DNA of 63,274 nucleotides, the filler included, from Rhizaria sp. SCN 62-66 (lineage: Eukaryota), in assembly GCA_001724265.1 (NCBI GenBank). It is 8 parts of 8 records of this genome, joined end to end, with 100 filler letters (N's around TTAATTAATTAA, not from the genome) between each part and the next. Parts side by side here need not be neighbours in the genome. Positions count along the whole stretch, not along the records: positions 47,437 to 54,192 come from MEDY01000611.1; 7 more parts are not named here. One strand, 5' to 3'. The position numbers and the translations under genes were made by a program. The notes below the pieces were generated by a model. The model was not told the origin of the DNA. It saw only the letters and a program-made list of their open reading frames with translations, and made no database searches. Numbering within the stretch: the stretch's first letter is position 1; each line of letters starts with the position of its first letter. Of this stretch, positions 1 to 63,274 are shown piece after piece.

Positions 1-1
1 C

Positions 2-127
2 TTCTACAAGGTCCTCGGCAACGGCAACTTCCCCCAGGTCCCCGTCATCGTCAAGGCCAAGATCTTCTCCTCCCTCGCTGAGAAGAAGATCACTGCCGCT
101 GGCGGTGTCTGCGTCCTCACCGCGTAA
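2..127 (+). CDS. RPL27A: 60S ribosomal protein L27a (uL15), C-terminal part; gene starts before the window
   Basis: Frame 2 reads [44 protein letters not shown], the conserved uL15 C-terminus; strong C/G-ending codon bias. Confidence 0.95.
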
Positions 128-536
128 ATTGACTACGTTATGAGAAACCCCATACAACCCTCTACTTAAACCCACGTCCATACCCTGTATCCTCTCTTGA
201 ACTACCCCTTCGTACTACTCTTGACGCTCTTTGAAACGATTTGTGCGTTATTTTTCTTGCTTTCGATTTTTCTCACTGTGCGTCGAAAAGTGTTTGAGGT
301 GAGTCAGAGAGGGAGCCGAGACATCGCCAAATATCAAGCAGTGATACACTCATACGCATCGTCATTGGTCTTTTCCGCAACTTCTGCGATATCACTCTTC
401 ACTTTGGTGTTTTATCATTAGTTTCTAGTGCTATCCTTGCTCATCTGCGCTGCTATCCAGCCCTCGTCTTTCACCCCCAGCCAGACCTCAAGTTCATTGT
501 TGCTCTCGAGCTAAGCTAAACTAATCGACAACAACG

Positions 537-2146
537 ATGTCAGGCGTTCCCTGCTCAGTGCACGTGCACCCGATGGCGCTGCTTGGCATGGCGGACCACT
601 CCATGCAGGACGCACGCCAGTACAACCGCACCACTGCCGTCGGCGCCGTCTTCGGCCGCCTCTCGTACGCTTACCACAGCAACGCCAACGCGGGCGACAG
701 CAGCTCCCGTGCGAGCGCCAGCACTGCTGGCGCAGCGCCCGCGGTCTCGACCTCGATGAACAACGACTCCGACTCGGCCGCCCCCGGCGCAGGCGCGACG
801 CTGCAGCTCGACGCCACCGAGGTGATCGGCATTGGCGTCGTTTCTGTCGAGGCCGTGACGGGCCGCATGGCGCTCGACATGGACTCGTTCGAGTACGTCC
901 CTTACCACATTGGCTATATTTCGTCTATAATTGTGTTTACATTTTAGACTTGACATAATATCTCCCTGAATTCGCATCCATCATGACTGCCATCACTCAT
1001 CAGCCAAATCCGTCTTGTTTTACTTGTTCACTCTTGCTCCTTAGCGTCGAGCGCCAAGTCCTCCAGGACTGCTTCCCAGGGCTCCAGCTCATCGGCTACT
1101 TCGTGGCCGCGCCCGCCGCCTCGGCCTCACAGCCCGTGACGACGGCCGAGCTCGCGCTCGCGCCGCTGTTCCTGGCCCACCTGCCGCCCGCGCTCGCCGC
1201 TCCGCTGCTGCTGCGCTATAACACCGCCGCGCACCTCAACAGCAACGGCGGCAGCAGCAGCAGCAGCAGCGCCAGCGCCGGCGCGAGTGCGAGTGCAAGT
1301 GACAGTGCGCTGATGGCGGACCCCACGGGCGCGCTCGCACTCGCGACCTCCGGCCTCACCGCCACGTTCGCCTCGCCCTCCGCCTCCGACAGCAACATCA
1401 GTCTCCCGCAGTCGCAATTGCTGCTGCCGCTGGCGCTGGCGCAGGACTCTGGCGAGCGCGTGGCCCTGGCGGCGGCATCTGCGCCCATCCTGGCGCGGCT
1501 GCGGCCCGCGCAGCCCCCGTTCGCGACGGCCGCCACCGACATCTCGGCCTCGGCCGCGGCGCTCGCGGCCAGGCTCACCCGTCTCGCGCAGTGGCTCGAG
1601 GCCTCCGCCGCCACCGCCGCTCCTGGCGCTGCCACTGGGGCCGCCGCAGCCCAGCAACCATCGCAGGAGCTGCTGGCGCGCGCGGTGGCGCTGCTGCAGC
1701 GGGCGGAGACGGCGTGCTTCCAGAGTCAGGCCGCGTCGCCGCCTACTGTCGCCAACAGCTCGGCGCTGGGCTCCTGCGCTGCAGCGGCGGCGGCGGCGGC
1801 GGGCGCCCCCACCGTGACCGCGGCGGCCGCGGGCGCCGAGGTGGGTGCGGCCGTGGTGGCCGCAGTGGCGGCGCTGTCTGCCCGCGCCGGCGCGCTGCTG
1901 GCGTGCGAGCGCGCCGCGGCCGCTGCGGCGGCGGCGGCCGTGGCCGAGGCCGAGGCTGCGGCGGCTGCGGCTGCGGCCGCGGCCGGCAACTTCGCGGGCG
2001 GCTTTGCGGGCGGCCGCCTGGGCGCGGGCGTGGGCGGGGGCGCCAAGGCGGGTGCCGAGGGTGCGGCAGTGACGGACCACTACCCGGTTGGGGTGGTGGC
2101 CGCCGCGGCCGGGGTCGGCGCCAAGCGCGCGGGCGGCAAGGCTTGA
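537..2146 (+). CDS. CSN6: MPN-domain protein, COP9 signalosome subunit 6-like; exons 537-892 and 1045-2146
   Basis: VHVHPMALLGMADH...AVGAVFG, QDCFPGLQLIGYF and LALAQDSGERVAL match CSN6 blocks. GTACGT...TTAG intron 893-1044 joins the two ORFs in frame. Ends TGA. Large Ala-rich insertions. Confidence 0.75.
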
Positions 2147-2517
2147 GCAGGGGCACAGTGACGGTGAGGCCAGAAGCGAGAGAAGATGGTCGCGTCGCGC
2201 GCCCTCTCAGTGACACTGTGTATAGCATGCTATTTACTTATGGCCAAGTACTCGATGGCCAAGTACTCGTCACTTGGCAAACACAAATACAACGGTGTTG
2301 AAAGCAATCTTGATAGTTTTGTACGTAAGCTCACAATGTATCTACGTAAATAGCGTTAGATTGAAATATATAGCTTTGTATTTGAGTTTGTTCAGAGGGC
2401 CATCGCTCTGCACTCTGGCCTTAAAGCACGACACAGCACAATACGGCACTGCACGACGTGCTTGCATTACACCATTCACAGCCAGAGCCACACCCCGGCG
2501 TCGGCGTCAGCGCGCGC

Positions 2518-3748
2518 TCACACGCCCCGGGCGGCCTGGTCCTCCTCGACGTGCGTCTGGGGGAGGTACCAGGCGTTGACGTAGGGGTCGAACTCGGGTC
2601 CCTCGATGTCGCCCGCCGCGAAGGGCTTCAGCTCGCCGCGGTCGCGGAAGTCCAGCAGGTCCACCACGCCGTAGCGGTCGCGCGTAAAGATGAGCAGCTC
2701 GCGATCGGGCTGCGGGTGGACGCGGGGCGGGGCAGCGGCAGCAAAGAGTCAAGAGAGAGTAAAGAGAGGGAGTGGAAGAGTGTGATATGAAAAGATACTA
2801 AGAACAAAGAAAGACATTGCGAAGACAAAACAGTCGTAAACAATGATATACGTCAGTTGGATCTTTAATATAGCTGGCATTCGACTCTCTACGTACGTAT
2901 CCGTCGAGCTTGGCGACGCAGCGGAAGCGGTACTGGACGGCGATCTCGGCGATCTTCATCTCCACTTTGTCGATCTTCGTGCAGCCCTGGTAGCGCGCGC
3001 CCACGGTGACGCCGAGGTTGACGCGCTGCAGCACAACCGAGACGGTGCGAGACAGCGTGTCGCCGACTCGGGCGTAGGCACCCGTCAGGTTGGGGACCTG
3101 CACAGGCAAGCGCGAACCAGCGAGGACATGAAGAACATGGAAAGAAGACACGGAAGTGTGAGAAAGTACAGTGAAGATAGACGATTCATGCAATAAAACA
3201 AACATAAACATTAGATAACAGCATACTACACAAATAAATTATCGAATATCTGAAATTATTTTCAAAAATCCCTGTGCACGAACCTTTTTCCACTGCCCCT
3301 TGTCGTTGGGTGGGGTGGGCTCGCCGACCTCGCGGGCGCGCGTGTAGAGCGTCTTGCCCGACTCGGCCGCCAGCCCGCGCAGGAGCTCCGTCGCCTCGCC
3401 CACCGAGATGAACGACGCGGCCGCCGCGGCCTCCAGCTCGGTCATCTTGTCGCTGTCAGACGCCGTGGCGGCAGCGCTCGCGCCGGCGGCGGCCGCGGAG
3501 GTCGTCGTGCTCTGCTCGAGCAGGATCGCCTCGCCCTCGGCCGCGGCGGCGTCGTCCGCGAACGACACGCCGTCAAGCAGGCTGTCGTAGTTGTCCGTCA
3601 GAGGGATGAACTCGCTGTCGGCAGAGAGGTCCCAGTCCCAGTCGGCGCCGTGCGCCGCGCGGGGGAGCGTCGCTGAGAGCACCAGCAGCGCTGAGGCGAC
3701 CATCAAGAGGCCGCGAATAAGCCTCATGATGACACTCTGAGAAGACAT
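2518..3748 (-). CDS. Uncharacterised secreted protein, about 285 aa; exons 3748-3284, 3097-2897, 2709-2518
   Basis: Hydrophobic signal peptide (LLMVASALLVLSATLPRAAHG). Two phase-0 GT-AG introns keep the frame. Coding-type codon bias. Ends TGA. Confidence 0.7.
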
Positions 3749-4344
3749 AATTTTAGGAAAATAGAGAAAACACACGGTTAAGTGGCTGGTAGGAAGAATT
3801 AGCGAAATTGACGAGTCAGTGGCGCGCAAGTGATCGTTCAGAGAGGGGCCCATGTCTCCTCTGCCGACCACAAGCGATAGCGGCCGATGGCGGCGTCATT
3901 GGGCTTGCGATACTGACTTCGAAACGCAAGGTTTCTGTTTTCCCCCGTAACGTCTGTGTACATTGCTGAGGTTTGGGTATGATCATCACGCTTTTTGAAC
4001 AATTTTGATATTCATTTTGAAGAGCAAGTGGTATTGGAAATCACGGGCTAAACTCGTGATTTCTATCAAGACGTCAGTCAGTCGCTATCTACACCCACCA
4101 CATTTCCAAGCCTTCGCTCGCTCGCGCACCGCTTCCGATATCGACAGAACTCACGGTTTCCTCCTTCACCTCACCGATTGTTTTATCTCCGATAGGTTTC
4201 GCAAGACCTTAGAGTCGTCCTCGGCTCTTTTTTCTCGCTCGCCTCCCTCTCGCCCCCGCAGCCCGCGAGCGTAGGCCCTCCCCCCGCTTCCGCCCCCGCG
4301 CCCCGGCCGCCGCTCCCGCTCCCGGCGCGTGCCCGCCCCCTCCG

Positions 4345-7218
4345 ATGTCTTCCCGCATTGCCTCGCTGGCGTCGAGTCTTGTGCCGTCCGCCATCGCGAA
4401 CTCCCTCTCCTCCCACGGCAGCAGCAGCGCCGCCGCCAACCAGGGAGGCGCCGCAGTCGCCACGAACTACAACGCCACGGCCGCCACCGTCGGCACCGCG
4501 CAGTCCGTCACGCGCCGTCTCGCGGTACGTCTACAAGAGCACTTTGTGCTTGCCACCTGTTTCCTCCTGTCGTCGTAGCCCTCGTCTCTTCACTGTGACA
4601 TCTTCGCTCATCCTCATCCTGTATCTTGCATTTCTCTTCCCTGTTCCTCTCCCCGCTCTCAGGCCGCCGTCAAGAACGAGGAGGACGTCGTGGCGTCGCT
4701 GGACCCGCGCTTCTTCACGCCCGACTTTGACGCCGTGCTCTTCGCACTCGAGACGGCGCCCATCTCGCTCGAGATCGCACCGCTCATCGCCGACGCTGAC
4801 CCCGACGCGCCGCCCTCAACGCTGTCCCCGCGCGCGCGCGAAGCCGCGGCGGCCCGCGACGGCGCGCCCGACCCCTTCGCGTCTGACATCGCGCTCGAGA
4901 CGCAGCTTGCCGGGCTGGAAGCTAAGTCCGCGGCCGTGGGCTCGCAGCTCTCGCGCAAGGTGCTCGACAACTATGCCGGCTTCATCGACGGGCTCCACCA
5001 CGTCGGCGCCATCCACCGCCGCCTCTCGCAGGCCGCCAAAGAGGCCGCCGACGCGCGCGCACACCTCCGCTGCGCGCAGGAGAAGGTCACGGCGCGCGCG
5101 CTGCTCACCATCGGCACGCAGCGGGCTCGCACGCGCGCGCTCGCGCTGCTGGCGCTCGGTACGTCGGTCCCTCAACAAATGTCCACCAATTCATCGAAAT
5201 TGCGCTTCGATGTTTTTATATTGTTGTATAACTCTTTCAACTGATAATTAATACTGTATTGTAGCTACTTATTGTGTTTGGTTTTATTTTGCTAACATCA
5301 CCGCTATTCTATGCCCAATATTTCGACTTGGTTGCTTCCTCCCATCCCCTCTCTCATTCGGCGCAGGCCGCAAGGCAACGCAGGCCGCTGCCTACGAGGC
5401 TGCCGTGCTGACGGCGCTGAAGCGGCTTGACTTTGGCGGCGCCGCGGGGCTACTGCGCTCGATCGACACGCATATCCTCTCGCAGCCGACGCTGGGCGTG
5501 CTGCAGCAGATCCACTGCATGCGCGGCCCGCTGGCGCGGCTGCAGTCGCTGCCAGCGGCGCTGTCGTCGGTGCTGGGCGCCGAGCTCACCTCGCTGGCCG
5601 TGACCTTCGACCCGCCGCGCTTCGTCGCGCTCACGCGCGCGCTCGTGTCTCAGGCCCGCGCGGGCGCGCTCTCCCGCGACGCAGACAAAGCGGCCGACGC
5701 GGCGCTGCACGACAAGTTCCGCGAGTCGGTCTACGCGCACCTGACGACCGAGACGCGCGCGCGCTTCCCACTGACGTCGCTCGACGCCGCGGGGCTCGTG
5801 GGTCGCGTCCCGCACTACTCGCTGCGCGCGTCATTCACCGCCGCCGTCGCACTCGTTGCCGGCGTGCTCATGTTCTACCACCGCGGCGCCTATCTGCTCT
5901 CGGCCATGGCCAACCGGTACCAGGCGCTCGCCGACGCGGCCGAGGCGCAGGCCGCCAGGGAGGCCGCCGCCGCCAAGGCCAGGGCTAAGAACAAGACCAA
6001 CGACCCCTCGTCGGCCTTCTTCAACAAGAACAGCAGCAGCGGCAGCAAGAGCGGCGCCAACAGCAATACCGCGGGCTCCGAGAGCGAGGGCAAGAGTGGC
6101 GCCGCGGGCGGGCTGCCCGAGATTCCGCTGCCCTCGGACGACGCCGCCGCCGCCGACTCGGCGGGCGCGCTGTCCGTCTCGGTCACGGTGGACCCGGTGA
6201 GCCCGCTCATGTCGGAGCTGGAGCGCGAGACGGCCGTGCTGCTGGCCGACCTCGCGCTCGCGGACCTGGCCCCCGCCGTCGCCGCCGCCACCGTCGCCGC
6301 GGGCTCGGACGCGCAGGCCGGCAGCGACACCAGCTTTGTCGCCACTGCGGGCGCCGTCGCCGCGGCGGAGCTGCACGCCGTGGCTGCGCGCTTCACCAAG
6401 GCTCTGGCCCCCGCGTGGGCGTCGGGGCAGCGCTACCTGTGTCTGTACTTCACGCAGCCGGCGCTGGCGGCGTCGTCGGCGGCGTCGCTGCGCATTGACG
6501 ACTTCACGTCGATGCACATCGCAGCCTTCCGCCTCATGACCATCGCCGAGCGCGTCACCGCCTCCTCGGTCGCCGCGGGCGGGGCCTCGGTGGGCGGCGC
6601 GGCGACGGGCGCGGCCAGCACAGCCCCGCTGGCGCGCGCGATGCTGGCGCGCGCGTCTGTGTTCGTGGACGAGTACGCGCGCGGCAGCCGCGAGTACTTC
6701 CGCACGGCCTTCAGCACCGACTCGTGGCAGCCGCTGCCGCTGCGCGAGGGCTTCGTTCCGCAGCGCGACATCAAGGACTTGCGCCCCACCGAGGCCGAGG
6801 TCACGGGCACACCCACGGCCACGGCGCGCCTCATGCGGCTCCTCGCGCAGCGCGCCACGGCCGACACGGGCGCCGGCGCGGACGGCGGCGCCTTCACGCT
6901 CTCGGGCATGCCGTCGCCGACGCCGACGCCGCTCGTCTCGCCCGTGCGCAAGCGCAAGGACGGCGCGGGCACGGGCACTGGCGCGGGCGCTGCGGCGACG
7001 CCGGCGTCGCGCGCGCTGACTTCACCGCGCCGCAGCTCCGGCGACGCCGACGCCGCCAACGACGTCGACGACGACGACGAGGGCGACGACGACGACGACG
7101 TCGTGACGGGCCGCGCCTGGGAGCTATTCACGCGCTGCATCAACCCCTTCACGGCGGCCGGCGCCGCGGCGAGCGAGGCCGCCGCGGGCGGCTCGGGCTC
7201 CGCCACCAGCGCCGCCGC
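4345..7218 (+). CDS. VPS50: Syndetin/VPS50-like EARP subunit, 3'-truncated at contig end; exons 4345-4524, 4663-5158, 5367-7218
   Basis: SLDPRFFTPDFDAVLFALE, LSRKVLDNYAGFIDGLHHV...ARAHL, QIHCMR and FVDEYARGSREYFRTAFSTDSWQPLP resemble VPS50 blocks. Two GTACGT introns restore the frame. Confidence 0.75.
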
Positions 7219-7318
7219 NNNNNNNNNNNNNNNNNNNNNNNNNNNNNNNNNNNNNNNNNNNNTTAATTAATTAANNNNNNNNNNNNNNNNNNNNNNNNNN
7301 NNNNNNNNNNNNNNNNNN
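7219..7318. other. Artificial contig spacer
   Basis: N44-TTAATTAATTAA-N44 (stops in all six frames). Confidence 0.99.
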
Positions 7319-8853
7319 TTGTCCGGGGGCAGGCCGGCGCAGGCGGAGAGGATGTTGGTGACCATGCGCTGCTGCTTGGCGAGCGCGTTGACGACGGGCG
7401 TGCCGGGCATGACCATGGGCGCCTTAAGCATGTACGACAGGATCGACAGCACGGGCTCGAACGACGCGAAGTCGGGCAGGTCGTCGGTCTTGTACGAGAT
7501 GCGCGACATGAGCTCGGTGAGGATGACGAGGTCAATGATGAGGGGCGCGGCGAGCAGCGAGTCCTCGCACGTGTTGTGCATGACGATGGTGTTGGTGCCG
7601 TTCATGAAGATGGACGACGTGTACTCGTCCATGGCGCGCTTCGAGTCGGCGACGAAAGGCACGTACTTGATCACGACGACGTGGTCGGGGTGCTCTCCGG
7701 GCTTGTACAGCAGGTTGTTCATGCCAACCATGTCGTCGACGACGTTGGACTTGGAGATCTCCTTGGAGCGGAACTGCTGCGGCGACGACAGGTTCTTGCC
7801 GTCGTTATTGCCGAGATGGTTGTACGACACGATCGACTCGGGCTTGATGCCCGCAGAGACGAGGAAGTCGACGAGCACAGACTTCATCTTGGTCTGGCCC
7901 GACTTAAAGTCGTCGCCGCCGATGAAGACGTTGTGGCGCGCCGCGAGGTCGATGAGGCCCGGCACGAGGGTGTTCTGGGGCGAGCCGTTGATGTAAGGGC
8001 AGCCCTCGAGGATGGCGGCGACGGCGAAGATGTTGGACGGCGAGATCTCAGAGTCAGAGCGCGCAATCGAGGCGAGAACCTCGTCGGCAGTCATGTTGAG
8101 CTCGGCGCGGACGTCAGTGAAGCGCTCCGTGTTGGCGGTCCAGAGCACGGTGACGTGGTCGAGCCCGTTGGCCTTCTTGAAGTTGCGGATGTCGGCGCGG
8201 ATACGCTCCAGGTCCTGCTGCTTGGTGCCGGCGGGGACGAGGTTGTTGGCGCGATCCTTCTGGTTGGCGGCGATGAAGTCGGGGTAGTAGATGGACGGCA
8301 GCGGCACAATGTCCTTCATGTAGGGAGTGAGCTTGCGCTGGAGGTCGGCGTCAAAGACGCGCGCGCGGCGCATGGCGTCGGCGAGGTTCATGTTGTTGAT
8401 GTCCCAGCCGCCGACGACGAGATCGTTGGGGTTCACCATGGGCAGCACCGAGTTGAAGGGGATGTGGACCTCCTTGCCCGACTTGGCGTCGGAGCCAACG
8501 CGGACCGTGGTGGCCTGCGTGAGGGAGCCGAAGTAGTTGGGCTCCTTGACGCCGTCCTTGGTCTCCCAGCACACCTTGTGCTTGTTAGCGAGGATGCCGG
8601 CGCAGACGGAAGTGCCGTTGTTGCCACCGAGACCGACGAGCATGACGCCGGCCTTGGGGACGTGGCGCTTGGTCTTGAAGATGTAGCGGTGAGTCTGGGG
8701 GCGGATGTGAACGGTGCCGTTGACGGTCTCGACGTGCGAGCGGGAGTACTCGTAGTCGGAGATGATCTCGTCCTTGGTGTACTTGAGGTTCGGGCTTGAC
8801 ACGGAGATGCCACGGTACATGGCGTGGTCACCCTTAGCAGGAGCAGAAGCCAT
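7319..8853 (-). CDS. INO1: myo-inositol-1-phosphate synthase, intronless, last residues cut by contig end
   Basis: [44 protein letters not shown] and [10 protein letters not shown] core motifs. Likely start MASAPAK at 8853. Confidence 0.97.
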
Positions 8854-9247
8854 TGGGATAGATTCTCTACGTGTGCAAAAGCAATGGGAATATAAATTAG
8901 TGAGCAAGTGCACAGTGGAACAAGGGCAAAAAGTCGACGATCGACAGAGGAGCCAAGATTCAGTCGGTCTCATTGCAACTGAGTGGAGGCGCGCAGAACT
9001 GCACATAGTGCGCGGGGAAACGCCTCACGGGAAGCAGAAATTATTTAAATAGTGCGTATCTGGCAGCAGTTTGAACCTTCCAGAAGAAAACTAAAGGTGT
9101 GAAACAAGCGCGGGGAGCGAAAAGAGCTACTACCGTGGTGTGGCACCACAAGCCTTTGCCCGGGCCAACCTAACCAAACAAATACTCAACGAAAACGAGT
9201 CCCAAACGCCTCGTCTCGCGCCAGGCTAAATATAAAATATCCACAAT

Positions 9248-9410
9248 GGGCTTGTCAGTCGACTCCCACGTCTCCCAGTCTACCGGAGCATTACTACCCT
9301 TCGGTTTCATCCGAGTTCTTTCCGACACGGCGGCACTAAGTAGGGCTTCGACCAGCCGGAGGGCGTCGGTCGACAGGTGACTGTGAGCAAGAGGCGTTCA
9401 AATATCGCCC
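9248..9410. ncRNA. Candidate structured RNA of unknown family
   Basis: GC-rich intergenic island with nested complementary blocks (GTCGAC/GTCGAC, ACGTCTCC/GGAGGGCGT, GGAGC/GCTTC, CTAC/GTAG, TCGG-TTTCAT-CCGA) and TATA-like boxes on both sides. Confidence 0.35.
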
Positions 9411-9597
9411 AGCTGCTGCCTTTCTGCACGCACCACATGTCTTGGAGAAAGTTATATAGGCGTAAATAGAGTGAATTCACGTTGTTTATTTATTAATGTA
9501 TACTTCGTTCATTGGAACTTTGTTCAGGCGCGGTCATCCTGTAGTGCATATCTTGCAAAACCCGTCTCCCACCACAAACCGCATCGGAGTAGCGGAC

Positions 9598-10767
9598 TCA
9601 CTGCGCATCCTCCTCGGGCGCAATAGCAACCAAGATCTTGCCAGTCGCCTCCCTGCTCTCAATGCACCGGTGCGCGTCGGCGACTTCCTCCAGTTTGAAT
9701 GTCTTGTACACCGAGATCTTCATCTTGCCCTCCGCGATCCAACGAAAAACTTCCTCGACACGCTCCTCGAGCTCCGCCCGGTCCAGAAGGTGGTCGAACA
9801 GCGTCGGGCGCGTCATGAACAGCGAGCCGTGCTTCGACAGCAGCAGCGGGTCCACCACCGGCACGGGCCCCGACGCGTTGCCAAACAGCACGAGCGTACC
9901 ACGCTTGCGCAGAGCCTTAAGCGAACCCAGCCACGTATCCTTGCCAACACCGTCAAACACGGCGTGCGCGCCGACGCCGTTGGTGAGCTCTTTCACGCGG
10001 TCGCCAATCGACTCCTTGTCAATGTCGCTGTAGTTAATCACGTGGTCCGCACCGTGCGCACGGGCAATCTCGGCCTTGGCGTCCGTCGACACTGTCGCGA
10101 TCACGGTCGCGCCCAGAGCCTTGGCCGCCTGTGTCGAAAAGCCAAAAACACAAAACAGAACAGAAAACATGAGTTTAATAAAACAATGAGAGTCAACGAG
10201 AGGATTTAAATTAGAACACAACATGAAAAATGACTTCAAATGTGGCCATCATTGTCAGAATCGAGTGCTGCGTACCTGGACGACGAGGCCGCCGACACCG
10301 CCAGCAGCAGCGTGAACAAGTACAGTGTCACCGGCCTTGATCGCGTAAGAGGATCGCACGAGAGCCTGCGCGGTGAGGCCCTGCAGCATAGCCGCAGTGG
10401 CCTGCGCGAGAGAGACGTCCTTGGGAACGGGTGCAAGCTTGGAGGCAGGAAGCACGACGTATTGCGCGTAGGTGTTGGGTCCAACGAACGCAACGCGGTC
10501 GCCGACCTTGACAGACGTGACATCGCTGCCGACAGCAGCGACAACGCCCGCGCCCTCGCGGCCGAGGATCGCAGGCATAGGCAGCGGGTAGAGCCCCGTG
10601 CGGTGGTACGTGTCAATGTAGTTAATGCCCGTGAAGGCGAGCTTGACGAGAACGTCGTCGGGGCGCGCGAGAGTAGGGACGGGGACAGAGGAGAGCGTGA
10701 AGGCCTCGGGGCCGCCGGTGTGGGACAGCAAAACGGCCTGCATGGTCGCGGGGACGGCGGACGACAT
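9598..10767 (-). CDS. NADPH:quinone oxidoreductase (zeta-crystallin/Qor, MDR family); intron 10275-10129
   Basis: GINYIDTYHRTGLYP, LGREGAG, HAAAGGVG, VFDGVGKDT, FGNASG, GSLFMTRPTL and TGKIL motifs; phase-0 GTACGC...CAG intron; ends TGA. Confidence 0.93.
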
Positions 10768-11283
10768 CGCGGTGAGCGCTGGAGAACGAAGTAGGGTTGT
10801 TGTGGAGCGTGAGAGAGAATAGGAAGATGGATAGATTATCGAGAAGGAAAAGAGAAAAGTGATGAGGAAGAATGTGATCGAGTGGAACAGCGTTGTGGGT
10901 AGCGTCCACAGACGTAAGCAGTAGAGAGATATGCTGCAGTAGAAACAGAAACAGCGGCGAAAGCACGGCTGTCGCGAAACAGAAGGGGAAGCTGCATAAT
11001 GGGACGGAGATTGAGCAGCAGAAGCAAGATGAGGTGAAGCGGGCAATTTCAGCATGACAAACAACGATTCAAGGGCTGTACTATTACTAATTAACAAAAA
11101 CTAGCTAATTAACTCTTGTTTGGGTGCTTTACATAAGCTTTGACGAAAAGACCAAGGTGTACAAACACGTTTCTTTGCAAGTCCAAGAGTGGGACAAGAT
11201 CTCACCGAAGATCCAAATATTGCCTTTTAATCTTTTATACGTTAAATTTCGGTCACTGGCAGCTCGTATGATATGCGTCAAGA

Positions 11284-11356
11284 TTCCGATTAGATTAGCG
11301 GCTAGATCGTCATGTACTCCTCATGAATGCCCATGGTTCAATTCCTGGATCGGAAA
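11284..11356 (+). pseudogene. tRNA-like gene (Glu-CTC-like) with non-canonical anticodon loop and bulged T stem
   Basis: Acceptor TTCCGAT/ATCGGAA, D stem GATT/GATC, anticodon stem TCATG/CATGA with loop TACTCCT, B box GGTTCAATTCC, T-run terminator downstream. Loop has A33 and C37 instead of U33 and purine 37. Confidence 0.65.
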
Positions 11357-11614
11357 TATTCTTTTTTGCTGTTTTTCAAGTCTACGCGCCAACAGTGCTC
11401 TTGGAGACTGTGACTAACACGCACTTTTTTTTTTGTCAGTCGGCACATTAAACGTGGAAAAAGCGATAATGTTAGCAAGACTAGTATCAAAAATCTAGTA
11501 TTGGGCTCTTCTGTATCCATTTACCGCCTTAACAGTGTTGAATAGTCTCATCAAATTTTTTAGACCTTAATAGCATGGATTTGGCGTTTGGCGACATCCC
11601 TTCAAACGGATTTT

Positions 11615-11695
11615 GTGCTGGTAACAAAGTGGTTAATGTGCTACGTTAAGGCCGTAGTGTCTCCGGACGCGCGGGTTCGATCCCCGTCTAGCACA
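11615..11695 (+). tRNA. tRNA-Leu(AAG)
   Basis: Acceptor GTGCTGG/CTAGCAC plus A73; anticodon arm CTACG-TTAAGGC-CGTAG; long variable arm; GGTTCGATCCC T loop; long T-run terminator. Confidence 0.92.
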
Positions 11696-13546
11696 CTTCT
11701 TTTTTTTTGTCCTCTTCCACAACGCCCAACGCGCTCCAGAACGTCAAGCATTCTTTTTGGAGCTCAGGGCATTCTACTACTAGTAGTCAACCGCCACAAC
11801 ACTTTTACTCGTACTAATACCACTGGTTGCTGGCTCACTAATGGCGGCCGCAGCTGCTCAACAGTGACTCCAATGACCCAGTTTGTTGTGTGCTCCAACC
11901 ACCCACGCCCCCATCACATGCTATTTTTTTAATAAAAAAATATAGTGGGATGGTGAGATTTTACCCAAGTGAGTCATAGTCCGCTTTATACCTATATTAA
12001 TACATGTACAGTACTACTATATGCGTACTACTTAGTAGTAAGTATTAATATGATGGTGCTGACTAAAGCCACAGAAATGTTCATCCATAAGCCTGGTCAC
12101 AAAGCTGTGAGTGACAGCTGTTCTCGTCAGGCAGCCCTGCGATGCAAGAAGACGAGCTTCCAGGACTGTTGGCTCCGCGGGCCGCCGGTGCTGTCGTCTC
12201 CACGATTGAGACTGCAGCGACGACGCGTGTTCTGCGGCAACAAGGCGCATCACACATGTTTTTTAACCTTTGAGTTGCGTACGCGTTGCATTTCGTTCTT
12301 CGCAAGTCCGCGAGAGCATGATAGCATTTTCGGGGCAGTGGCGTCAGCCGAGAGCGATGCGAGCGCACTGTCTGTCATTGCCTCGGTCACAAGAGCTGCT
12401 GCTCACAACTCGTGCTGTATGTACAGCTGATAGCACGTACGCACACAACAATAACTTTCCGTTACAATCTTGTGGATCCACAGCGATCATGGTTGCGGGA
12501 GACTTGAAATTGATCAATGTTGTGTATTGGGAGGTGTAATGAGAACAACGAATTGATGAGACGAGGTGAATATGTCAGATATGCAAGACTGGATCAGAAA
12601 ATATATTTCCTGAACTAGTTGAAAAAAACACACACAAATACAAAGCGGAGCAAACAGCAAAAGAAAATCACTTAACAGAAGGACGTAATCAGAGGGGTTG
12701 GTGCTGACGCCGAACACGAACTTAAAAGTTCGATACGAGATATATCATTTCTGTCGTTTGGTCAGCTGTTGTGCGAGGGTCGTAGCCATACATGTCACGA
12801 GATGAATGTAACGTGACTCACCCGCCCGTAGGTTCAGCTTGCTATCGCAAACTGAGGCTTAACGTGCTAGGCGAGAGTATGCTTGATGATAACGACAATA
12901 TTGCACTACATCATGACCACACTGACTTATATCGTGATAATAGATATATAATGCAAGCAAAACACAAACACTGCGCGAACAGCAAGGGTTAACTTGAAGT
13001 ACTCACAGCGTTTGCACTGACCATCTTGATGACACCACCGACATTTGTTATTCGACTCATATAATTGGGACACAACACGAGACACAGTGACATTATCTCT
13101 GCAAAAACAACAACAAAATTACGCGACCAAGAGCGCACGGACATGTGACGGAGTTGAATCAGTTTATCGATGAGCGAAAAAAAGATTCATCTCACAAGTA
13201 GACACATGACAGGATTGTGAGTTTTCAGAGTGGGTTCAGAGCGAAACAGATTGCGACAATTATAACGGCATAAAAACAACTGTCCGTAGTGTCTTCTCGA
13301 AGTGCTGATTGAAGAAAAAAAAGAAGATTGAGAGGGCGTCTAAGTTTCTGGTACTACAATCAAGAAGAGGAACGAAGAAGCAAACAAAAAAAGGGCCAAA
13401 TAGAGCAACTCACACTTTTGAAATACGAAGTACGCGTAGTAATCAAAAAAGATTGTGAGGAGAGCGAGAGCAAATAAAAACAAACTTACTCATATGCAAA
13501 ATAAAATAAAATCTGATTGGTGCAGTGAGCAATATCCTCTAATTAA

Positions 13547-14515
13547 TTAGAAAAGGTATTGCGCGACACAGGCGAGGATGGCGATCAGCAGCGCAGTGGC
13601 AGTCGTAACGGTCGCAGCACTGTTCGGGTTAGAGCACGTGAGCGAAGAACTGTCGCAGTTGCCAGTGACGCAGTCGGAGTCAACCTCACAAGCGTAGAAA
13701 AGGTTGCAGGCGTAGCAGCCAGACGCCTCGCCACCGCCGCAGTCCGTCGCGGTCTCGGCGCCGTCCTTGACGCCGTTAGAGCACGAGGCAGGCATAACCA
13801 CGACAGCGGAGAGCGCAGAGGTGTTGAGCACGGGCTTGCCGGCGACATTGGAGACGGCCTGGTTGATTTCATCCTGCTTGTCAGCCAGCAGAGCCTTAAG
13901 CTCGCCCTCCGTCGTCATCGAAGAAAGCTCGAACGCGAACTCGAGCTCGACGTGCGTGGGCGTGCCCTTCTGCGCAGCAGTGTCAAGCGCGGCCTCAGAA
14001 GTGCCGACGGCGCCCGTGTAGACGAGCTTCTGTGACTTGACAACAATGTCGGCAAAGTCGCTGCCCGGGATGCGGCGGTTGTACTCGAGGCGGATAGCGT
14101 TGATTGCAGCCTTGGACAGTAACGTGTTGGAGATGATACGGACAATCTGAGAGACAACAGTCGTGCCTTGCTCCTCGCTGGTCACAGCGGGCACCGCAAT
14201 GGACGGGATCTGCGCGATGGGCTTGCCAGCAGCGTTGAGCACAAGGATGTTCTCGAGAGAGCCCTCGAACGGCGTGGCAGGAACGGTCAGGCCAGTGCAG
14301 CGGATGCGGAAGGGCGCGTCAGTGATGCGCTCAACAGCGGACTTAAACGTGAGCGCAACTGTCGTTGACTCGGTAAAGCCGCCGTTGTTAGCAGGCACGG
14401 ACACGGTGAGAGTGGACACCTTCTTGTTCCACTTGAGCGCCTGGCACTTGACGTCAGAGCCCGCAGTAATGACAGCAGGCAGACGGAAGTAGACGACGGC
14501 GCCGGCCGGGATGGC
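13547..14515 (-). CDS. Probable GPI-anchored or C-terminally anchored surface protein with Cys-rich module; 5'-truncated
   Basis: Frame open to the contig edge at 14515. CSNGVKDGAETATDCGG...C..C....C..DSDC..GNC motif, then NSA plus hydrophobic tail LLIAILACVAQYLF-TAA. Confidence 0.75.
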   Translation of the reverse strand, partial: AIPAGAVVYFRLPAVITAGSDVKCQALKWNKKVSTLTVSVPANNGGFTESTTVALTFKSAVERITDAPFRIRCTGLTVPATPFEGSLENILVLNAAGKPIAQIPSIAVPAVTSEEQGTTVVSQIVRIISNTLLSKAAINAIRLEYNRRIPGSDFADIVVKSQKLVYTGAVGTSEAALDTAAQKGTPTHVELEFAFELSSMTTEGELKALLADKQDEINQAVSNVAGKPVLNTSALSAVVVMPASCSNGVKDGAETATDCGGGEASGCYACNLFYACEVDSDCVTGNCDSSSLTCSNPNSAATVTTATALLIAILACVAQYLF

Positions 14516-14615
14516 NNNNNNNNNNNNNNNNNNNNNNNNNNNNNNNNNNNNNNNNNNNNTTAATTAATTAANNNNNNNNNNNNNNNNNNNNNNNNNNNNN
14601 NNNNNNNNNNNNNNN
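14516..14615. other. Artificial contig spacer
   Basis: N44-TTAATTAATTAA-N44. Confidence 0.99.
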
Positions 14616-14836
14616 GACGCCAGGGGATATGTAGATAGCGCTCGAGATATGCGATAAAGCCACTGCTGGGTGACCTTATACTTCTTACGTACTGCCTCCG
14701 CATCCCCAGTCTTTATCAGCTCCTCAAAGATAGCAACTTTGAGCCACCAGACCATGTAGGAACCTCTGCGGACCGGTACTCCCGAAGGCGCATCCTTGTG
14801 ACGTGTGCTTAAGTTTAACCTTTTGTCCTCTGACAT
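14616..14836 (-). mobile_element. Possible transposase N-terminal HTH fragment, truncated by contig end
   Basis: RRGSYMVWWLKVAIFEEL...AVRKKYKVTQQWLYRI has an HTH-like pattern typical of DNA-transposase N-termini; sits at a contig edge. Confidence 0.35.
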
Positions 14837-15447
14837 CTAGTCTTCAGGTGAAAATGCGATATAGAGGGTTGATGTCTTTGACCTGAAGCTTAGAGGGCGG
14901 TTTGAGCCGTTTGATGAGGCTAATCTACACGTATACTGCAAGACACACAATAATAATTTGAAAAACGTATTTTCAGCTACGCATAAATTACAACTCATAC
15001 AGGTAAATGTATATTGACGGCTATTTCATGTGGTAATCCAGTGATGTTTATTGGGGATGGGGAGTCTGGCCGAGTGCCGCCACACCCCCCCTGTTAGTTA
15101 GTCACCGTCTCACATGCTTTTTAATGTAAAATGTCGTGCGTCACAGTGTGTGTGACGAAAAAAAATGAAATCACCAATATAGAGCTACATTTATGAAAAC
15201 GACAAATAAAAGTATATTGCAATACTAACGAGATAGTGAGGGATATATGGCGATGTTAAATAGCGGAGCTAAATTTTTTCGGAACCGAATTCCAAATTAA
15301 AGCAGGTCGCAAATTTGTCCTCGCCTCCTTTGGGCTCCAATTGGGGCCGCCTCTGGCTTTCGCCCCAGCCAGAGTGAGCAAGAGCAAGGGAGAGGGGGAA
15401 GATTGCCTTTGTGATCAGAGCGGTCATAAGTGGGAAAGGGAGTACTG

Positions 15448-18400
15448 ATGCGTATTCTAGTCACACTTATTGCCTTTTCGGCTCTGTTTGCCGCTGCCAT
15501 TGCGGCAAAAGTTGAATCCGTACGTCCCATTTGTGCTCTCAATTCTCCCTCGTTGACCACCTCCCTAGCCCCACTCTGTCCCCTTTCTTAACCGCTTCTG
15601 TCAGCTCACCACGTCCCCCTTTCCGTCTGCGAATACTCCCAATTGATACTTTAGCCGTGGTTCAACAAGGCGATTGCCGACCACTGGAAAGACCCGGTGG
15701 CCAGTGGTGCCCCCGGTGGCTTTATTGCCAAGCTTCACGAGTTTCGTCCCACAGCTGTCGTGGACAAGCTTGACAAGAAGCTGGTCGGTGCCAATGCTAC
15801 CCGCTTTGAGGCGTACAAGAAGCAGGTACGTTCTTCTCCTCGTCTCCTTCTTTCCCCACCCACTCACGCCCGCGTACAACTTCATTTCCCCGCGCTCTGA
15901 CCCGTTCTTTCTCCACCCGCCCAACACCCTCCTCTCACCTTGCTCACGTCCGGATCCTTTCTCTTTCTGGCCGCTTGCCTCCCTGTGTTCGTGTTTCGCC
16001 TTGTGTTACCTTTTCTTCTTTTCCCACAGGTCACGGACGGTTTCTCCGTGATGTCGCGTGTCTTCAACCGCAGCTCTTGTGACGCCATGAGCTTCTCTCC
16101 TCGTGAGTCCACTCCCACTGGTCGCATCCCTCAGTGCCTCCAACCGACCCGTACTCCCAAGAACGAGTCGGAGTGGGATTCCCTCAACTACCTCGCGAGC
16201 CGCTTTGCGCCCATCTTCCACTACCACGTCGACGAGGTCAACTACCCGGAGTCCGTCCTCTCCTTCATGGACCACTCCGAGCTCAAGGACCACCCCAAGG
16301 GGTCGTACTACGGCCTCAACTCATGGGTCTACCGCCGCGGCAGCCCCGACTTCTCGGACGCGCGCGCCTACGTCGATTACGTCATCCGCAACCAGATTGC
16401 CAACATTAAGTACTACATCTTCTACCCCTACTCTGCCAAGCAGTATACGGGCATCAAGATCAAGACCAAGGACATCGACGTGTCCATCGACCGCCTCATT
16501 GACCTCGACCCCTTCGGCGTGCACGAGGGTGATTGGGAGACTGTGGAGGTCCACGTCAACATGGACACTCGCCAGCTGCTCGGCATCACTACCTGGGAGT
16601 TTAACCCCAACAACCTGCCCCGCAAGCCCGTGTACCACGCCGCTGGCAAGCTCAACGTGACCGACACGCACCCCAACCTCTTCGTCTCGCTCGGCACCCA
16701 TAACACGTACATCACCCAGGGCGCGCACCGCCTCTACGCCGCCTTCTCACGCTGCTTCGACGAGAACAAGGACACCGTCTACGTCGGCGCCGATCTCCTG
16801 GACCGCGCTTTCGCCAGCGGTCGCTCGTGGAACACTGCCAACTCGATCCGCGCCATCCGCGACCCGCGCCGCACGACCTCTTCGTGGGTTAACTTCCCCG
16901 GCAACTTCGGCTCCATGGACGGCCTCACCGCCGCCGCCATCGGCTGCCGCGAAGGTGGCCGCTTCAAGATGTCGACGCGCATGGCCGAGCGCCTCGCCAA
17001 GTCGATGGATTTCCTCCCTGCCGAGACGCGCAACACCTTCTCCGAGGGTTATGTCAAGTTTATGTGCGAGTCCCTCTCGTCCACACTCTTCCCCTGGCTC
17101 GACGACCCCATCGGTGTGCCCACGCCCACCACGGAGAAGGCCCAGTCTGCTGCGCTCATCGCCCAGATGAAGCAGTGCGAGTCGCTCGAGACGTACGTCT
17201 CTGACCGCGAGTACGCCTTCGACACGATGCGCAGCCTCTTCAACGTCTCCGAGTTCAAGGCCGCCGAGGCCGAGACCGCGCGCGTGCTCGTGGCGTCGCG
17301 CCAGACCCTCGCCCTCTCTGCCGAGCGCAACTACACCGAGGCCGTGCTCGCCGCGCGCGCCGCCGCAAAGGTGCTCGACACGCGCCGTGACGCTGTCGTC
17401 TCGCAGCAGACCTCGCTCAGCACTGCGCGCGAGGTGCAGAAAGATCTCGACACGCTCTCCCTCTCCGACGCCGAGAAGCACATCGCGCAGACTTACCGCG
17501 AGGAGGTCCAGCAGCAGGAGTCGCGCCTCGAGGGCCTGTCGGCCGCCGTGCGCGAGGCCAAGGCCGCGTTCCGCACCGCTGTCGAGAAGGTGAAGCAGTA
17601 CTTTGCCCTGCTCGAGGCTGCGAACCGCGCGCTGGCCGAAGCCCGCGTCGAGTATGAGCAGCGCAAGAAGGAGGCTCTGCAGGCGCTCCAGGCATACCAT
17701 GTCGCCGAGGGCGAGTACAAGTACGCCGCCAAGAAGGAGGAGGAGATCCGTGCCCACCAGCTCCGCGAGGACCTCAACACTGCGCGCCAGATCTCTGACG
17801 AGAAGGAGCGTAAGCTCGCTGAACAGCGCGCCATGGCCGAGAATGACGCCGCACTCAAGCGTGCGCAGGCCGAGAAGGACCTCGCCGCGCGTCTCGCCGC
17901 CGAGGCCAAGGCCGCCGCGGAGAAGATCCAACGCGAGCAGCTCGAGTACCGTCTTGCCATCGAGGCCGCGGCCGCCAAGCGCAAGGCCGAGGAGGACGCC
18001 ACCCGCATCGCCAAGGAGAAGCAGGCCAAGGAGCTCGAGGCCAAGCGCGCCGAGGCTGCCCGCCTCGCTGCCGCCGTCAAGCGTGAAGAGCAGATCCGCG
18101 CCGCCGCCGAAGCCGCCGCCGCCAAGGCCAAGGAGCTCTCCGACAAGGAAGGCAAGAACGCACTCGACGCCGTTGCCGCCGCGCTCAAGGCTGAGCAGAC
18201 CCGTCTCCGTCTCGAGCAGGCCCGCGCCGCCGCCGAGGCCGCTCTCAAGGCCGCCACGTCGTCCAAGGACCGTGAGGCTGCTGAGAAGGCCGCCGCCAAG
18301 GCCCGCGAGGACGCCAAGAAGGCTGAGGACGAGGAGAAGCTCCTGCTTGAGGCCAAGCGCAAGGCTGAGGCCGCCGCCGCCAAGGCCAAGGCCGAAGCCC

Positions 18401-20214
18401 AGGCTCAGGCCGAGGCCGCCGCCGACGCCAAGAAGAAGGCTGAGGCCGAGGCCGCTGCCAAGGCCAAGGCCGAGGCGGACCAGAAGGCTGCCGAGAAGGC
18501 CAAGGAGGCCGCCGACAAGGCCGCCCAGGAGGCCGCGGAGAAGGCGAAGCAGGCCGAGGAGGACCAGAAGAACGTCGACAAGAAGCTCGAGGAGGAGAAG
18601 GCCAAGGCGGAGGAGAAGCTCAAGGCTGAGCAGGAGGCCGCCAAGAAGCAGGCTGAGGCCGACGCCGCCCGCGAGAAGCTTCGTCTCGAAGAGGAGGCCG
18701 CCGCCGAGCGCAAGCGCGAGGAGGAGCGTAAGATTGCCGAGGCCAAGGCTGCCGCCGAGGCCGAGGCCGCCGCCAAGGCCGCCGCCGAGAAGGCCAAGAC
18801 TGAGGAGGCTCTTCTCAAGGAGCAGGAGGCCGCGCGCAAGAAGGAGGAGGAGGCCGCCCAGGCCGCCGCCAAGGCTAAGGCCGACGCCGAGGCCGCCGAC
18901 AAGGCCGCGCATGAGGAAGCCGACCGCGTTAAGGCCGAGGAGCAGAAGCTGCTCGAGGAGAAGCACAAGGCTGAGGAGGAGGCCGCCAAGAAGCTCGAGG
19001 AGGACCGCCAGAAGGCTGAGGCTGCGGCCAAGGCCAAGAAGGAGGCCGAGGACGCCGCCGCCCGCGCCGAGCTTGAGCGCGACGAATCGATCCGCGAGGC
19101 TCAGAAGAAGGCCGCCGAGGAGGCCAAGAAGGCTGCTGAGGCTGAGCTCCGTGCCGCTGAGGAGGCTGCCGCCGCCAAGAAGAAGGCTGCCGAAGAGGAG
19201 GAGGCCAAGAAGAAGGCCGCCGAGGAGGCCACGCGCAAGGAAGAGGAGGCCCGCAAGGCCGCCGAGGCCGCTGCCAAGAAGAAGGCCGAGGAGGAGGAGG
19301 CGCAGAAGAAGGCCGCCGAGGAGGCTGAGCTGCAGCGCCGCCGTGCCGAGGCCGAGGCCAAGCGCAAGGCCGAGGAGGCGGAGCGCAAGGCTGAGGAGGA
19401 ACGCAAGGCCGCGCAGGAGGCCGCCGACGCCGCCGCCAAGGCCGCCGCCGAGAAGGCTGAGCGCGAGCGTCTCGAGCAGATCGAGCGCGAGGCCCGCGAG
19501 GCGAAGCTGGCGCTCGAGAAGGCCGAGGCTGAGCGCGTCAAGGCGCAGCAGGAGGCCGACAAGCTGCGTGCCGAGGAGGAGCGTATCCGCCGTGAGCGTG
19601 AGGCTGAGGCTGAGCGTCTTGCCTCTGAGGAGCTCAAGAAGAAGCAGGCTGAGGAGGAGGCCAAGCGTGCTGCCGAGGAGGAGGCGCGCAAGCTCAAGGA
19701 GGCGGAGGACGCTGCTGCCAAGAAGGCCGAGGAGGAGCGTCTTGCTAACGAGAAGGCTGAGAAGGAAAAGATCGAGCTCGAGAACAAGCTTGCGCGCGAC
19801 AAGGCCGAGAAGGAGGAGGCTGACCGCAAGCGTGAGGCCGAGGAGGCTGAGAAAAAGCGCTTGGAGCAAGAGAAGCAGGACGAGGAACGCCGCAAGGCTG
19901 AGGAGGCCGCCAACGACGCCCGTGCTGAGGCGGAGCGCAAGGCCGCCGAGGACCGCAAGAAGGCTGAGGCTGAGGAGGAGGCGCGCCGCAAGGCCGCTGA
20001 GGAGGCTGCTGCTGCTGCCAAGAAGCGCAAGGAGGAGGAGGACGAGGCCGCCCGCAAGAAGGCTGAACAGGCCGCCAACAGCGAGGCCAGTGCCGTCACT
20101 CAAAAGGCCAGGAGCCGCTTCGCCAACCTCAACGGTCGTCTCCACGACCCCGTGCCGCCCCGCTGGGCTGAGGTCAGCGCCGAAGTCAAGGGCAAGTTCG
20201 ACAAGGGTGCGTAA
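15448..20214 (+). CDS. Secreted Vps62-like domain protein with very long Glu/Lys/Ala/Arg-rich helix, about 1475 aa; exons 15448-15519, 15655-15825, 16030-20214
   Basis: Signal peptide MRILVTLIAFSALFAAAIAA; two phase-0 GTACGT introns; FAPIFHYH..E.NYP, YYIFYPY, GVHEGDWE, HPNLFVSLGTHNTY and WVNFPGNFG motifs; EEEAKKKAAEE-type repeats; ends TAA. Confidence 0.8.
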
Positions 20215-20934
20215 AGCAATGTCACTTCTCTCTCTCTCCGTTCGTTCTCAGAGCAACAGTCTCTCGCTCTTTGACTGCGCTTCGGAGTAACGCTAAGTAA
20301 GCAGTGATAATACGTCGTGACGTATATGATACGTCGAGCAACAACGTTCAATAACAATCAAAACAAAAAATCGTTTTAAATCTCTCTTGATAATGTTTTT
20401 CAATACAACGTTACTCTTTATAACAACAAACTCTAAACAAACTCTTACAAGTGTGCTTATGTGAGAACCTAGAACATGTTAATAACATCAAAACAGCCTT
20501 AAAACGAGATTATGATAATCAATCATGTTTATTGTGTTAACTAAATGTAATTGTTGTCAATATCGCTCGTTTTATACAATAACTATCGTTTAAAGTGTCT
20601 TCCACATCAGTGTCAAAGTCTCGCACGCAGCGTGACAGTCAACTGCAACTTAACAGCGCATAAGTCGTTCATCTCGCCACAAATGCCGCTGAACCGGTGA
20701 AGACATAAATAGAAATACAAACACGATTAATGTTAGATAATTGTTGTGTCAGCCACATGCTACAAACGGAGCCACACGGTGCAACATGGCATCTCTCACG
20801 TGCTTGCTCGATGGGCACCGCTATCATGTAAAAGCATCATCGTCGGACTAAGAAAGCGTCGTCGGCGGCGGAACCGTGTCCCATGGTTCAGTGATGGTGG
20901 CCTTGCTCCGCGCGAAGGCGATGTGCTCACGCGT

Positions 20935-20995
20935 AGTATAGTTATAAGTATAACTATAGTATAAGTATACTATACTTATACTTATACTATTCTTA
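20935..20995. repeat. AT-rich AGTATA/TATACT micro-repeat, self-complementary
   Basis: AGTATAGTTATAAGTATAACTATAGTATAAGTATACTATACTTATACTTATACT. Confidence 0.7.
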
Positions 20996-20999
20996 TCAA

Positions 21000-21720
21000 C
21001 ACGCGCAATCTCCAGCTCCGACAGCGGCGGATCGGGTGTTGTGTATTCGCCCTGCTCGTTGAGGTTGACCGCGCTGAGCGGCAGCAGCACGCCCGCGTCG
21101 CGCAGCGCCGTCGTCGCCACGCTCTCGCGCCCGTCGCCCTGCAGCCGGAACATCGATGTCGAGACTCACCGTGATCCAGTGAAACGCGCCCCAGTGCGGC
21201 ATCGGCGCGTACCGCAGCACCGTCGCGTTGATTTCGTTGTATCCTTCGCGCGCGATCGGCACGTCGGGGCAGTTAAACATCACGCGGCAGATATGCTTTG
21301 TCACCTCCGACCCTAAGTGCGCCGTGGCGGCCTGCGTGTGTTTCACGGACTCGTAGTTGCCCACCTGTGGCAGCAGACGCCGGACGCCAGTGTGCTGCAG
21401 CGCGCGCACGACGATGGCGTTGTCCTCGTACTCCCAGCCCCAGAAGTGGTTGGGAAAGCCGTTGACGCGTGTGAAGCCCGCCATAGTCATTGCAAGCACG
21501 CCGTTGGCGCAAAGCCCGTGCTTGAGGTAGGCCTGCGTCGCCCATCTCCAATACCAGCGTCGCGTAATCGCGACCGGGTACTTTCTCAGTAGCGCGCAGG
21601 TGTGTGTCCAGGATCGTTGTCAGCTCCAGCAAGTGCCTGGCGAGCTGGCGCTGTGACACAAGTAGTACTCGTGGTACGGCACCAGAATCAGCATCTTCCC
21701 GGGTGATTTGGGGCTGTTCC
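21000..21720 (-). pseudogene. Beta-1,4-galactosyltransferase (GT7)-like pseudogene
   Basis: KMLILVPYHE, DYATLVLEMG and GVLAMTMAGFTRVNGFPNHFWGWEYEDN lie in different frames; the central FNRA/DVD region is absent. Confidence 0.65.
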
Positions 21721-21818
21721 TGATATTTTGAGAACCCCAACGGAAGGGACGGGGCAGGTGGTGTCGAAGAGTGCGCAACTACAATGTGAGATTGCTAACC
21801 ATTTGCGCACAAACACGA

Positions 21819-21918
21819 NNNNNNNNNNNNNNNNNNNNNNNNNNNNNNNNNNNNNNNNNNNNTTAATTAATTAANNNNNNNNNNNNNNNNNNNNNNNNNN
21901 NNNNNNNNNNNNNNNNNN
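21819..21918. other. Artificial contig spacer
   Basis: N44-TTAATTAATTAA-N44. Confidence 0.99.
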
Positions 21919-21919
21919 G

Positions 21920-24646
21920 GCGACGGCGGCGCAGCTCGAGGGCGAGCGCGCGCGCCTGCAGGCGCGGCTCACAGTCGCGGCGGCGGCGCGGCGTCAGCGG
22001 CGGGCACTACAGGCCGTCGCCGAGGCCGTTGCGACCGCGGCCGCGGCGGCCGAGGCGGGCAAGGCGCGGGCGGGCGCGGTCGCGGCGGCGGCGCGCGCGG
22101 CGGTGGGGTGCGTGGTCGTGGCGCAGCGCAAGGGCCTGCTGCTGGCCGTGCTGGAGGCTCTCAGCCTCGGACTGGGGGCCAGTGGCGGCGACGGTGGCGG
22201 CGCGGGGGCGGCGGAGACGGGGGAAGTCAAGCCGCAGCTCTTAGACGCGAGTCTCATTGCCGCCACGTCCCCGGACTTTGCGCGCGAGCTGAGGCAGGAA
22301 GTCGAGGTACTTAGCCGTGCCGAGGCTAAGTGGAGGGGGCTGTACCACTTACACGCGAATAACATCAACGGTGGGGTACTTACCGCGCCGTCAGCACTAG
22401 ACAGTGATGTCTACACCAACGGTGACTCGTCGGTCTCTGCCTCCGCGTCTGCCTCTTCATTAGAGGACACTCTAAACGACGCGGTGCTTTTGATGCCGGC
22501 CCCCACTCTCGGGCTCTCTTCCCTCGTCTCCAGTGGCTCTCACAACAAGAGCAGCCAGAACGACGGTGATCGCGATAACACCGCGAACGCTAGCGTCCCA
22601 GTGTTAGCAGCCAGCGCTGCCGCCACCGGTGGTGTCTCAAGCGCGTTGTCATTCTCGGCCCTGCTGCAGTCGCTGACCGCGGCGCTGGCCCCCACAGTCA
22701 GCGCCGCCGCCGGGGCGACCGTGGGCAGCTGCCAGCGGGCCGCCGAGGCCGCCGGCGCCGCGGCGCTGTCGCTGCCGCTCAACGGCAACGGCGACAGCGA
22801 CAACGCGGATGTTATCGGCGATGGCGACGATCGCGGTGCTTCTGGCCTTGCGAACGACGCTGTCGCTGGTGTTCTCAATCTGAGTGTCTCTAACGACAGT
22901 AACGTCAGTGCTGTCGCCGATGCCGCGACTGACAAGGCGCCCGACACCTCTCCAGTTTCCGCGCTGGAGGCCGCCGCGGTTCCTCCCGTTTCCGTGCCCG
23001 TTGGCTGGGCTGTGGCGAGCCCCTGGGCCGCCGCGTTCAGCCGCCGCTTGGGCCGCGCGTTGGCCGCGGCGAAGGGCCGCAGCGAGTACTTAGAGGCGCG
23101 CGTGCGCCTGCTACAAGCCGCGCTCGACAACAACAACAATAGCGTCGGCATTAACAACATCACCAATAACAGTGGCAATAGCAGTGCTACCATGGGCGTA
23201 GTGAGCAACAACGCTGTTTCCAGCATGCACTCGAGTAGCTCTACTCCGGGTGCTTTGAACACCACCACGAGCGCGAACGCTGCCCCTGCCAGTGCCGGGG
23301 CCGGGGCCGGTGCGGGCGCGAGCGCGAGTGCGAATGTAAGCCTGGGCGCAGTGAGTGCGAGTGCGAGGCCGCCGCCGCGGGGCTTGCCGCAGGCGCTGGT
23401 GAGCCCCCACGGCTTGCAACCTCAGCCCGTCGGCACTGCTGCCTCGGGCGTGACTACGCACCCGCAGCGCTTTGCATCAACCCCTCACACCAACCCCAAC
23501 TCCGCCGCGAGCGTTAGCGCTCTCAGCGCTGCTGCGAACGACAGCGGTGCGCGTGGTGACAGCGCCGACGTGAGCCATGATGCCCTAATTCAGCCCGTCC
23601 CTGCCGCTGCCGCTGCCTCTGCGGGCGCGTTGGCGCTGCTGTTTGGCGCTGCTCACGGTCACTCCGCTGCGCACGGTCACTTCCATGCGGCTGCTCGCAG
23701 TCACCCTGTCGCTTCTTCTGCTGCTGCTGTTGCTGCAACGACTGTCGCTGTGACGGCTGCCGCTGCTCACGGTCAGTCTGGCCTGTCGCTGTATGACTTG
23801 TACATGCGCCAGCGCCCGCCGGCGAACGACAACAACGCTGGCGCCGACTGTAGCACGAGTTTAAACAGCAACGCTAACACTACGATGGATACGAGCTATG
23901 CCGGTGTTCAGAGATCGAATGCGAGCTTCACGACTTCTCCGAGCGTGGCTTTGCGCGAGGAAGTCAAGTCGCCTGAGCGCGAGGCTCGACCGCGTAGCTC
24001 TCCCGAAGTTAGGCCGCCACCCGGTGCGGAGGTCAAGCCGCGCGCAGGCAGTGGGGGCGTCACGAGTGGCCGCCGCCACCGCAGCGGTGCCATTGTGACG
24101 CCGACTCGGTCAGTTGTCGCCCCAACGACGAATCACAGCCACGGTCACGGTTACAGTAGCCGCGACAGCGATAAGAACGACAGCGTTCATGCAGTTGTGA
24201 CGGACTACGCCAGTGATGCGAAAAGCAGCAACAGCACCAGCGACATTGACGCTGTCCATGACCCGGTCTATAGTGCTGCTGTGTTCACTGGCGCCGCCTC
24301 CCGTCCATACGCCGCAACTGGCGGCACCAGCACTGACGGCACGACTGGCACTGTTGGCGGTCCTGGCTCCACTGCTGCTGCTGCTGATGCTGATGCTGAT
24401 GACGACGAAGTTTTGGCAGCGATTGAGGCGCAGTTGGCTGCTCACAGTTATCCCAGCAAAAACAACAGCAGCGGCAGCAGCCACCCGAACCACACTCGTG
24501 ACATCATGACGAGTACGAAGAGTCGCACTGAAGGCTCTGACACTGGCTTTGGTGCTGCTGATAACGCCGCTGGCAAGAATCTCACTGCGTTGCTTGAAGA
24601 GGACGAGGTGACGCGCATGGTGCTGGCGCGCTACGGACTCGTCTAA
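21920..24646 (+). CDS. Uncharacterised low-complexity protein with short coiled-coil segments; 5'-truncated
   Basis: Frame open from contig edge to TAA at 24646; Ala/Ser/Asn-rich; GC drops right after the stop. Confidence 0.7.
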   Translation, partial: ATAAQLEGERARLQARLTVAAAARRQRRALQAVAEAVATAAAAAEAGKARAGAVAAAARAAVGCVVVAQRKGLLLAVLEALSLGLGASGGDGGGAGAAETGEVKPQLLDASLIAATSPDFARELRQEVEVLSRAEAKWRGLYHLHANNINGGVLTAPSALDSDVYTNGDSSVSASASASSLEDTLNDAVLLMPAPTLGLSSLVSSGSHNKSSQNDGDRDNTANASVPVLAASAAATGGVSSALSFSALLQSLTAALAPTVSAAAGATVGSCQRAAEAAGAAALSLPLNGNGDSDNADVIGDGDDRGASGLANDAVAGVLNLSVSNDSNVSAVADAATDKAPDTSPVSALEAAAVPPVSVPVGWAVASPWAAAFSRRLGRALAAAKGRSEYLEARVRLLQAALDNNNNSVGINNITNNSGNSSATMGVVSNNAVSSMHSSSSTPGALNTTTSANAAPASAGAGAGAGASASANVSLGAVSASARPPPRGLPQALVSPHGLQPQPVGTAASGVTTHPQRFASTPHTNPNSAASVSALSAAANDSGARGDSADVSHDALIQPVPAAAAASAGALALLFGAAHGHSAAHGHFHAAARSHPVASSAAAVAATTVAVTAAAAHGQSGLSLYDLYMRQRPPANDNNAGADCSTSLNSNANTTMDTSYAGVQRSNASFTTSPSVALREEVKSPEREARPRSSPEVRPPPGAEVKPRAGSGGVTSGRRHRSGAIVTPTRSVVAPTTNHSHGHGYSSRDSDKNDSVHAVVTDYASDAKSSNSTSDIDAVHDPVYSAAVFTGAASRPYAATGGTSTDGTTGTVGGPGSTAAAADADADDDEVLAAIEAQLAAHSYPSKNNSSGSSHPNHTRDIMTSTKSRTEGSDTGFGAADNAAGKNLTALLEEDEVTRMVLARYGLV

Positions 24647-25260
24647 GGGCTGCTTGACTTCAACGACAAGTCACAATTGTTTTAAGTTCACGCTTTTTCT
24701 CACACTTTTTCTCCTGCCTCAGTGACACTTCCTGAATCGCGGCCTTAAAGCGCACTTTTGAGGGGATGTACTTTGTCAACATACTTAGCTTTTACTTTTA
24801 TACAGATATTTAGTTTTACGAAATTTGCTGACGCTTTATTTAAATCGACATTTGCAAATATACAATAGCCTTTTTCAATTGCAGCGACATAAGAGTACTA
24901 GTATTATATGATCACTTTGTGCATTGAGGCGTGACACCGACTGTGAGTTGTTACTCGAAGCACGTTGATTATAAACTTGATCTGCACCAAAGCTATCATC
25001 ATACATTACATGTATATATAAAGTCATTCAACCATGATAGCTGTGGATAAGAGCACAGAGCATTACATTACATAGATGTGCTTTAGTAACGCCAAACGAG
25101 ATATGACTGTTGTTGTGAGCAGTGTTTACTTGTGTATTTTCAGCAGGCCGATAATCATCATCATCAAATCAAACCAAAAGCCACTCCCTACACTTATATG
25201 TATCTAATGACTTTGTGAGTGTGATCTATCCGAGAGCGTAATTAGCGAACAACCGAGCGC

Positions 25261-26062
25261 TTACTTGCGGAGGGACTTGACGAGGGCGTCGTACTTGCGG
25301 TGAGCGAAGGAGACGACGTCGGTGCGGTAGTACTGCATCGCGGCCTCGATGGTCTTGGCAGCGACGGCCTTCTGGTTGGAGAGGCCGATCTTGGTGTAGT
25401 AGGCAATGGGCTTGTTGGCCTTCTTGAAGCTAAGAACAGGAACAAGGAAGAAGCAGGAGCGAGAGCAAGAGAGATGGGACGTGTGAGTGGGATTATAGCG
25501 TACGCAGAAGGGCATACGGAGCACAAATAGGAACCGAAAGCAAATGCAGACCTAGGGCAGCACGAGATAGTGCTATTGCATCACTTGTTCATATGACTCG
25601 GTAGTCGCTCAATCGTTGCTGTCGAGAGGGCGCAGTGTGGAGAGTCGAAACTAGGTAACTGTGTTGTGTGCGAACGTACTTCTTCTTGAGGAGAACGACA
25701 TTCTTGCCCTCAACCTTGACGTCAACGATCTTCTTGCTGTGAGAGAGAGGAAAAAAGGGGTAACGGAGGGACACAGGAAGGAGAAAGAGAGAAGTGAGTG
25801 AGCGACTGGGTCAGACTTGCGCGACAGGGAGAGCAAACAAAAGGGCGAGCGCAGCGGCCGCAGAGGGCGCACGACGAGAGAGCGAGCTGTGCGTGCCAGC
25901 GTGCGAGAGCGTGTGTGGGTGGTGGACGTACCACGAGAGGACGTTGCCCTTGGTGCCGAAGTGGCCGCAGAGGGAAGCGCGGTCGAGGTGAGAGTGGTTG
26001 CGCCTCACAGCGGTGTTGGTGGAACCATCGCGGATGAGCTGCCAGACGAGAGCCGAAGACAT
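25261..26062 (-). CDS. RPL28: 60S ribosomal protein L28 (eL28); exons 26062-25932, 25736-25680, 25429-25261
   Basis: MSSALVWQLIR...KKIVDVKVEGKNVVL...NKP...YYRTDVVSFAHRKYDALVKS; two GTACGT introns; strong codon bias; ends TAA. Confidence 0.88.
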
Positions 26063-28139
26063 CTACACTGCTGTAGGGAAGGTAAAGGGGAGAACAAGAG
26101 CAAGAGAGGGCGCGGGGTTGTGAGCGGAGAGCAAGGCGGGGCGCTGGAAGCGAGAGCGGGAATGAATTAGTGGCAGAGGGTCGACAGCGAGTTGGGCCCG
26201 ACGCAGCAAAGCCTCATATGACCGGTGCGACGCCGCGGTAGAAGCAGAGAAATCAAGAAAAAGATACCCCACACAGCAAATATTCTTCAGTATTAACTAC
26301 AGTTTCATCGCACCTCCTATACCGACCTCCCCGACCCGTTTTGTCTTCGCCCCAGACCGGGCCACTTTGCGGGAGCAAGCCCAGCCTCGCAACCCCTGCC
26401 CCTTAGAACCACCCGCGCCCCTTAGAAATTTCGCCCACGGTCACCCAGTCCCATGTGACCGTGAGCAGCAGTCCCCAGCCAGCACTTCGAGCTTCAGAGT
26501 GGACTTGATTTTGAAACAAGCAAATACTTTTTGTTCGTGAAATGTTTTTGTTTAACATGTACGCGTTACATATTGCGCATCACACCTTGCTTGTTAATTA
26601 TATCTCTTGCACGAACGCTTATTCCGTGACTTCGTCTTGTTTCTGTCGCTCTCTTCGACTTTCGATTCGCACGCCACAACCTTCGTCTCCACTACCGCGC
26701 CGCACCGTTTCTCTTTGCCTGACGTGGTCATACCCCTTGCACTCGCGTTTAGGGACGGATGCACAGGCTTTGTGGCCTTGACAAGCGCTGATGCAGTGAC
26801 GAAATGAGGCCCACAGTCGTGGGTCGTTGACCTTCTCAACAAGTACGTCTTCCTTCCGGTCTTACATCCACTATTTAATAGGCCTCAACAAATTCAAATC
26901 TTGAGAATACTTGACCAGGATTGACAGCCTCTGTTTGTTCATTCTGTTTTAAACACTCATTTTCTATGCGACTTATCTTTGCTGCCATATTCTTGCTTTC
27001 TACCTGCTAGATGTTTAACGTGCACCACGTATTATATCTTGCCGTGTCTCGCGGCCCTGAACGGGGTTTTCGTGGGCGTTGCTTGCTGTAAGTGTGTTTT
27101 TGCTTTACGCTGTACGTGTAGGCCGTACAGACGCGGCAGCGGCGCGCGGCCGCAACTCTACAGGGTCAATGGCTGCTCTACTGGATCACGATGTACGCAG
27201 TACAAGCCGACTCGTGATCAGCAACGTTAAAATGCGAGCCCACCAAGACACCCCACTGCGCGCGTGTGCCCGCTGCGACTGCAACGGCGGCGGTGTTTGA
27301 GCGCCCTTGCTGCGCAGTACGACACCACACTCTGCGCACAGCAACGCGCGTTGGCCGTGTTCAAGCCTTGCGCTGCCACTTTGCTCCGCGGCGCAGTGGC
27401 TGTCGGACGTGTAACGTCTAGGGTCAAGAATGACGCAGCTTCGACAGCTGATTGCAGGATTAACCCGTTTGATGCATATTTGTTGCGTTGCCTTGAAACA
27501 CAATGCAGTGCGTCGAAATAAGGTCATGAATGAAAAAGCAATAGCTCAGGCGTTTTGTTTGGCTCGCTCAGGCCGGTTTAGGACACGGATGGGCGTACAA
27601 TGTTGATGTGCAAGAGGCGTGACTGTTGATAATATGTACATAATACTTGTACAAGATATGAGATACAAAATAGGTCACAGTGTTCAATAGTTGGCGTTCA
27701 CAGTGTGCGGACGTCAAAATCCAAACAATTAGTTTGAAGGACATCATACGCAAAATATGCGATATAGAACCTACAACTGCGATATAATGTCCGAAATCGA
27801 TTATTGACTGATTATTGTTTATTGAATAGTGATATACGCACCTTTGTTCGATGTAGCCAATGAAACCGATGATGTTGCTGCCAACTCGCCAAATCTTGTG
27901 CAAGCCTGAGACTAGCTTCACCAAAATGCTATTATCGACGTGGTACCATCGTTATGTGACATAATGTGATGTTTAGTAGAATTTCATTAGATTAATTTAC
28001 ATTTTCCGTTTATTATACTCTCATATACAACCATTTGGCTTTGCTCTAATCATTTCCCCCCCGTTGTTGTCCTTGGCTATCTTCGCAACCGGTTGCATTT
28101 GCTCGCAATTTGGGCTTTAACTAGGCACATCATCTGTGG

Positions 28140-28947
28140 ATGACATCGAAGGTGTCAAGCTGCAGGTTTTGCGGCAAGACAATTCATTCCACAGGCAAAG
28201 GGCGCCCCCAGGGTCTTTGCCAAGATTGCTTCAAGGTAACTGCTATGACTTGCTCACTTTTTCAGCTGAGTGCTACATGCATGTCCATACCCTTGCGTGA
28301 AAAAGAGTTCATATATCTCAACTTATGTACTTACTTTACTATTCACATAATGATTGTTTCACACTTCTTCATAGTCCGAAAGTGAACTTCAAGGCGAGCC
28401 CGTCTCTGTTGCGAGCAAAGACAGTGGTAGCAATGGGAGCACCACAAGTGGGGTCATTATCTCCGTCCTCGACGCCCCCGCGCACCGAGATCCTAGTGTA
28501 CGTCTCTATTTTATTAACAGCATGAATGCACATGTTTTCAGCGCGGAAGGATCAACCCGCCATGTTGAATGAACTTGTAGCTGCCAATGTCAAGAGTCAT
28601 CTGTAAGCTGACATTTGAGGTCACAAGTCGTTCATACTGTTCCGACACAGAAACATGCTTTTTTAAAGACTCTCTCACCTTCTTGATCACCCCATTATCC
28701 ACACTCATATTGTACGTGTTAGTGTTGTCACAAACACGACGAGCCCGTACTCATGCTCTACTGGTGCGACACCTGTGTCAACGTCGTATGCGGCCACTGC
28801 GTGGTGATTAACGGTGAACATAAAGATCACACCATTCGCAGTGTTACAGCCAAGCATGCTGAGCTCCGCTCTCACGCTGCCACACTCACCCCGCGCATTG
28901 CCACACTGGCGCAGCAACTCAAGGACGAGACTGCGCTCACTGAAGCC
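28140..28947 (+). CDS. B-box zinc finger plus coiled-coil protein, 3'-truncated; exons 28140-28235, 28375-28497, 28723-28947
   Basis: CHKHDEPVLMLYWCDTCVNVVCGHCVVINGEHKDH is a B-box2 pattern; N-terminal CxxC...CxxC; phase-0 introns. Confidence 0.72.
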
Positions 28948-29047
28948 NNNNNNNNNNNNNNNNNNNNNNNNNNNNNNNNNNNNNNNNNNNNTTAATTAAT
29001 TAANNNNNNNNNNNNNNNNNNNNNNNNNNNNNNNNNNNNNNNNNNNN
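28948..29047. other. Artificial contig spacer
   Basis: N44-TTAATTAATTAA-N44. Confidence 0.99.
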
Positions 29048-32000
29048 TGTCGGCGCGTCTGTAGCGCAGGAGTAGCGCGCGACAGTGCCCATCTCAAAGC
29101 TGCCCACAGTCGCAGGGTCAATGCTATCACTATGAAGAATGCCGCCAGTGATATTGATAGCGTCAGTAAAAAGCGCAACTTGTACAAACTGTGGCGTCAG
29201 CGTCTCGCCACCTTGTTCGACCGGCAAAGGTTGTGTAGTGGCACTATCAAGCGCTAAGGCGGGGCATGATGCGCGCGATGTGCAGTTCGGGGGCTCACCA
29301 CGCCAGGAACCGTCGGCAGCGCAGACGAGATACGACTGGCCGCCGTAGGTCCCAGCGGGGCACTGCAGTGAGATGTGCGAGTTGACCGCTGGGTAGGCTA
29401 CGGTTGAACCCGTCGGCTGCTGCAGAGAAATAACGTAGCCTTGGAGCGATGCCGCGATATCGTCGCACACGATGGTGGTACACGAAAGCTCAGCGACAAT
29501 GTCTGCCTTGACCTTGGTCCAGTAGCCCTTGGTAGAAACACCATCGTGCTCACAAGTGATGTTAACGTGTTTGTTCGCCTCAGGCGTCGTGAAACGCGCC
29601 CAGGGTTGATGTGCAGTCGCGGCGCACATGTAGAAAACCTTCACGCCATAGGGCCACGACTTGATGTAGTACCAAAATGTTGACCCAAACCCAGTTGGAA
29701 CGCCGGCCTGTGGATCAATATCCTCCTCCTCAGACAGCCCTTGCGCAGTGAGACGCAGCCCGCTGTATGAGACAATGGGTATCGCACCACAGACAACGGA
29801 AACACACGTCGGCAGAGTCCCGATCCATTCGCCGTCAGCGTTACACGTCAGCCGCGATGACGCGGGAACAAAACGACGCCTACACTTGACAACCATGACG
29901 GAATTGTAGTGCGAGAACGGCGCCGGGTCAATCTCGCTCGCGTTGAACAAGCTCGGTGGGCCAAAATCAAAGCGAGGGTTGCCAGTAAGCCCATTGTCGC
30001 TGGAGCAGCGAGGGTGAATCTTCTCGCACAGCAGCATCGACTCGACGACAACAGGCGACGTCGTGACTGCGCCACCGGTCCATGCAGCCGTAGCAGCCGC
30101 ATCAACACTCGCGTTGATGCGCGTCCATTGAGCCATAGCACCCGAGGCAGTTTGTACGCACTGTGCTGCCACAACGCCCTCACTGTCAAACAGCGCCGGC
30201 ACACCGTTAGTCGCAAACACTGATGACGGAGCGTAGCCGGGGGCGCAGCGCAGATGAGAACGCACCCCAACCTTAACGCTCCCGACGCCAGTCAACAAAG
30301 TCGGTGTTGGGTACGTGAACTGGTACTTGTCCACTGTGTAGCTCTCCTCTCCTGCGCCAGGCAGCATCATCAACTGACGAGCGAGTGCGATAGTCATTGC
30401 AGGGCAGAGCGTGAGCTTGCAGTAGAAGTTCTTCATCGCCGTGCTTGGGATCGCGTCAGGTGGCACAGTGCCAGTGTACGCAGGCACTTTACTGGGCACA
30501 GCCGTAACAGACGCCCACTTGGCAAACGCCAGCCCCGTCGCGGCGTGAACAGCATCGGCGCACGAGTCCGAGGCTGTGGCAATCGCCCGCGCCACGTCGT
30601 ACTGGTCAACCGCCGCGTAACCAGGCTTACAAGCCACGGTGACTGTGGTGCCCGGAGCGACTTTGACCGGCACACGTGGATCACCAAGCCGGCCAAGTGT
30701 GTCACCAAGCCGCGGCGCTGCGGGATCACTCTGATCGACGACAGCGGTACCTGTGAAAACCTTCTCTGTCACCACGGCAGCCGTAGAGCCCGACAGAGTG
30801 ACAACGGCGCCCTCAGATTCGAGCGCGCCCGAGCTGGCATGCTGCAGCGGAAGCCGGCAGGACCGGCGCGGGCACGGTGCTAGTGTGTCTGCACCGGCCA
30901 GATCCTTCAGCAGCGGAGGCACCCACCGCGCCGTGGCGTTGCACGTGTGGGACGACACCGACTCGTATCCAGGCTCCGTGCAGTAGTGAGTGATGCTGCT
31001 GCCCATAGCGGGCGGCACAGGCGTTGTAGCGGTGCTGGCGTCGAAAACGTACTGCAACTGGCTCACGGGGTCGTACCCGGCCCAGCGCAGAGTGGCAATA
31101 GTCGGACATTGGGTAGAATTGCAGTTTTGCGAAGAGGCCAGAGTAACGTTATTCCATAGTGGCAGCGCGAACACAACAGAATAGAACATATCGCCAGGCT
31201 GATAACGCGAAATACGCCAAGCGTAATCATCCGTCTCAGTCACGAGTTGTGGATCAATGCGACCCTGGCCGCGGCCGCAAGACCGCCAGACAACGCCCGC
31301 GCCGTCGATATTGGGCGACTCCCCCGCGTCACTGCAAGACTGCTGCAGCGCTGCGCCGAGTGGGTAGTGCGTCTCGTCGGCGTACCGCCAAGGCAGCGGC
31401 ATCGAGTCGCGCTGATCGTCGACGGCGGCGACGGTGGGCAGCCCGAGCAGCGGAAGAGTGAGGAACTTGAGCCGCGTGGCCGCAGGCTGGTGCATGGGCA
31501 GCACACAGGCTGTTTCCTGACGGCAGGAGGTCCCGTTGGCAGTCCACACGCCGTCAACGCACGAGACGGTGCCCGCAATATTGGGCGTCAGAGAGACGTA
31601 GTACGCGGGGCACGTGGTCATCATCTCGGTCTTGAGACCGGTGGCTGAGGCTGTGGATGCAGAGACTGTGATCGCCTGCAGCAGCGAGGTCTGCGGCTTT
31701 GCCCACTGCGGCATGTGTTGACACTCGCTCGGCACGCACAGCGGGAGGCCGACGCCGTTGCCGAGAGTCTGGCCCGTCGACACGGCGACCCAGGCCCCGC
31801 GGCGGAAGCCGCTCCGAGCGGCAGCGGCGGCGTCGCTCAAAGCTGCCGCAACGGCCTGTGCCGCCGGACTCGCGCCTGCCGCCGCAAGCAGCGCTGGAAC
31901 AGAGGTGGCGTCGCCGCAGTCGACGTCGCTGTAGCCGCACCACGCGTCGCCAAACGCGCGAAGCGGAACTGCGCCGGCGCTGAGCCGGCGGCACTCGAAC

Positions 32001-33706
32001 TGCATCGCTGCGGGCACCGCGGGCAGCGTGCTCTGCGGCACTGGCAGACCGCCGAGCGGGCAGGAGAAGGAGGCAACCGTGCCCGCGGGGAACCGGCGGC
32101 CGCGGAACGGCAGCGACGCCGTCGAGTTGACTGTCGACGACGTTGCCAGGTGCTGAGGCTTCGAGCCAGGGAACACGGGCCGCAGCGAGTACGTGGTGAG
32201 CAAGCCCACGGTCGAAGTGTACGACTCGGGGAACCCGTCGCAGACTACGGGCAGGCACACAGCGCACATCACAAGCACGACCCGGGCCTGCGCTACCGTC
32301 GCGCCTATCGGCAGCGTCGCAGCGAGAGTCTGGAGTGCAGCAGTGGTGGGCTCGGAGTCTGCAGACGCGGGCAAAGTCGCGGGGACGGAAGACGAGATGA
32401 GGCGCCACTCGCCGGGACCTTTAGGCGAGGCGTGGCACTGGTAGGTCGCCAGCGGGCGCGCTGCGACACTGGACGTAGCGGCGTTGCGGCAGGCAACGTG
32501 TGCAAAGGCGCCATCGCTGTAGGCGCGCAGTCCGTCGATGAGGCCGCCGCCGACGCCGGGGAGGTCCTCAGCGTTGACGCCGTCGAGCTTGCCAGTAGCA
32601 GCGGCGATTGCTGCAGCCAGCACGGCGCTCGCGGCAGGACTCGCCCGGACCGAGTTGGCCTCTGGCGGCGGCAGCACGCCCTCGTCCGCAGAGGGCACGG
32701 CGTAGGACGAGTAGTGCAGCCGCATGTGGGGCGGCAGCGCGCGCTCCAGCGGGTGCACGCCGCACTGCGCGGGGCAGCGCGCGAGCACGACGGGCCGCGT
32801 CGCCACGGTGTTGAGCTTGGCGGCGCCGGGAACTGTGGGTGCGGCGGCGCTGGGGGCCTCGCGCAGGTGCGTGCGCGTGTACCAGCGGCCGCGGCGGCAC
32901 GTGAGCGCGATCGTCGTGCCGAGGTCCGCGGAGGTGGCCGTAGCCGAGGCGGTTGCGGGGAGCGCGGGGATAAGCGAGGAGCCCGAGAGAAGAGTAGAGA
33001 GATTGACGGAGTTGGCCTGAATGTCGGTCTCTGAAGTCTCCATCGAATCTCCGTTGTCCTCATAGTCAGCATCATCACTACTGAGAACTCTCCAAGCGCT
33101 AATTGTTGAACTCAATGACGCCGAAGCAGTAGGAAACATATCATTGTTGTCTCGTTGTAAGCTGGCACTGCTACTGCTGGTACTGGAGGTCGCATTGAAA
33201 TCAGAAGGCTCTTCGGTGAGCACAAACAAGTCAGGGACGGCGCTGTGCCAACATGAAAATGTCACCACGGTGTCCTCTAACGCAAATACAGTCTCGCGCT
33301 GCGCTACTGTCAAATTGGCAAAAACAACAGAGGCGCGGACAAGCGCGGGCGACGCGGAGACGGCGGAACGATTGAGGTATGATGAAGCGGGGACGAGCGT
33401 GAAGGGGTCTGAGCAGTGCGAGTCGGCAGTGATCCAGGGATCGATGTTGGTCGCTGTGTTGCCAAGCTGAAACACATCTGGCGGAAGCTGTGCAGTGTAG
33501 TCAGATGTATCCTCAGATGAAGATTCTAACTCAGACAGGCCACCGCACTTTGCACCCCAGGTGACGCCCGTGGGAGGCACTGAGACGTCGGTCACCAAGG
33601 GCAACTGAGCTTGCGTGGCCGTGAGAGCGAGCAGCACTACGAGCGTTAGCGTGTAAACCATATGTGACGCCACACGCAGCGCAAGCAATCTAATGAAGAA
33701 ACTCAT
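29048..33706 (-). CDS. Large secreted or surface protein with multiple Sushi/CCP-like modules, more than 1550 aa, 3'-truncated
   Basis: Signal-like N-terminus (YTLTLVVLLALTATQA). Repeated C...C...W...P.C modules such as LTCNADGEWIGTLPTC, LVCAADGSWRGEPPNC, VSCVDGVWTANGTSC. Confidence 0.8.
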
Positions 33707-35236
33707 CGCTCGCGGGGTCCACAGGACCGTTCGCCGGCGTAGAAACAAAGGCGGCAGCAAGAACGCGCCTCGATGAAAATAGTGTCCAAAAAGACGGTCG
33801 TCTCTGCGACGCCAAAGGGGGATTAAGCCAGCCAAGATGATTAAAAACCGTAACTTTAGACTCAAATACTAGGGTTGATGCGATCTTTTTCAAACGTGAG
33901 ATCTGAAAAGATGGAGAAAACTCCAAGATAAGTTCTTCGGAACGTCCTTTTGAAGCAGCAGCAAGCAGTACGCATAGGCAAGTGCAGAAAGAGAGATAAA
34001 TGAGTTTACATCGTGATAGTAATTGAAATAGTAAATCAGTGTCTAGCGCAATAACTCTAAACAATTTCATTTCGGTTTTAACGATCATCTGAGCGTTTTC
34101 ACAAACTCAAACTTCGACTACCAGGACACCCCCCGGACTTCGACCACTCCGGGACCGCAAGCCACATCACCGTCACAACACAAACGAGTTAAAATGTAGG
34201 TTGTCACTGTCGATATGTCATGATAGTAAAGCTCAGTAGACACACAAAACAGAACTATATTGTATTTTTGTGTCTATCTCACTTTTTTTAAATTGCAATT
34301 TTATCATAGAGCTCATTCTTGCCGATATAGTCAAGACATTAGCATATTGCTGCTCGCACATTACACATCGTGTTCATAAGGTTGTCATGATCTAAGCTTC
34401 ACATGTATGTCCTTTTGTAAAAATAGTGATACACACTTTATGCTCCACAGTTTTTAGTGATGCTGTTATTAATCGCTTCACAGCCTCTCTCAAAGGAAAA
34501 TGCGGCGATGGATAGTACTAGTAGCGTGATCAGTACGGATGCTCTTACTGTACTATTAATAGTACGCGTGTACTATAGAACTCATCCCTTCTTGGTTCGT
34601 GTCCGTCATTCACGACTGCTCTTCATCCAATTCGTACAAGTGATGCTGTTGTGCGATCATATGATATTTCATATTATTAATACACGTCCAAAAAATGTAC
34701 ATGTAATCATGAACACTTGGATTGATATGCCTCAGCAAACGTCGTCAAATAAACTTTGCAACTTTATCGAGCTATTACTAAGTTTGATTCATGCGATTCT
34801 TAATATCTTCGATTTTTTAAGCGCGATGTGAACTTTTCAATCTGAGAATTTTGCGCGGTTAATCCTCACCACGAGATTATGTCGCATCTCGAAGTTCGAA
34901 ATCAATTGCATAATAAATACTATAGTATGTACATGTAACTTCATAAGATTAACGTGAGAAACAAAAATAATTAAAAACTTCAATACAGGAGATAGCTGTA
35001 AACGACCCCCAACGTGAAAGCCCATTAAATCACTCCTCGTACCCTCCAACCGCAACATGCATGCGCAATCCAGAACACGTATCATGTTGTGTTCCTCTGT
35101 GGAGCCAAAACAAAATACACGCTCGATGTCTGACAGACAGCGGTCGTAAACGAGCAAAAACAAAAAGTGAGGGTTGTAGCGCGTGATTCACCGGAGGATA
35201 TGGTGTAAGACATTGCGCGAACGAGCAAAAAGAAAG

Positions 35237-35308
35237 CTCTCTGACCGGGAATTGAACCCGGGTCTCCTCCGTGACAGGGAGGAATACTAGCCACTATACT
35301 ATCAGAGA
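35237..35308 (-). tRNA. tRNA-Asp(GTC)
   Basis: Minus strand TCTCTGATAGTATAGTGGCTAGTATTCCTCCCTGTCACGGAGGAGACCCGGGTTCAATTCCCGGTCAGAGAG; full cloverleaf, G73, T-run terminator. Confidence 0.96.
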
Positions 35309-36035
35309 TTAGTGGATGATTGAGCCCAATTTAATATCTAAACTTAATTTAAATATAAACCATAGCTTACAGAAACATATGAGAGTTAAATCCGTGACTT
35401 TCGAACATAGATTTACCGTTGATAATCATCATGAAGGACTCAAGATCTATTATTAATCTTATTATTACTAGTAACTATAGGACCACCCATGTGGCACTTT
35501 CGGGTTGCAAATGCTACTACTACTGCGGGCAAAAATATCCGTAGCTGTGGCTAAAATATCCGTAGTTGACCAAGCAAATTTGCGGTGGAAATTGATTTTG
35601 TAATACAATTGGATCGATACATATATATTTATTGATGAAATTTGTTAGACTAAATGAATATGTGAATTATCTATTTGACTATCAATTATCGGTTTAAAAA
35701 AACTCGATTAGCACGTGGTACTCTGTACTTGCTGTTTTCTGCCTGCTCAGCCTTGCCTACACAGGTGGGAGAGGCACTGTTGGGTGCGACGGAGCAACTG
35801 CAGAAGCATGTTGTGCAGCAGGGAGCGAGTGGGCGCTAGCGTGGCTCATGAGCTCGTTTACGCGCGAGATGGCTGCCATGATGTCCTCTGGGGAGCGCAG
35901 ATTACTCAAGCCTCTCTTTGTTGTGAGTGATCATTGCACTGTCTCCCAATGTCACGGCATCATGAGCATGCGGTCTACACAGATTTGATGGCGTTTAGCT
36001 TGTATTAATAGATAAGTGGCTTGCGTCACGAGCCT

Positions 36036-36196
36036 TCTTGGGTGGACAACGTTGCTGTTCACAAGACGGCCCTCGTACGAGAGGTGACCATAGTGACAAA
36101 GCAAAATAATATTCAGTGGAAGTACCTCCCACCGTACACCCCTGCTTTTATACCCATTGAACTCGTTTTTAACGCGATTCGTCACCGCCTGCATGT
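36036..36196 (+). mobile_element. IS630-Tc1-mariner (DDE_3) transposase fragment
   Basis: WVDNVAVHK...YLPPYTPAFIPIELVF matches the DN..H / LPPYSPDLNPIE motif; cut by contig end. Confidence 0.8.
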
Positions 36197-36296
36197 NNNN
36201 NNNNNNNNNNNNNNNNNNNNNNNNNNNNNNNNNNNNNNNNTTAATTAATTAANNNNNNNNNNNNNNNNNNNNNNNNNNNNNNNNNNNNNNNNNNNN
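36197..36296. other. Artificial contig spacer
   Basis: N44-TTAATTAATTAA-N44. Confidence 0.99.
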
Positions 36297-37363
36297 GGTT
36301 GAGGGCCTTGCCGCAGGGGCCGGAGAAGACGCCGGAGGAGTAGAACTGGAAGTTGGAGTTGGCCTCGACAGCGACGGCGACGACGGTCTTCTGGATCGCG
36401 AGCTGGAGCTGGGTCTCATCGTTGGCAGCGACGTTCTTGTAGCCATTGATCTTGGCGACGGGAGTGCACTTGTCGTCCTTGCACTGGCCATCGACGGGGC
36501 GGTAGGGGTAATCCTTGGTCTCGCACAGGCCGTGCTCCTTGACGTACTCGAAAGCGTTGGTCATGAGGCCGCCGTTGCAGCCCTCGTTGCCGTACTGCGC
36601 AGAGCAGTCGACGAGCTGGGACTCGGAGAGGTCGTACAGCTTGCCGGTCTCGATCTGGACAGAGCCCTCGACAGCGGCGTTGGCGGAGAAAGCCCAGCAG
36701 GAGCCGCACTGGCCCTGGTTCTTGACGGCGTTGACGGCGCCGGCCTCACGCCAGTCGACGGAGGAGCCATTGGCGTTGCCGGAGAGCTTGACAACGTTCT
36801 TGGAGCGGGCGAAGTCGCGCTTGATGGTCTTGAGGCCAAACTTGGCGGAGAACTCGTCGAAGGTGAGGTCGGCGAACTCGTTGACGGCCATCTTGTAGGA
36901 GGAGTCGCGGTCGTTGTGGGCGATGATGGTCTAAACATCACACAAAGAGATCCAAAGACGAGAAAACAGTGAGACCAAGCTGATCCAAAAACAGGCTCAA
37001 TAGCAAAAACAGGAGGTCGATCACGAGTCAAGATCAAGTTCAAATGGTTCATAGACGTACGTTGATGTTGTCCTTGAAGGTGGTGAACTTCTGGAAGACG
37101 GCGTTGGACGTGGTCTCCTTCTTGTACTGAGTCAGGAACTTGACGAAGAGGTGCTCGTACTATGGAGTAGAAGGAGGAATGCAAACAAAGGGCGGAGGAA
37201 AGTGAGGGCATTGATTCGAGAGATGTGTCAAGGGAAGTAAGAAAAGTAGCTAAAGCGGGGTTTAGAATGGGCTAGTGCATACCTGGGCCTCAGTGAGAGG
37301 GGCAGTCGCGGAGACAGCGGCAGCAGCAGCGATGGCAAGGATAGCAACCTTGGTGGCAGACAT
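36297..37363 (-). CDS. Cathepsin L-like papain-family (C1A) cysteine protease, 3'-truncated; exons 37363-37283, 37160-37062, 36930-36297
   Basis: Signal peptide; I29 propeptide ([14 protein letters not shown]); [20 protein letters not shown]; contig ends just before the catalytic His. Confidence 0.95.
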
Positions 37364-37899
37364 CTTGGCGAGGAGACTGTCGTCGGAAAGGGGAGATAAT
37401 ATCGGAGCGCAAAGTCGAAGGAGAGATGAGCGGGGGAGTCCGAGGATATGGAGGGTAAATGTTGCGCACAGAAGGAATACTATTTGATTTGCAAGGCACG
37501 GATATGCGGAGTAAAAGATCATGAAGGTCGCTGTCAGAAATGCGCGCGGTAGCGTGGTCAAGATGCACATTTTAGAAAAAGCGCGTGAGGTAGCGGCGAC
37601 GTGTCCTCGATAGGTTGCGAATTGCGGACTTGACATCCAAAATAAACGTGCTGCATGACACAGAATTAAGATAATACTCACAAAAGAGCACACGACCTAA
37701 CAAAGTTACAGCTGCTTTCCGGACTGCTCGCAAACTCGCCATATCAATGTTTTGTTCATCCACCGCCTCTGCTCTGAAACCGCGAGCTACGCGTCGGCCC
37801 GAGCTTCTCACGGTCACCCCACTCCCAGCCACAAATTTCTTTCAAGTTGCCATGAAAGTCCCTGAATCCCAATATCATATGTATTCTTATGTTATTATT

Positions 37900-37995
37900 T
37901 GTTACCGTCGACATTCTGCATAAAATTCCAGTCGACAGCTTTTGCCGGTCGCGATTTAAAGGTGGCGTTTCTCGTGTATACACACTTCGTTTTCC
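37900..37995 (-). repeat. Dispersed repeat family, inverted and internally deleted copy
   Basis: Reverse complement GAAAACGAAGTGTGTATACACGAGAAACGCCACCTTTA...TTTATGCAGAATGTCGACGGTAACAA matches 47565-47604 and 38070-38095. Confidence 0.7.
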
Positions 37996-37996
37996 N

Positions 37997-38095
37997 CCAC
38001 CTTTATATGCCCGCCCCGAAACGGCCGCGGGTGGTGTTTGCCCCAGTGTGAGCCTGTGAGACTTGGTATTTTATGCTAAATGTCGGCGGTAACAA
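37997..38095 (+). repeat. Dispersed repeat family copy
   Basis: CCACCTTTATATGC.CGCCCCGAAACGGC...GGGTGGTGTTTGCCCCAGTGTGAGCCTGTGA.ACTTGGTATTT near-identical to 47596-47683. Confidence 0.85.
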
Positions 38096-38768
38096 TATTT
38101 CAGTCTGTTATGATGTTGTTTTGCATAAAGTATGATTCACAGCTAGCTATCGGAAGCGTGGGTCAGAGATTCCGTCTCACAATGTCTTATTTGCATATCC
38201 TTCCGAGGAGTTGTCGGTGTAACTTACCTTTTATTAACATAACGCTTGTATTTCAAATTGGAATCAAATGCCAACTTGAACTCTGCTAATATACTTTGAT
38301 ACAGGGCGTCCAGTGAGAGACCTGCAAATCGTCCGCCGCGGTTGTTCGCGGGACATGCCAGGCTCGTCGTCGCAACGCTCGACCACACGGGCTGGATCCG
38401 ATCCGCCCTCCTGACCTCCCAGCCAACTGGTGGCGCAGTCGCACAGGTGTTGACACTAAGGTCTTATTGTTGTATTTAAACTGACGAAATGGTACTTAAA
38501 ATGACATTCTTACATTATTTGATACTGCATACGCTAATTCATCCGCAAACCAGTGTGCGTCACTCCGCAGCGGCCGTTTGCTGACTGCTCTCATCTCGCT
38601 CCCCACAACAACACCGTTCTGGCCGTCGTTGCTCGGAGTCGCATGATTGTTTGCTCATTTGTTGTTGTTTTGTTTCGTTTGGTTTTGACGACGTAGAGGC
38701 TCTTCGAGGACAAAGCGCTCAGAACCTCAACACCACAACATTACCACACGCTTGAGAGCTTAAGGAGC

Positions 38769-39853
38769 TTATGAGATGTAGGTCGACTCCTGCTTGGAGA
38801 GGTGGCGCGAAATGTACTCCTGGTGGAATTGCTGCGAGCGCATGAATTGCTCTGTGAAAAGGAGAGATAAAGAAAAATTGTGTGTGTGTGTGTGTGTGTG
38901 TGTGATGAGCAGAATCATGAACGCAAATTATTTCAACAACAATTAAAAGTGAAAATAAAAATAACTAAGCAACCCTTGATGCTACAGTACAGCAATTCAA
39001 CGTAAGTTGAGAGAAAAACAGAGTGAGTGATGAGAGAGTCGCACGCACCTGCCATGAGCCTGTTGAGGGTCTCGATGAACTCCTCCTTGAGCTGCGCCTC
39101 GCGCTCCAGCATCATCGCCTCCACCTCGGCGCGGCTCAGCTTCTTGTTCTTCTTGGCCGGTGCAAACACCATCGCCTCAAGCGCTGCCATGCCGCCCATG
39201 CCGGAACCCATGACGGAACTCATGCTGTTTGCGGAGGTGAGCGAAGGCGCGGGCGAGAGCGGCGGCGAGACGGACGACATCGCCCGCTGCGACGCGTCGC
39301 GGCTGCCACCAAGCGCCGCGGAGACCGACGACACCGAAGCCGACGCAGAGGCAGAGGCTGAGGCTGAGGTGGAGTCTGAGGCGGAAGCTGAGGAGGCTGC
39401 AAGCCAACGGTCGATGAACGCGCTGGCGGGCTCCTTGGCCTGGAAGTCGTAGACGGCGCGCGCCGACAGCGCGACATCCTCCTCATCCTCGCGCCGCTGT
39501 TGCGCCTGGTGCTGTTGGTAGTGGACGGGGAAGGTCGCGGCCGAGACTGGGACACGGCGGAACTTATGTCCCGCAGCGTCGGCAGCCACGGCGGCCGCGA
39601 ACGCCTGCGCCTGCGCCTGTGCGTGGGGGGTCATGCCGCCAATGCTGGCACCAGTACCGGGGGACGCGGAGCCGAAGCCCGCGGTGTGGGTGCCGGTGGG
39701 CGTCGCGGAGGCGAAGGGCGCGTTGCCGTGGGTCGAGGTAAGGAACATGACCCGCCGGGGGGAGCAGTGGGTGAGGGCGTCGGGGACGAAGCCAGAGGCC
39801 GCGGACGGGCTCATCGGCGACTCGTAATGGCGCTTAAAGGCGCTGCGGGACAT
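38769..39853 (-). CDS. AKIRIN: Akirin homologue; exons 39853-39049 and 38851-38769
   Basis: Spliced C-terminus MLEREAQLKEEFIETLNRLMAEQFMRSQQFHQEYISRHLSKQESTYIS-TAA aligns with the Akirin C-terminal helix ending in SYVS. N-terminus MSRSAFKRHYESPMSP resembles Akirin's LKR...SP start. Confidence 0.8.
38879..38904. repeat. (TG)n microsatellite in the Akirin intron
   Basis: Uninterrupted TG run. Confidence 0.95.
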
Positions 39854-41608
39854 CAGGCGGGGACGGGAGCGCGGGAACCCGGCGAGAGGGGGCGTGGCGG
39901 ACACGGAAAGTAGACGCTGGAAACTTGAGAGGGAGGAAGGGAAGCTTGTGTGGGGGAAGGGGCTGGGCGCGAAGAGATGACGTCGAAAGAAGTGAGGAAT
40001 TTGTGTGAGTACAATTCAGGTGTATTTTTAAAATATGGTGTGCAATATAATCAAAGGCGTCGTCCCAATCTTGCGAATAAACACGTCCAATGAGTGTACA
40101 GACATCCCCTCTCATAGCCACCCGTTGAGCTCAACCCCTGCGGAGACCGAGACCGAAACGCTCATATACCATTTGTGGCTGCGGCGTCGCCACGGCAAAC
40201 GCGCGCTTTGACGATGACAATGCATTTCTGCTGGATCACTTGTTTATAAATAGTTTAAATAGAACATGTAGTACTGACAATATGTTGTATTATTGCTAAT
40301 TGCTGCTTGATTATACATCCTTATGGGGACTGAAAATGCTAGGATCTGAGTGGTTCAAACAGCCGACTTCCAATGCTAATATATCGTGTAGGAATAACGA
40401 CAGTAGTCTTAACCTTATTACACAGAGTATAAGAATCTTCTGTGTTAGCAAAGCGACAAATGCATTGTTTTATGATCCACTCTATATCTTGATCAACCGT
40501 ATTAGAGAAAGTTAACCTGGAGTCTTGATCCTGCTTCAAGGCAGAAACAGCGCAGCGTGGCGCAATGCACGAGCGCTATGAGTGTGGCCGACCAATCATT
40601 GTGCATAATACAGTATGATTACGGTGATGTCGCACTCTAACACGACGATGAAGCTGTCTACGACGCACAAGCAGCGTAGATATAACCGGTGCAGGGTTGA
40701 AGACTTCTGATAAAGCCTTATCTGAGCCAGTCAAGTAGCCAAGATGAACGGCTGATGCAAGATATGCCAAACCCATAGGAACGCTATAAAGTCACAATTA
40801 TTGCATCAGTAGATACAATGAGCCTTCAAACCTTCGTCGACACCAACAAGCAGCCTCTCAAAGCAATCCAATCACGCTAAGGCCGAAGCCAACGGCCTGC
40901 GACGACCGACTCAGAAAGGACGCTTAACAACGTCAGAAAAGACAACAATTATCGCAGCTACGATTTTCGACCAATACAACACCAGTCATTGCGTTGTACC
41001 TCTATTCAACGACGCCTTCCCTGCTTACCTGTCTGCCCTTCGCCCTGTCCGCCCTGCTAGACCCTCGACTCGGCGCCACACTGGCTGGCGGATGGCGACT
41101 GGTGACGACTGTGGCAAGAAAAGTCAAGCCGGTCCAGCACACCGGAAAAGGCGTTTTGAAGTGCAGTGACACGCTAACATCTTGCATTTGCAATTGTAAG
41201 GTGCAGTCTAGTATTATATGATTCGGTTTTTCTATACCACGACTTTTTTCGTGACACTGACGACTATAGTTGGAGCATTTCGATGCATGCCAACGTTCAC
41301 TGCGGAACCGGCCCCGAATGTCCTAAATCGCATCTGCGCCCTTGTAACCCTCTCACAGAAAACATATTTTGTGTATTCTACTGTCTAGATCTCTCCCTTT
41401 GCCCCGCAGCGTGGTTACGCAACTTAAATCCCCGTTCCCACCACTCCCAGCCCCGCCGAGGCCTCGTGCGCTGTCTTCTCTGTTGCGCGCCCGTCGCTCT
41501 CTGCCGTCTCCCTTCACACCCGTCCTGTCACCGCTGCTCTTTTGCTGTGATAGCCATACTTCTCTTGCCTCTTTGTGAGCTCTGTGTACCTTGTCTGCCG
41601 TAACTACG

Positions 41609-44600
41609 ATGCTGTCCCGCACTGCTCTCCTGCGCAACGCCGCGTCCAAGCGCGTCGCCCGCTCCGTCGCCACTCTTGCCGCCAACGGCTCCGGCTCCGT
41701 CTCCGGCGCTGCCCCCAGCTCGAGCGCCAACGCCGCCAAGCCTGCGACCGTGACCGCCGGTCTCCGTGACTTCACTCCCGCCGTCTCTGTCTTGAGCCGC
41801 GCTTTCACCGCCGCCAGCGCCAGCACCACCGCCGCCGCCACCGCAGTCCCTGGCACTCGCGCCCGCACCGCGACCGCTGCCCCCGCATCGTCGTCGTCGG
41901 CAGCCCGCCGCGCCTACTCCTCACAGTCCCCCAAGTCCGCCCTCGCCGCCGCCGCCAAGGCCGCCGCCAAGCGCGCGGGCGCCGGCGCGCCGCAGCAGTC
42001 CCCGTCCCGCAGCTACAGCAACACCGCCTCTGCGGCGGCTGCTGTGGCTGCGCGCGTGGAGACGGCGGCCAAGCTGGGCGCGGCGTTCGGCGTCAAGAAC
42101 ATGGGCCACCCCGCGCTGTGGGCGCCGCAGTGCGCGCGCACGCTTTCGTCCTTCACTAAGGTCGGCCGCGTCGAGGGCAAGACGGCTCCCGACGCTCAGC
42201 TCCGCAAGGCCTTCCCCGAGTACAAGCCCCAGGCCGCCGACTCCGCCGACGCCAACGCGGCCGCTCACAGCGCGAGCTCCAGTATGAGCGCCCCCGCGGC
42301 GACCGTGGCCGCGGCTGCTGCGGCCAAGTCTGCGAGCGCGGCCGCCAGCGCTGAGAGCGCGGCAGTGAGCAAAGGTGAACAGCAGCTGGCCTCGGCGCGC
42401 GCGTTCGTCGCCCAGGCCAAGCACGCCAGCTCTAGCAGCCACGGCAGCAGAGACTCTGACTCGGGCAGCAGCGTCGCCCAGAGCCAGAGCGACGGCAGCA
42501 ACGGCGGCAGCGGCGGCAGCGACAAGAGCAAGAGCAAGAAGGGCGACGGCTTCCGCTGGGGCCGCTTCTTCACCGGACTGACGCTGTCCGCGGCCGCTGC
42601 CGTGGCCGCGGCTGTGGCGCTGGACGAGCGCATTGGCATGGCGATCAAGGACTTCCTCGGTCTGGACCCCATTCACGACCACGAGGAGGACGACATGGCC
42701 GGCATCGCCGTCATGCCAGTTATCCCGGCCCCCGACAAGCCGTTTGAGCACCCGCTCAACCAGTCGAGCTGGTTCCGCCGCACGTGGTTCCGTATCACGC
42801 GCCTCTGCACGCTTGCCCTCACGTTCCTCCCGCTCGGCGTCGCCTGGTTCAAGCTGTGGCGCTCTGACTATGATCCCGAGGTCCGCAAAGCCTTCCTGGC
42901 CACGCTCGTGGCGTGCCTCGAGCGCGCTGGATGCTCGTTCCTCAAGTTCGGCCAGTGGCTCTCGATGCGGCCCGACATGTTCCCGCCCGACGTGATCGAG
43001 GTGCTGTCCGGTATGCGCGACAACGCGCCGTCGCATCCCCTCTCGGCGACGCGCGACATGATCCGGCAGCACTTCCACTGCGAGTTGGAGGAGATGTTCT
43101 GCGAGTTCGAGCCCGCGCCCGTGGCGTCTGGCTCCATCGCGCAGGTGTACCGCGCGCGCCTCAGCCCCGAGTGGGCCGCTAAGGCCGGGCTGCACGATGA
43201 GCGCGGGCGGCCCGTCTCCGAAGTTGCTGTCAAGGTGCGGCACCCGGCCGTGCTGGATGAGACGTGGATGGACGTCGACCTCATCTTCGGCTTCGTCAAC
43301 AACTCGGCCGTCATGGCCGTACCCTTCAGCAAGGACGAGTTCTCGCGTATGATGCAGAAGCAGGTCGACTTCAACTGGGAGGGACACTACCTCACGCGGT
43401 TCGCGTACAACTTCCGCGAGGAGGTCGAGCACGGCCACTTGCGCTTCCCCGCCGTCTCCAAGAACCTGCTCTCCGAGTCTGTACTTATCGAGGCCTGGGC
43501 GCAGGGCAAGTCTGTGGCTAACATCTTCACCAGCGTCGGCGACGGCTTCCTCGCCCCCGGACAGGTCGCCGACCACTCGGCCGCGACCGTCGACCAGCCC
43601 GTCATCGACGGCCTCGCCGACGGGACCGGCGCACCGCTGGTGCACACCGAGCCCGAGCCGAGCGTGTGGGAGCGCGCGCGCGACTGGGGCCGTGGTAAGC
43701 GCGAGGAGTTCCAGGCCATGACCGAGGCCCTGCTCCCTGCTAAGGTCGTCCGTCAGGTACGTTAGTCGTTGTGTCGAAAAATGAATGCTTTTTTCATGAA
43801 ACTGTGTTTTCCTGACTTTTGATTTTTTTTTCTCACTCTTTCTCGCTTTTTTTGTTTTTGGTCTCTTTGTTTATCTTAGGCCCGCCGTGCGCGCCGCGCG
43901 CTACTGCGCGAGGGCGAGGACGAGTACGACCTTACTGCTCTGTCCACGGACCCCCTGGCAGCCGCGACCGACGGACACGCGTTTAACGCCGACCTCATGA
44001 TCAAGAAGAAGCGTCTCGCCTTCACCATGTTCGACATGTTCCTCAAGATGTTCTTGCGCGACAACCTCATCCACGGCGACCTGCACGCGGGTAACGTGCT
44101 CTTCGACACGGCGCACTCGGCCTGCACCGTGCTCGACGCCGGCCTCACTGTGTCGCTCGACAAGGACATGCAGGCCGGCTTCGGCAAGTTCCTCCTCGCT
44201 ATCTGCTCTGGTACGTGTTGCTACTTTAGCTACAATAAGAACGAACTCTGCATGCGAGAGAACGAGAATTAATACCATCTTCACTGCACTTATGTAAAAT
44301 CATATACTCCGATGACATTTTCAAACGTTACATATTTTTGCTAAAACATATGCTCATGTGTGCTATATTCATTGAAATATTTTCGATTGCTGTTGTTTTT
44401 CAGGTTCTCCTGTGGCGCTTGTCGAGCGCATTACCGACTTCGAGGTTTCCCTCCCGGGCCAGACGCAGACCTCCGGCAAGGGCAAGCTTGCTCTGGACCC
44501 CGCTGTCCGCCAGGCCTTCAGCAAAGACATCGACGCCATCTGCGAGAAGTTTTTCCAGACGAGCAAGTTCATGGGCGTCGAGGTAGGCCCGCGCCAGCGC

Positions 44601-44822
44601 CCCAAGAACGTGTCGATCGGCGATGTGGTGGGGCAGGTGCTGCTGACGATGCAGCGGCACGGCGTGGTGTTGCGCGGCGACGTGGCGACGTCCATCATGG
44701 CCATGTCGGTGTGCGAGGGCCTCATCCGTCAGCTCGACCCCACGCTCGACATCGTACTCAAATCGCTGCCCTACTTCGTTAAGTACAAAGGCTTCTCCAG
44801 TGTCTCCGCCATCACGCTCTAA
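41609..44822 (+). CDS. ABC1/UbiB atypical kinase, ADCK2-like, probably mitochondrial; exons 41609-43756, 43880-44210, 44404-44822
   Basis: KFGQWLSMRPDMFP, PVASGSIAQVYRA, VAVKVRHP, IHGDLHAGN, LDAGL, EGLIRQLDP; Arg/Ser/Ala-rich presequence; two GTACGT introns; ends TAA. Confidence 0.9.
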
Positions 44823-44873
44823 GCGCAGCGCGCGCGAAGCTCCCGTGTGTGAGTGGCTGGGCTTGCCCTCTCG

Positions 44874-44875
<2 letters not shown>

Positions 44876-44922
<47 letters not shown>
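44876..44922. repeat. (CT)n microsatellite
   Basis: Uninterrupted CT run downstream of the kinase stop. Confidence 0.95.
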
Positions 44923-44924
<2 letters not shown>

Positions 44925-45466
44925 GAGCGGAAGGCGGACTCAAGTCGCGTGATCGTCGAACTCATGCAAGAGCTACTTAGACTTGGATTAGTATTTATAT
45001 AATCTGATCTTAATAACGTCGAAACGTGCTGTTGCTGTTGAGTGGTGTATTTTCTGTGGTTTTGTTGTTGCTCTGTATTTTACTTTGTTCTGTGTTTTGT
45101 GCATGTGTGTTTGTGTATGTCTAAATTTGGATGTTTGGTGGATGTGGTATGTGTCAAGTAAGGTCAAGTATTCTTAGATATGATCGGGAGAGAGAGAATT
45201 GCCGACTGGACAAACGAATGCCTTGGAATGTTGTCCTACATGTACATGTACATACGTATGTACAACAAAAGGTACACCCCAAAAATGGCTGTGTGTCGCT
45301 CAGTGACACAAGCGTACGTAAAAGAAAAAACGCTTGTTTCTTACTGCCGGTCGCTTGCCGTCATTTGATCAACTGTAATGTGTACGTTTAAAACGTGGTT
45401 ACTCTTAATATTTATGCGTATTTATGATAATTCGATGTTGAGAAAGGAATAAACCAACAATTATTT

Positions 45467-45676
45467 CTACGTCGTAACATCATTGTACCGACTGGCGCTG
45501 CTCACGCCGAGCTTGGTGAGCACGCCGAGGCCGCTCCCGCCGTGACCGCCGAGGAGGCCGCGGCCGCCGCCAACGCCAACGACGGTCTCCCTGAGGTTGT
45601 CGCTGACCTGCGCGCGCACATCATCGAGGCCCTCAAGGAGGTCAAGCCCGATGCCTCCGCCGAGCAGGTCATCCAG
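45467..45676 (+). other. Orphan exon-like segment
   Basis: TGAAHAELGEHAEAAPAVTAEEAAAAANANDGLPEVVADLRAHIIEALKEVKPDASAEQVIQ with strong codon bias, ending CAG|GTGCGT; no in-frame ATG or clear acceptor upstream. Confidence 0.5.
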
Positions 45677-47336
45677 GTGCGTTCTAACAAGATTTAGCGA
45701 CACTAATACTCAACTCGAAGCTTATTTCGTTTGTGTTCTGTGTAACTGGGTTTATGCTTAAAATCATCGATTTGTACGATCTTGCGTTATTTTAGCACAT
45801 GAATGTTGTGATAATGTCACTTCGCGTCATTTGATAGTGGCAGTCACTGGGCCTTCACTGGCCGCAGGCTCATCATCATCGCACTTCTAAATCAAAAAAA
45901 ATCAACACCGCTGAAAAGGTTAACATGTGCCGTGTGTACAACGCTGGCTTTCTGCGTCTTCTACGATACCTCCGCTCCGCTATGGGCCCTTTAGCCCGGC
46001 AGGCCGTGTCACCCCCTGCCCACTGCTTTATTAATAATACGTACGTACGTACGTGGGATGTATTGCTTAGTACAACCATGCGGATCTCGATTCATGATGA
46101 GGGTCACACTCAATCTTGGGTGGCAAGGGGTGAATCCACGTCACTGAATGTTGTCCACAGACTCGTGATAATCCTCAATTCTTACGATTCGCACCTTTAT
46201 TGAAATGCTCTATTATGATTACTACCTTACAGTTGTGGCGATCTATGTCACTCTGAAAAATCCCCTGATCAGAAGACCACCAAACGCTTGGTAGGTCACT
46301 CGGCTACCTAACTATGACGGAATATATCTCTTTATAATCAAACTTAACTTAATAAATCTTGCATTTCCTAACGTGGTAACACTTTAGATAGTAAATTAAT
46401 TCGGTTATTTTTGTTTATTTACAATTTTCACAAATATATCCTTATTTTAAGTGCCCCGACTTGGACTCTGTAGGTACGTTTTCAGAAACTGACTTCAAGG
46501 TAGTTGCGGAATCGAAATTTAAACACAAAAATTCAAAAGTCAAAAAACGATCACAATCAAAAACGAGTTTCAACATCACCCGAAAGTGTATATACCGCGG
46601 TTGCTGCGATATTAGTTTTTTCGTAAATCCTGGATATGGACCTAAAAAAGATTCCAACCACAATTTAAAATGATTTCATAGTTTATGAAACTGAGGATTA
46701 CACATATCTCGAAAATAAGACTTAATAATAACCTTCATCTATATTAATATTAAAATCTGATTCGGACACACAACATGTACACAACACCCCTCAAATTGCC
46801 AAAAAATGACCCGTCAGCCGTTATTATGGCACCGACTGGTTATGGGGGAAATGACCAGCGAATCCAGGGAATGAGCGAAGCTAGGTGTCCGCGAACTGCA
46901 ACGACAGACTGCGAACGTCGGGGAATGGCGTGCGTCGGCGGCCTGGGTGATGGCGTGAGCGATGGGAGCGGGACTTTTGGCAAGCTTTTCGATCGCTATA
47001 CGCTTTCCCCAGGTTTGAACATTACGTTATGCTGCTTCATGAACTGGACTCGAGGGAGCAACGCCGTACAGGAAATGAGCCCCACTTTTGAGTGGGAATA
47101 TCACCGAGATTACATCGAAAATCGCTTTAAATTGCATACTCGTTTATTAACGCGTATTTTCTGTTATATGAAAATCTTTTTACATGCTAACAGGAGTTTA
47201 ATATACCTTAACTCTCTGTCTTGAAAGTGTCTCACCAACGTTCTTTCTCAACGCTCTTGCCCCACTTGCCTCACCCTCAACAGCTTCGCCCGAGTTCGAA
47301 TCCCGACCTCGTATGGCAAGCTCTCCATCGAGGCTT

Positions 47337-47436
47337 NNNNNNNNNNNNNNNNNNNNNNNNNNNNNNNNNNNNNNNNNNNNTTAATTAATTAANNNNNNNN
47401 NNNNNNNNNNNNNNNNNNNNNNNNNNNNNNNNNNNN
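47337..47436. other. Artificial contig spacer
   Basis: N44-TTAATTAATTAA-N44. Confidence 0.99.
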
Positions 47437-47564
47437 ACACCACCCTAATAAAGGGAGCTTGGGAGGTCGTTGGGTGCCGTTTCTCTGTGGATTTCCTGTG
47501 AGAGAGTCCCTTTATGTAAAATCTCGCGCGTAACATATTATGAATTGTTATTGTTGTTTTCACA

Positions 47565-47694
47565 GAAAATCGAAGTCTGTAATACACAAGAAACGCCACC
47601 TTTATATGCACGCCCCGAAACGGCTATGGGTGGTGTTTGCCCCAGTGTGAGCCTGTGAAACTTGGTATTTCATACTAAATGTCAATTGTAACAA
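47565..47694 (+). repeat. Dispersed repeat family copy (most complete of three)
   Basis: Matches both 37997-38095 (direct) and 37900-37995 (inverted). Confidence 0.85.
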
Positions 47695-48588
47695 CTGCTG
47701 TATATCAGCTCGTCTTTTATCACGCCTTCATTGATCGACCTAACGGACTTTAAGTCCCTGCTCACGGTCACCCAGCGACGTCGCCTTCTTGACTTATCCC
47801 AAAATTAATCATCACATATGCTTTGAATAAGCGTATTTGTAAAGTATTGTTCTCATGTGCAACAAAGCTGTGGACTAATATTATGATTACTACAAACCTG
47901 TGTACATAGATGAGTAAAAGTCGCGGCAAAGTGACATCGCCTCTAGTTCCCTGTCAATCACTGGGCCTGCTGCCAGCAGCCAGGCGCAGTGTTTCCTGAA
48001 TGAAACACTCTACCCCACGTGTAGTGCGTGTAAACCGATTTTGATGGATAATTTTGAGAATATTTGATTAATTCCAAATAGCATGTGTATTTTTCCAATT
48101 CTTAGCTGCGCTTTTCTTACAGTTCCAAAGCCGTAATGGCCTGCTTTATGTGCTGACCTCGTTTGCTCTCCTTTGGGAAAGAAGCCTGCAACGGCCAGCA
48201 CGGGCAACCATTTTGCGCGCTGATCAAACGTTGAAACACCTTTTCAATAATTCTAAAATGCTTTTATATTTAAGTTTCAGCTATATTTGCACATTTTATT
48301 TCCCATATCTGCGGCTGTAAGCTGATAATTTACTTTTCAGTGATCGGTCCTTCATACGACCAGAGAATTCACGCGACGAGGCTTGTGAGGACATAGACGC
48401 GTGAACCTTCGACATCTCGCCAGCATTTGTGCTTTAACGTTCAACTCACACCACTTACTTGTCCAGTTTTTCCTCAATTACTCTTATTCCTTCCTTAGAA
48501 GCGCTCTCTTTGGCACTTTCCTCCAAATTGGATACCTGCAAGGAGCAGACGACTATTTTCCGTCGACCCAAAGACGCAAAGCCGGCCA

Positions 48589-51500
48589 ATGTTTTTGCGG
48601 TTGGTAACTCTCTGGGCATTTCTTGGCATATGTGGCCTCACAGCTGTTTCAACTGTGCAAGGCACCCCCACTCCAGCCGGCCTTTCCTTCACAGCAACGC
48701 TTGACCACACCTCGACAGTATGCCACCCCTCGCGCGGTTACACCTCAGTCTCACTGGCAGTTGCCGTTTCCGGTTTAGACGCTGCCTCCGACATCGTGTT
48801 TACGCTGGCCTGGTCATGCCCGGCCCTGTCACAGCTCGACCTGACCGCCCTTGCACTCACATCAACCTCAGCCGGCTGTATCGTTGACTTTACTGCGCCC
48901 TACAAGGTCCACTGCTTGCGCACCCCCACTGCTGCGTTCACAGTCGCAAATGTCCGCGTGACCTTCAACACACCCCGCGCCTTTAGGGAGTCTGTCAACG
49001 TGCTGGCGACCTGCTTCGGCGTCAAGGCCAACGGCGTTTCAGTGCCCGCCGCCGCCTCGGTGGCCGACACGCTGCTGCTGCCGCTCCCGCTGACGGAGCC
49101 CACGGTCACGCTGCTGCTTGGCAATGCCTATGCCGACAACGCTGCTTATCGCGACGACGGTAAAGACAGCAACCGCACCGCTGCGCTCGCTGTTCATGTC
49201 ACGCTGACAGTGCGGACCGAAGGGGTCACCATTATTTCAGTGATGCTTGACGACGACAGCGAGATAACTCTCGGTATCACCTCGCCAGACATCACCGTCA
49301 CTGAGCTCACCGATGATGAAAGCGACAGCGTCCTGAAGATGTGCATGGCAAACCGCGTCGCCGGCGGACGTACCCTGGAGCTGCGCTGTCTCGGCATGTC
49401 ACCGGGGCCTGTTGCCTTTACGATCTCGCCTGTTTATGTCAACACACAAATCGGCAACAGCGCTGGCAGCAATGTTAGCAGCAGCAAGGTTTATACCAAT
49501 AGTTTAGTGGGCTTTGCGGGGGAGATCTATGTGGCGTTACACGGCGTACCGCAAAAAGCTACCCTTCTCTATACGACCTCAGGCGATGGTACGCTTAGCT
49601 CCGTAGACGGCGACTCCACAGTCACTAAACGCGCTGGCTCTGCTCCGATAACACTGAAATCGTCCTCAAAAAACAGCCCTGGGAAGCAACAACATATGTT
49701 AACACAAGCGTTAACAGCGTCTAATAGCAGCCATAGCGGAATCAAAGCAAGACCGCTCGAAACTCCTCCGTGGTTTCAGCTTGTTGGAACGTACGCGAAA
49801 GTTACAAATCTCGGGGCCCGTATTCGTTCTGTTAACCTCGCGCTCAATCTTATTCTACCGAGCAATAACGGCGGTTCGGGTGTGAGGTTTTCAATCACAT
49901 CTACTGGTTGCGACGTTAACTTTGCTGCTTGCTCGATTACTGGGGCTCTTACGCTCTCCAATCGCAATGTTAACTCACTAGTCGTAAATGTTCCGGCGTC
50001 ATGTACAGCTGGCTCCATCTGCTCTGGCGCAATAAGCGCGGTCATTGTCAACGCGCCTGTGGAGTTGGCGAACTGGAACCAAACACTCTCTGCGCAATGC
50101 TTCACCGGACAGCTTGTCATCTCGAATGTTAACGAAGGTTCAAGTGTAAGTGCTAATAACACAGTCCCACTATACGCGGCAATTGATGATCTGCCTATGT
50201 ATTCGTATGTTAGCGATATTGCGCCTGTACAACCAACCGCAATGACGCTGCTAAGTGGTGACACCTACGAAACGCGCTACCAATGGAAGTACGGGTCGGA
50301 ACCAATTAAGATTATTGGAGCAAACCTTGCCGGCCGCTCAAACCGCACGTACACTATCACAAACTCGTGCCCGAAATTGATGCTGCAGAACTCAGCGGGT
50401 GTAACAGTCACTAAATTTGATTTCAACATGGACTTCACCGAGTTTGATATAACTGCAGTGTATTCTTTTCAGGTTCGAGTTGATATATCGAATTCGTCGG
50501 GACCATTCCCATTTTCGTGTTTTTCATTGCAAGAAACGGCCTCGGGCACGTTTCTCATTGCTGTCTCACCAGCTGCCGTTTTCAATTTTGTGTACCCAGT
50601 TAGCTTCTCAGTCGGTCTTGCTGGAACCAGTCTCCTGTCGCTTTCGGCTGTCAGTGCCACTCAGAGCAAGTTTGCAATGACGTACGAAATCAACTTTTTT
50701 CCCCACGCGGTACTTGCTCCAGGTAGTCCCATTCAAATTATTGATTCGCTCAAGTGTTTTTGCCCTGACTTGAATGGTGTTACCCTTATGACGTCAACTG
50801 CAGTCGCAATTGGACAAACAAAACTTGATGCGACAAGCTGTGTCATCTAGCCCGGTGATTACGTCGCTACCATTACATGTAGCAGTGTAATTGCAGATCG
50901 CGTGTGGAACTCGATCTACATGTACTGTCCAATCGGATTTTCTGCCGAGGAGCTCCACAACTGCATACCTAACAAAATGCTACAGTCCGTTAGGCTTTCG
51001 TATGACGGCGCGGCGTCAGTTGCTCCTGCTCCTGTGTTTTTCAACGTCGGCAATGAGGTCATTCTTGCTCCGCGCTATATCAGCCGCAGATTCCCTGGTG
51101 GATTTGACCCGGCACTGGGTACCGATTTGCAGGTTGTTCAAACGGTGCAAATTGTGATGTACATTATCACAGCTCCAACTGTTCCATTCTATTTGAATGT
51201 TGAGTCAAGTACATTTACATTTGATAAGCCCACCCCATCATCGGGTCGAATGAATGACCAATGTTCTTCGTACAGTACAATCGCAGTGGCTTGCACAAAG
51301 TTGACTGGATATGACGCCGTAAACACGTTTAATGTCAACAACATTTTTGGCACCCTTGCCAATAGCCATGATTTGTTTGGCTCCGGTGCTATGAAGACAT
51401 CAATTTCACCAACAACAGTTCGTTTTGCTGCTACAACGGCACAATGGTATGCATCAGGTGCAGAGTACAGTGGTGAATATTTCGGCTACGTAATCACCGG

Positions 51501-54192
51501 CAGCAACGATATTCCGCTATACCAGACAATCCGTTTCACTCCCAGTGTTTACATTGCAGCACTTCACCCAGATTATGCTGTGTCAACCACATATATTGTT
51601 GACTTTTAGACAAAATGCAATGCTGCTATGGCTGCCGACACAACAAAGTCTCTTTCCAGGATTGTCCCTTCTTCAAATGTTGGAGTCGTGATTGTGATGA
51701 ATGCTGGCAGCTTTAGTATTAAGACGGACTGCACCTTAGGCACCTTCTCACAGTTTACAGGATTACACGCCGCTTTTCTTGTGCGCTCACGCTACATTAA
51801 TTACGTGTCCACCGGACTTGTATCCTCGTGTTTCGATGTTTCCGCTGGGGGAATCACGGAAAGTTACTCACCCAAGAGTCAAATCGGGCCGTTTAATGCC
51901 ACAGCAGCCTCTCCTCTGTTTTACGGCATTCCTGCTGCGTTTAGTGTTGTGAGTCTTTCGGCGATTAGCACCACGTACGCATTCAACTTGTTCATTGCCC
52001 CCCGCTATTCTCTGGAATCAAAAGTTGCCATCTCCATTGAGTTTGACTACATGGAGTGTTCGATGCAGTTTCTAACATCGATCCAATTCAACACGTCTGT
52101 ACCTATTACAAACGTAACAACTAGTCGGGGTTTATATCCATTTAGCAGCTGCATCCCAACAATGGCATTGGACCTCCAAAGCGCAATTGGGATAACATGT
52201 ATCGGCACCTTTGACCCCGTGACTCACGGGTCTATTGTAGTTACGGTTCCCTAGCTTGTCATTAGTTTTGAAGGAAGTCTATACTCTGGCCGACTCGACG
52301 GCAATTGCTTCAAGGTGACCGTAGCGCGTCAGTATGCGGGTTTCACAGACCCCGATACCCACAGTATGGCGGGCAGCATGGTGCTGCCGTCGCTGCTAAG
52401 TGTCCATCAGTCGACGGTGTTTGACGACGGCGCGAATAACAGCACATCGACTTCTATGTCTGTGTCATTAGGTCACATGATCTTTCCCGCAAACAAGGCG
52501 CGCGAAATCATCTTTGGTTTTTCGTCGAGTCGTTTTGTGCCTTATAACCTTACAACTCCCCTCAAACGCGGAGTAGACAACGTCACGCTAGTAACCCCCT
52601 CTATGGCAGTTGTCTCTGGAAACGCGCTGTCGTTAAGTATGACAGCCGCGTCAGACGTGATTTGTAACGCCTACTCGTCATATGGCGCATGCCTAGCAAC
52701 GCCTACTGGCGCTTTTCCTGGCACTGCGTATACACGCCCACAGGTGCTGCTTGACCACACTCATGTGTGGGATAAGCGCAGTGCACAGGTTACCAGGCTT
52801 GCTGGCGTTGCACCCATGCGCCGGCTGCCGCTCGCGGTGCAGCATTCGTCAACTCGCTTGATCGACACAAGCCTCAATGTGAATCTTGCCAGTCTGGGTG
52901 AGGCGGGAATCACGCTTGTGCTCAGGTACACGACCACTTTTCTCACGTCGGCCAAGCATCTTATTACGTTACCAAGCACGTTGTTTTATGTTTCGACGAG
53001 TACAAGTGGTATCGGCTTTGACTCTCTCAGTTGCGTCAGCAATATCTGCACAGGCAACGCGTCAGTTAACACGTCATTTACAATCACGATCGCTGGGATT
53101 GTTGTCTCGACCGCACCTTACGAACTATTGCGCTCTAATATTGCAATTTATGACGCTGTCACGGTTCCTGGCAACATTTCCCTCTCAATCTCCGCGTATG
53201 CGGCACCGGAGCTGCGCGCAATTGAAGGCTATGAGCCTACAGACAGGCTCATTGCGTACAGTACCGTCCAGTCTACCGACTCCTTTTTGGGACGTATTTC
53301 TGGCCCTATGCCGCCATATAATGAAGATTACACCGTTAGTGTTACCGGCTCTGCCGGCAGCTTTAATCTGACGTCGCGAGTAACACTCGCGGACACGCGC
53401 ATCTTGATCAAGCCCACTGCAAATTTTAATGTCAAAATCGCGGTAGATTCGCCCCACCTGCTTGCCGGCGGGTCCCCTACGCTTAGTAGCGTTGCCGTGT
53501 TCCGGCCCGGCACGCCGACTTGTACGGTTCCAGTTGTCGCCAATGTTGCATCGCTCGGGGATTGCTCAGGCTTTCCACAAGACACCATAATCAGCCTGGA
53601 GATTACCACAGGGCACACGCAGCTTCCCGTTCTCCCGGTCTGGATTGACGTGCTGCTTGGCAGCGATAAATTTGTGCGCTTCCCGATCAAACTGCCAACG
53701 ACTCCGCTCCCACTAACAATTTTGCCTGTGACAGAACCGGTTCCTGAAACCTCAAGCTTTGTTTTTACCATAATTGATGGTCTTGGCTTTAAACCGGATC
53801 CTGCAATGACGCCTTCCCTTCAACTCGCGCTCGAGCTCGCTAACACTGACGCCACACTTGCTGGCTGTGCCGTCACCGCCAGTCAAGTGACATGGCGGAG
53901 TACCATGTGTGCGCTTCCTCAGTGCACTCTTACGGCGGCGACTCAGAGCGTGCCGGTCGAGCGGCTCACCTGCACCGTCACGCTGGCGGATCCGGGGTGC
54001 GCGGCAACTATGGCTCCTAGCGCGCTTGGTCCGTTTTTGATTACGCTCAACTCGTGCGTCAAGTATGACACAGACCGCGCGCGCTCGCCTATGCTGGCGC
54101 TCACGGTTAGCGAGAGCTCTACCCACATCGCACTGTGGCGCGGATCAACTCCGCTGACGAACGCGGCGAGCAAACTCACGGTAAATTTTGGC
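48589..54192 (+). CDS. Giant secreted or surface Ser/Thr-rich, beta-strand-like protein, at least 1868 codons, with three in-frame TAG codons; 3'-truncated
   Basis: Signal peptide MFLRLVTLWAFLGICGLTAVS. ORFs at 48589, 50902, 51628 and 52315 share one frame, separated only by TAG at 50848, 51607 and 52252; no TAA, TGA or frameshift. Confidence 0.75.
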
Positions 54193-54292
54193 NNNNNNNN
54201 NNNNNNNNNNNNNNNNNNNNNNNNNNNNNNNNNNNNTTAATTAATTAANNNNNNNNNNNNNNNNNNNNNNNNNNNNNNNNNNNNNNNNNNNN
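54193..54292. other. Artificial contig spacer
   Basis: N44-TTAATTAATTAA-N44. Confidence 0.99.
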
Positions 54293-55249
54293 CTGCACAC
54301 TGGCAGTCGCGGTGGCGCGGGCAACAGTCGCGGTGTCGGCGGGAGTCGCAGTCTCGGCCACGGCGAGGGTGTGCTGGGCCGTATGGCGAGTAACGAGAGC
54401 GATGGCGCGACTGACAAATAAAACTCGAACATATATCTAAGTTAGCAGGTACTCCGAGTTCGCGAAAACGATACTAATTAACAGCACTAACGAGGACTGA
54501 ATTGCTCATGTCAAATAGGCTTACATGCTTCATGATCCCACGCTCCTTGAACACGGTCGTCACCTTCATGCCCCTGTTTGACAAGATCTTGTTTGGCATC
54601 TCTTCGTCGTTGAACTGAGCTTTGCTTTTTCAATGTCGACAAATGTCTTCAAGTCCACGCCTCCACCAATCAAGCCAAAGGGTCAATTACGGCGCCTGGC
54701 GCCAGTTTTTTTAAGTTACAGCAGTGAAGGTTAGACGCCAAGACATGTTAATCCCAATATCCAGGTTTTTGCACTTCACAATCTCTTGGGCGGTTCTCTC
54801 GTTCGCTGCAGAGCGCGAGAGGCGGACCGCGCTCATCTTTAGCTGCGTCGCTCCGACGGGGATTGGAGGAGTGAAGGGGCACGTGGGTTAACTCAACGAC
54901 GCTGTGGCACGCTACACGCGAATGCACGGAGGCACAACGAGCTGTTGTGTAGGTGCCACACCCGTTGTGGGTTTTTGGGCTTTTCGGGCCGCCGCCGCCG
55001 CTGGGCGCCCACTGGTCAGCCGTCTTGCATGCCAGCCCACAACACTAAAATCAGAGAGCGCCATATGGGGTGCTGTTGCACCAACAAAGACCTCGTTGCT
55101 TGCAGAGCGGGAGAGGCGCACAAAAAACGAGCCCTCGGTGGAGACACGTAATGACCACAATAACCCCTTTTTCACCAAGCAGGTCATACGGTGTGTACGT
55201 AAAGGAGGGCGGGGTACGGGGAGAAAGAAAACGTAGCTTATCCTCGAAT

Positions 55250-56740
55250 CGCGTTTGTACTGCATTGCGCTGTTATTTTTGTGAATCAGGCCCTGGATGA
55301 GACATTGTTGGCGCCCACGGCGGCGAAAGCAAACCAGGTTGCCGCTGACGCTGGTGATAGGCGTCCCTGCGCACGCTGGTGCGGACGCGGCGCCCGCAGT
55401 GGATCCTGACGCGGAAATGGCAGTACTACCGGTGCAGGGCGTGGCTAACAGCCGCATTCGACATGAGTCTGGCCCACGCTTGTCATCTGCTGGTCAATGC
55501 AGCAAGCCGGCACGGGAACCTGATTGAAAACGCGTCCGCCAAGAGGCCAGTTGTGCGTTGCGATGGCTGCCAGTTGGCAAGCAACAAGCGGAGACGATTC
55601 ATAATTCGCTCGCGTCGAACTCTGCAGCGCTGCAGCTCATCCACACCGACGTTTTTGGTCCCATTAACACTGCCATTAAGATGCATGCAACTACGTGTCT
55701 TTTATCGACGATTACACCAGCTGCGTCATCATATCCACCATGTGCAACAAGACAGCTTCTGACGCAGCTCTGTATTTCGGCAACTCAGTGGTCCGCGCGC
55801 GATCTGCTCGGCGTTTATCGTGCTGCCGAGTCCAGCTGTAGTCTCGTCGAACTTAACATCAAGAGCGATGATGACTGCGTCGCTAGCTGGGCGCCGAACG
55901 AGCCACGTTTTGGCGACGCAACCATAGGCTCGGAGGGTGGAGATGCTGGACCTGTGACCGTCGCGCATTACACACGCGCTCTTGAGACGCTCTCCAGCAC
56001 GCTGTTGACGCGGGGTGGGAAGCACGTTGGATACGCGTACGGCCGTGTCAAGCATCTTAGACCAGAAGTACATACAACATGCTGTTCATGGCACAGTGCG
56101 CGCACTTGGATGATGGCAGTTTGATTTGTTTGATCTGAAACACCATTCTGATCGTGTATGTAAGGCGCAATCACCTGCTAATGAATGCCAGGCTCTGCTC
56201 GCAGAAGTTCTTAAAGGCGAGTTTCGACTCGGCACCGCCGTCAGTGCGGACGCTATGGACGCAAAGCGGTGCAGACATCTGTTATGCGCTGGAGAAGCAT
56301 CGACGCTTCTGTTGAATGGTCACTGTCAGCTGCCGCTGGGTGTATGCCCACAAGTTCGGCGACAACGGTGTGGTCACGAGGCACCGAGCATAAGAACGAT
56401 TTCTACAGCGACAGTTACGATGGGTATTCCGATCTGATTGGCAGCCTGGTATACTTGGCACGATCCGCCTAGATCTTGCGTATCCCACCGCGTATCTCGG
56501 CCTATACATCGCTAGGCACAGCCACGCTCACTAGACGGTAGCAAAGCGCGTGCTGCGCTACCTCGAGGGCACTGCTAACTATCGGCTACGTCTTGGCGGC
56601 CTCAAGAGTGGTAACGACAACTGTGTCAACATGTACTCAGACTCAGAAAGAGTCGCTGACCTTGTCCAACGTCGGTCCACAACGGGTTTCATCATTCAGT
56701 TCAATGAGGCTCCAACGTGTTAGTTGACGTACAGACAACG
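55250..56740 (+). mobile_element. Decayed Ty1/Copia retrotransposon with internal deletions and an inverted integrase core
   Basis: Plus strand: CDGCQLAS, LQLIHTDVFGP, FIDDYT, CRWVYAHK, LIGSLVYLA, AKRVLRYLEGT, YSDS, RRSTTGF. Minus strand 55790-56285: VRTDGGAE, APYIHDQNGVS, YFWSKMLDTA, LRAYGC, DVKFDE. Confidence 0.9.
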
Positions 56741-57560
56741 CCCTTACAGGCACTTAGCATGATACGATTACTCCGCGAGGTTAGACTTCAGTAAGTACAC
56801 AAACCGTACTTCATGTTAGCCGTCAAGGTCTTTGCTTCAAGCTTCCAACTATATTTGGCTCCATTTCAAGCTTCTCTTTGGTTGTAGCTTGTCAAATTCC
56901 GTTCCAAGTAGTATCTAAACAAACATCATCAACGATCGTTGGAATTGTTATTCGTGTGATTATTAAAGCTTATGATGTACCGTATTTTCAAACGTTGTAT
57001 TCTAGGTGACCGGTTTAAAACAAGAGTATGCGTCTCAAATTTAAATAATAAATTGTTGTAAACTATGTTGCAAAATGCAAGGTACTGAAGCACACCACAT
57101 CCTGGGTAAGATGCACCGCAGGATATCGACGCGTTCAGAGGACAAGCCATTGACAAAAAAACACCCAGAGTGCCTTTCTGACACTAAACGGTGACACTCC
57201 ACGCTAAGTCGGAAAACCAGGAATCTTAATCTCAGCTCGCATTCTCAACACAGGTCCACCGTCGCTGTTGAGCCCATATCAAGGAAGGCTATCAGTCGTG
57301 CCGATTCGTAGTTTGAAGCTAGTGGCAAATCCTGGGGATTTAGGCATTAAATATCTTATGTACATTGCCCGCATAGTCGCGTCTTTCTTTTATCAGCACA
57401 CTCAGGTAAATATAAGCTTGCTCAGCGAAGCTTCATCCCTACATATCACGATCCAGAGATGCTATAAGTTTTAATGTAAAACAAATCTGCTTCATGGTGG
57501 ATATGATTAATTCTACTGTTCTTGTTCAACTTGATAAATTCCCGCAATTGTGAGGTCGAG

Positions 57561-58450
57561 ATGGGAGGATGCTTGTCACCTGAAGAGCGTCATCAGGTCC
57601 GCGATCTCCGCCGCGCTGGCCGCAGTGTCCATCGCATCGCACGCCAACTTAAAGTCTCCGAGAGTACTGTCAAGTGCTACAGCTGCCCGTGCCAGCCGGT
57701 GATAGATCGTCGTCCGGTCAAGGTCGGAAGCAGCGCCGGGAGGAGTTCGCTGCTATCGTGTTACGTAAAAACAACTCTAAGAATGCCGGCAAGTACAATA
57801 TTGTGATAAGGAAGATGAGTCTTAACTTCTCCTTTGCCACCTTCCACATTGCGCTCAAGCTCGTGAAGATCCGTTTCGATTAGCCCAGTTCGAGCAACGT
57901 CAAGAAGCGTCCGGCCTTCGCCAAGAAGTACCGCACACACAACTGGAGCAAGACCATATTCATCGACGAAAAGGTTTTTAAGATGGGCCGCCGGGGCGCC
58001 GCCGTTTATTAACGCACTGGCGAGCAGCCGGTCAGGGAAGTCGGCGACTACAGTGGCGTGGTCGCGGTCTGGTGGGGCATATGCAAGGCGCGACGAATCG
58101 CCCCCGTGGTCGACAAGGGAAACCTCGACAGCCCTGCTTTCACCAAAGTGCTGGAGTGAGGTTCCATTGGGCCCGGCCTGAGCAGCTACGTCATCCGGAA
58201 AGACAACGCTCGGTGTCATGTGGCCGCAGAAACTCTCAGCTACCTCAAGCACCGTCGCCTCAACGTGCTTCGCGACTGGCCCGCCCAGTCGCCCGACCTA
58301 AACCCGATCGAAAACGCTTGGGCCCCGCTTGACCGCGCGGTGCACCTTAAGGAGCCGAAGAACAAGACTGAACCGAAAGAGCTGGTGTTACGCAAAATCA
58401 GCAGGCTCGCGTCAGAACCCTCGTCGACTCGGTTCCGTCGCGCCTCGCGG
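57561..58450 (+). mobile_element. Decayed Tc1/IS630-type DNA transposase (D-to-E spacing 35 by my count)
   Basis: HTH LSPEERHQVRDLRRAGRSVHRIARQLKVSESTV; WSKTIFIDEK; VWWGI; DNARCH...WPAQSPDLNPIENAW; frameshifts and stops. Confidence 0.9.
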
Positions 58451-59699
58451 CGGTTTGCCGCAAGCGCGGCGCCCCTGGTGACTAAGTGGGTAAGACTCCG
58501 TTTCGTTACGTTAGCGCGCGCTCGCATTACTATATTATATAGTAGCGTTGTAGGAAAGTTGGTCATAAAAGGGTCAAATAATGCATAGCAAACTAATATA
58601 TCCTTGTGGTAACACCACGTACGTAGTGACGCTCTTTGGTAGATTTTAGCGGAGTCAAAGATTCGCACAATCAGGTGCACTACCTTGGCGACGTTAACGT
58701 ACGGTCTCAGTTTTGTAGTACGCCGTGTAGACTTCGCCAAGGTAGACATTTTTAGCCTCTGGCCCGGCGCGGGCAGCGAGACTAAAAATCTCGCCGGCGG
58801 ACCTTAAAGCGTTGGTATTGTTCGGTTTACGGTACCCTTCCGGCCATTCATCCGTTCCATCCTCCCGCTTCTCGACATCACTGTCATCGTCGCGCGTAGC
58901 CATGGCAACGCTACCGAGCATGTTGTGTGTGGACCCAGAAGTTGTTGGTGTTAGGCCCCGTGTCAATGACTCGCGCTTGAATCGGCGTATCGACACTCTC
59001 TGAGATCATGTATTGCGAAGTAACTCACCAGAGTTAGGTGCTTGACAGTGGGCCGGTTGGATCACAGTCAGGAATTTATGTGGTGCGATTTTATCGCCCT
59101 CTGATAGCTATAAAGATCTCATTAAGCTATATGTAAGTGAAGGTAAAATCGTACCCACTCGTTTTATCGTGACTTATATTGGAGCTAGTTTGGTTTAAGC
59201 AACTAAAAATGCGTTTACTTGTGAAAAATTCTTCATGGTCGCCGTCCCGCTCTGGAGTAGGGGCGGGGAATCTGCACATCACGCTGCAGAAAGAGGGTGC
59301 GGTTTGAGGTTATTGTTTCCGCAGCGCGCATCTTGCTCTCCACTGTACACTACTAGGACGGTAACTTGTAGCCATCGTGCTTTGTTCTCTGCGACTTCTG
59401 TTATCATCCGTGACGACTGGCTCGGGGAGTTTAAGAAGATGTGTTTCGAGAGTCAGGGCAGGAATTGGAAACCATTGCAAGCTAAATTATGGAAGAGAAT
59501 GACGTAGTACTGGTGCCATTATTTCCCTAGGTGCAGTGCAGATCCAACAATGCCATCTACAATGACAATAGAGATTCTTCTTTGAGCGGTTGCGGCAACA
59601 AAATTTACTCGAATCTGCATCTCCGCCCGAACATCTTCGCCACCCGCTGTCAGGATGAGCACGGTAGCACGGCAGCGTGCTGAAACACCATCAAAAGGG

Positions 59700-60000
59700 A
59701 GCGTTGCTCTCCATGGCGGTGAACTCCTCCGTGGTAAGCCTTTGCATAACTGCACTGGTACTAACTTTCCCCCTGGCACTGACGACAAGGTTGACAGTAT
59801 TTGTGACTTTTTGCCAACAACTTAGGGTCGATGATGGCCTGGTTAGGCAGGTTTTACTGATTCTGTGCCAACTTGTCGGCGTCTTTTGATCAAGGTGAGG
59901 TCGATGACATTTAAAGGTCCCGACTAGCTTTTCGTCACTTTTCGGTTTGTCGGCCTTCAGGTTCTTGGTTGCTCTGCTGCAGAGGTTCTAGGTCTTGCAG
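59700..60000 (-). mobile_element. Possible Gypsy integrase C-terminal/chromodomain relic
   Basis: Minus strand ATKNLKADKPKSDEKLVG then, shifted, GPLNVID; later VQLCKGLPRRSSPPW loosely resembles a chromodomain. Very degraded. Confidence 0.25.
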
Positions 60001-60815
60001 TAGGCTGTGAAAAACAAGCGACCCCATGTTGTGGGGGCAAGACGCACGCCTTATTTGTTTTCAGGATCATAGGAAGCGAACACCTCGATGTTGGTAACTG
60101 CCGCCTCGTACAGGCGGCGGCAGTATGTGAGAGAAACGGCGAGCGTTACCGCAAATTTAGCACTTGCTTCATGCTTCCTACCAGCTGCAGGGGCATGCGC
60201 AACTTCATAATGAAGGATAGCGCGTTCAACGGGGACGAATTTCTCGCGCGTTCGCGCGACTTGGAGGTTGCAACGCGCGAGCATTTCCCGGGGGAGCTTA
60301 GGCTGCTGCTCGACAACGCAGCAGCAGCGTTAACGCCACCTCTATGCACCCCAGCTAAACCCGAACGAAAACTGCACCAGTAGGTTCCTCAATCCCAGGT
60401 ATGTTAGCGGGAAGTTTCGCTAGCGCCAATAAAGAGCTAAACATCGACAACATCTTTGTCAGTTAGTTACGGGAGTGTTATAAGGTGGTCCGCGGGTTCC
60501 AATAGCACGTCTTACAGGCTGTGGTAAATATCAACAACAGCATATTCATTTACTTCGAACAAGTGGCGGCGGAAATTGGCGTTTAATCCGATGTGAAGGC
60601 CATGCCGAGGCGTAGCGGTGGGTATTTGATCGGGATAAAATTGCGAAGACCCACACAACAAAACCGACCATTAGATCGTGTACCTGTGAGTTAAAACATG
60701 TACACATCCGAAGAAAACCCTCGGTCATGATGAAACAGTCTGATTGACTGATTTTTGGCCTATTCTGTCGTGCGGGTCGAGGAGAAGAGTCTAAGGAACA
60801 ACCAAAACAAAAAAA

Positions 60816-61347
60816 CATGTCGATATGCGTTTTTCAACTCGGACTCAGGATACGTTTATCTTCTGGTCTGTATTCAACGCATTTTGTTTTTGTCGTGGTG
60901 TTGAGGCTGCTCACGGTCACATGGAAAATCGATCATTGGAAGGTTCTGTCGTCGAGGGGGAACCTTCAAATCGATCATTGGAAGACTCTTGTGGTCGAAG
61001 TGAAGAGCACATCTAAGATCGATTTCGAATTGTTTGTTCCAGCGCGCATATTTCCCATCAGTCTCAAAATGAGATTGCAATTCGCAGTAAAGAACAGTCA
61101 AAATACAAACCATGTCGATATGCGTTTTTCAACTCGGACTCAGGAAACGTTTATCTTCTGGTCTGTATTCAACGCTTTTTGTGTCGTGGTGTTGAGGCTG
61201 CTCACGGTCACATGGAAAATCGATCATTGGAAGGTTCTGTCGTCGAGGGGGAACCTTCAAATCGATCATTGGAAGACTCTTGCACATCGAACATCGATTT
61301 TGGATTGCTTGTTTCAGCACGCAAATGCACCATCAGTCTCAAAATGA
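60816..61347. repeat. Tandem duplication, period about 295 bp, with internal hairpin and direct repeats
   Basis: CATGTCGATATGCGTTTTTCAACTCGGACTCAGGA... at 60816 and 61111; about 170 bp near-identical, then divergent, then shared CATCAGTCTCAAAATGA. Confidence 0.9.
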
Positions 61348-61414
61348 AATATAGATTTGACATAAAAACCCACTCACACTTATGTTGAATTTGTTAAACC
61401 CTCTTTAGGTAAAC

Positions 61415-63102
61415 ATGGCATCCCTACAGGTGCTTCAAAAGTATGCCCCATCAAGCGTGGTTAAGGCTGGTTCAACAGACCGCGTCATTAAGACGTTTAC
61501 GTGCGCTCTTGATGATGGAATGCGCTCGTTTGACTCAAAAGTCGGTTACAATTTCGGAACACTTTATGACAAGAAGTTTGGTGTCGAGTTGGACACTCTG
61601 TGTCTCAGCCGTCCTCTCCTTCTTCCTAGCCAATATGGACAGCCCAAGTGCCTGGTTGGAACGGACAATCCTATCGGCGCTACGTCGGACACTTCATCAC
61701 TGTCTCGCAACTTTGTTGCATGCATTTCGACTAACACTCGTTGTCGTAACCCAATCCTTGCGATTGCCCCGACAGAGGAGGTCCGTTTCTATGCATCTCT
61801 TTCGAACACATCATTTCAGACCCTGTCGCACAACACTTGCTCGGCGTGAAAACACTCATCTGACAAACACCAATCCTCAAACCCCATCACACCTAATTTA
61901 GCACGTCCGCGCGATGGAATATATTGCCGGAGGAACTGCGGTCATCGGACTCGGTAACGGAAAGCTTCAGGTCTGCTACATTCACGAGAACGACATCGAC
62001 GTCACACTAACATTTGATGGTACGAACTATCTTATCGAAAAGCTGCTGCATGTTTCTGACGACCAATTTATCACCTAACCTAGATCTGTTGATTATGGCT
62101 TGTTTTGTCTTTATGTGTGTTTCTTTTAAGACGCCATTACCATCCACCAGTGTGACAATGGCTCTGTTGCGCCGGTGACTCAGATGACCATTAACCCGTT
62201 CGACAACACAGCTATCGCTTCGTGTGCAGACGACAACAAGCTTGTTCTGATGGACATCTCATGTGGGCTCACCGCGGACTGTGTGACTAATCGTGTTGAC
62301 CAAGACGCATCTCTCGCCTCGGTAAAGTGGGACAAGTACAACGGTGCGTAGCCATGCTGTAATTCACCAGTTAGTCATGCTAATGTTACTAAGCTATGAA
62401 CTATGCTGTCATTCCACCAATTGACCATGCCTATCAATTTAATTTAGGAATCTCAATCCCTGCGCTTCTTACGCAATGATTTTTGATTTTGTTTAGGCGA
62501 TATTCTTCACACCATCTGGGGCACTGATGACCCAAGCTCGCTGATGGTCCTTGACTGTCGCATCGGAATCGAGCGCTCGGACGCAGTCTTTATGTATCAT
62601 TCTGGACGTAAGTATCTTTACGCAATGCAGCAGTACAGCGAGCATGGCGTGCTTCTTGGGTTTGAGGGTGGCGAGATTCGGCACGTCGATCTGCGCATGC
62701 ACAACACAGCAACGCACATCTTCCAAGACCCATTTGTCCCTGCAATCAGCGCCATCGATTTCTCGCCATCTGGCAACGCGTTTACCGTTTCGGGCATGAC
62801 AGAGTACGTGGTATCAACATGTATCCCAAATCGGTATTATACCAATATCTAATTATTGCTGTGCACCTAACCCAGCCCATCGCTCATCGTATCCTTGTCG
62901 TAACGTACCGCACTTTTATAGCTTTTCGATCTGGTACCTCGAGGAAGACGGAGGAGCGGTTGTAGTCGGTCACTCTGGCGCTACTATGAACCCTCGCCAT
63001 AATGAAAACGGATTTAATATGAATGCTCTGTTTTCGAGCGACAATACGATCCTGTCGACCGATGGCAAAGGCAATGTTTTTACATACAAGTCCGACGAGT
63101 AA
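61415..63102 (+). CDS. Divergent WD40-like beta-propeller protein; exons 61415-61780, 61902-62019, 62131-62343, 62497-62803, 62922-63102
   Basis: Four GT-AG introns keep one frame. INPFDNTAIASCADDNKLVLMD, GFEGGEIRHVDLR, ISAIDFSPSGNAF, STDGKGNVFTY; ends TAA. Confidence 0.78.
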
Positions 63103-63274
63103 GCAAGCGAGAAGCTGCCAGGCGAGGAGAATTTAGTGAACAAAGATAACAGCGACACACACGGGGACAAAAAAAATCAGTGCCATCGACCTCCGGAACA
63201 CTACGACAGCGATGTACACAGTGTACGATCCGTTTGTCCAGGCTGTTTCCCACATTGCTTTTAACGATGACAAT

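Follow-up and report, generated by a model that had tools for sequence, protein, structure and literature searches.

The window analysed here, a 63,274-nucleotide stretch of Rhizaria sp. SCN 62-66 DNA, is a chain of at least eight separate contigs. The candidate gene lies on the contig at 47437-54192, which is flanked by artificial N44-TTAATTAATTAA-N44 linkers at 47337-47436 and 54193-54292. Translated, 48589-54192 comprises 1,868 codons and is interrupted only at codons 754, 1007 and 1222, each time by TAG. The features of the contig are as follows.

47437..54192, plus strand: gene-bearing contig, with an artificial linker at either side
47437..47694, no strand assigned: high-copy repeat at the 5' end of the contig, shared with contig 6 (depth and match to contig 6)
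48589..50847, plus strand: ORF piece 1, 753 codons (translation; identical 753-aa protein P0125 on six public contigs)
50848..50850, plus strand: TAG1, codon 754 (Leu opposite in P0126, Ile/Ser in P0130, Thr in P0131; collinear alignment)
50851..51606, plus strand: ORF piece 2, 252 codons (translation; equals P0122; at least 88% identity to the end of P0126)
51607..51609, plus strand: TAG2, codon 1007 (Ala opposite in P0124, Ser in P0129; P0126 terminates precisely here; RNA contig unspliced)
51610..52251, plus strand: ORF piece 3, 214 codons (translation; equals P0123)
52252..52254, plus strand: TAG3, codon 1222 (Gln in P0128, a ~99% variant that reads on; Gly in P0124 and P0129)
52255..54192, plus strand: ORF piece 4, 646 codons, open at the contig end (codons ~1432-1607 are ~90% identical to P0124)

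The frame contains no TAA, no TGA and no frameshift. The other two plus-strand frames of the same interval hold 25-30 TAA, 12-23 TAG and 36-43 TGA codons, and against so many stops a frame this open lies well outside chance expectation. The first-pass annotation had described one long frame interrupted by just three TAGs, which re-translation and an independent contig confirmed. It had also ended the frame at 54192, but this position is not a gene end since the frame enters the linker there; the gene is thus truncated at its 3' end, and the paralog P0129 extends about 740 residues beyond the point where the candidate's contig stops. Codons ~1-25 of the first ORF piece (48589-48663) read as a putative signal peptide, judging from the hydrophobic N-terminus. 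In run X1 the repeat at the 5' end of the contig reached a depth of 6,480 compared to 38 for the gene, and its segment 47596-47694 is 89% identical to 37997-38095 over 99 nt. This common high-copy repeat links contig 6 to the genome of the candidate, and the GC-poor last contig is linked to that genome by having the same intron style as the GC-rich contigs.

The candidate belongs to an undescribed multigene family, whose predicted products are very large, secreted, Ser/Thr-rich proteins, and the host is an uncultured intron-bearing protist of wastewater and bioreactor metagenomes, where it recurs in eight studies dated 2015-2025. As deduced by translation, the family proteins would exceed 1,900 residues and reach about 2,500. 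Their composition is high in Ser, Thr, Val and Ala, with Cys present, and they consist of weakly repeated modules. Pfam searches found no family in the four ORF pieces (E <= 0.01) or in P0129, P0126 and P0131 (E <= 1), and a sub-threshold match of P0124 was rejected as chance. A near-full-length homolog search found none, an exhaustive representative search returned only seven proteins, three of which were the window's own pieces, and neither the viral and prokaryote genome contigs scanned nor the remainder of the window held a further relative. In the Protein Atlas the closest feature clusters were eukaryotic proteins, most often of Perkinsozoa (score 0.93), which we treat as a lead only, and the structural matches there rest on a model with a pLDDT of 0.39. 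AlphaFold2 with a seven-row alignment gave an unusable model (mean pLDDT 34, pTM 0.30). Whichever reading of the TAGs applies, this locus establishes a previously undescribed family, made up of giant secreted proteins without a Pfam match.

The relatives could be compared with the candidate across all three TAGs. BLASTP aligned the candidate with P0124 at 53% identity over 716 residues, gapless over TAG2 and TAG3, and a seven-sequence alignment was collinear at each TAG. The premature stops lie where relatives have sense residues, namely L, I/S and T at TAG1, A and S at TAG2, and Q, G and G at TAG3. These columns are variable rather than conserved, although each is covered by only two or three relatives, all from a fast-evolving family. 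In P0128, at 99% identity to the candidate, the TAG3 position is Gln, suggesting that one allele or strain variant retains Gln there. The Leu codon TTG and the Gln codon CAG are each one base from TAG; the relatives themselves are known as protein only.

Long uninterrupted ORFs among the paralogs span 1,803, 1,612, 740 and 718 codons. Paralogs also seem, from their protein sequences, to be broken by clean in-frame stops. The end of P0131 and the start of P0132 are three alignment columns apart, with homology reaching both ends, and identical paralog ends repeat on 4-7 contigs. The P0124 gene stops where the candidate, about 93% identical there, has Lys (AAG), which suggests that the P0124 stop is TAG. 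The family appears to evolve in a fast and mosaic manner: paralog identity is as low as 40-50% in some blocks yet 90-100% elsewhere, and this patchiness suggests gene conversion. Among the copy-to-copy differences listed (40 of 256), 30 fall within the ORF, 10 of them synonymous and 20 non-synonymous, at codon positions 1/2/3 in the numbers 12/7/11. The copies may thus diverge almost neutrally, although the 10:20 ratio fits diversifying selection on the whole family equally well.

The TAGs were recovered independently of the assembly. The JGI metagenome contig L001 (3,158 bp, equal to window 49380-52537) has no difference from the candidate and contains all three TAGs, and contigs from the public runs X1 and X2, which belong to different studies, cover 50664-50966, including TAG1, again with no difference. 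The identity of independent contigs indicates that the TAGs are not the error of one assembly. In the scan of JGI metagenome contigs this identical 3,158-bp copy was the sole match, and DNA of the paralogs was not found. Contigs of a polyA RNA library at 51524-51817 and 52334-52661 are also identical to the DNA, and the first runs through TAG2 unspliced and unedited, while an RNA-library contig over TAG3 carries seven differences from the candidate. The RNA evidence consists of contigs, not reads, and covers about 51.3-53.5 kb, leaving 48567-51278 without RNA cover.

These data bear on the proposals that each TAG ends a stop-free intron of 3n length or that sequencing or assembly errors produced the TAGs, to which together we assign a negligible probability. 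The error reading conflicts with the identical independent assembly. For introns, raised as an alternative in the first-pass annotation, pyrimidines do precede all three TAGs and one genuine acceptor in the genome, in a WD40-like gene, ends in TAG. However, the paralogs show no insertion at any TAG. The two introns that we measured are 123 and 147 nt long with GC of 0.32-0.36, T of 0.44-0.54 and GTACGY donors, whereas the 150 nt upstream of the TAGs have GC of 0.45-0.47 and T of 0.27-0.31. Among four upstream donor-like sites, both GTACG sites and one other imply non-3n lengths, and the remaining one, GTGAG at 51949, implies an intron of 306 nt, roughly double the measured ones. Together with the RNA-library contig that is unspliced at TAG2, the collinear paralogs and the differing real introns refute this alternative for practical purposes.

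Restorative RNA editing would act on the same codons, with the A of UAG deaminated at some life stage (UAG to UGG, Trp) to allow a full-length protein. Such editing is UAG-specific and leaves frames otherwise intact, and it would explain the TAG-only pattern, the missing frameshifts and transcription. It is described from sexual-stage transcripts of filamentous ascomycetes, with 71 UAG-edited 'pseudogenes' in Fusarium graminearum, in the portions of three reports on which we draw (PMC10776026, PMC4817773, PMC11156358). We consider editing very unlikely at this locus. The sole identical RNA-library contig over TAG2 is unchanged, though partial or stage-specific editing would escape one library of contigs, and no relative has Trp at any TAG column. 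No TAG lies in a significantly stable hairpin (z = -0.64, +0.67 and +1.28), and only TAG1 is placed in a loop. The INO1 protein encoded in the window is 88% identical to metagenome proteins, and its best named matches (70%) are from ichthyosporeans and rotifers. No fungal protein was present among the 120 best INO1 matches, and the host is therefore probably not an ascomycete, which further argues against editing.

We regard the candidate as most likely, at slightly better than an even chance, a recently disabled gene copy that carries nonsense codons under the standard code. It would have acquired three nonsense changes of one codon each, all to TAG; ribosomes would stop at codon 754, yielding at most a 753-residue N-terminal fragment, and the 1,114 codons after TAG1 would be left untranslated, their intact look reflecting how recent the changes are. 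Translation would stop at the TAGs and the copy would be non-functional or a null allele. Random nonsense changes fit because the residues facing the TAGs differ and because the candidate has AAG where P0124 stops. The 'young pseudogene' alternative of the first-pass annotation therefore fits best, except that the TAG-only, frameshift-free pattern accommodates it poorly. Under random single-base changes in the ORF, the probability that all three stops are TAG is 0.06-0.07. Only 2-3% of random substitutions in the ORF are nonsense, so that three nonsense hits imply about 100-150 substitutions; some indels would presumably be expected alongside them, and a frameshift-free 5.6 kb thus probably fits poorly. 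The breaks in the paralogs, the lack of TAG at the eight gene ends described below and the polyA RNA contigs also fit a disabled copy poorly. The statistical point made at first pass stands, and is now wider, since it covers TAG-only stops, the frameshift-free frame, the lack of TAG terminators and the clean paralog breaks. A RIP-like C-to-T process was tried and rejected, as it gives stops without frameshifts but should also give TAA from 23 CAA codons and leaves the TAG-only pattern unexplained. If the candidate is no more than a disabled copy, the case is ordinary and serves mainly as a caution against reading a new code into a multigene-family frame that is broken by TAG alone.

We compared TAG use in the candidate with that in the rest of the window. 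The 11 ORF segments of eight other window genes contain no TAG in 6,870 codons, compared to three in 1,868 codons of the candidate. Codons one step from TAG number 1,270 in the other genes and 198 in the candidate, and the TAG rates differ per codon (Fisher p = 0.0098) and per neighbour (p = 0.0025). The TAG-free genes include the conserved INO1 (512 codons), ABC1, a quinone oxidoreductase and a 1,424-codon Lys/Glu/Gln-rich gene that alone holds 480 one-step TAG neighbours. Of the 11 gene ends (TAA or TGA) counted at first pass, only eight proved definable, six TAA and two TGA, and the claim that none is TAG held at 0/8. This outcome has a chance of about 17% if TAG makes up 20% of terminators, and in so small a sample it is weak alone. 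One apparent TAG terminator, of the long ORF 41579-43765, was rejected since the TAG sits within an intron (GTACGTTAG). The window has three tRNA genes (Glu-CTC, Leu-AAG and Asp-GTC), none of which encodes a suppressor tRNA; an Rfam scan gave nothing beyond tRNAs, and no eRF1 gene lies within the window.

The main idea of the first-pass annotation was that UAG may be a sense codon in the host, which as a general change would make it a regular, genome-wide Gln or Leu codon of the type found in Iotanema spirale and the rhizarian exLh. Three in-frame TAGs without another stop, the absence of TAG from eight gene ends, the Gln facing TAG3 in the 99% variant and the Leu facing TAG1 all agree with it. 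At the candidate's rate, however, about 11 TAGs would be expected in the other genes, and none was found in any of the eight, conserved INO1 included; furthermore, the TAG columns are variable with differing residues. Known UAG-only codes carry 1.6-5.4 in-frame UAG per gene, in conserved genes too, with 384 UAGs across 71 genes of exLh and 204 across 126 genes of Iotanema, at conserved columns, according to the sections of PMC5304391 used here. A general change of code is therefore unsupported; we hold it to be highly improbable, and genome-wide reassignment is close to refuted. A literature search on stop-codon reassignment in activated-sludge protists gave nothing relevant.

Partial or conditional decoding of UAG, either through a leaky stop that a natural suppressor tRNA or a near-cognate one can read, or as a sense codon specific to a gene set or stage, is unlikely but deserves more weight than the other alternatives. 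There is, likewise, a minor chance that the host is in an ambiguous intermediate of UAG reassignment, in which read-through of UAG, perhaps confined to one life stage, is frequent enough for TAG to be tolerated in a redundant, fast-evolving surface-protein family and the 'broken' members are full-length. TAG would then be nearly neutral in the redundant family, TAA, TGA and frameshifts would still be purged, and essential genes would avoid TAG both in frame and as terminator. Such decoding accounts for the missing frameshifts and for the TAG-only stops (otherwise at the probability of 0.06-0.07), and fits the 1,114 codons that stay open past TAG1, the clean in-frame breaks of the paralogs with their one inferred TAG, the gene ends (TAG 0/8, TAA:TGA 6:2) and the presence of TAG2 in RNA-library contigs. 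Against it, TAG is seven-fold rarer in frame than typical one-step neighbours (3 versus about 20 each), the three tRNA genes of the window include no suppressor, and the residues facing the TAGs disagree (L, A/S, Q/G). The paralog breaks, moreover, are known from protein and not as stop codons in DNA, and the locus was chosen for its pattern, so that part of the statistical surprise is selection. We know of no natural nuclear stop codon that is read solely in one dispensable family. Uneven use has a precedent in Amoebophrya sp. ex Karlodinium veneficum, where about half of the annotated transcripts are without reassigned stops and paralogous dynein genes have from none to more than 100, in the part of the report considered (PMC6394959); given this unevenness, the absence of TAG in neighbouring genes is not decisive alone. 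Should the family's other members prove to be interrupted by TAG alone, they would supply a natural case of the ambiguous intermediate long postulated for stop-codon reassignment, and one that is directly testable because the host recurs in bioreactor and wastewater metagenomes.

Frameshifts in variant surface-protein archives, such as the VSG of Trypanosoma brucei, are usually mixed with all three stop codons. The present family resembles such archives in being large, fast-diverging, mosaic and apparently secreted, with some copies prematurely stopped, others sense at the same sites, and interrupted copies still transcribed. It differs in that the stops seen in DNA are all TAG, no frameshift occurs and the paralog breaks look clean, and in having no known domain or link to antigenic variation. 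Like exLh, where UAG is Leu, and Iotanema spirale, where it is Gln, the candidate has in-frame UAG without UAA or UGA. Terminators there are UAA and UGA, with UAA dominant (56:15 and 104:15), and the small sample of eight gene ends in the window gives 6:2. In those organisms, however, most genes carry UAG, and the codon sits at conserved Leu or Gln columns, as far as the cited sections describe, whereas here it is in one family and at variable columns with inconsistent residues, and the conserved genes lack it (PMC5304391). In Amoebophrya all three stops are involved, with tens to hundreds in the genes that use them and with evidence from conserved genes, in the part of the account cited, unlike the single, poorly conserved gene with its three TAGs described here (PMC6394959). 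The A-to-I editing of Fusarium and Neurospora likewise involves genomic 'pseudogenes' with UAG-only premature stops and intact frames, but in the portions cited it is known only from sexual-stage filamentous ascomycetes, and the candidate shows no edited base in one RNA contig and no hairpin context, and its host is probably non-fungal (PMC10776026, PMC4817773).

Translation of the candidate frame on the + strand (48589-54192) gave 1,868 codons whose only stops were three TAGs, with no TAA or TGA, exactly as the first-pass annotation had described it. The remaining two + frames over the same interval carry 25-30 TAA, 12-23 TAG and 36-43 TGA codons, and this stop load, compared with that of the candidate, indicates that the candidate is genuinely coding. 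Its N-terminal stretch looks like a putative signal peptide. Position 54192, previously given as the end of the frame, is not an end: the linkers divide the window into at least eight separate contigs of about 7-11 kb each, ORFs that seem to enter N do so because contig edges cut them, and the gene continues past the 3' edge of its contig (47437-54192).

50848, + strand: TAG1, codon 754
51607, + strand: TAG2, codon 1007
52252, + strand: TAG3, codon 1222
7219-7318, 14516-14615, 21819-21918, 28948-29047, 36197-36296, 47337-47436 and 54193-54292: 100-base linkers, N44-TTAATTAATTAA-N44

The three TAGs are genuine. Positions 49380-52537 recur with 0 differences in L001, a 3,158-bp JGI metagenome contig, which contains all three. 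The candidate contig was found at least partly in 11 of the 13 listed sequencing runs, from 8 studies; four runs held 0.81-0.89 of its sampled words, and contigs of public runs X1 and X2, which come from separate studies, match 50664-50966 without a difference.

The TAGs had alternatively been proposed to end stop-free introns of 3n length, and this proposal did not survive comparison with the introns of the window.

10129-10275, - strand: intron, 147 nt (GC 0.36, T 0.44)
43757-43879, + strand: intron, 123 nt (GC 0.32, T 0.54)
62007, + strand: intron
62346, + strand: intron
62805, + strand: intron

Direct reading of five donors gave GTACGC, GTACGT, GTACGA, GTGCGT and GTACGT; the acceptors are YAG. 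The donor is unusually fixed and extended, GTACGY with GTGCGT and GTACGA once each, and the introns are 120-150 nt and T-rich. The 150 nt upstream of each TAG differ from these introns in composition (GC 0.45-0.47, T 0.27-0.31). Three of the four donor-like sites upstream of the TAGs give non-3n lengths, including both GTACG sites; the fourth, GTGAG at 51949, would imply an intron of 306 nt, roughly double the size of those measured. P0124, a paralog of 718 residues, aligned at 53% identity over 716 residues with no gap across TAG2 or TAG3, and an alignment of seven sequences stayed collinear through each of the three TAGs. Over 51524-51817 a polyA RNA-library contig showed 0 differences and thus carries TAG2 unspliced; DNA carry-over in that library is possible. 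Intron ends were thus ruled out, and the chance that introns or sequencing errors account for the TAGs is negligible. Restorative A-to-I editing, which in fungi converts premature UAG to UGG (excerpts of PMC10776026 and PMC4817773), is also very improbable here: the RNA-library contig spanning TAG2 is unedited, local folds at the three TAGs are not significant (z-scores -0.64, +0.67 and +1.28), and the host is probably not a fungus.

Searches recovered the candidate's own pieces and only six relatives (P0124, P0126, P0128, P0129/P0132, P0130 with variants, and P0131), and no Pfam family matched the four pieces of the candidate or its paralogs. The residues opposite the TAGs varied among relatives.

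Residues of relatives at the TAG columns
TAG1: Leu (P0126), Ile/Ser (P0130), Thr (P0131)
TAG2: Ala (P0124), Ser (P0129); P0126 terminates exactly here
TAG3: Gln (P0128), Gly (P0124), Gly (P0129)

P0128 shares 99% identity with the candidate, and its first residue is the same Met following TAG2. Public contigs of 12,137 nt and 5,405 nt encode P0126 and P0128, respectively. The final ~70 residues of P0126 match the candidate exactly, so the stop shared at TAG2 could reflect gene conversion or chimeric assembly. Identity is mosaic: that to P0126 climbs from 40% to 98% toward TAG2, and that to P0124 goes from ~40% early to ~90% across codons 1432 to 1607. Variant copies differing by 8-10% occur in the same metagenomes, and depth is raised 2-4 fold in the 3' half. 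The proteins are about 22-26% Ser+Thr and about 2% Cys, with few charged residues and weak internal repeats (period ~620 residues); a structure model was unusable (pLDDT 34). Among the 40 of 256 differences that were displayed, 30 fell inside the ORF, 10 synonymous and 20 non-synonymous. Judged from sequence, this appears to be a family of giant, secreted, fast-evolving and gene-converting proteins. The substitutions 53392 G>T (Asp to Tyr, as in P0124) and 53340 T>C were seen in three DNA runs, on two contigs per run, as well as on an RNA-library contig (53251-53477), so a P0124-like paralog appears in the RNA library too. DNA contigs of X1 and X4 link 52843 to 54055 and leave out 1,211 bases; the shorter side of the join has just 25 letters, and the join may be a shorter paralog or repeat-mediated.

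The host is a eukaryote with introns. Metagenome proteins share 88% identity with its INO1, and those of ichthyosporeans and rotifers about 70%. GC3 is 0.7-0.9 in most genes and 0.53 in the candidate; a second compositional class (0.5-0.58) comprises the candidate family gene and a WD40-like gene beside transposon remnants.

47437-47694 and 37954-38095: high-copy repeat, with a depth in X1 about 170-fold that of the adjoining gene
57507-58612: putative Tc1/mariner-like transposase, decayed, in several frames, read from translations
About 55.5-56.8 kb: putative copia-like integrase/RT fragments, read from translations
15940-20214, + strand: 1,424-codon gene

The repeat, 89% identical over 99 nt between 47596-47694 and 37997-38095 on contig 6, which carries ABC1, and an intron style common to the GC-poor last contig and the GC-rich contigs link contigs of the window to one another. 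Rfam gave no match for the repeat. Many contigs stop at 47535 inside the first copy; the second is partly inverted and adjoins a single N at 37996. Decayed mobile elements appear to occupy 55500-58650. The last ~1,000 codons of the 1,424-codon gene are nearly all Lys/Glu/Ala, low-complexity and coiled-coil-like, with all six frames open and AT skew up to 0.58.

UAG had been proposed as a possible rare sense codon. Eleven ORF segments from eight other genes of the window contained no in-frame TAG in 6,870 codons, of which 1,270 lie a single base change from TAG, compared with three in the candidate's 1,868 (198 one base from TAG; Fisher p = 0.0098 per codon and 0.0025 per TAG-neighbour codon). 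The two known UAG-only codes, by contrast, place UAG at conserved columns (384 in 71 genes and 204 in 126 genes, in excerpts of PMC5304391). A reassignment across the whole genome is thus very improbable, and we give it scarcely any credence.

We somewhat favor the view that the standard code applies and that the candidate is a copy or allele which nonsense changes have recently disabled. This leaves unexplained that all three stops are TAG (chance 0.06-0.07 given the ORF's codon content) and that the frame has no frameshift; nonsense makes up 2-3% of random substitutions on this ORF, so three hits would imply many substitutions and, normally, some indels. Both points were discounted because the locus had been chosen for them. 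Two further points, independent of that choice, are weak or indirect. Paralogs seem to be broken as cleanly: for P0131 (740 residues) and P0129/P0132 (1,773/1,803 residues) the longest contig measures 124,639 nt in each case, and the end of P0131 and the start of P0132 are three alignment columns apart, with homology reaching both; for P0133 and P0124 the longest contig is in each case 8,149 nt. P0124 terminates on five contigs at a column where the ~93% identical candidate reads AAG, from which TAG would be the one-step stop, judging from the proteins. Of eight gene ends, six are TAA, two TGA and none TAG. Such points leave some room for UAG being decoded partially or in one gene set, a possible but doubtful explanation, and we reserve a small weight for explanations other than those named. 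Amoebophrya, whose genes differ in how far they use reassigned stops, offers a precedent for such unevenness (PMC6394959).
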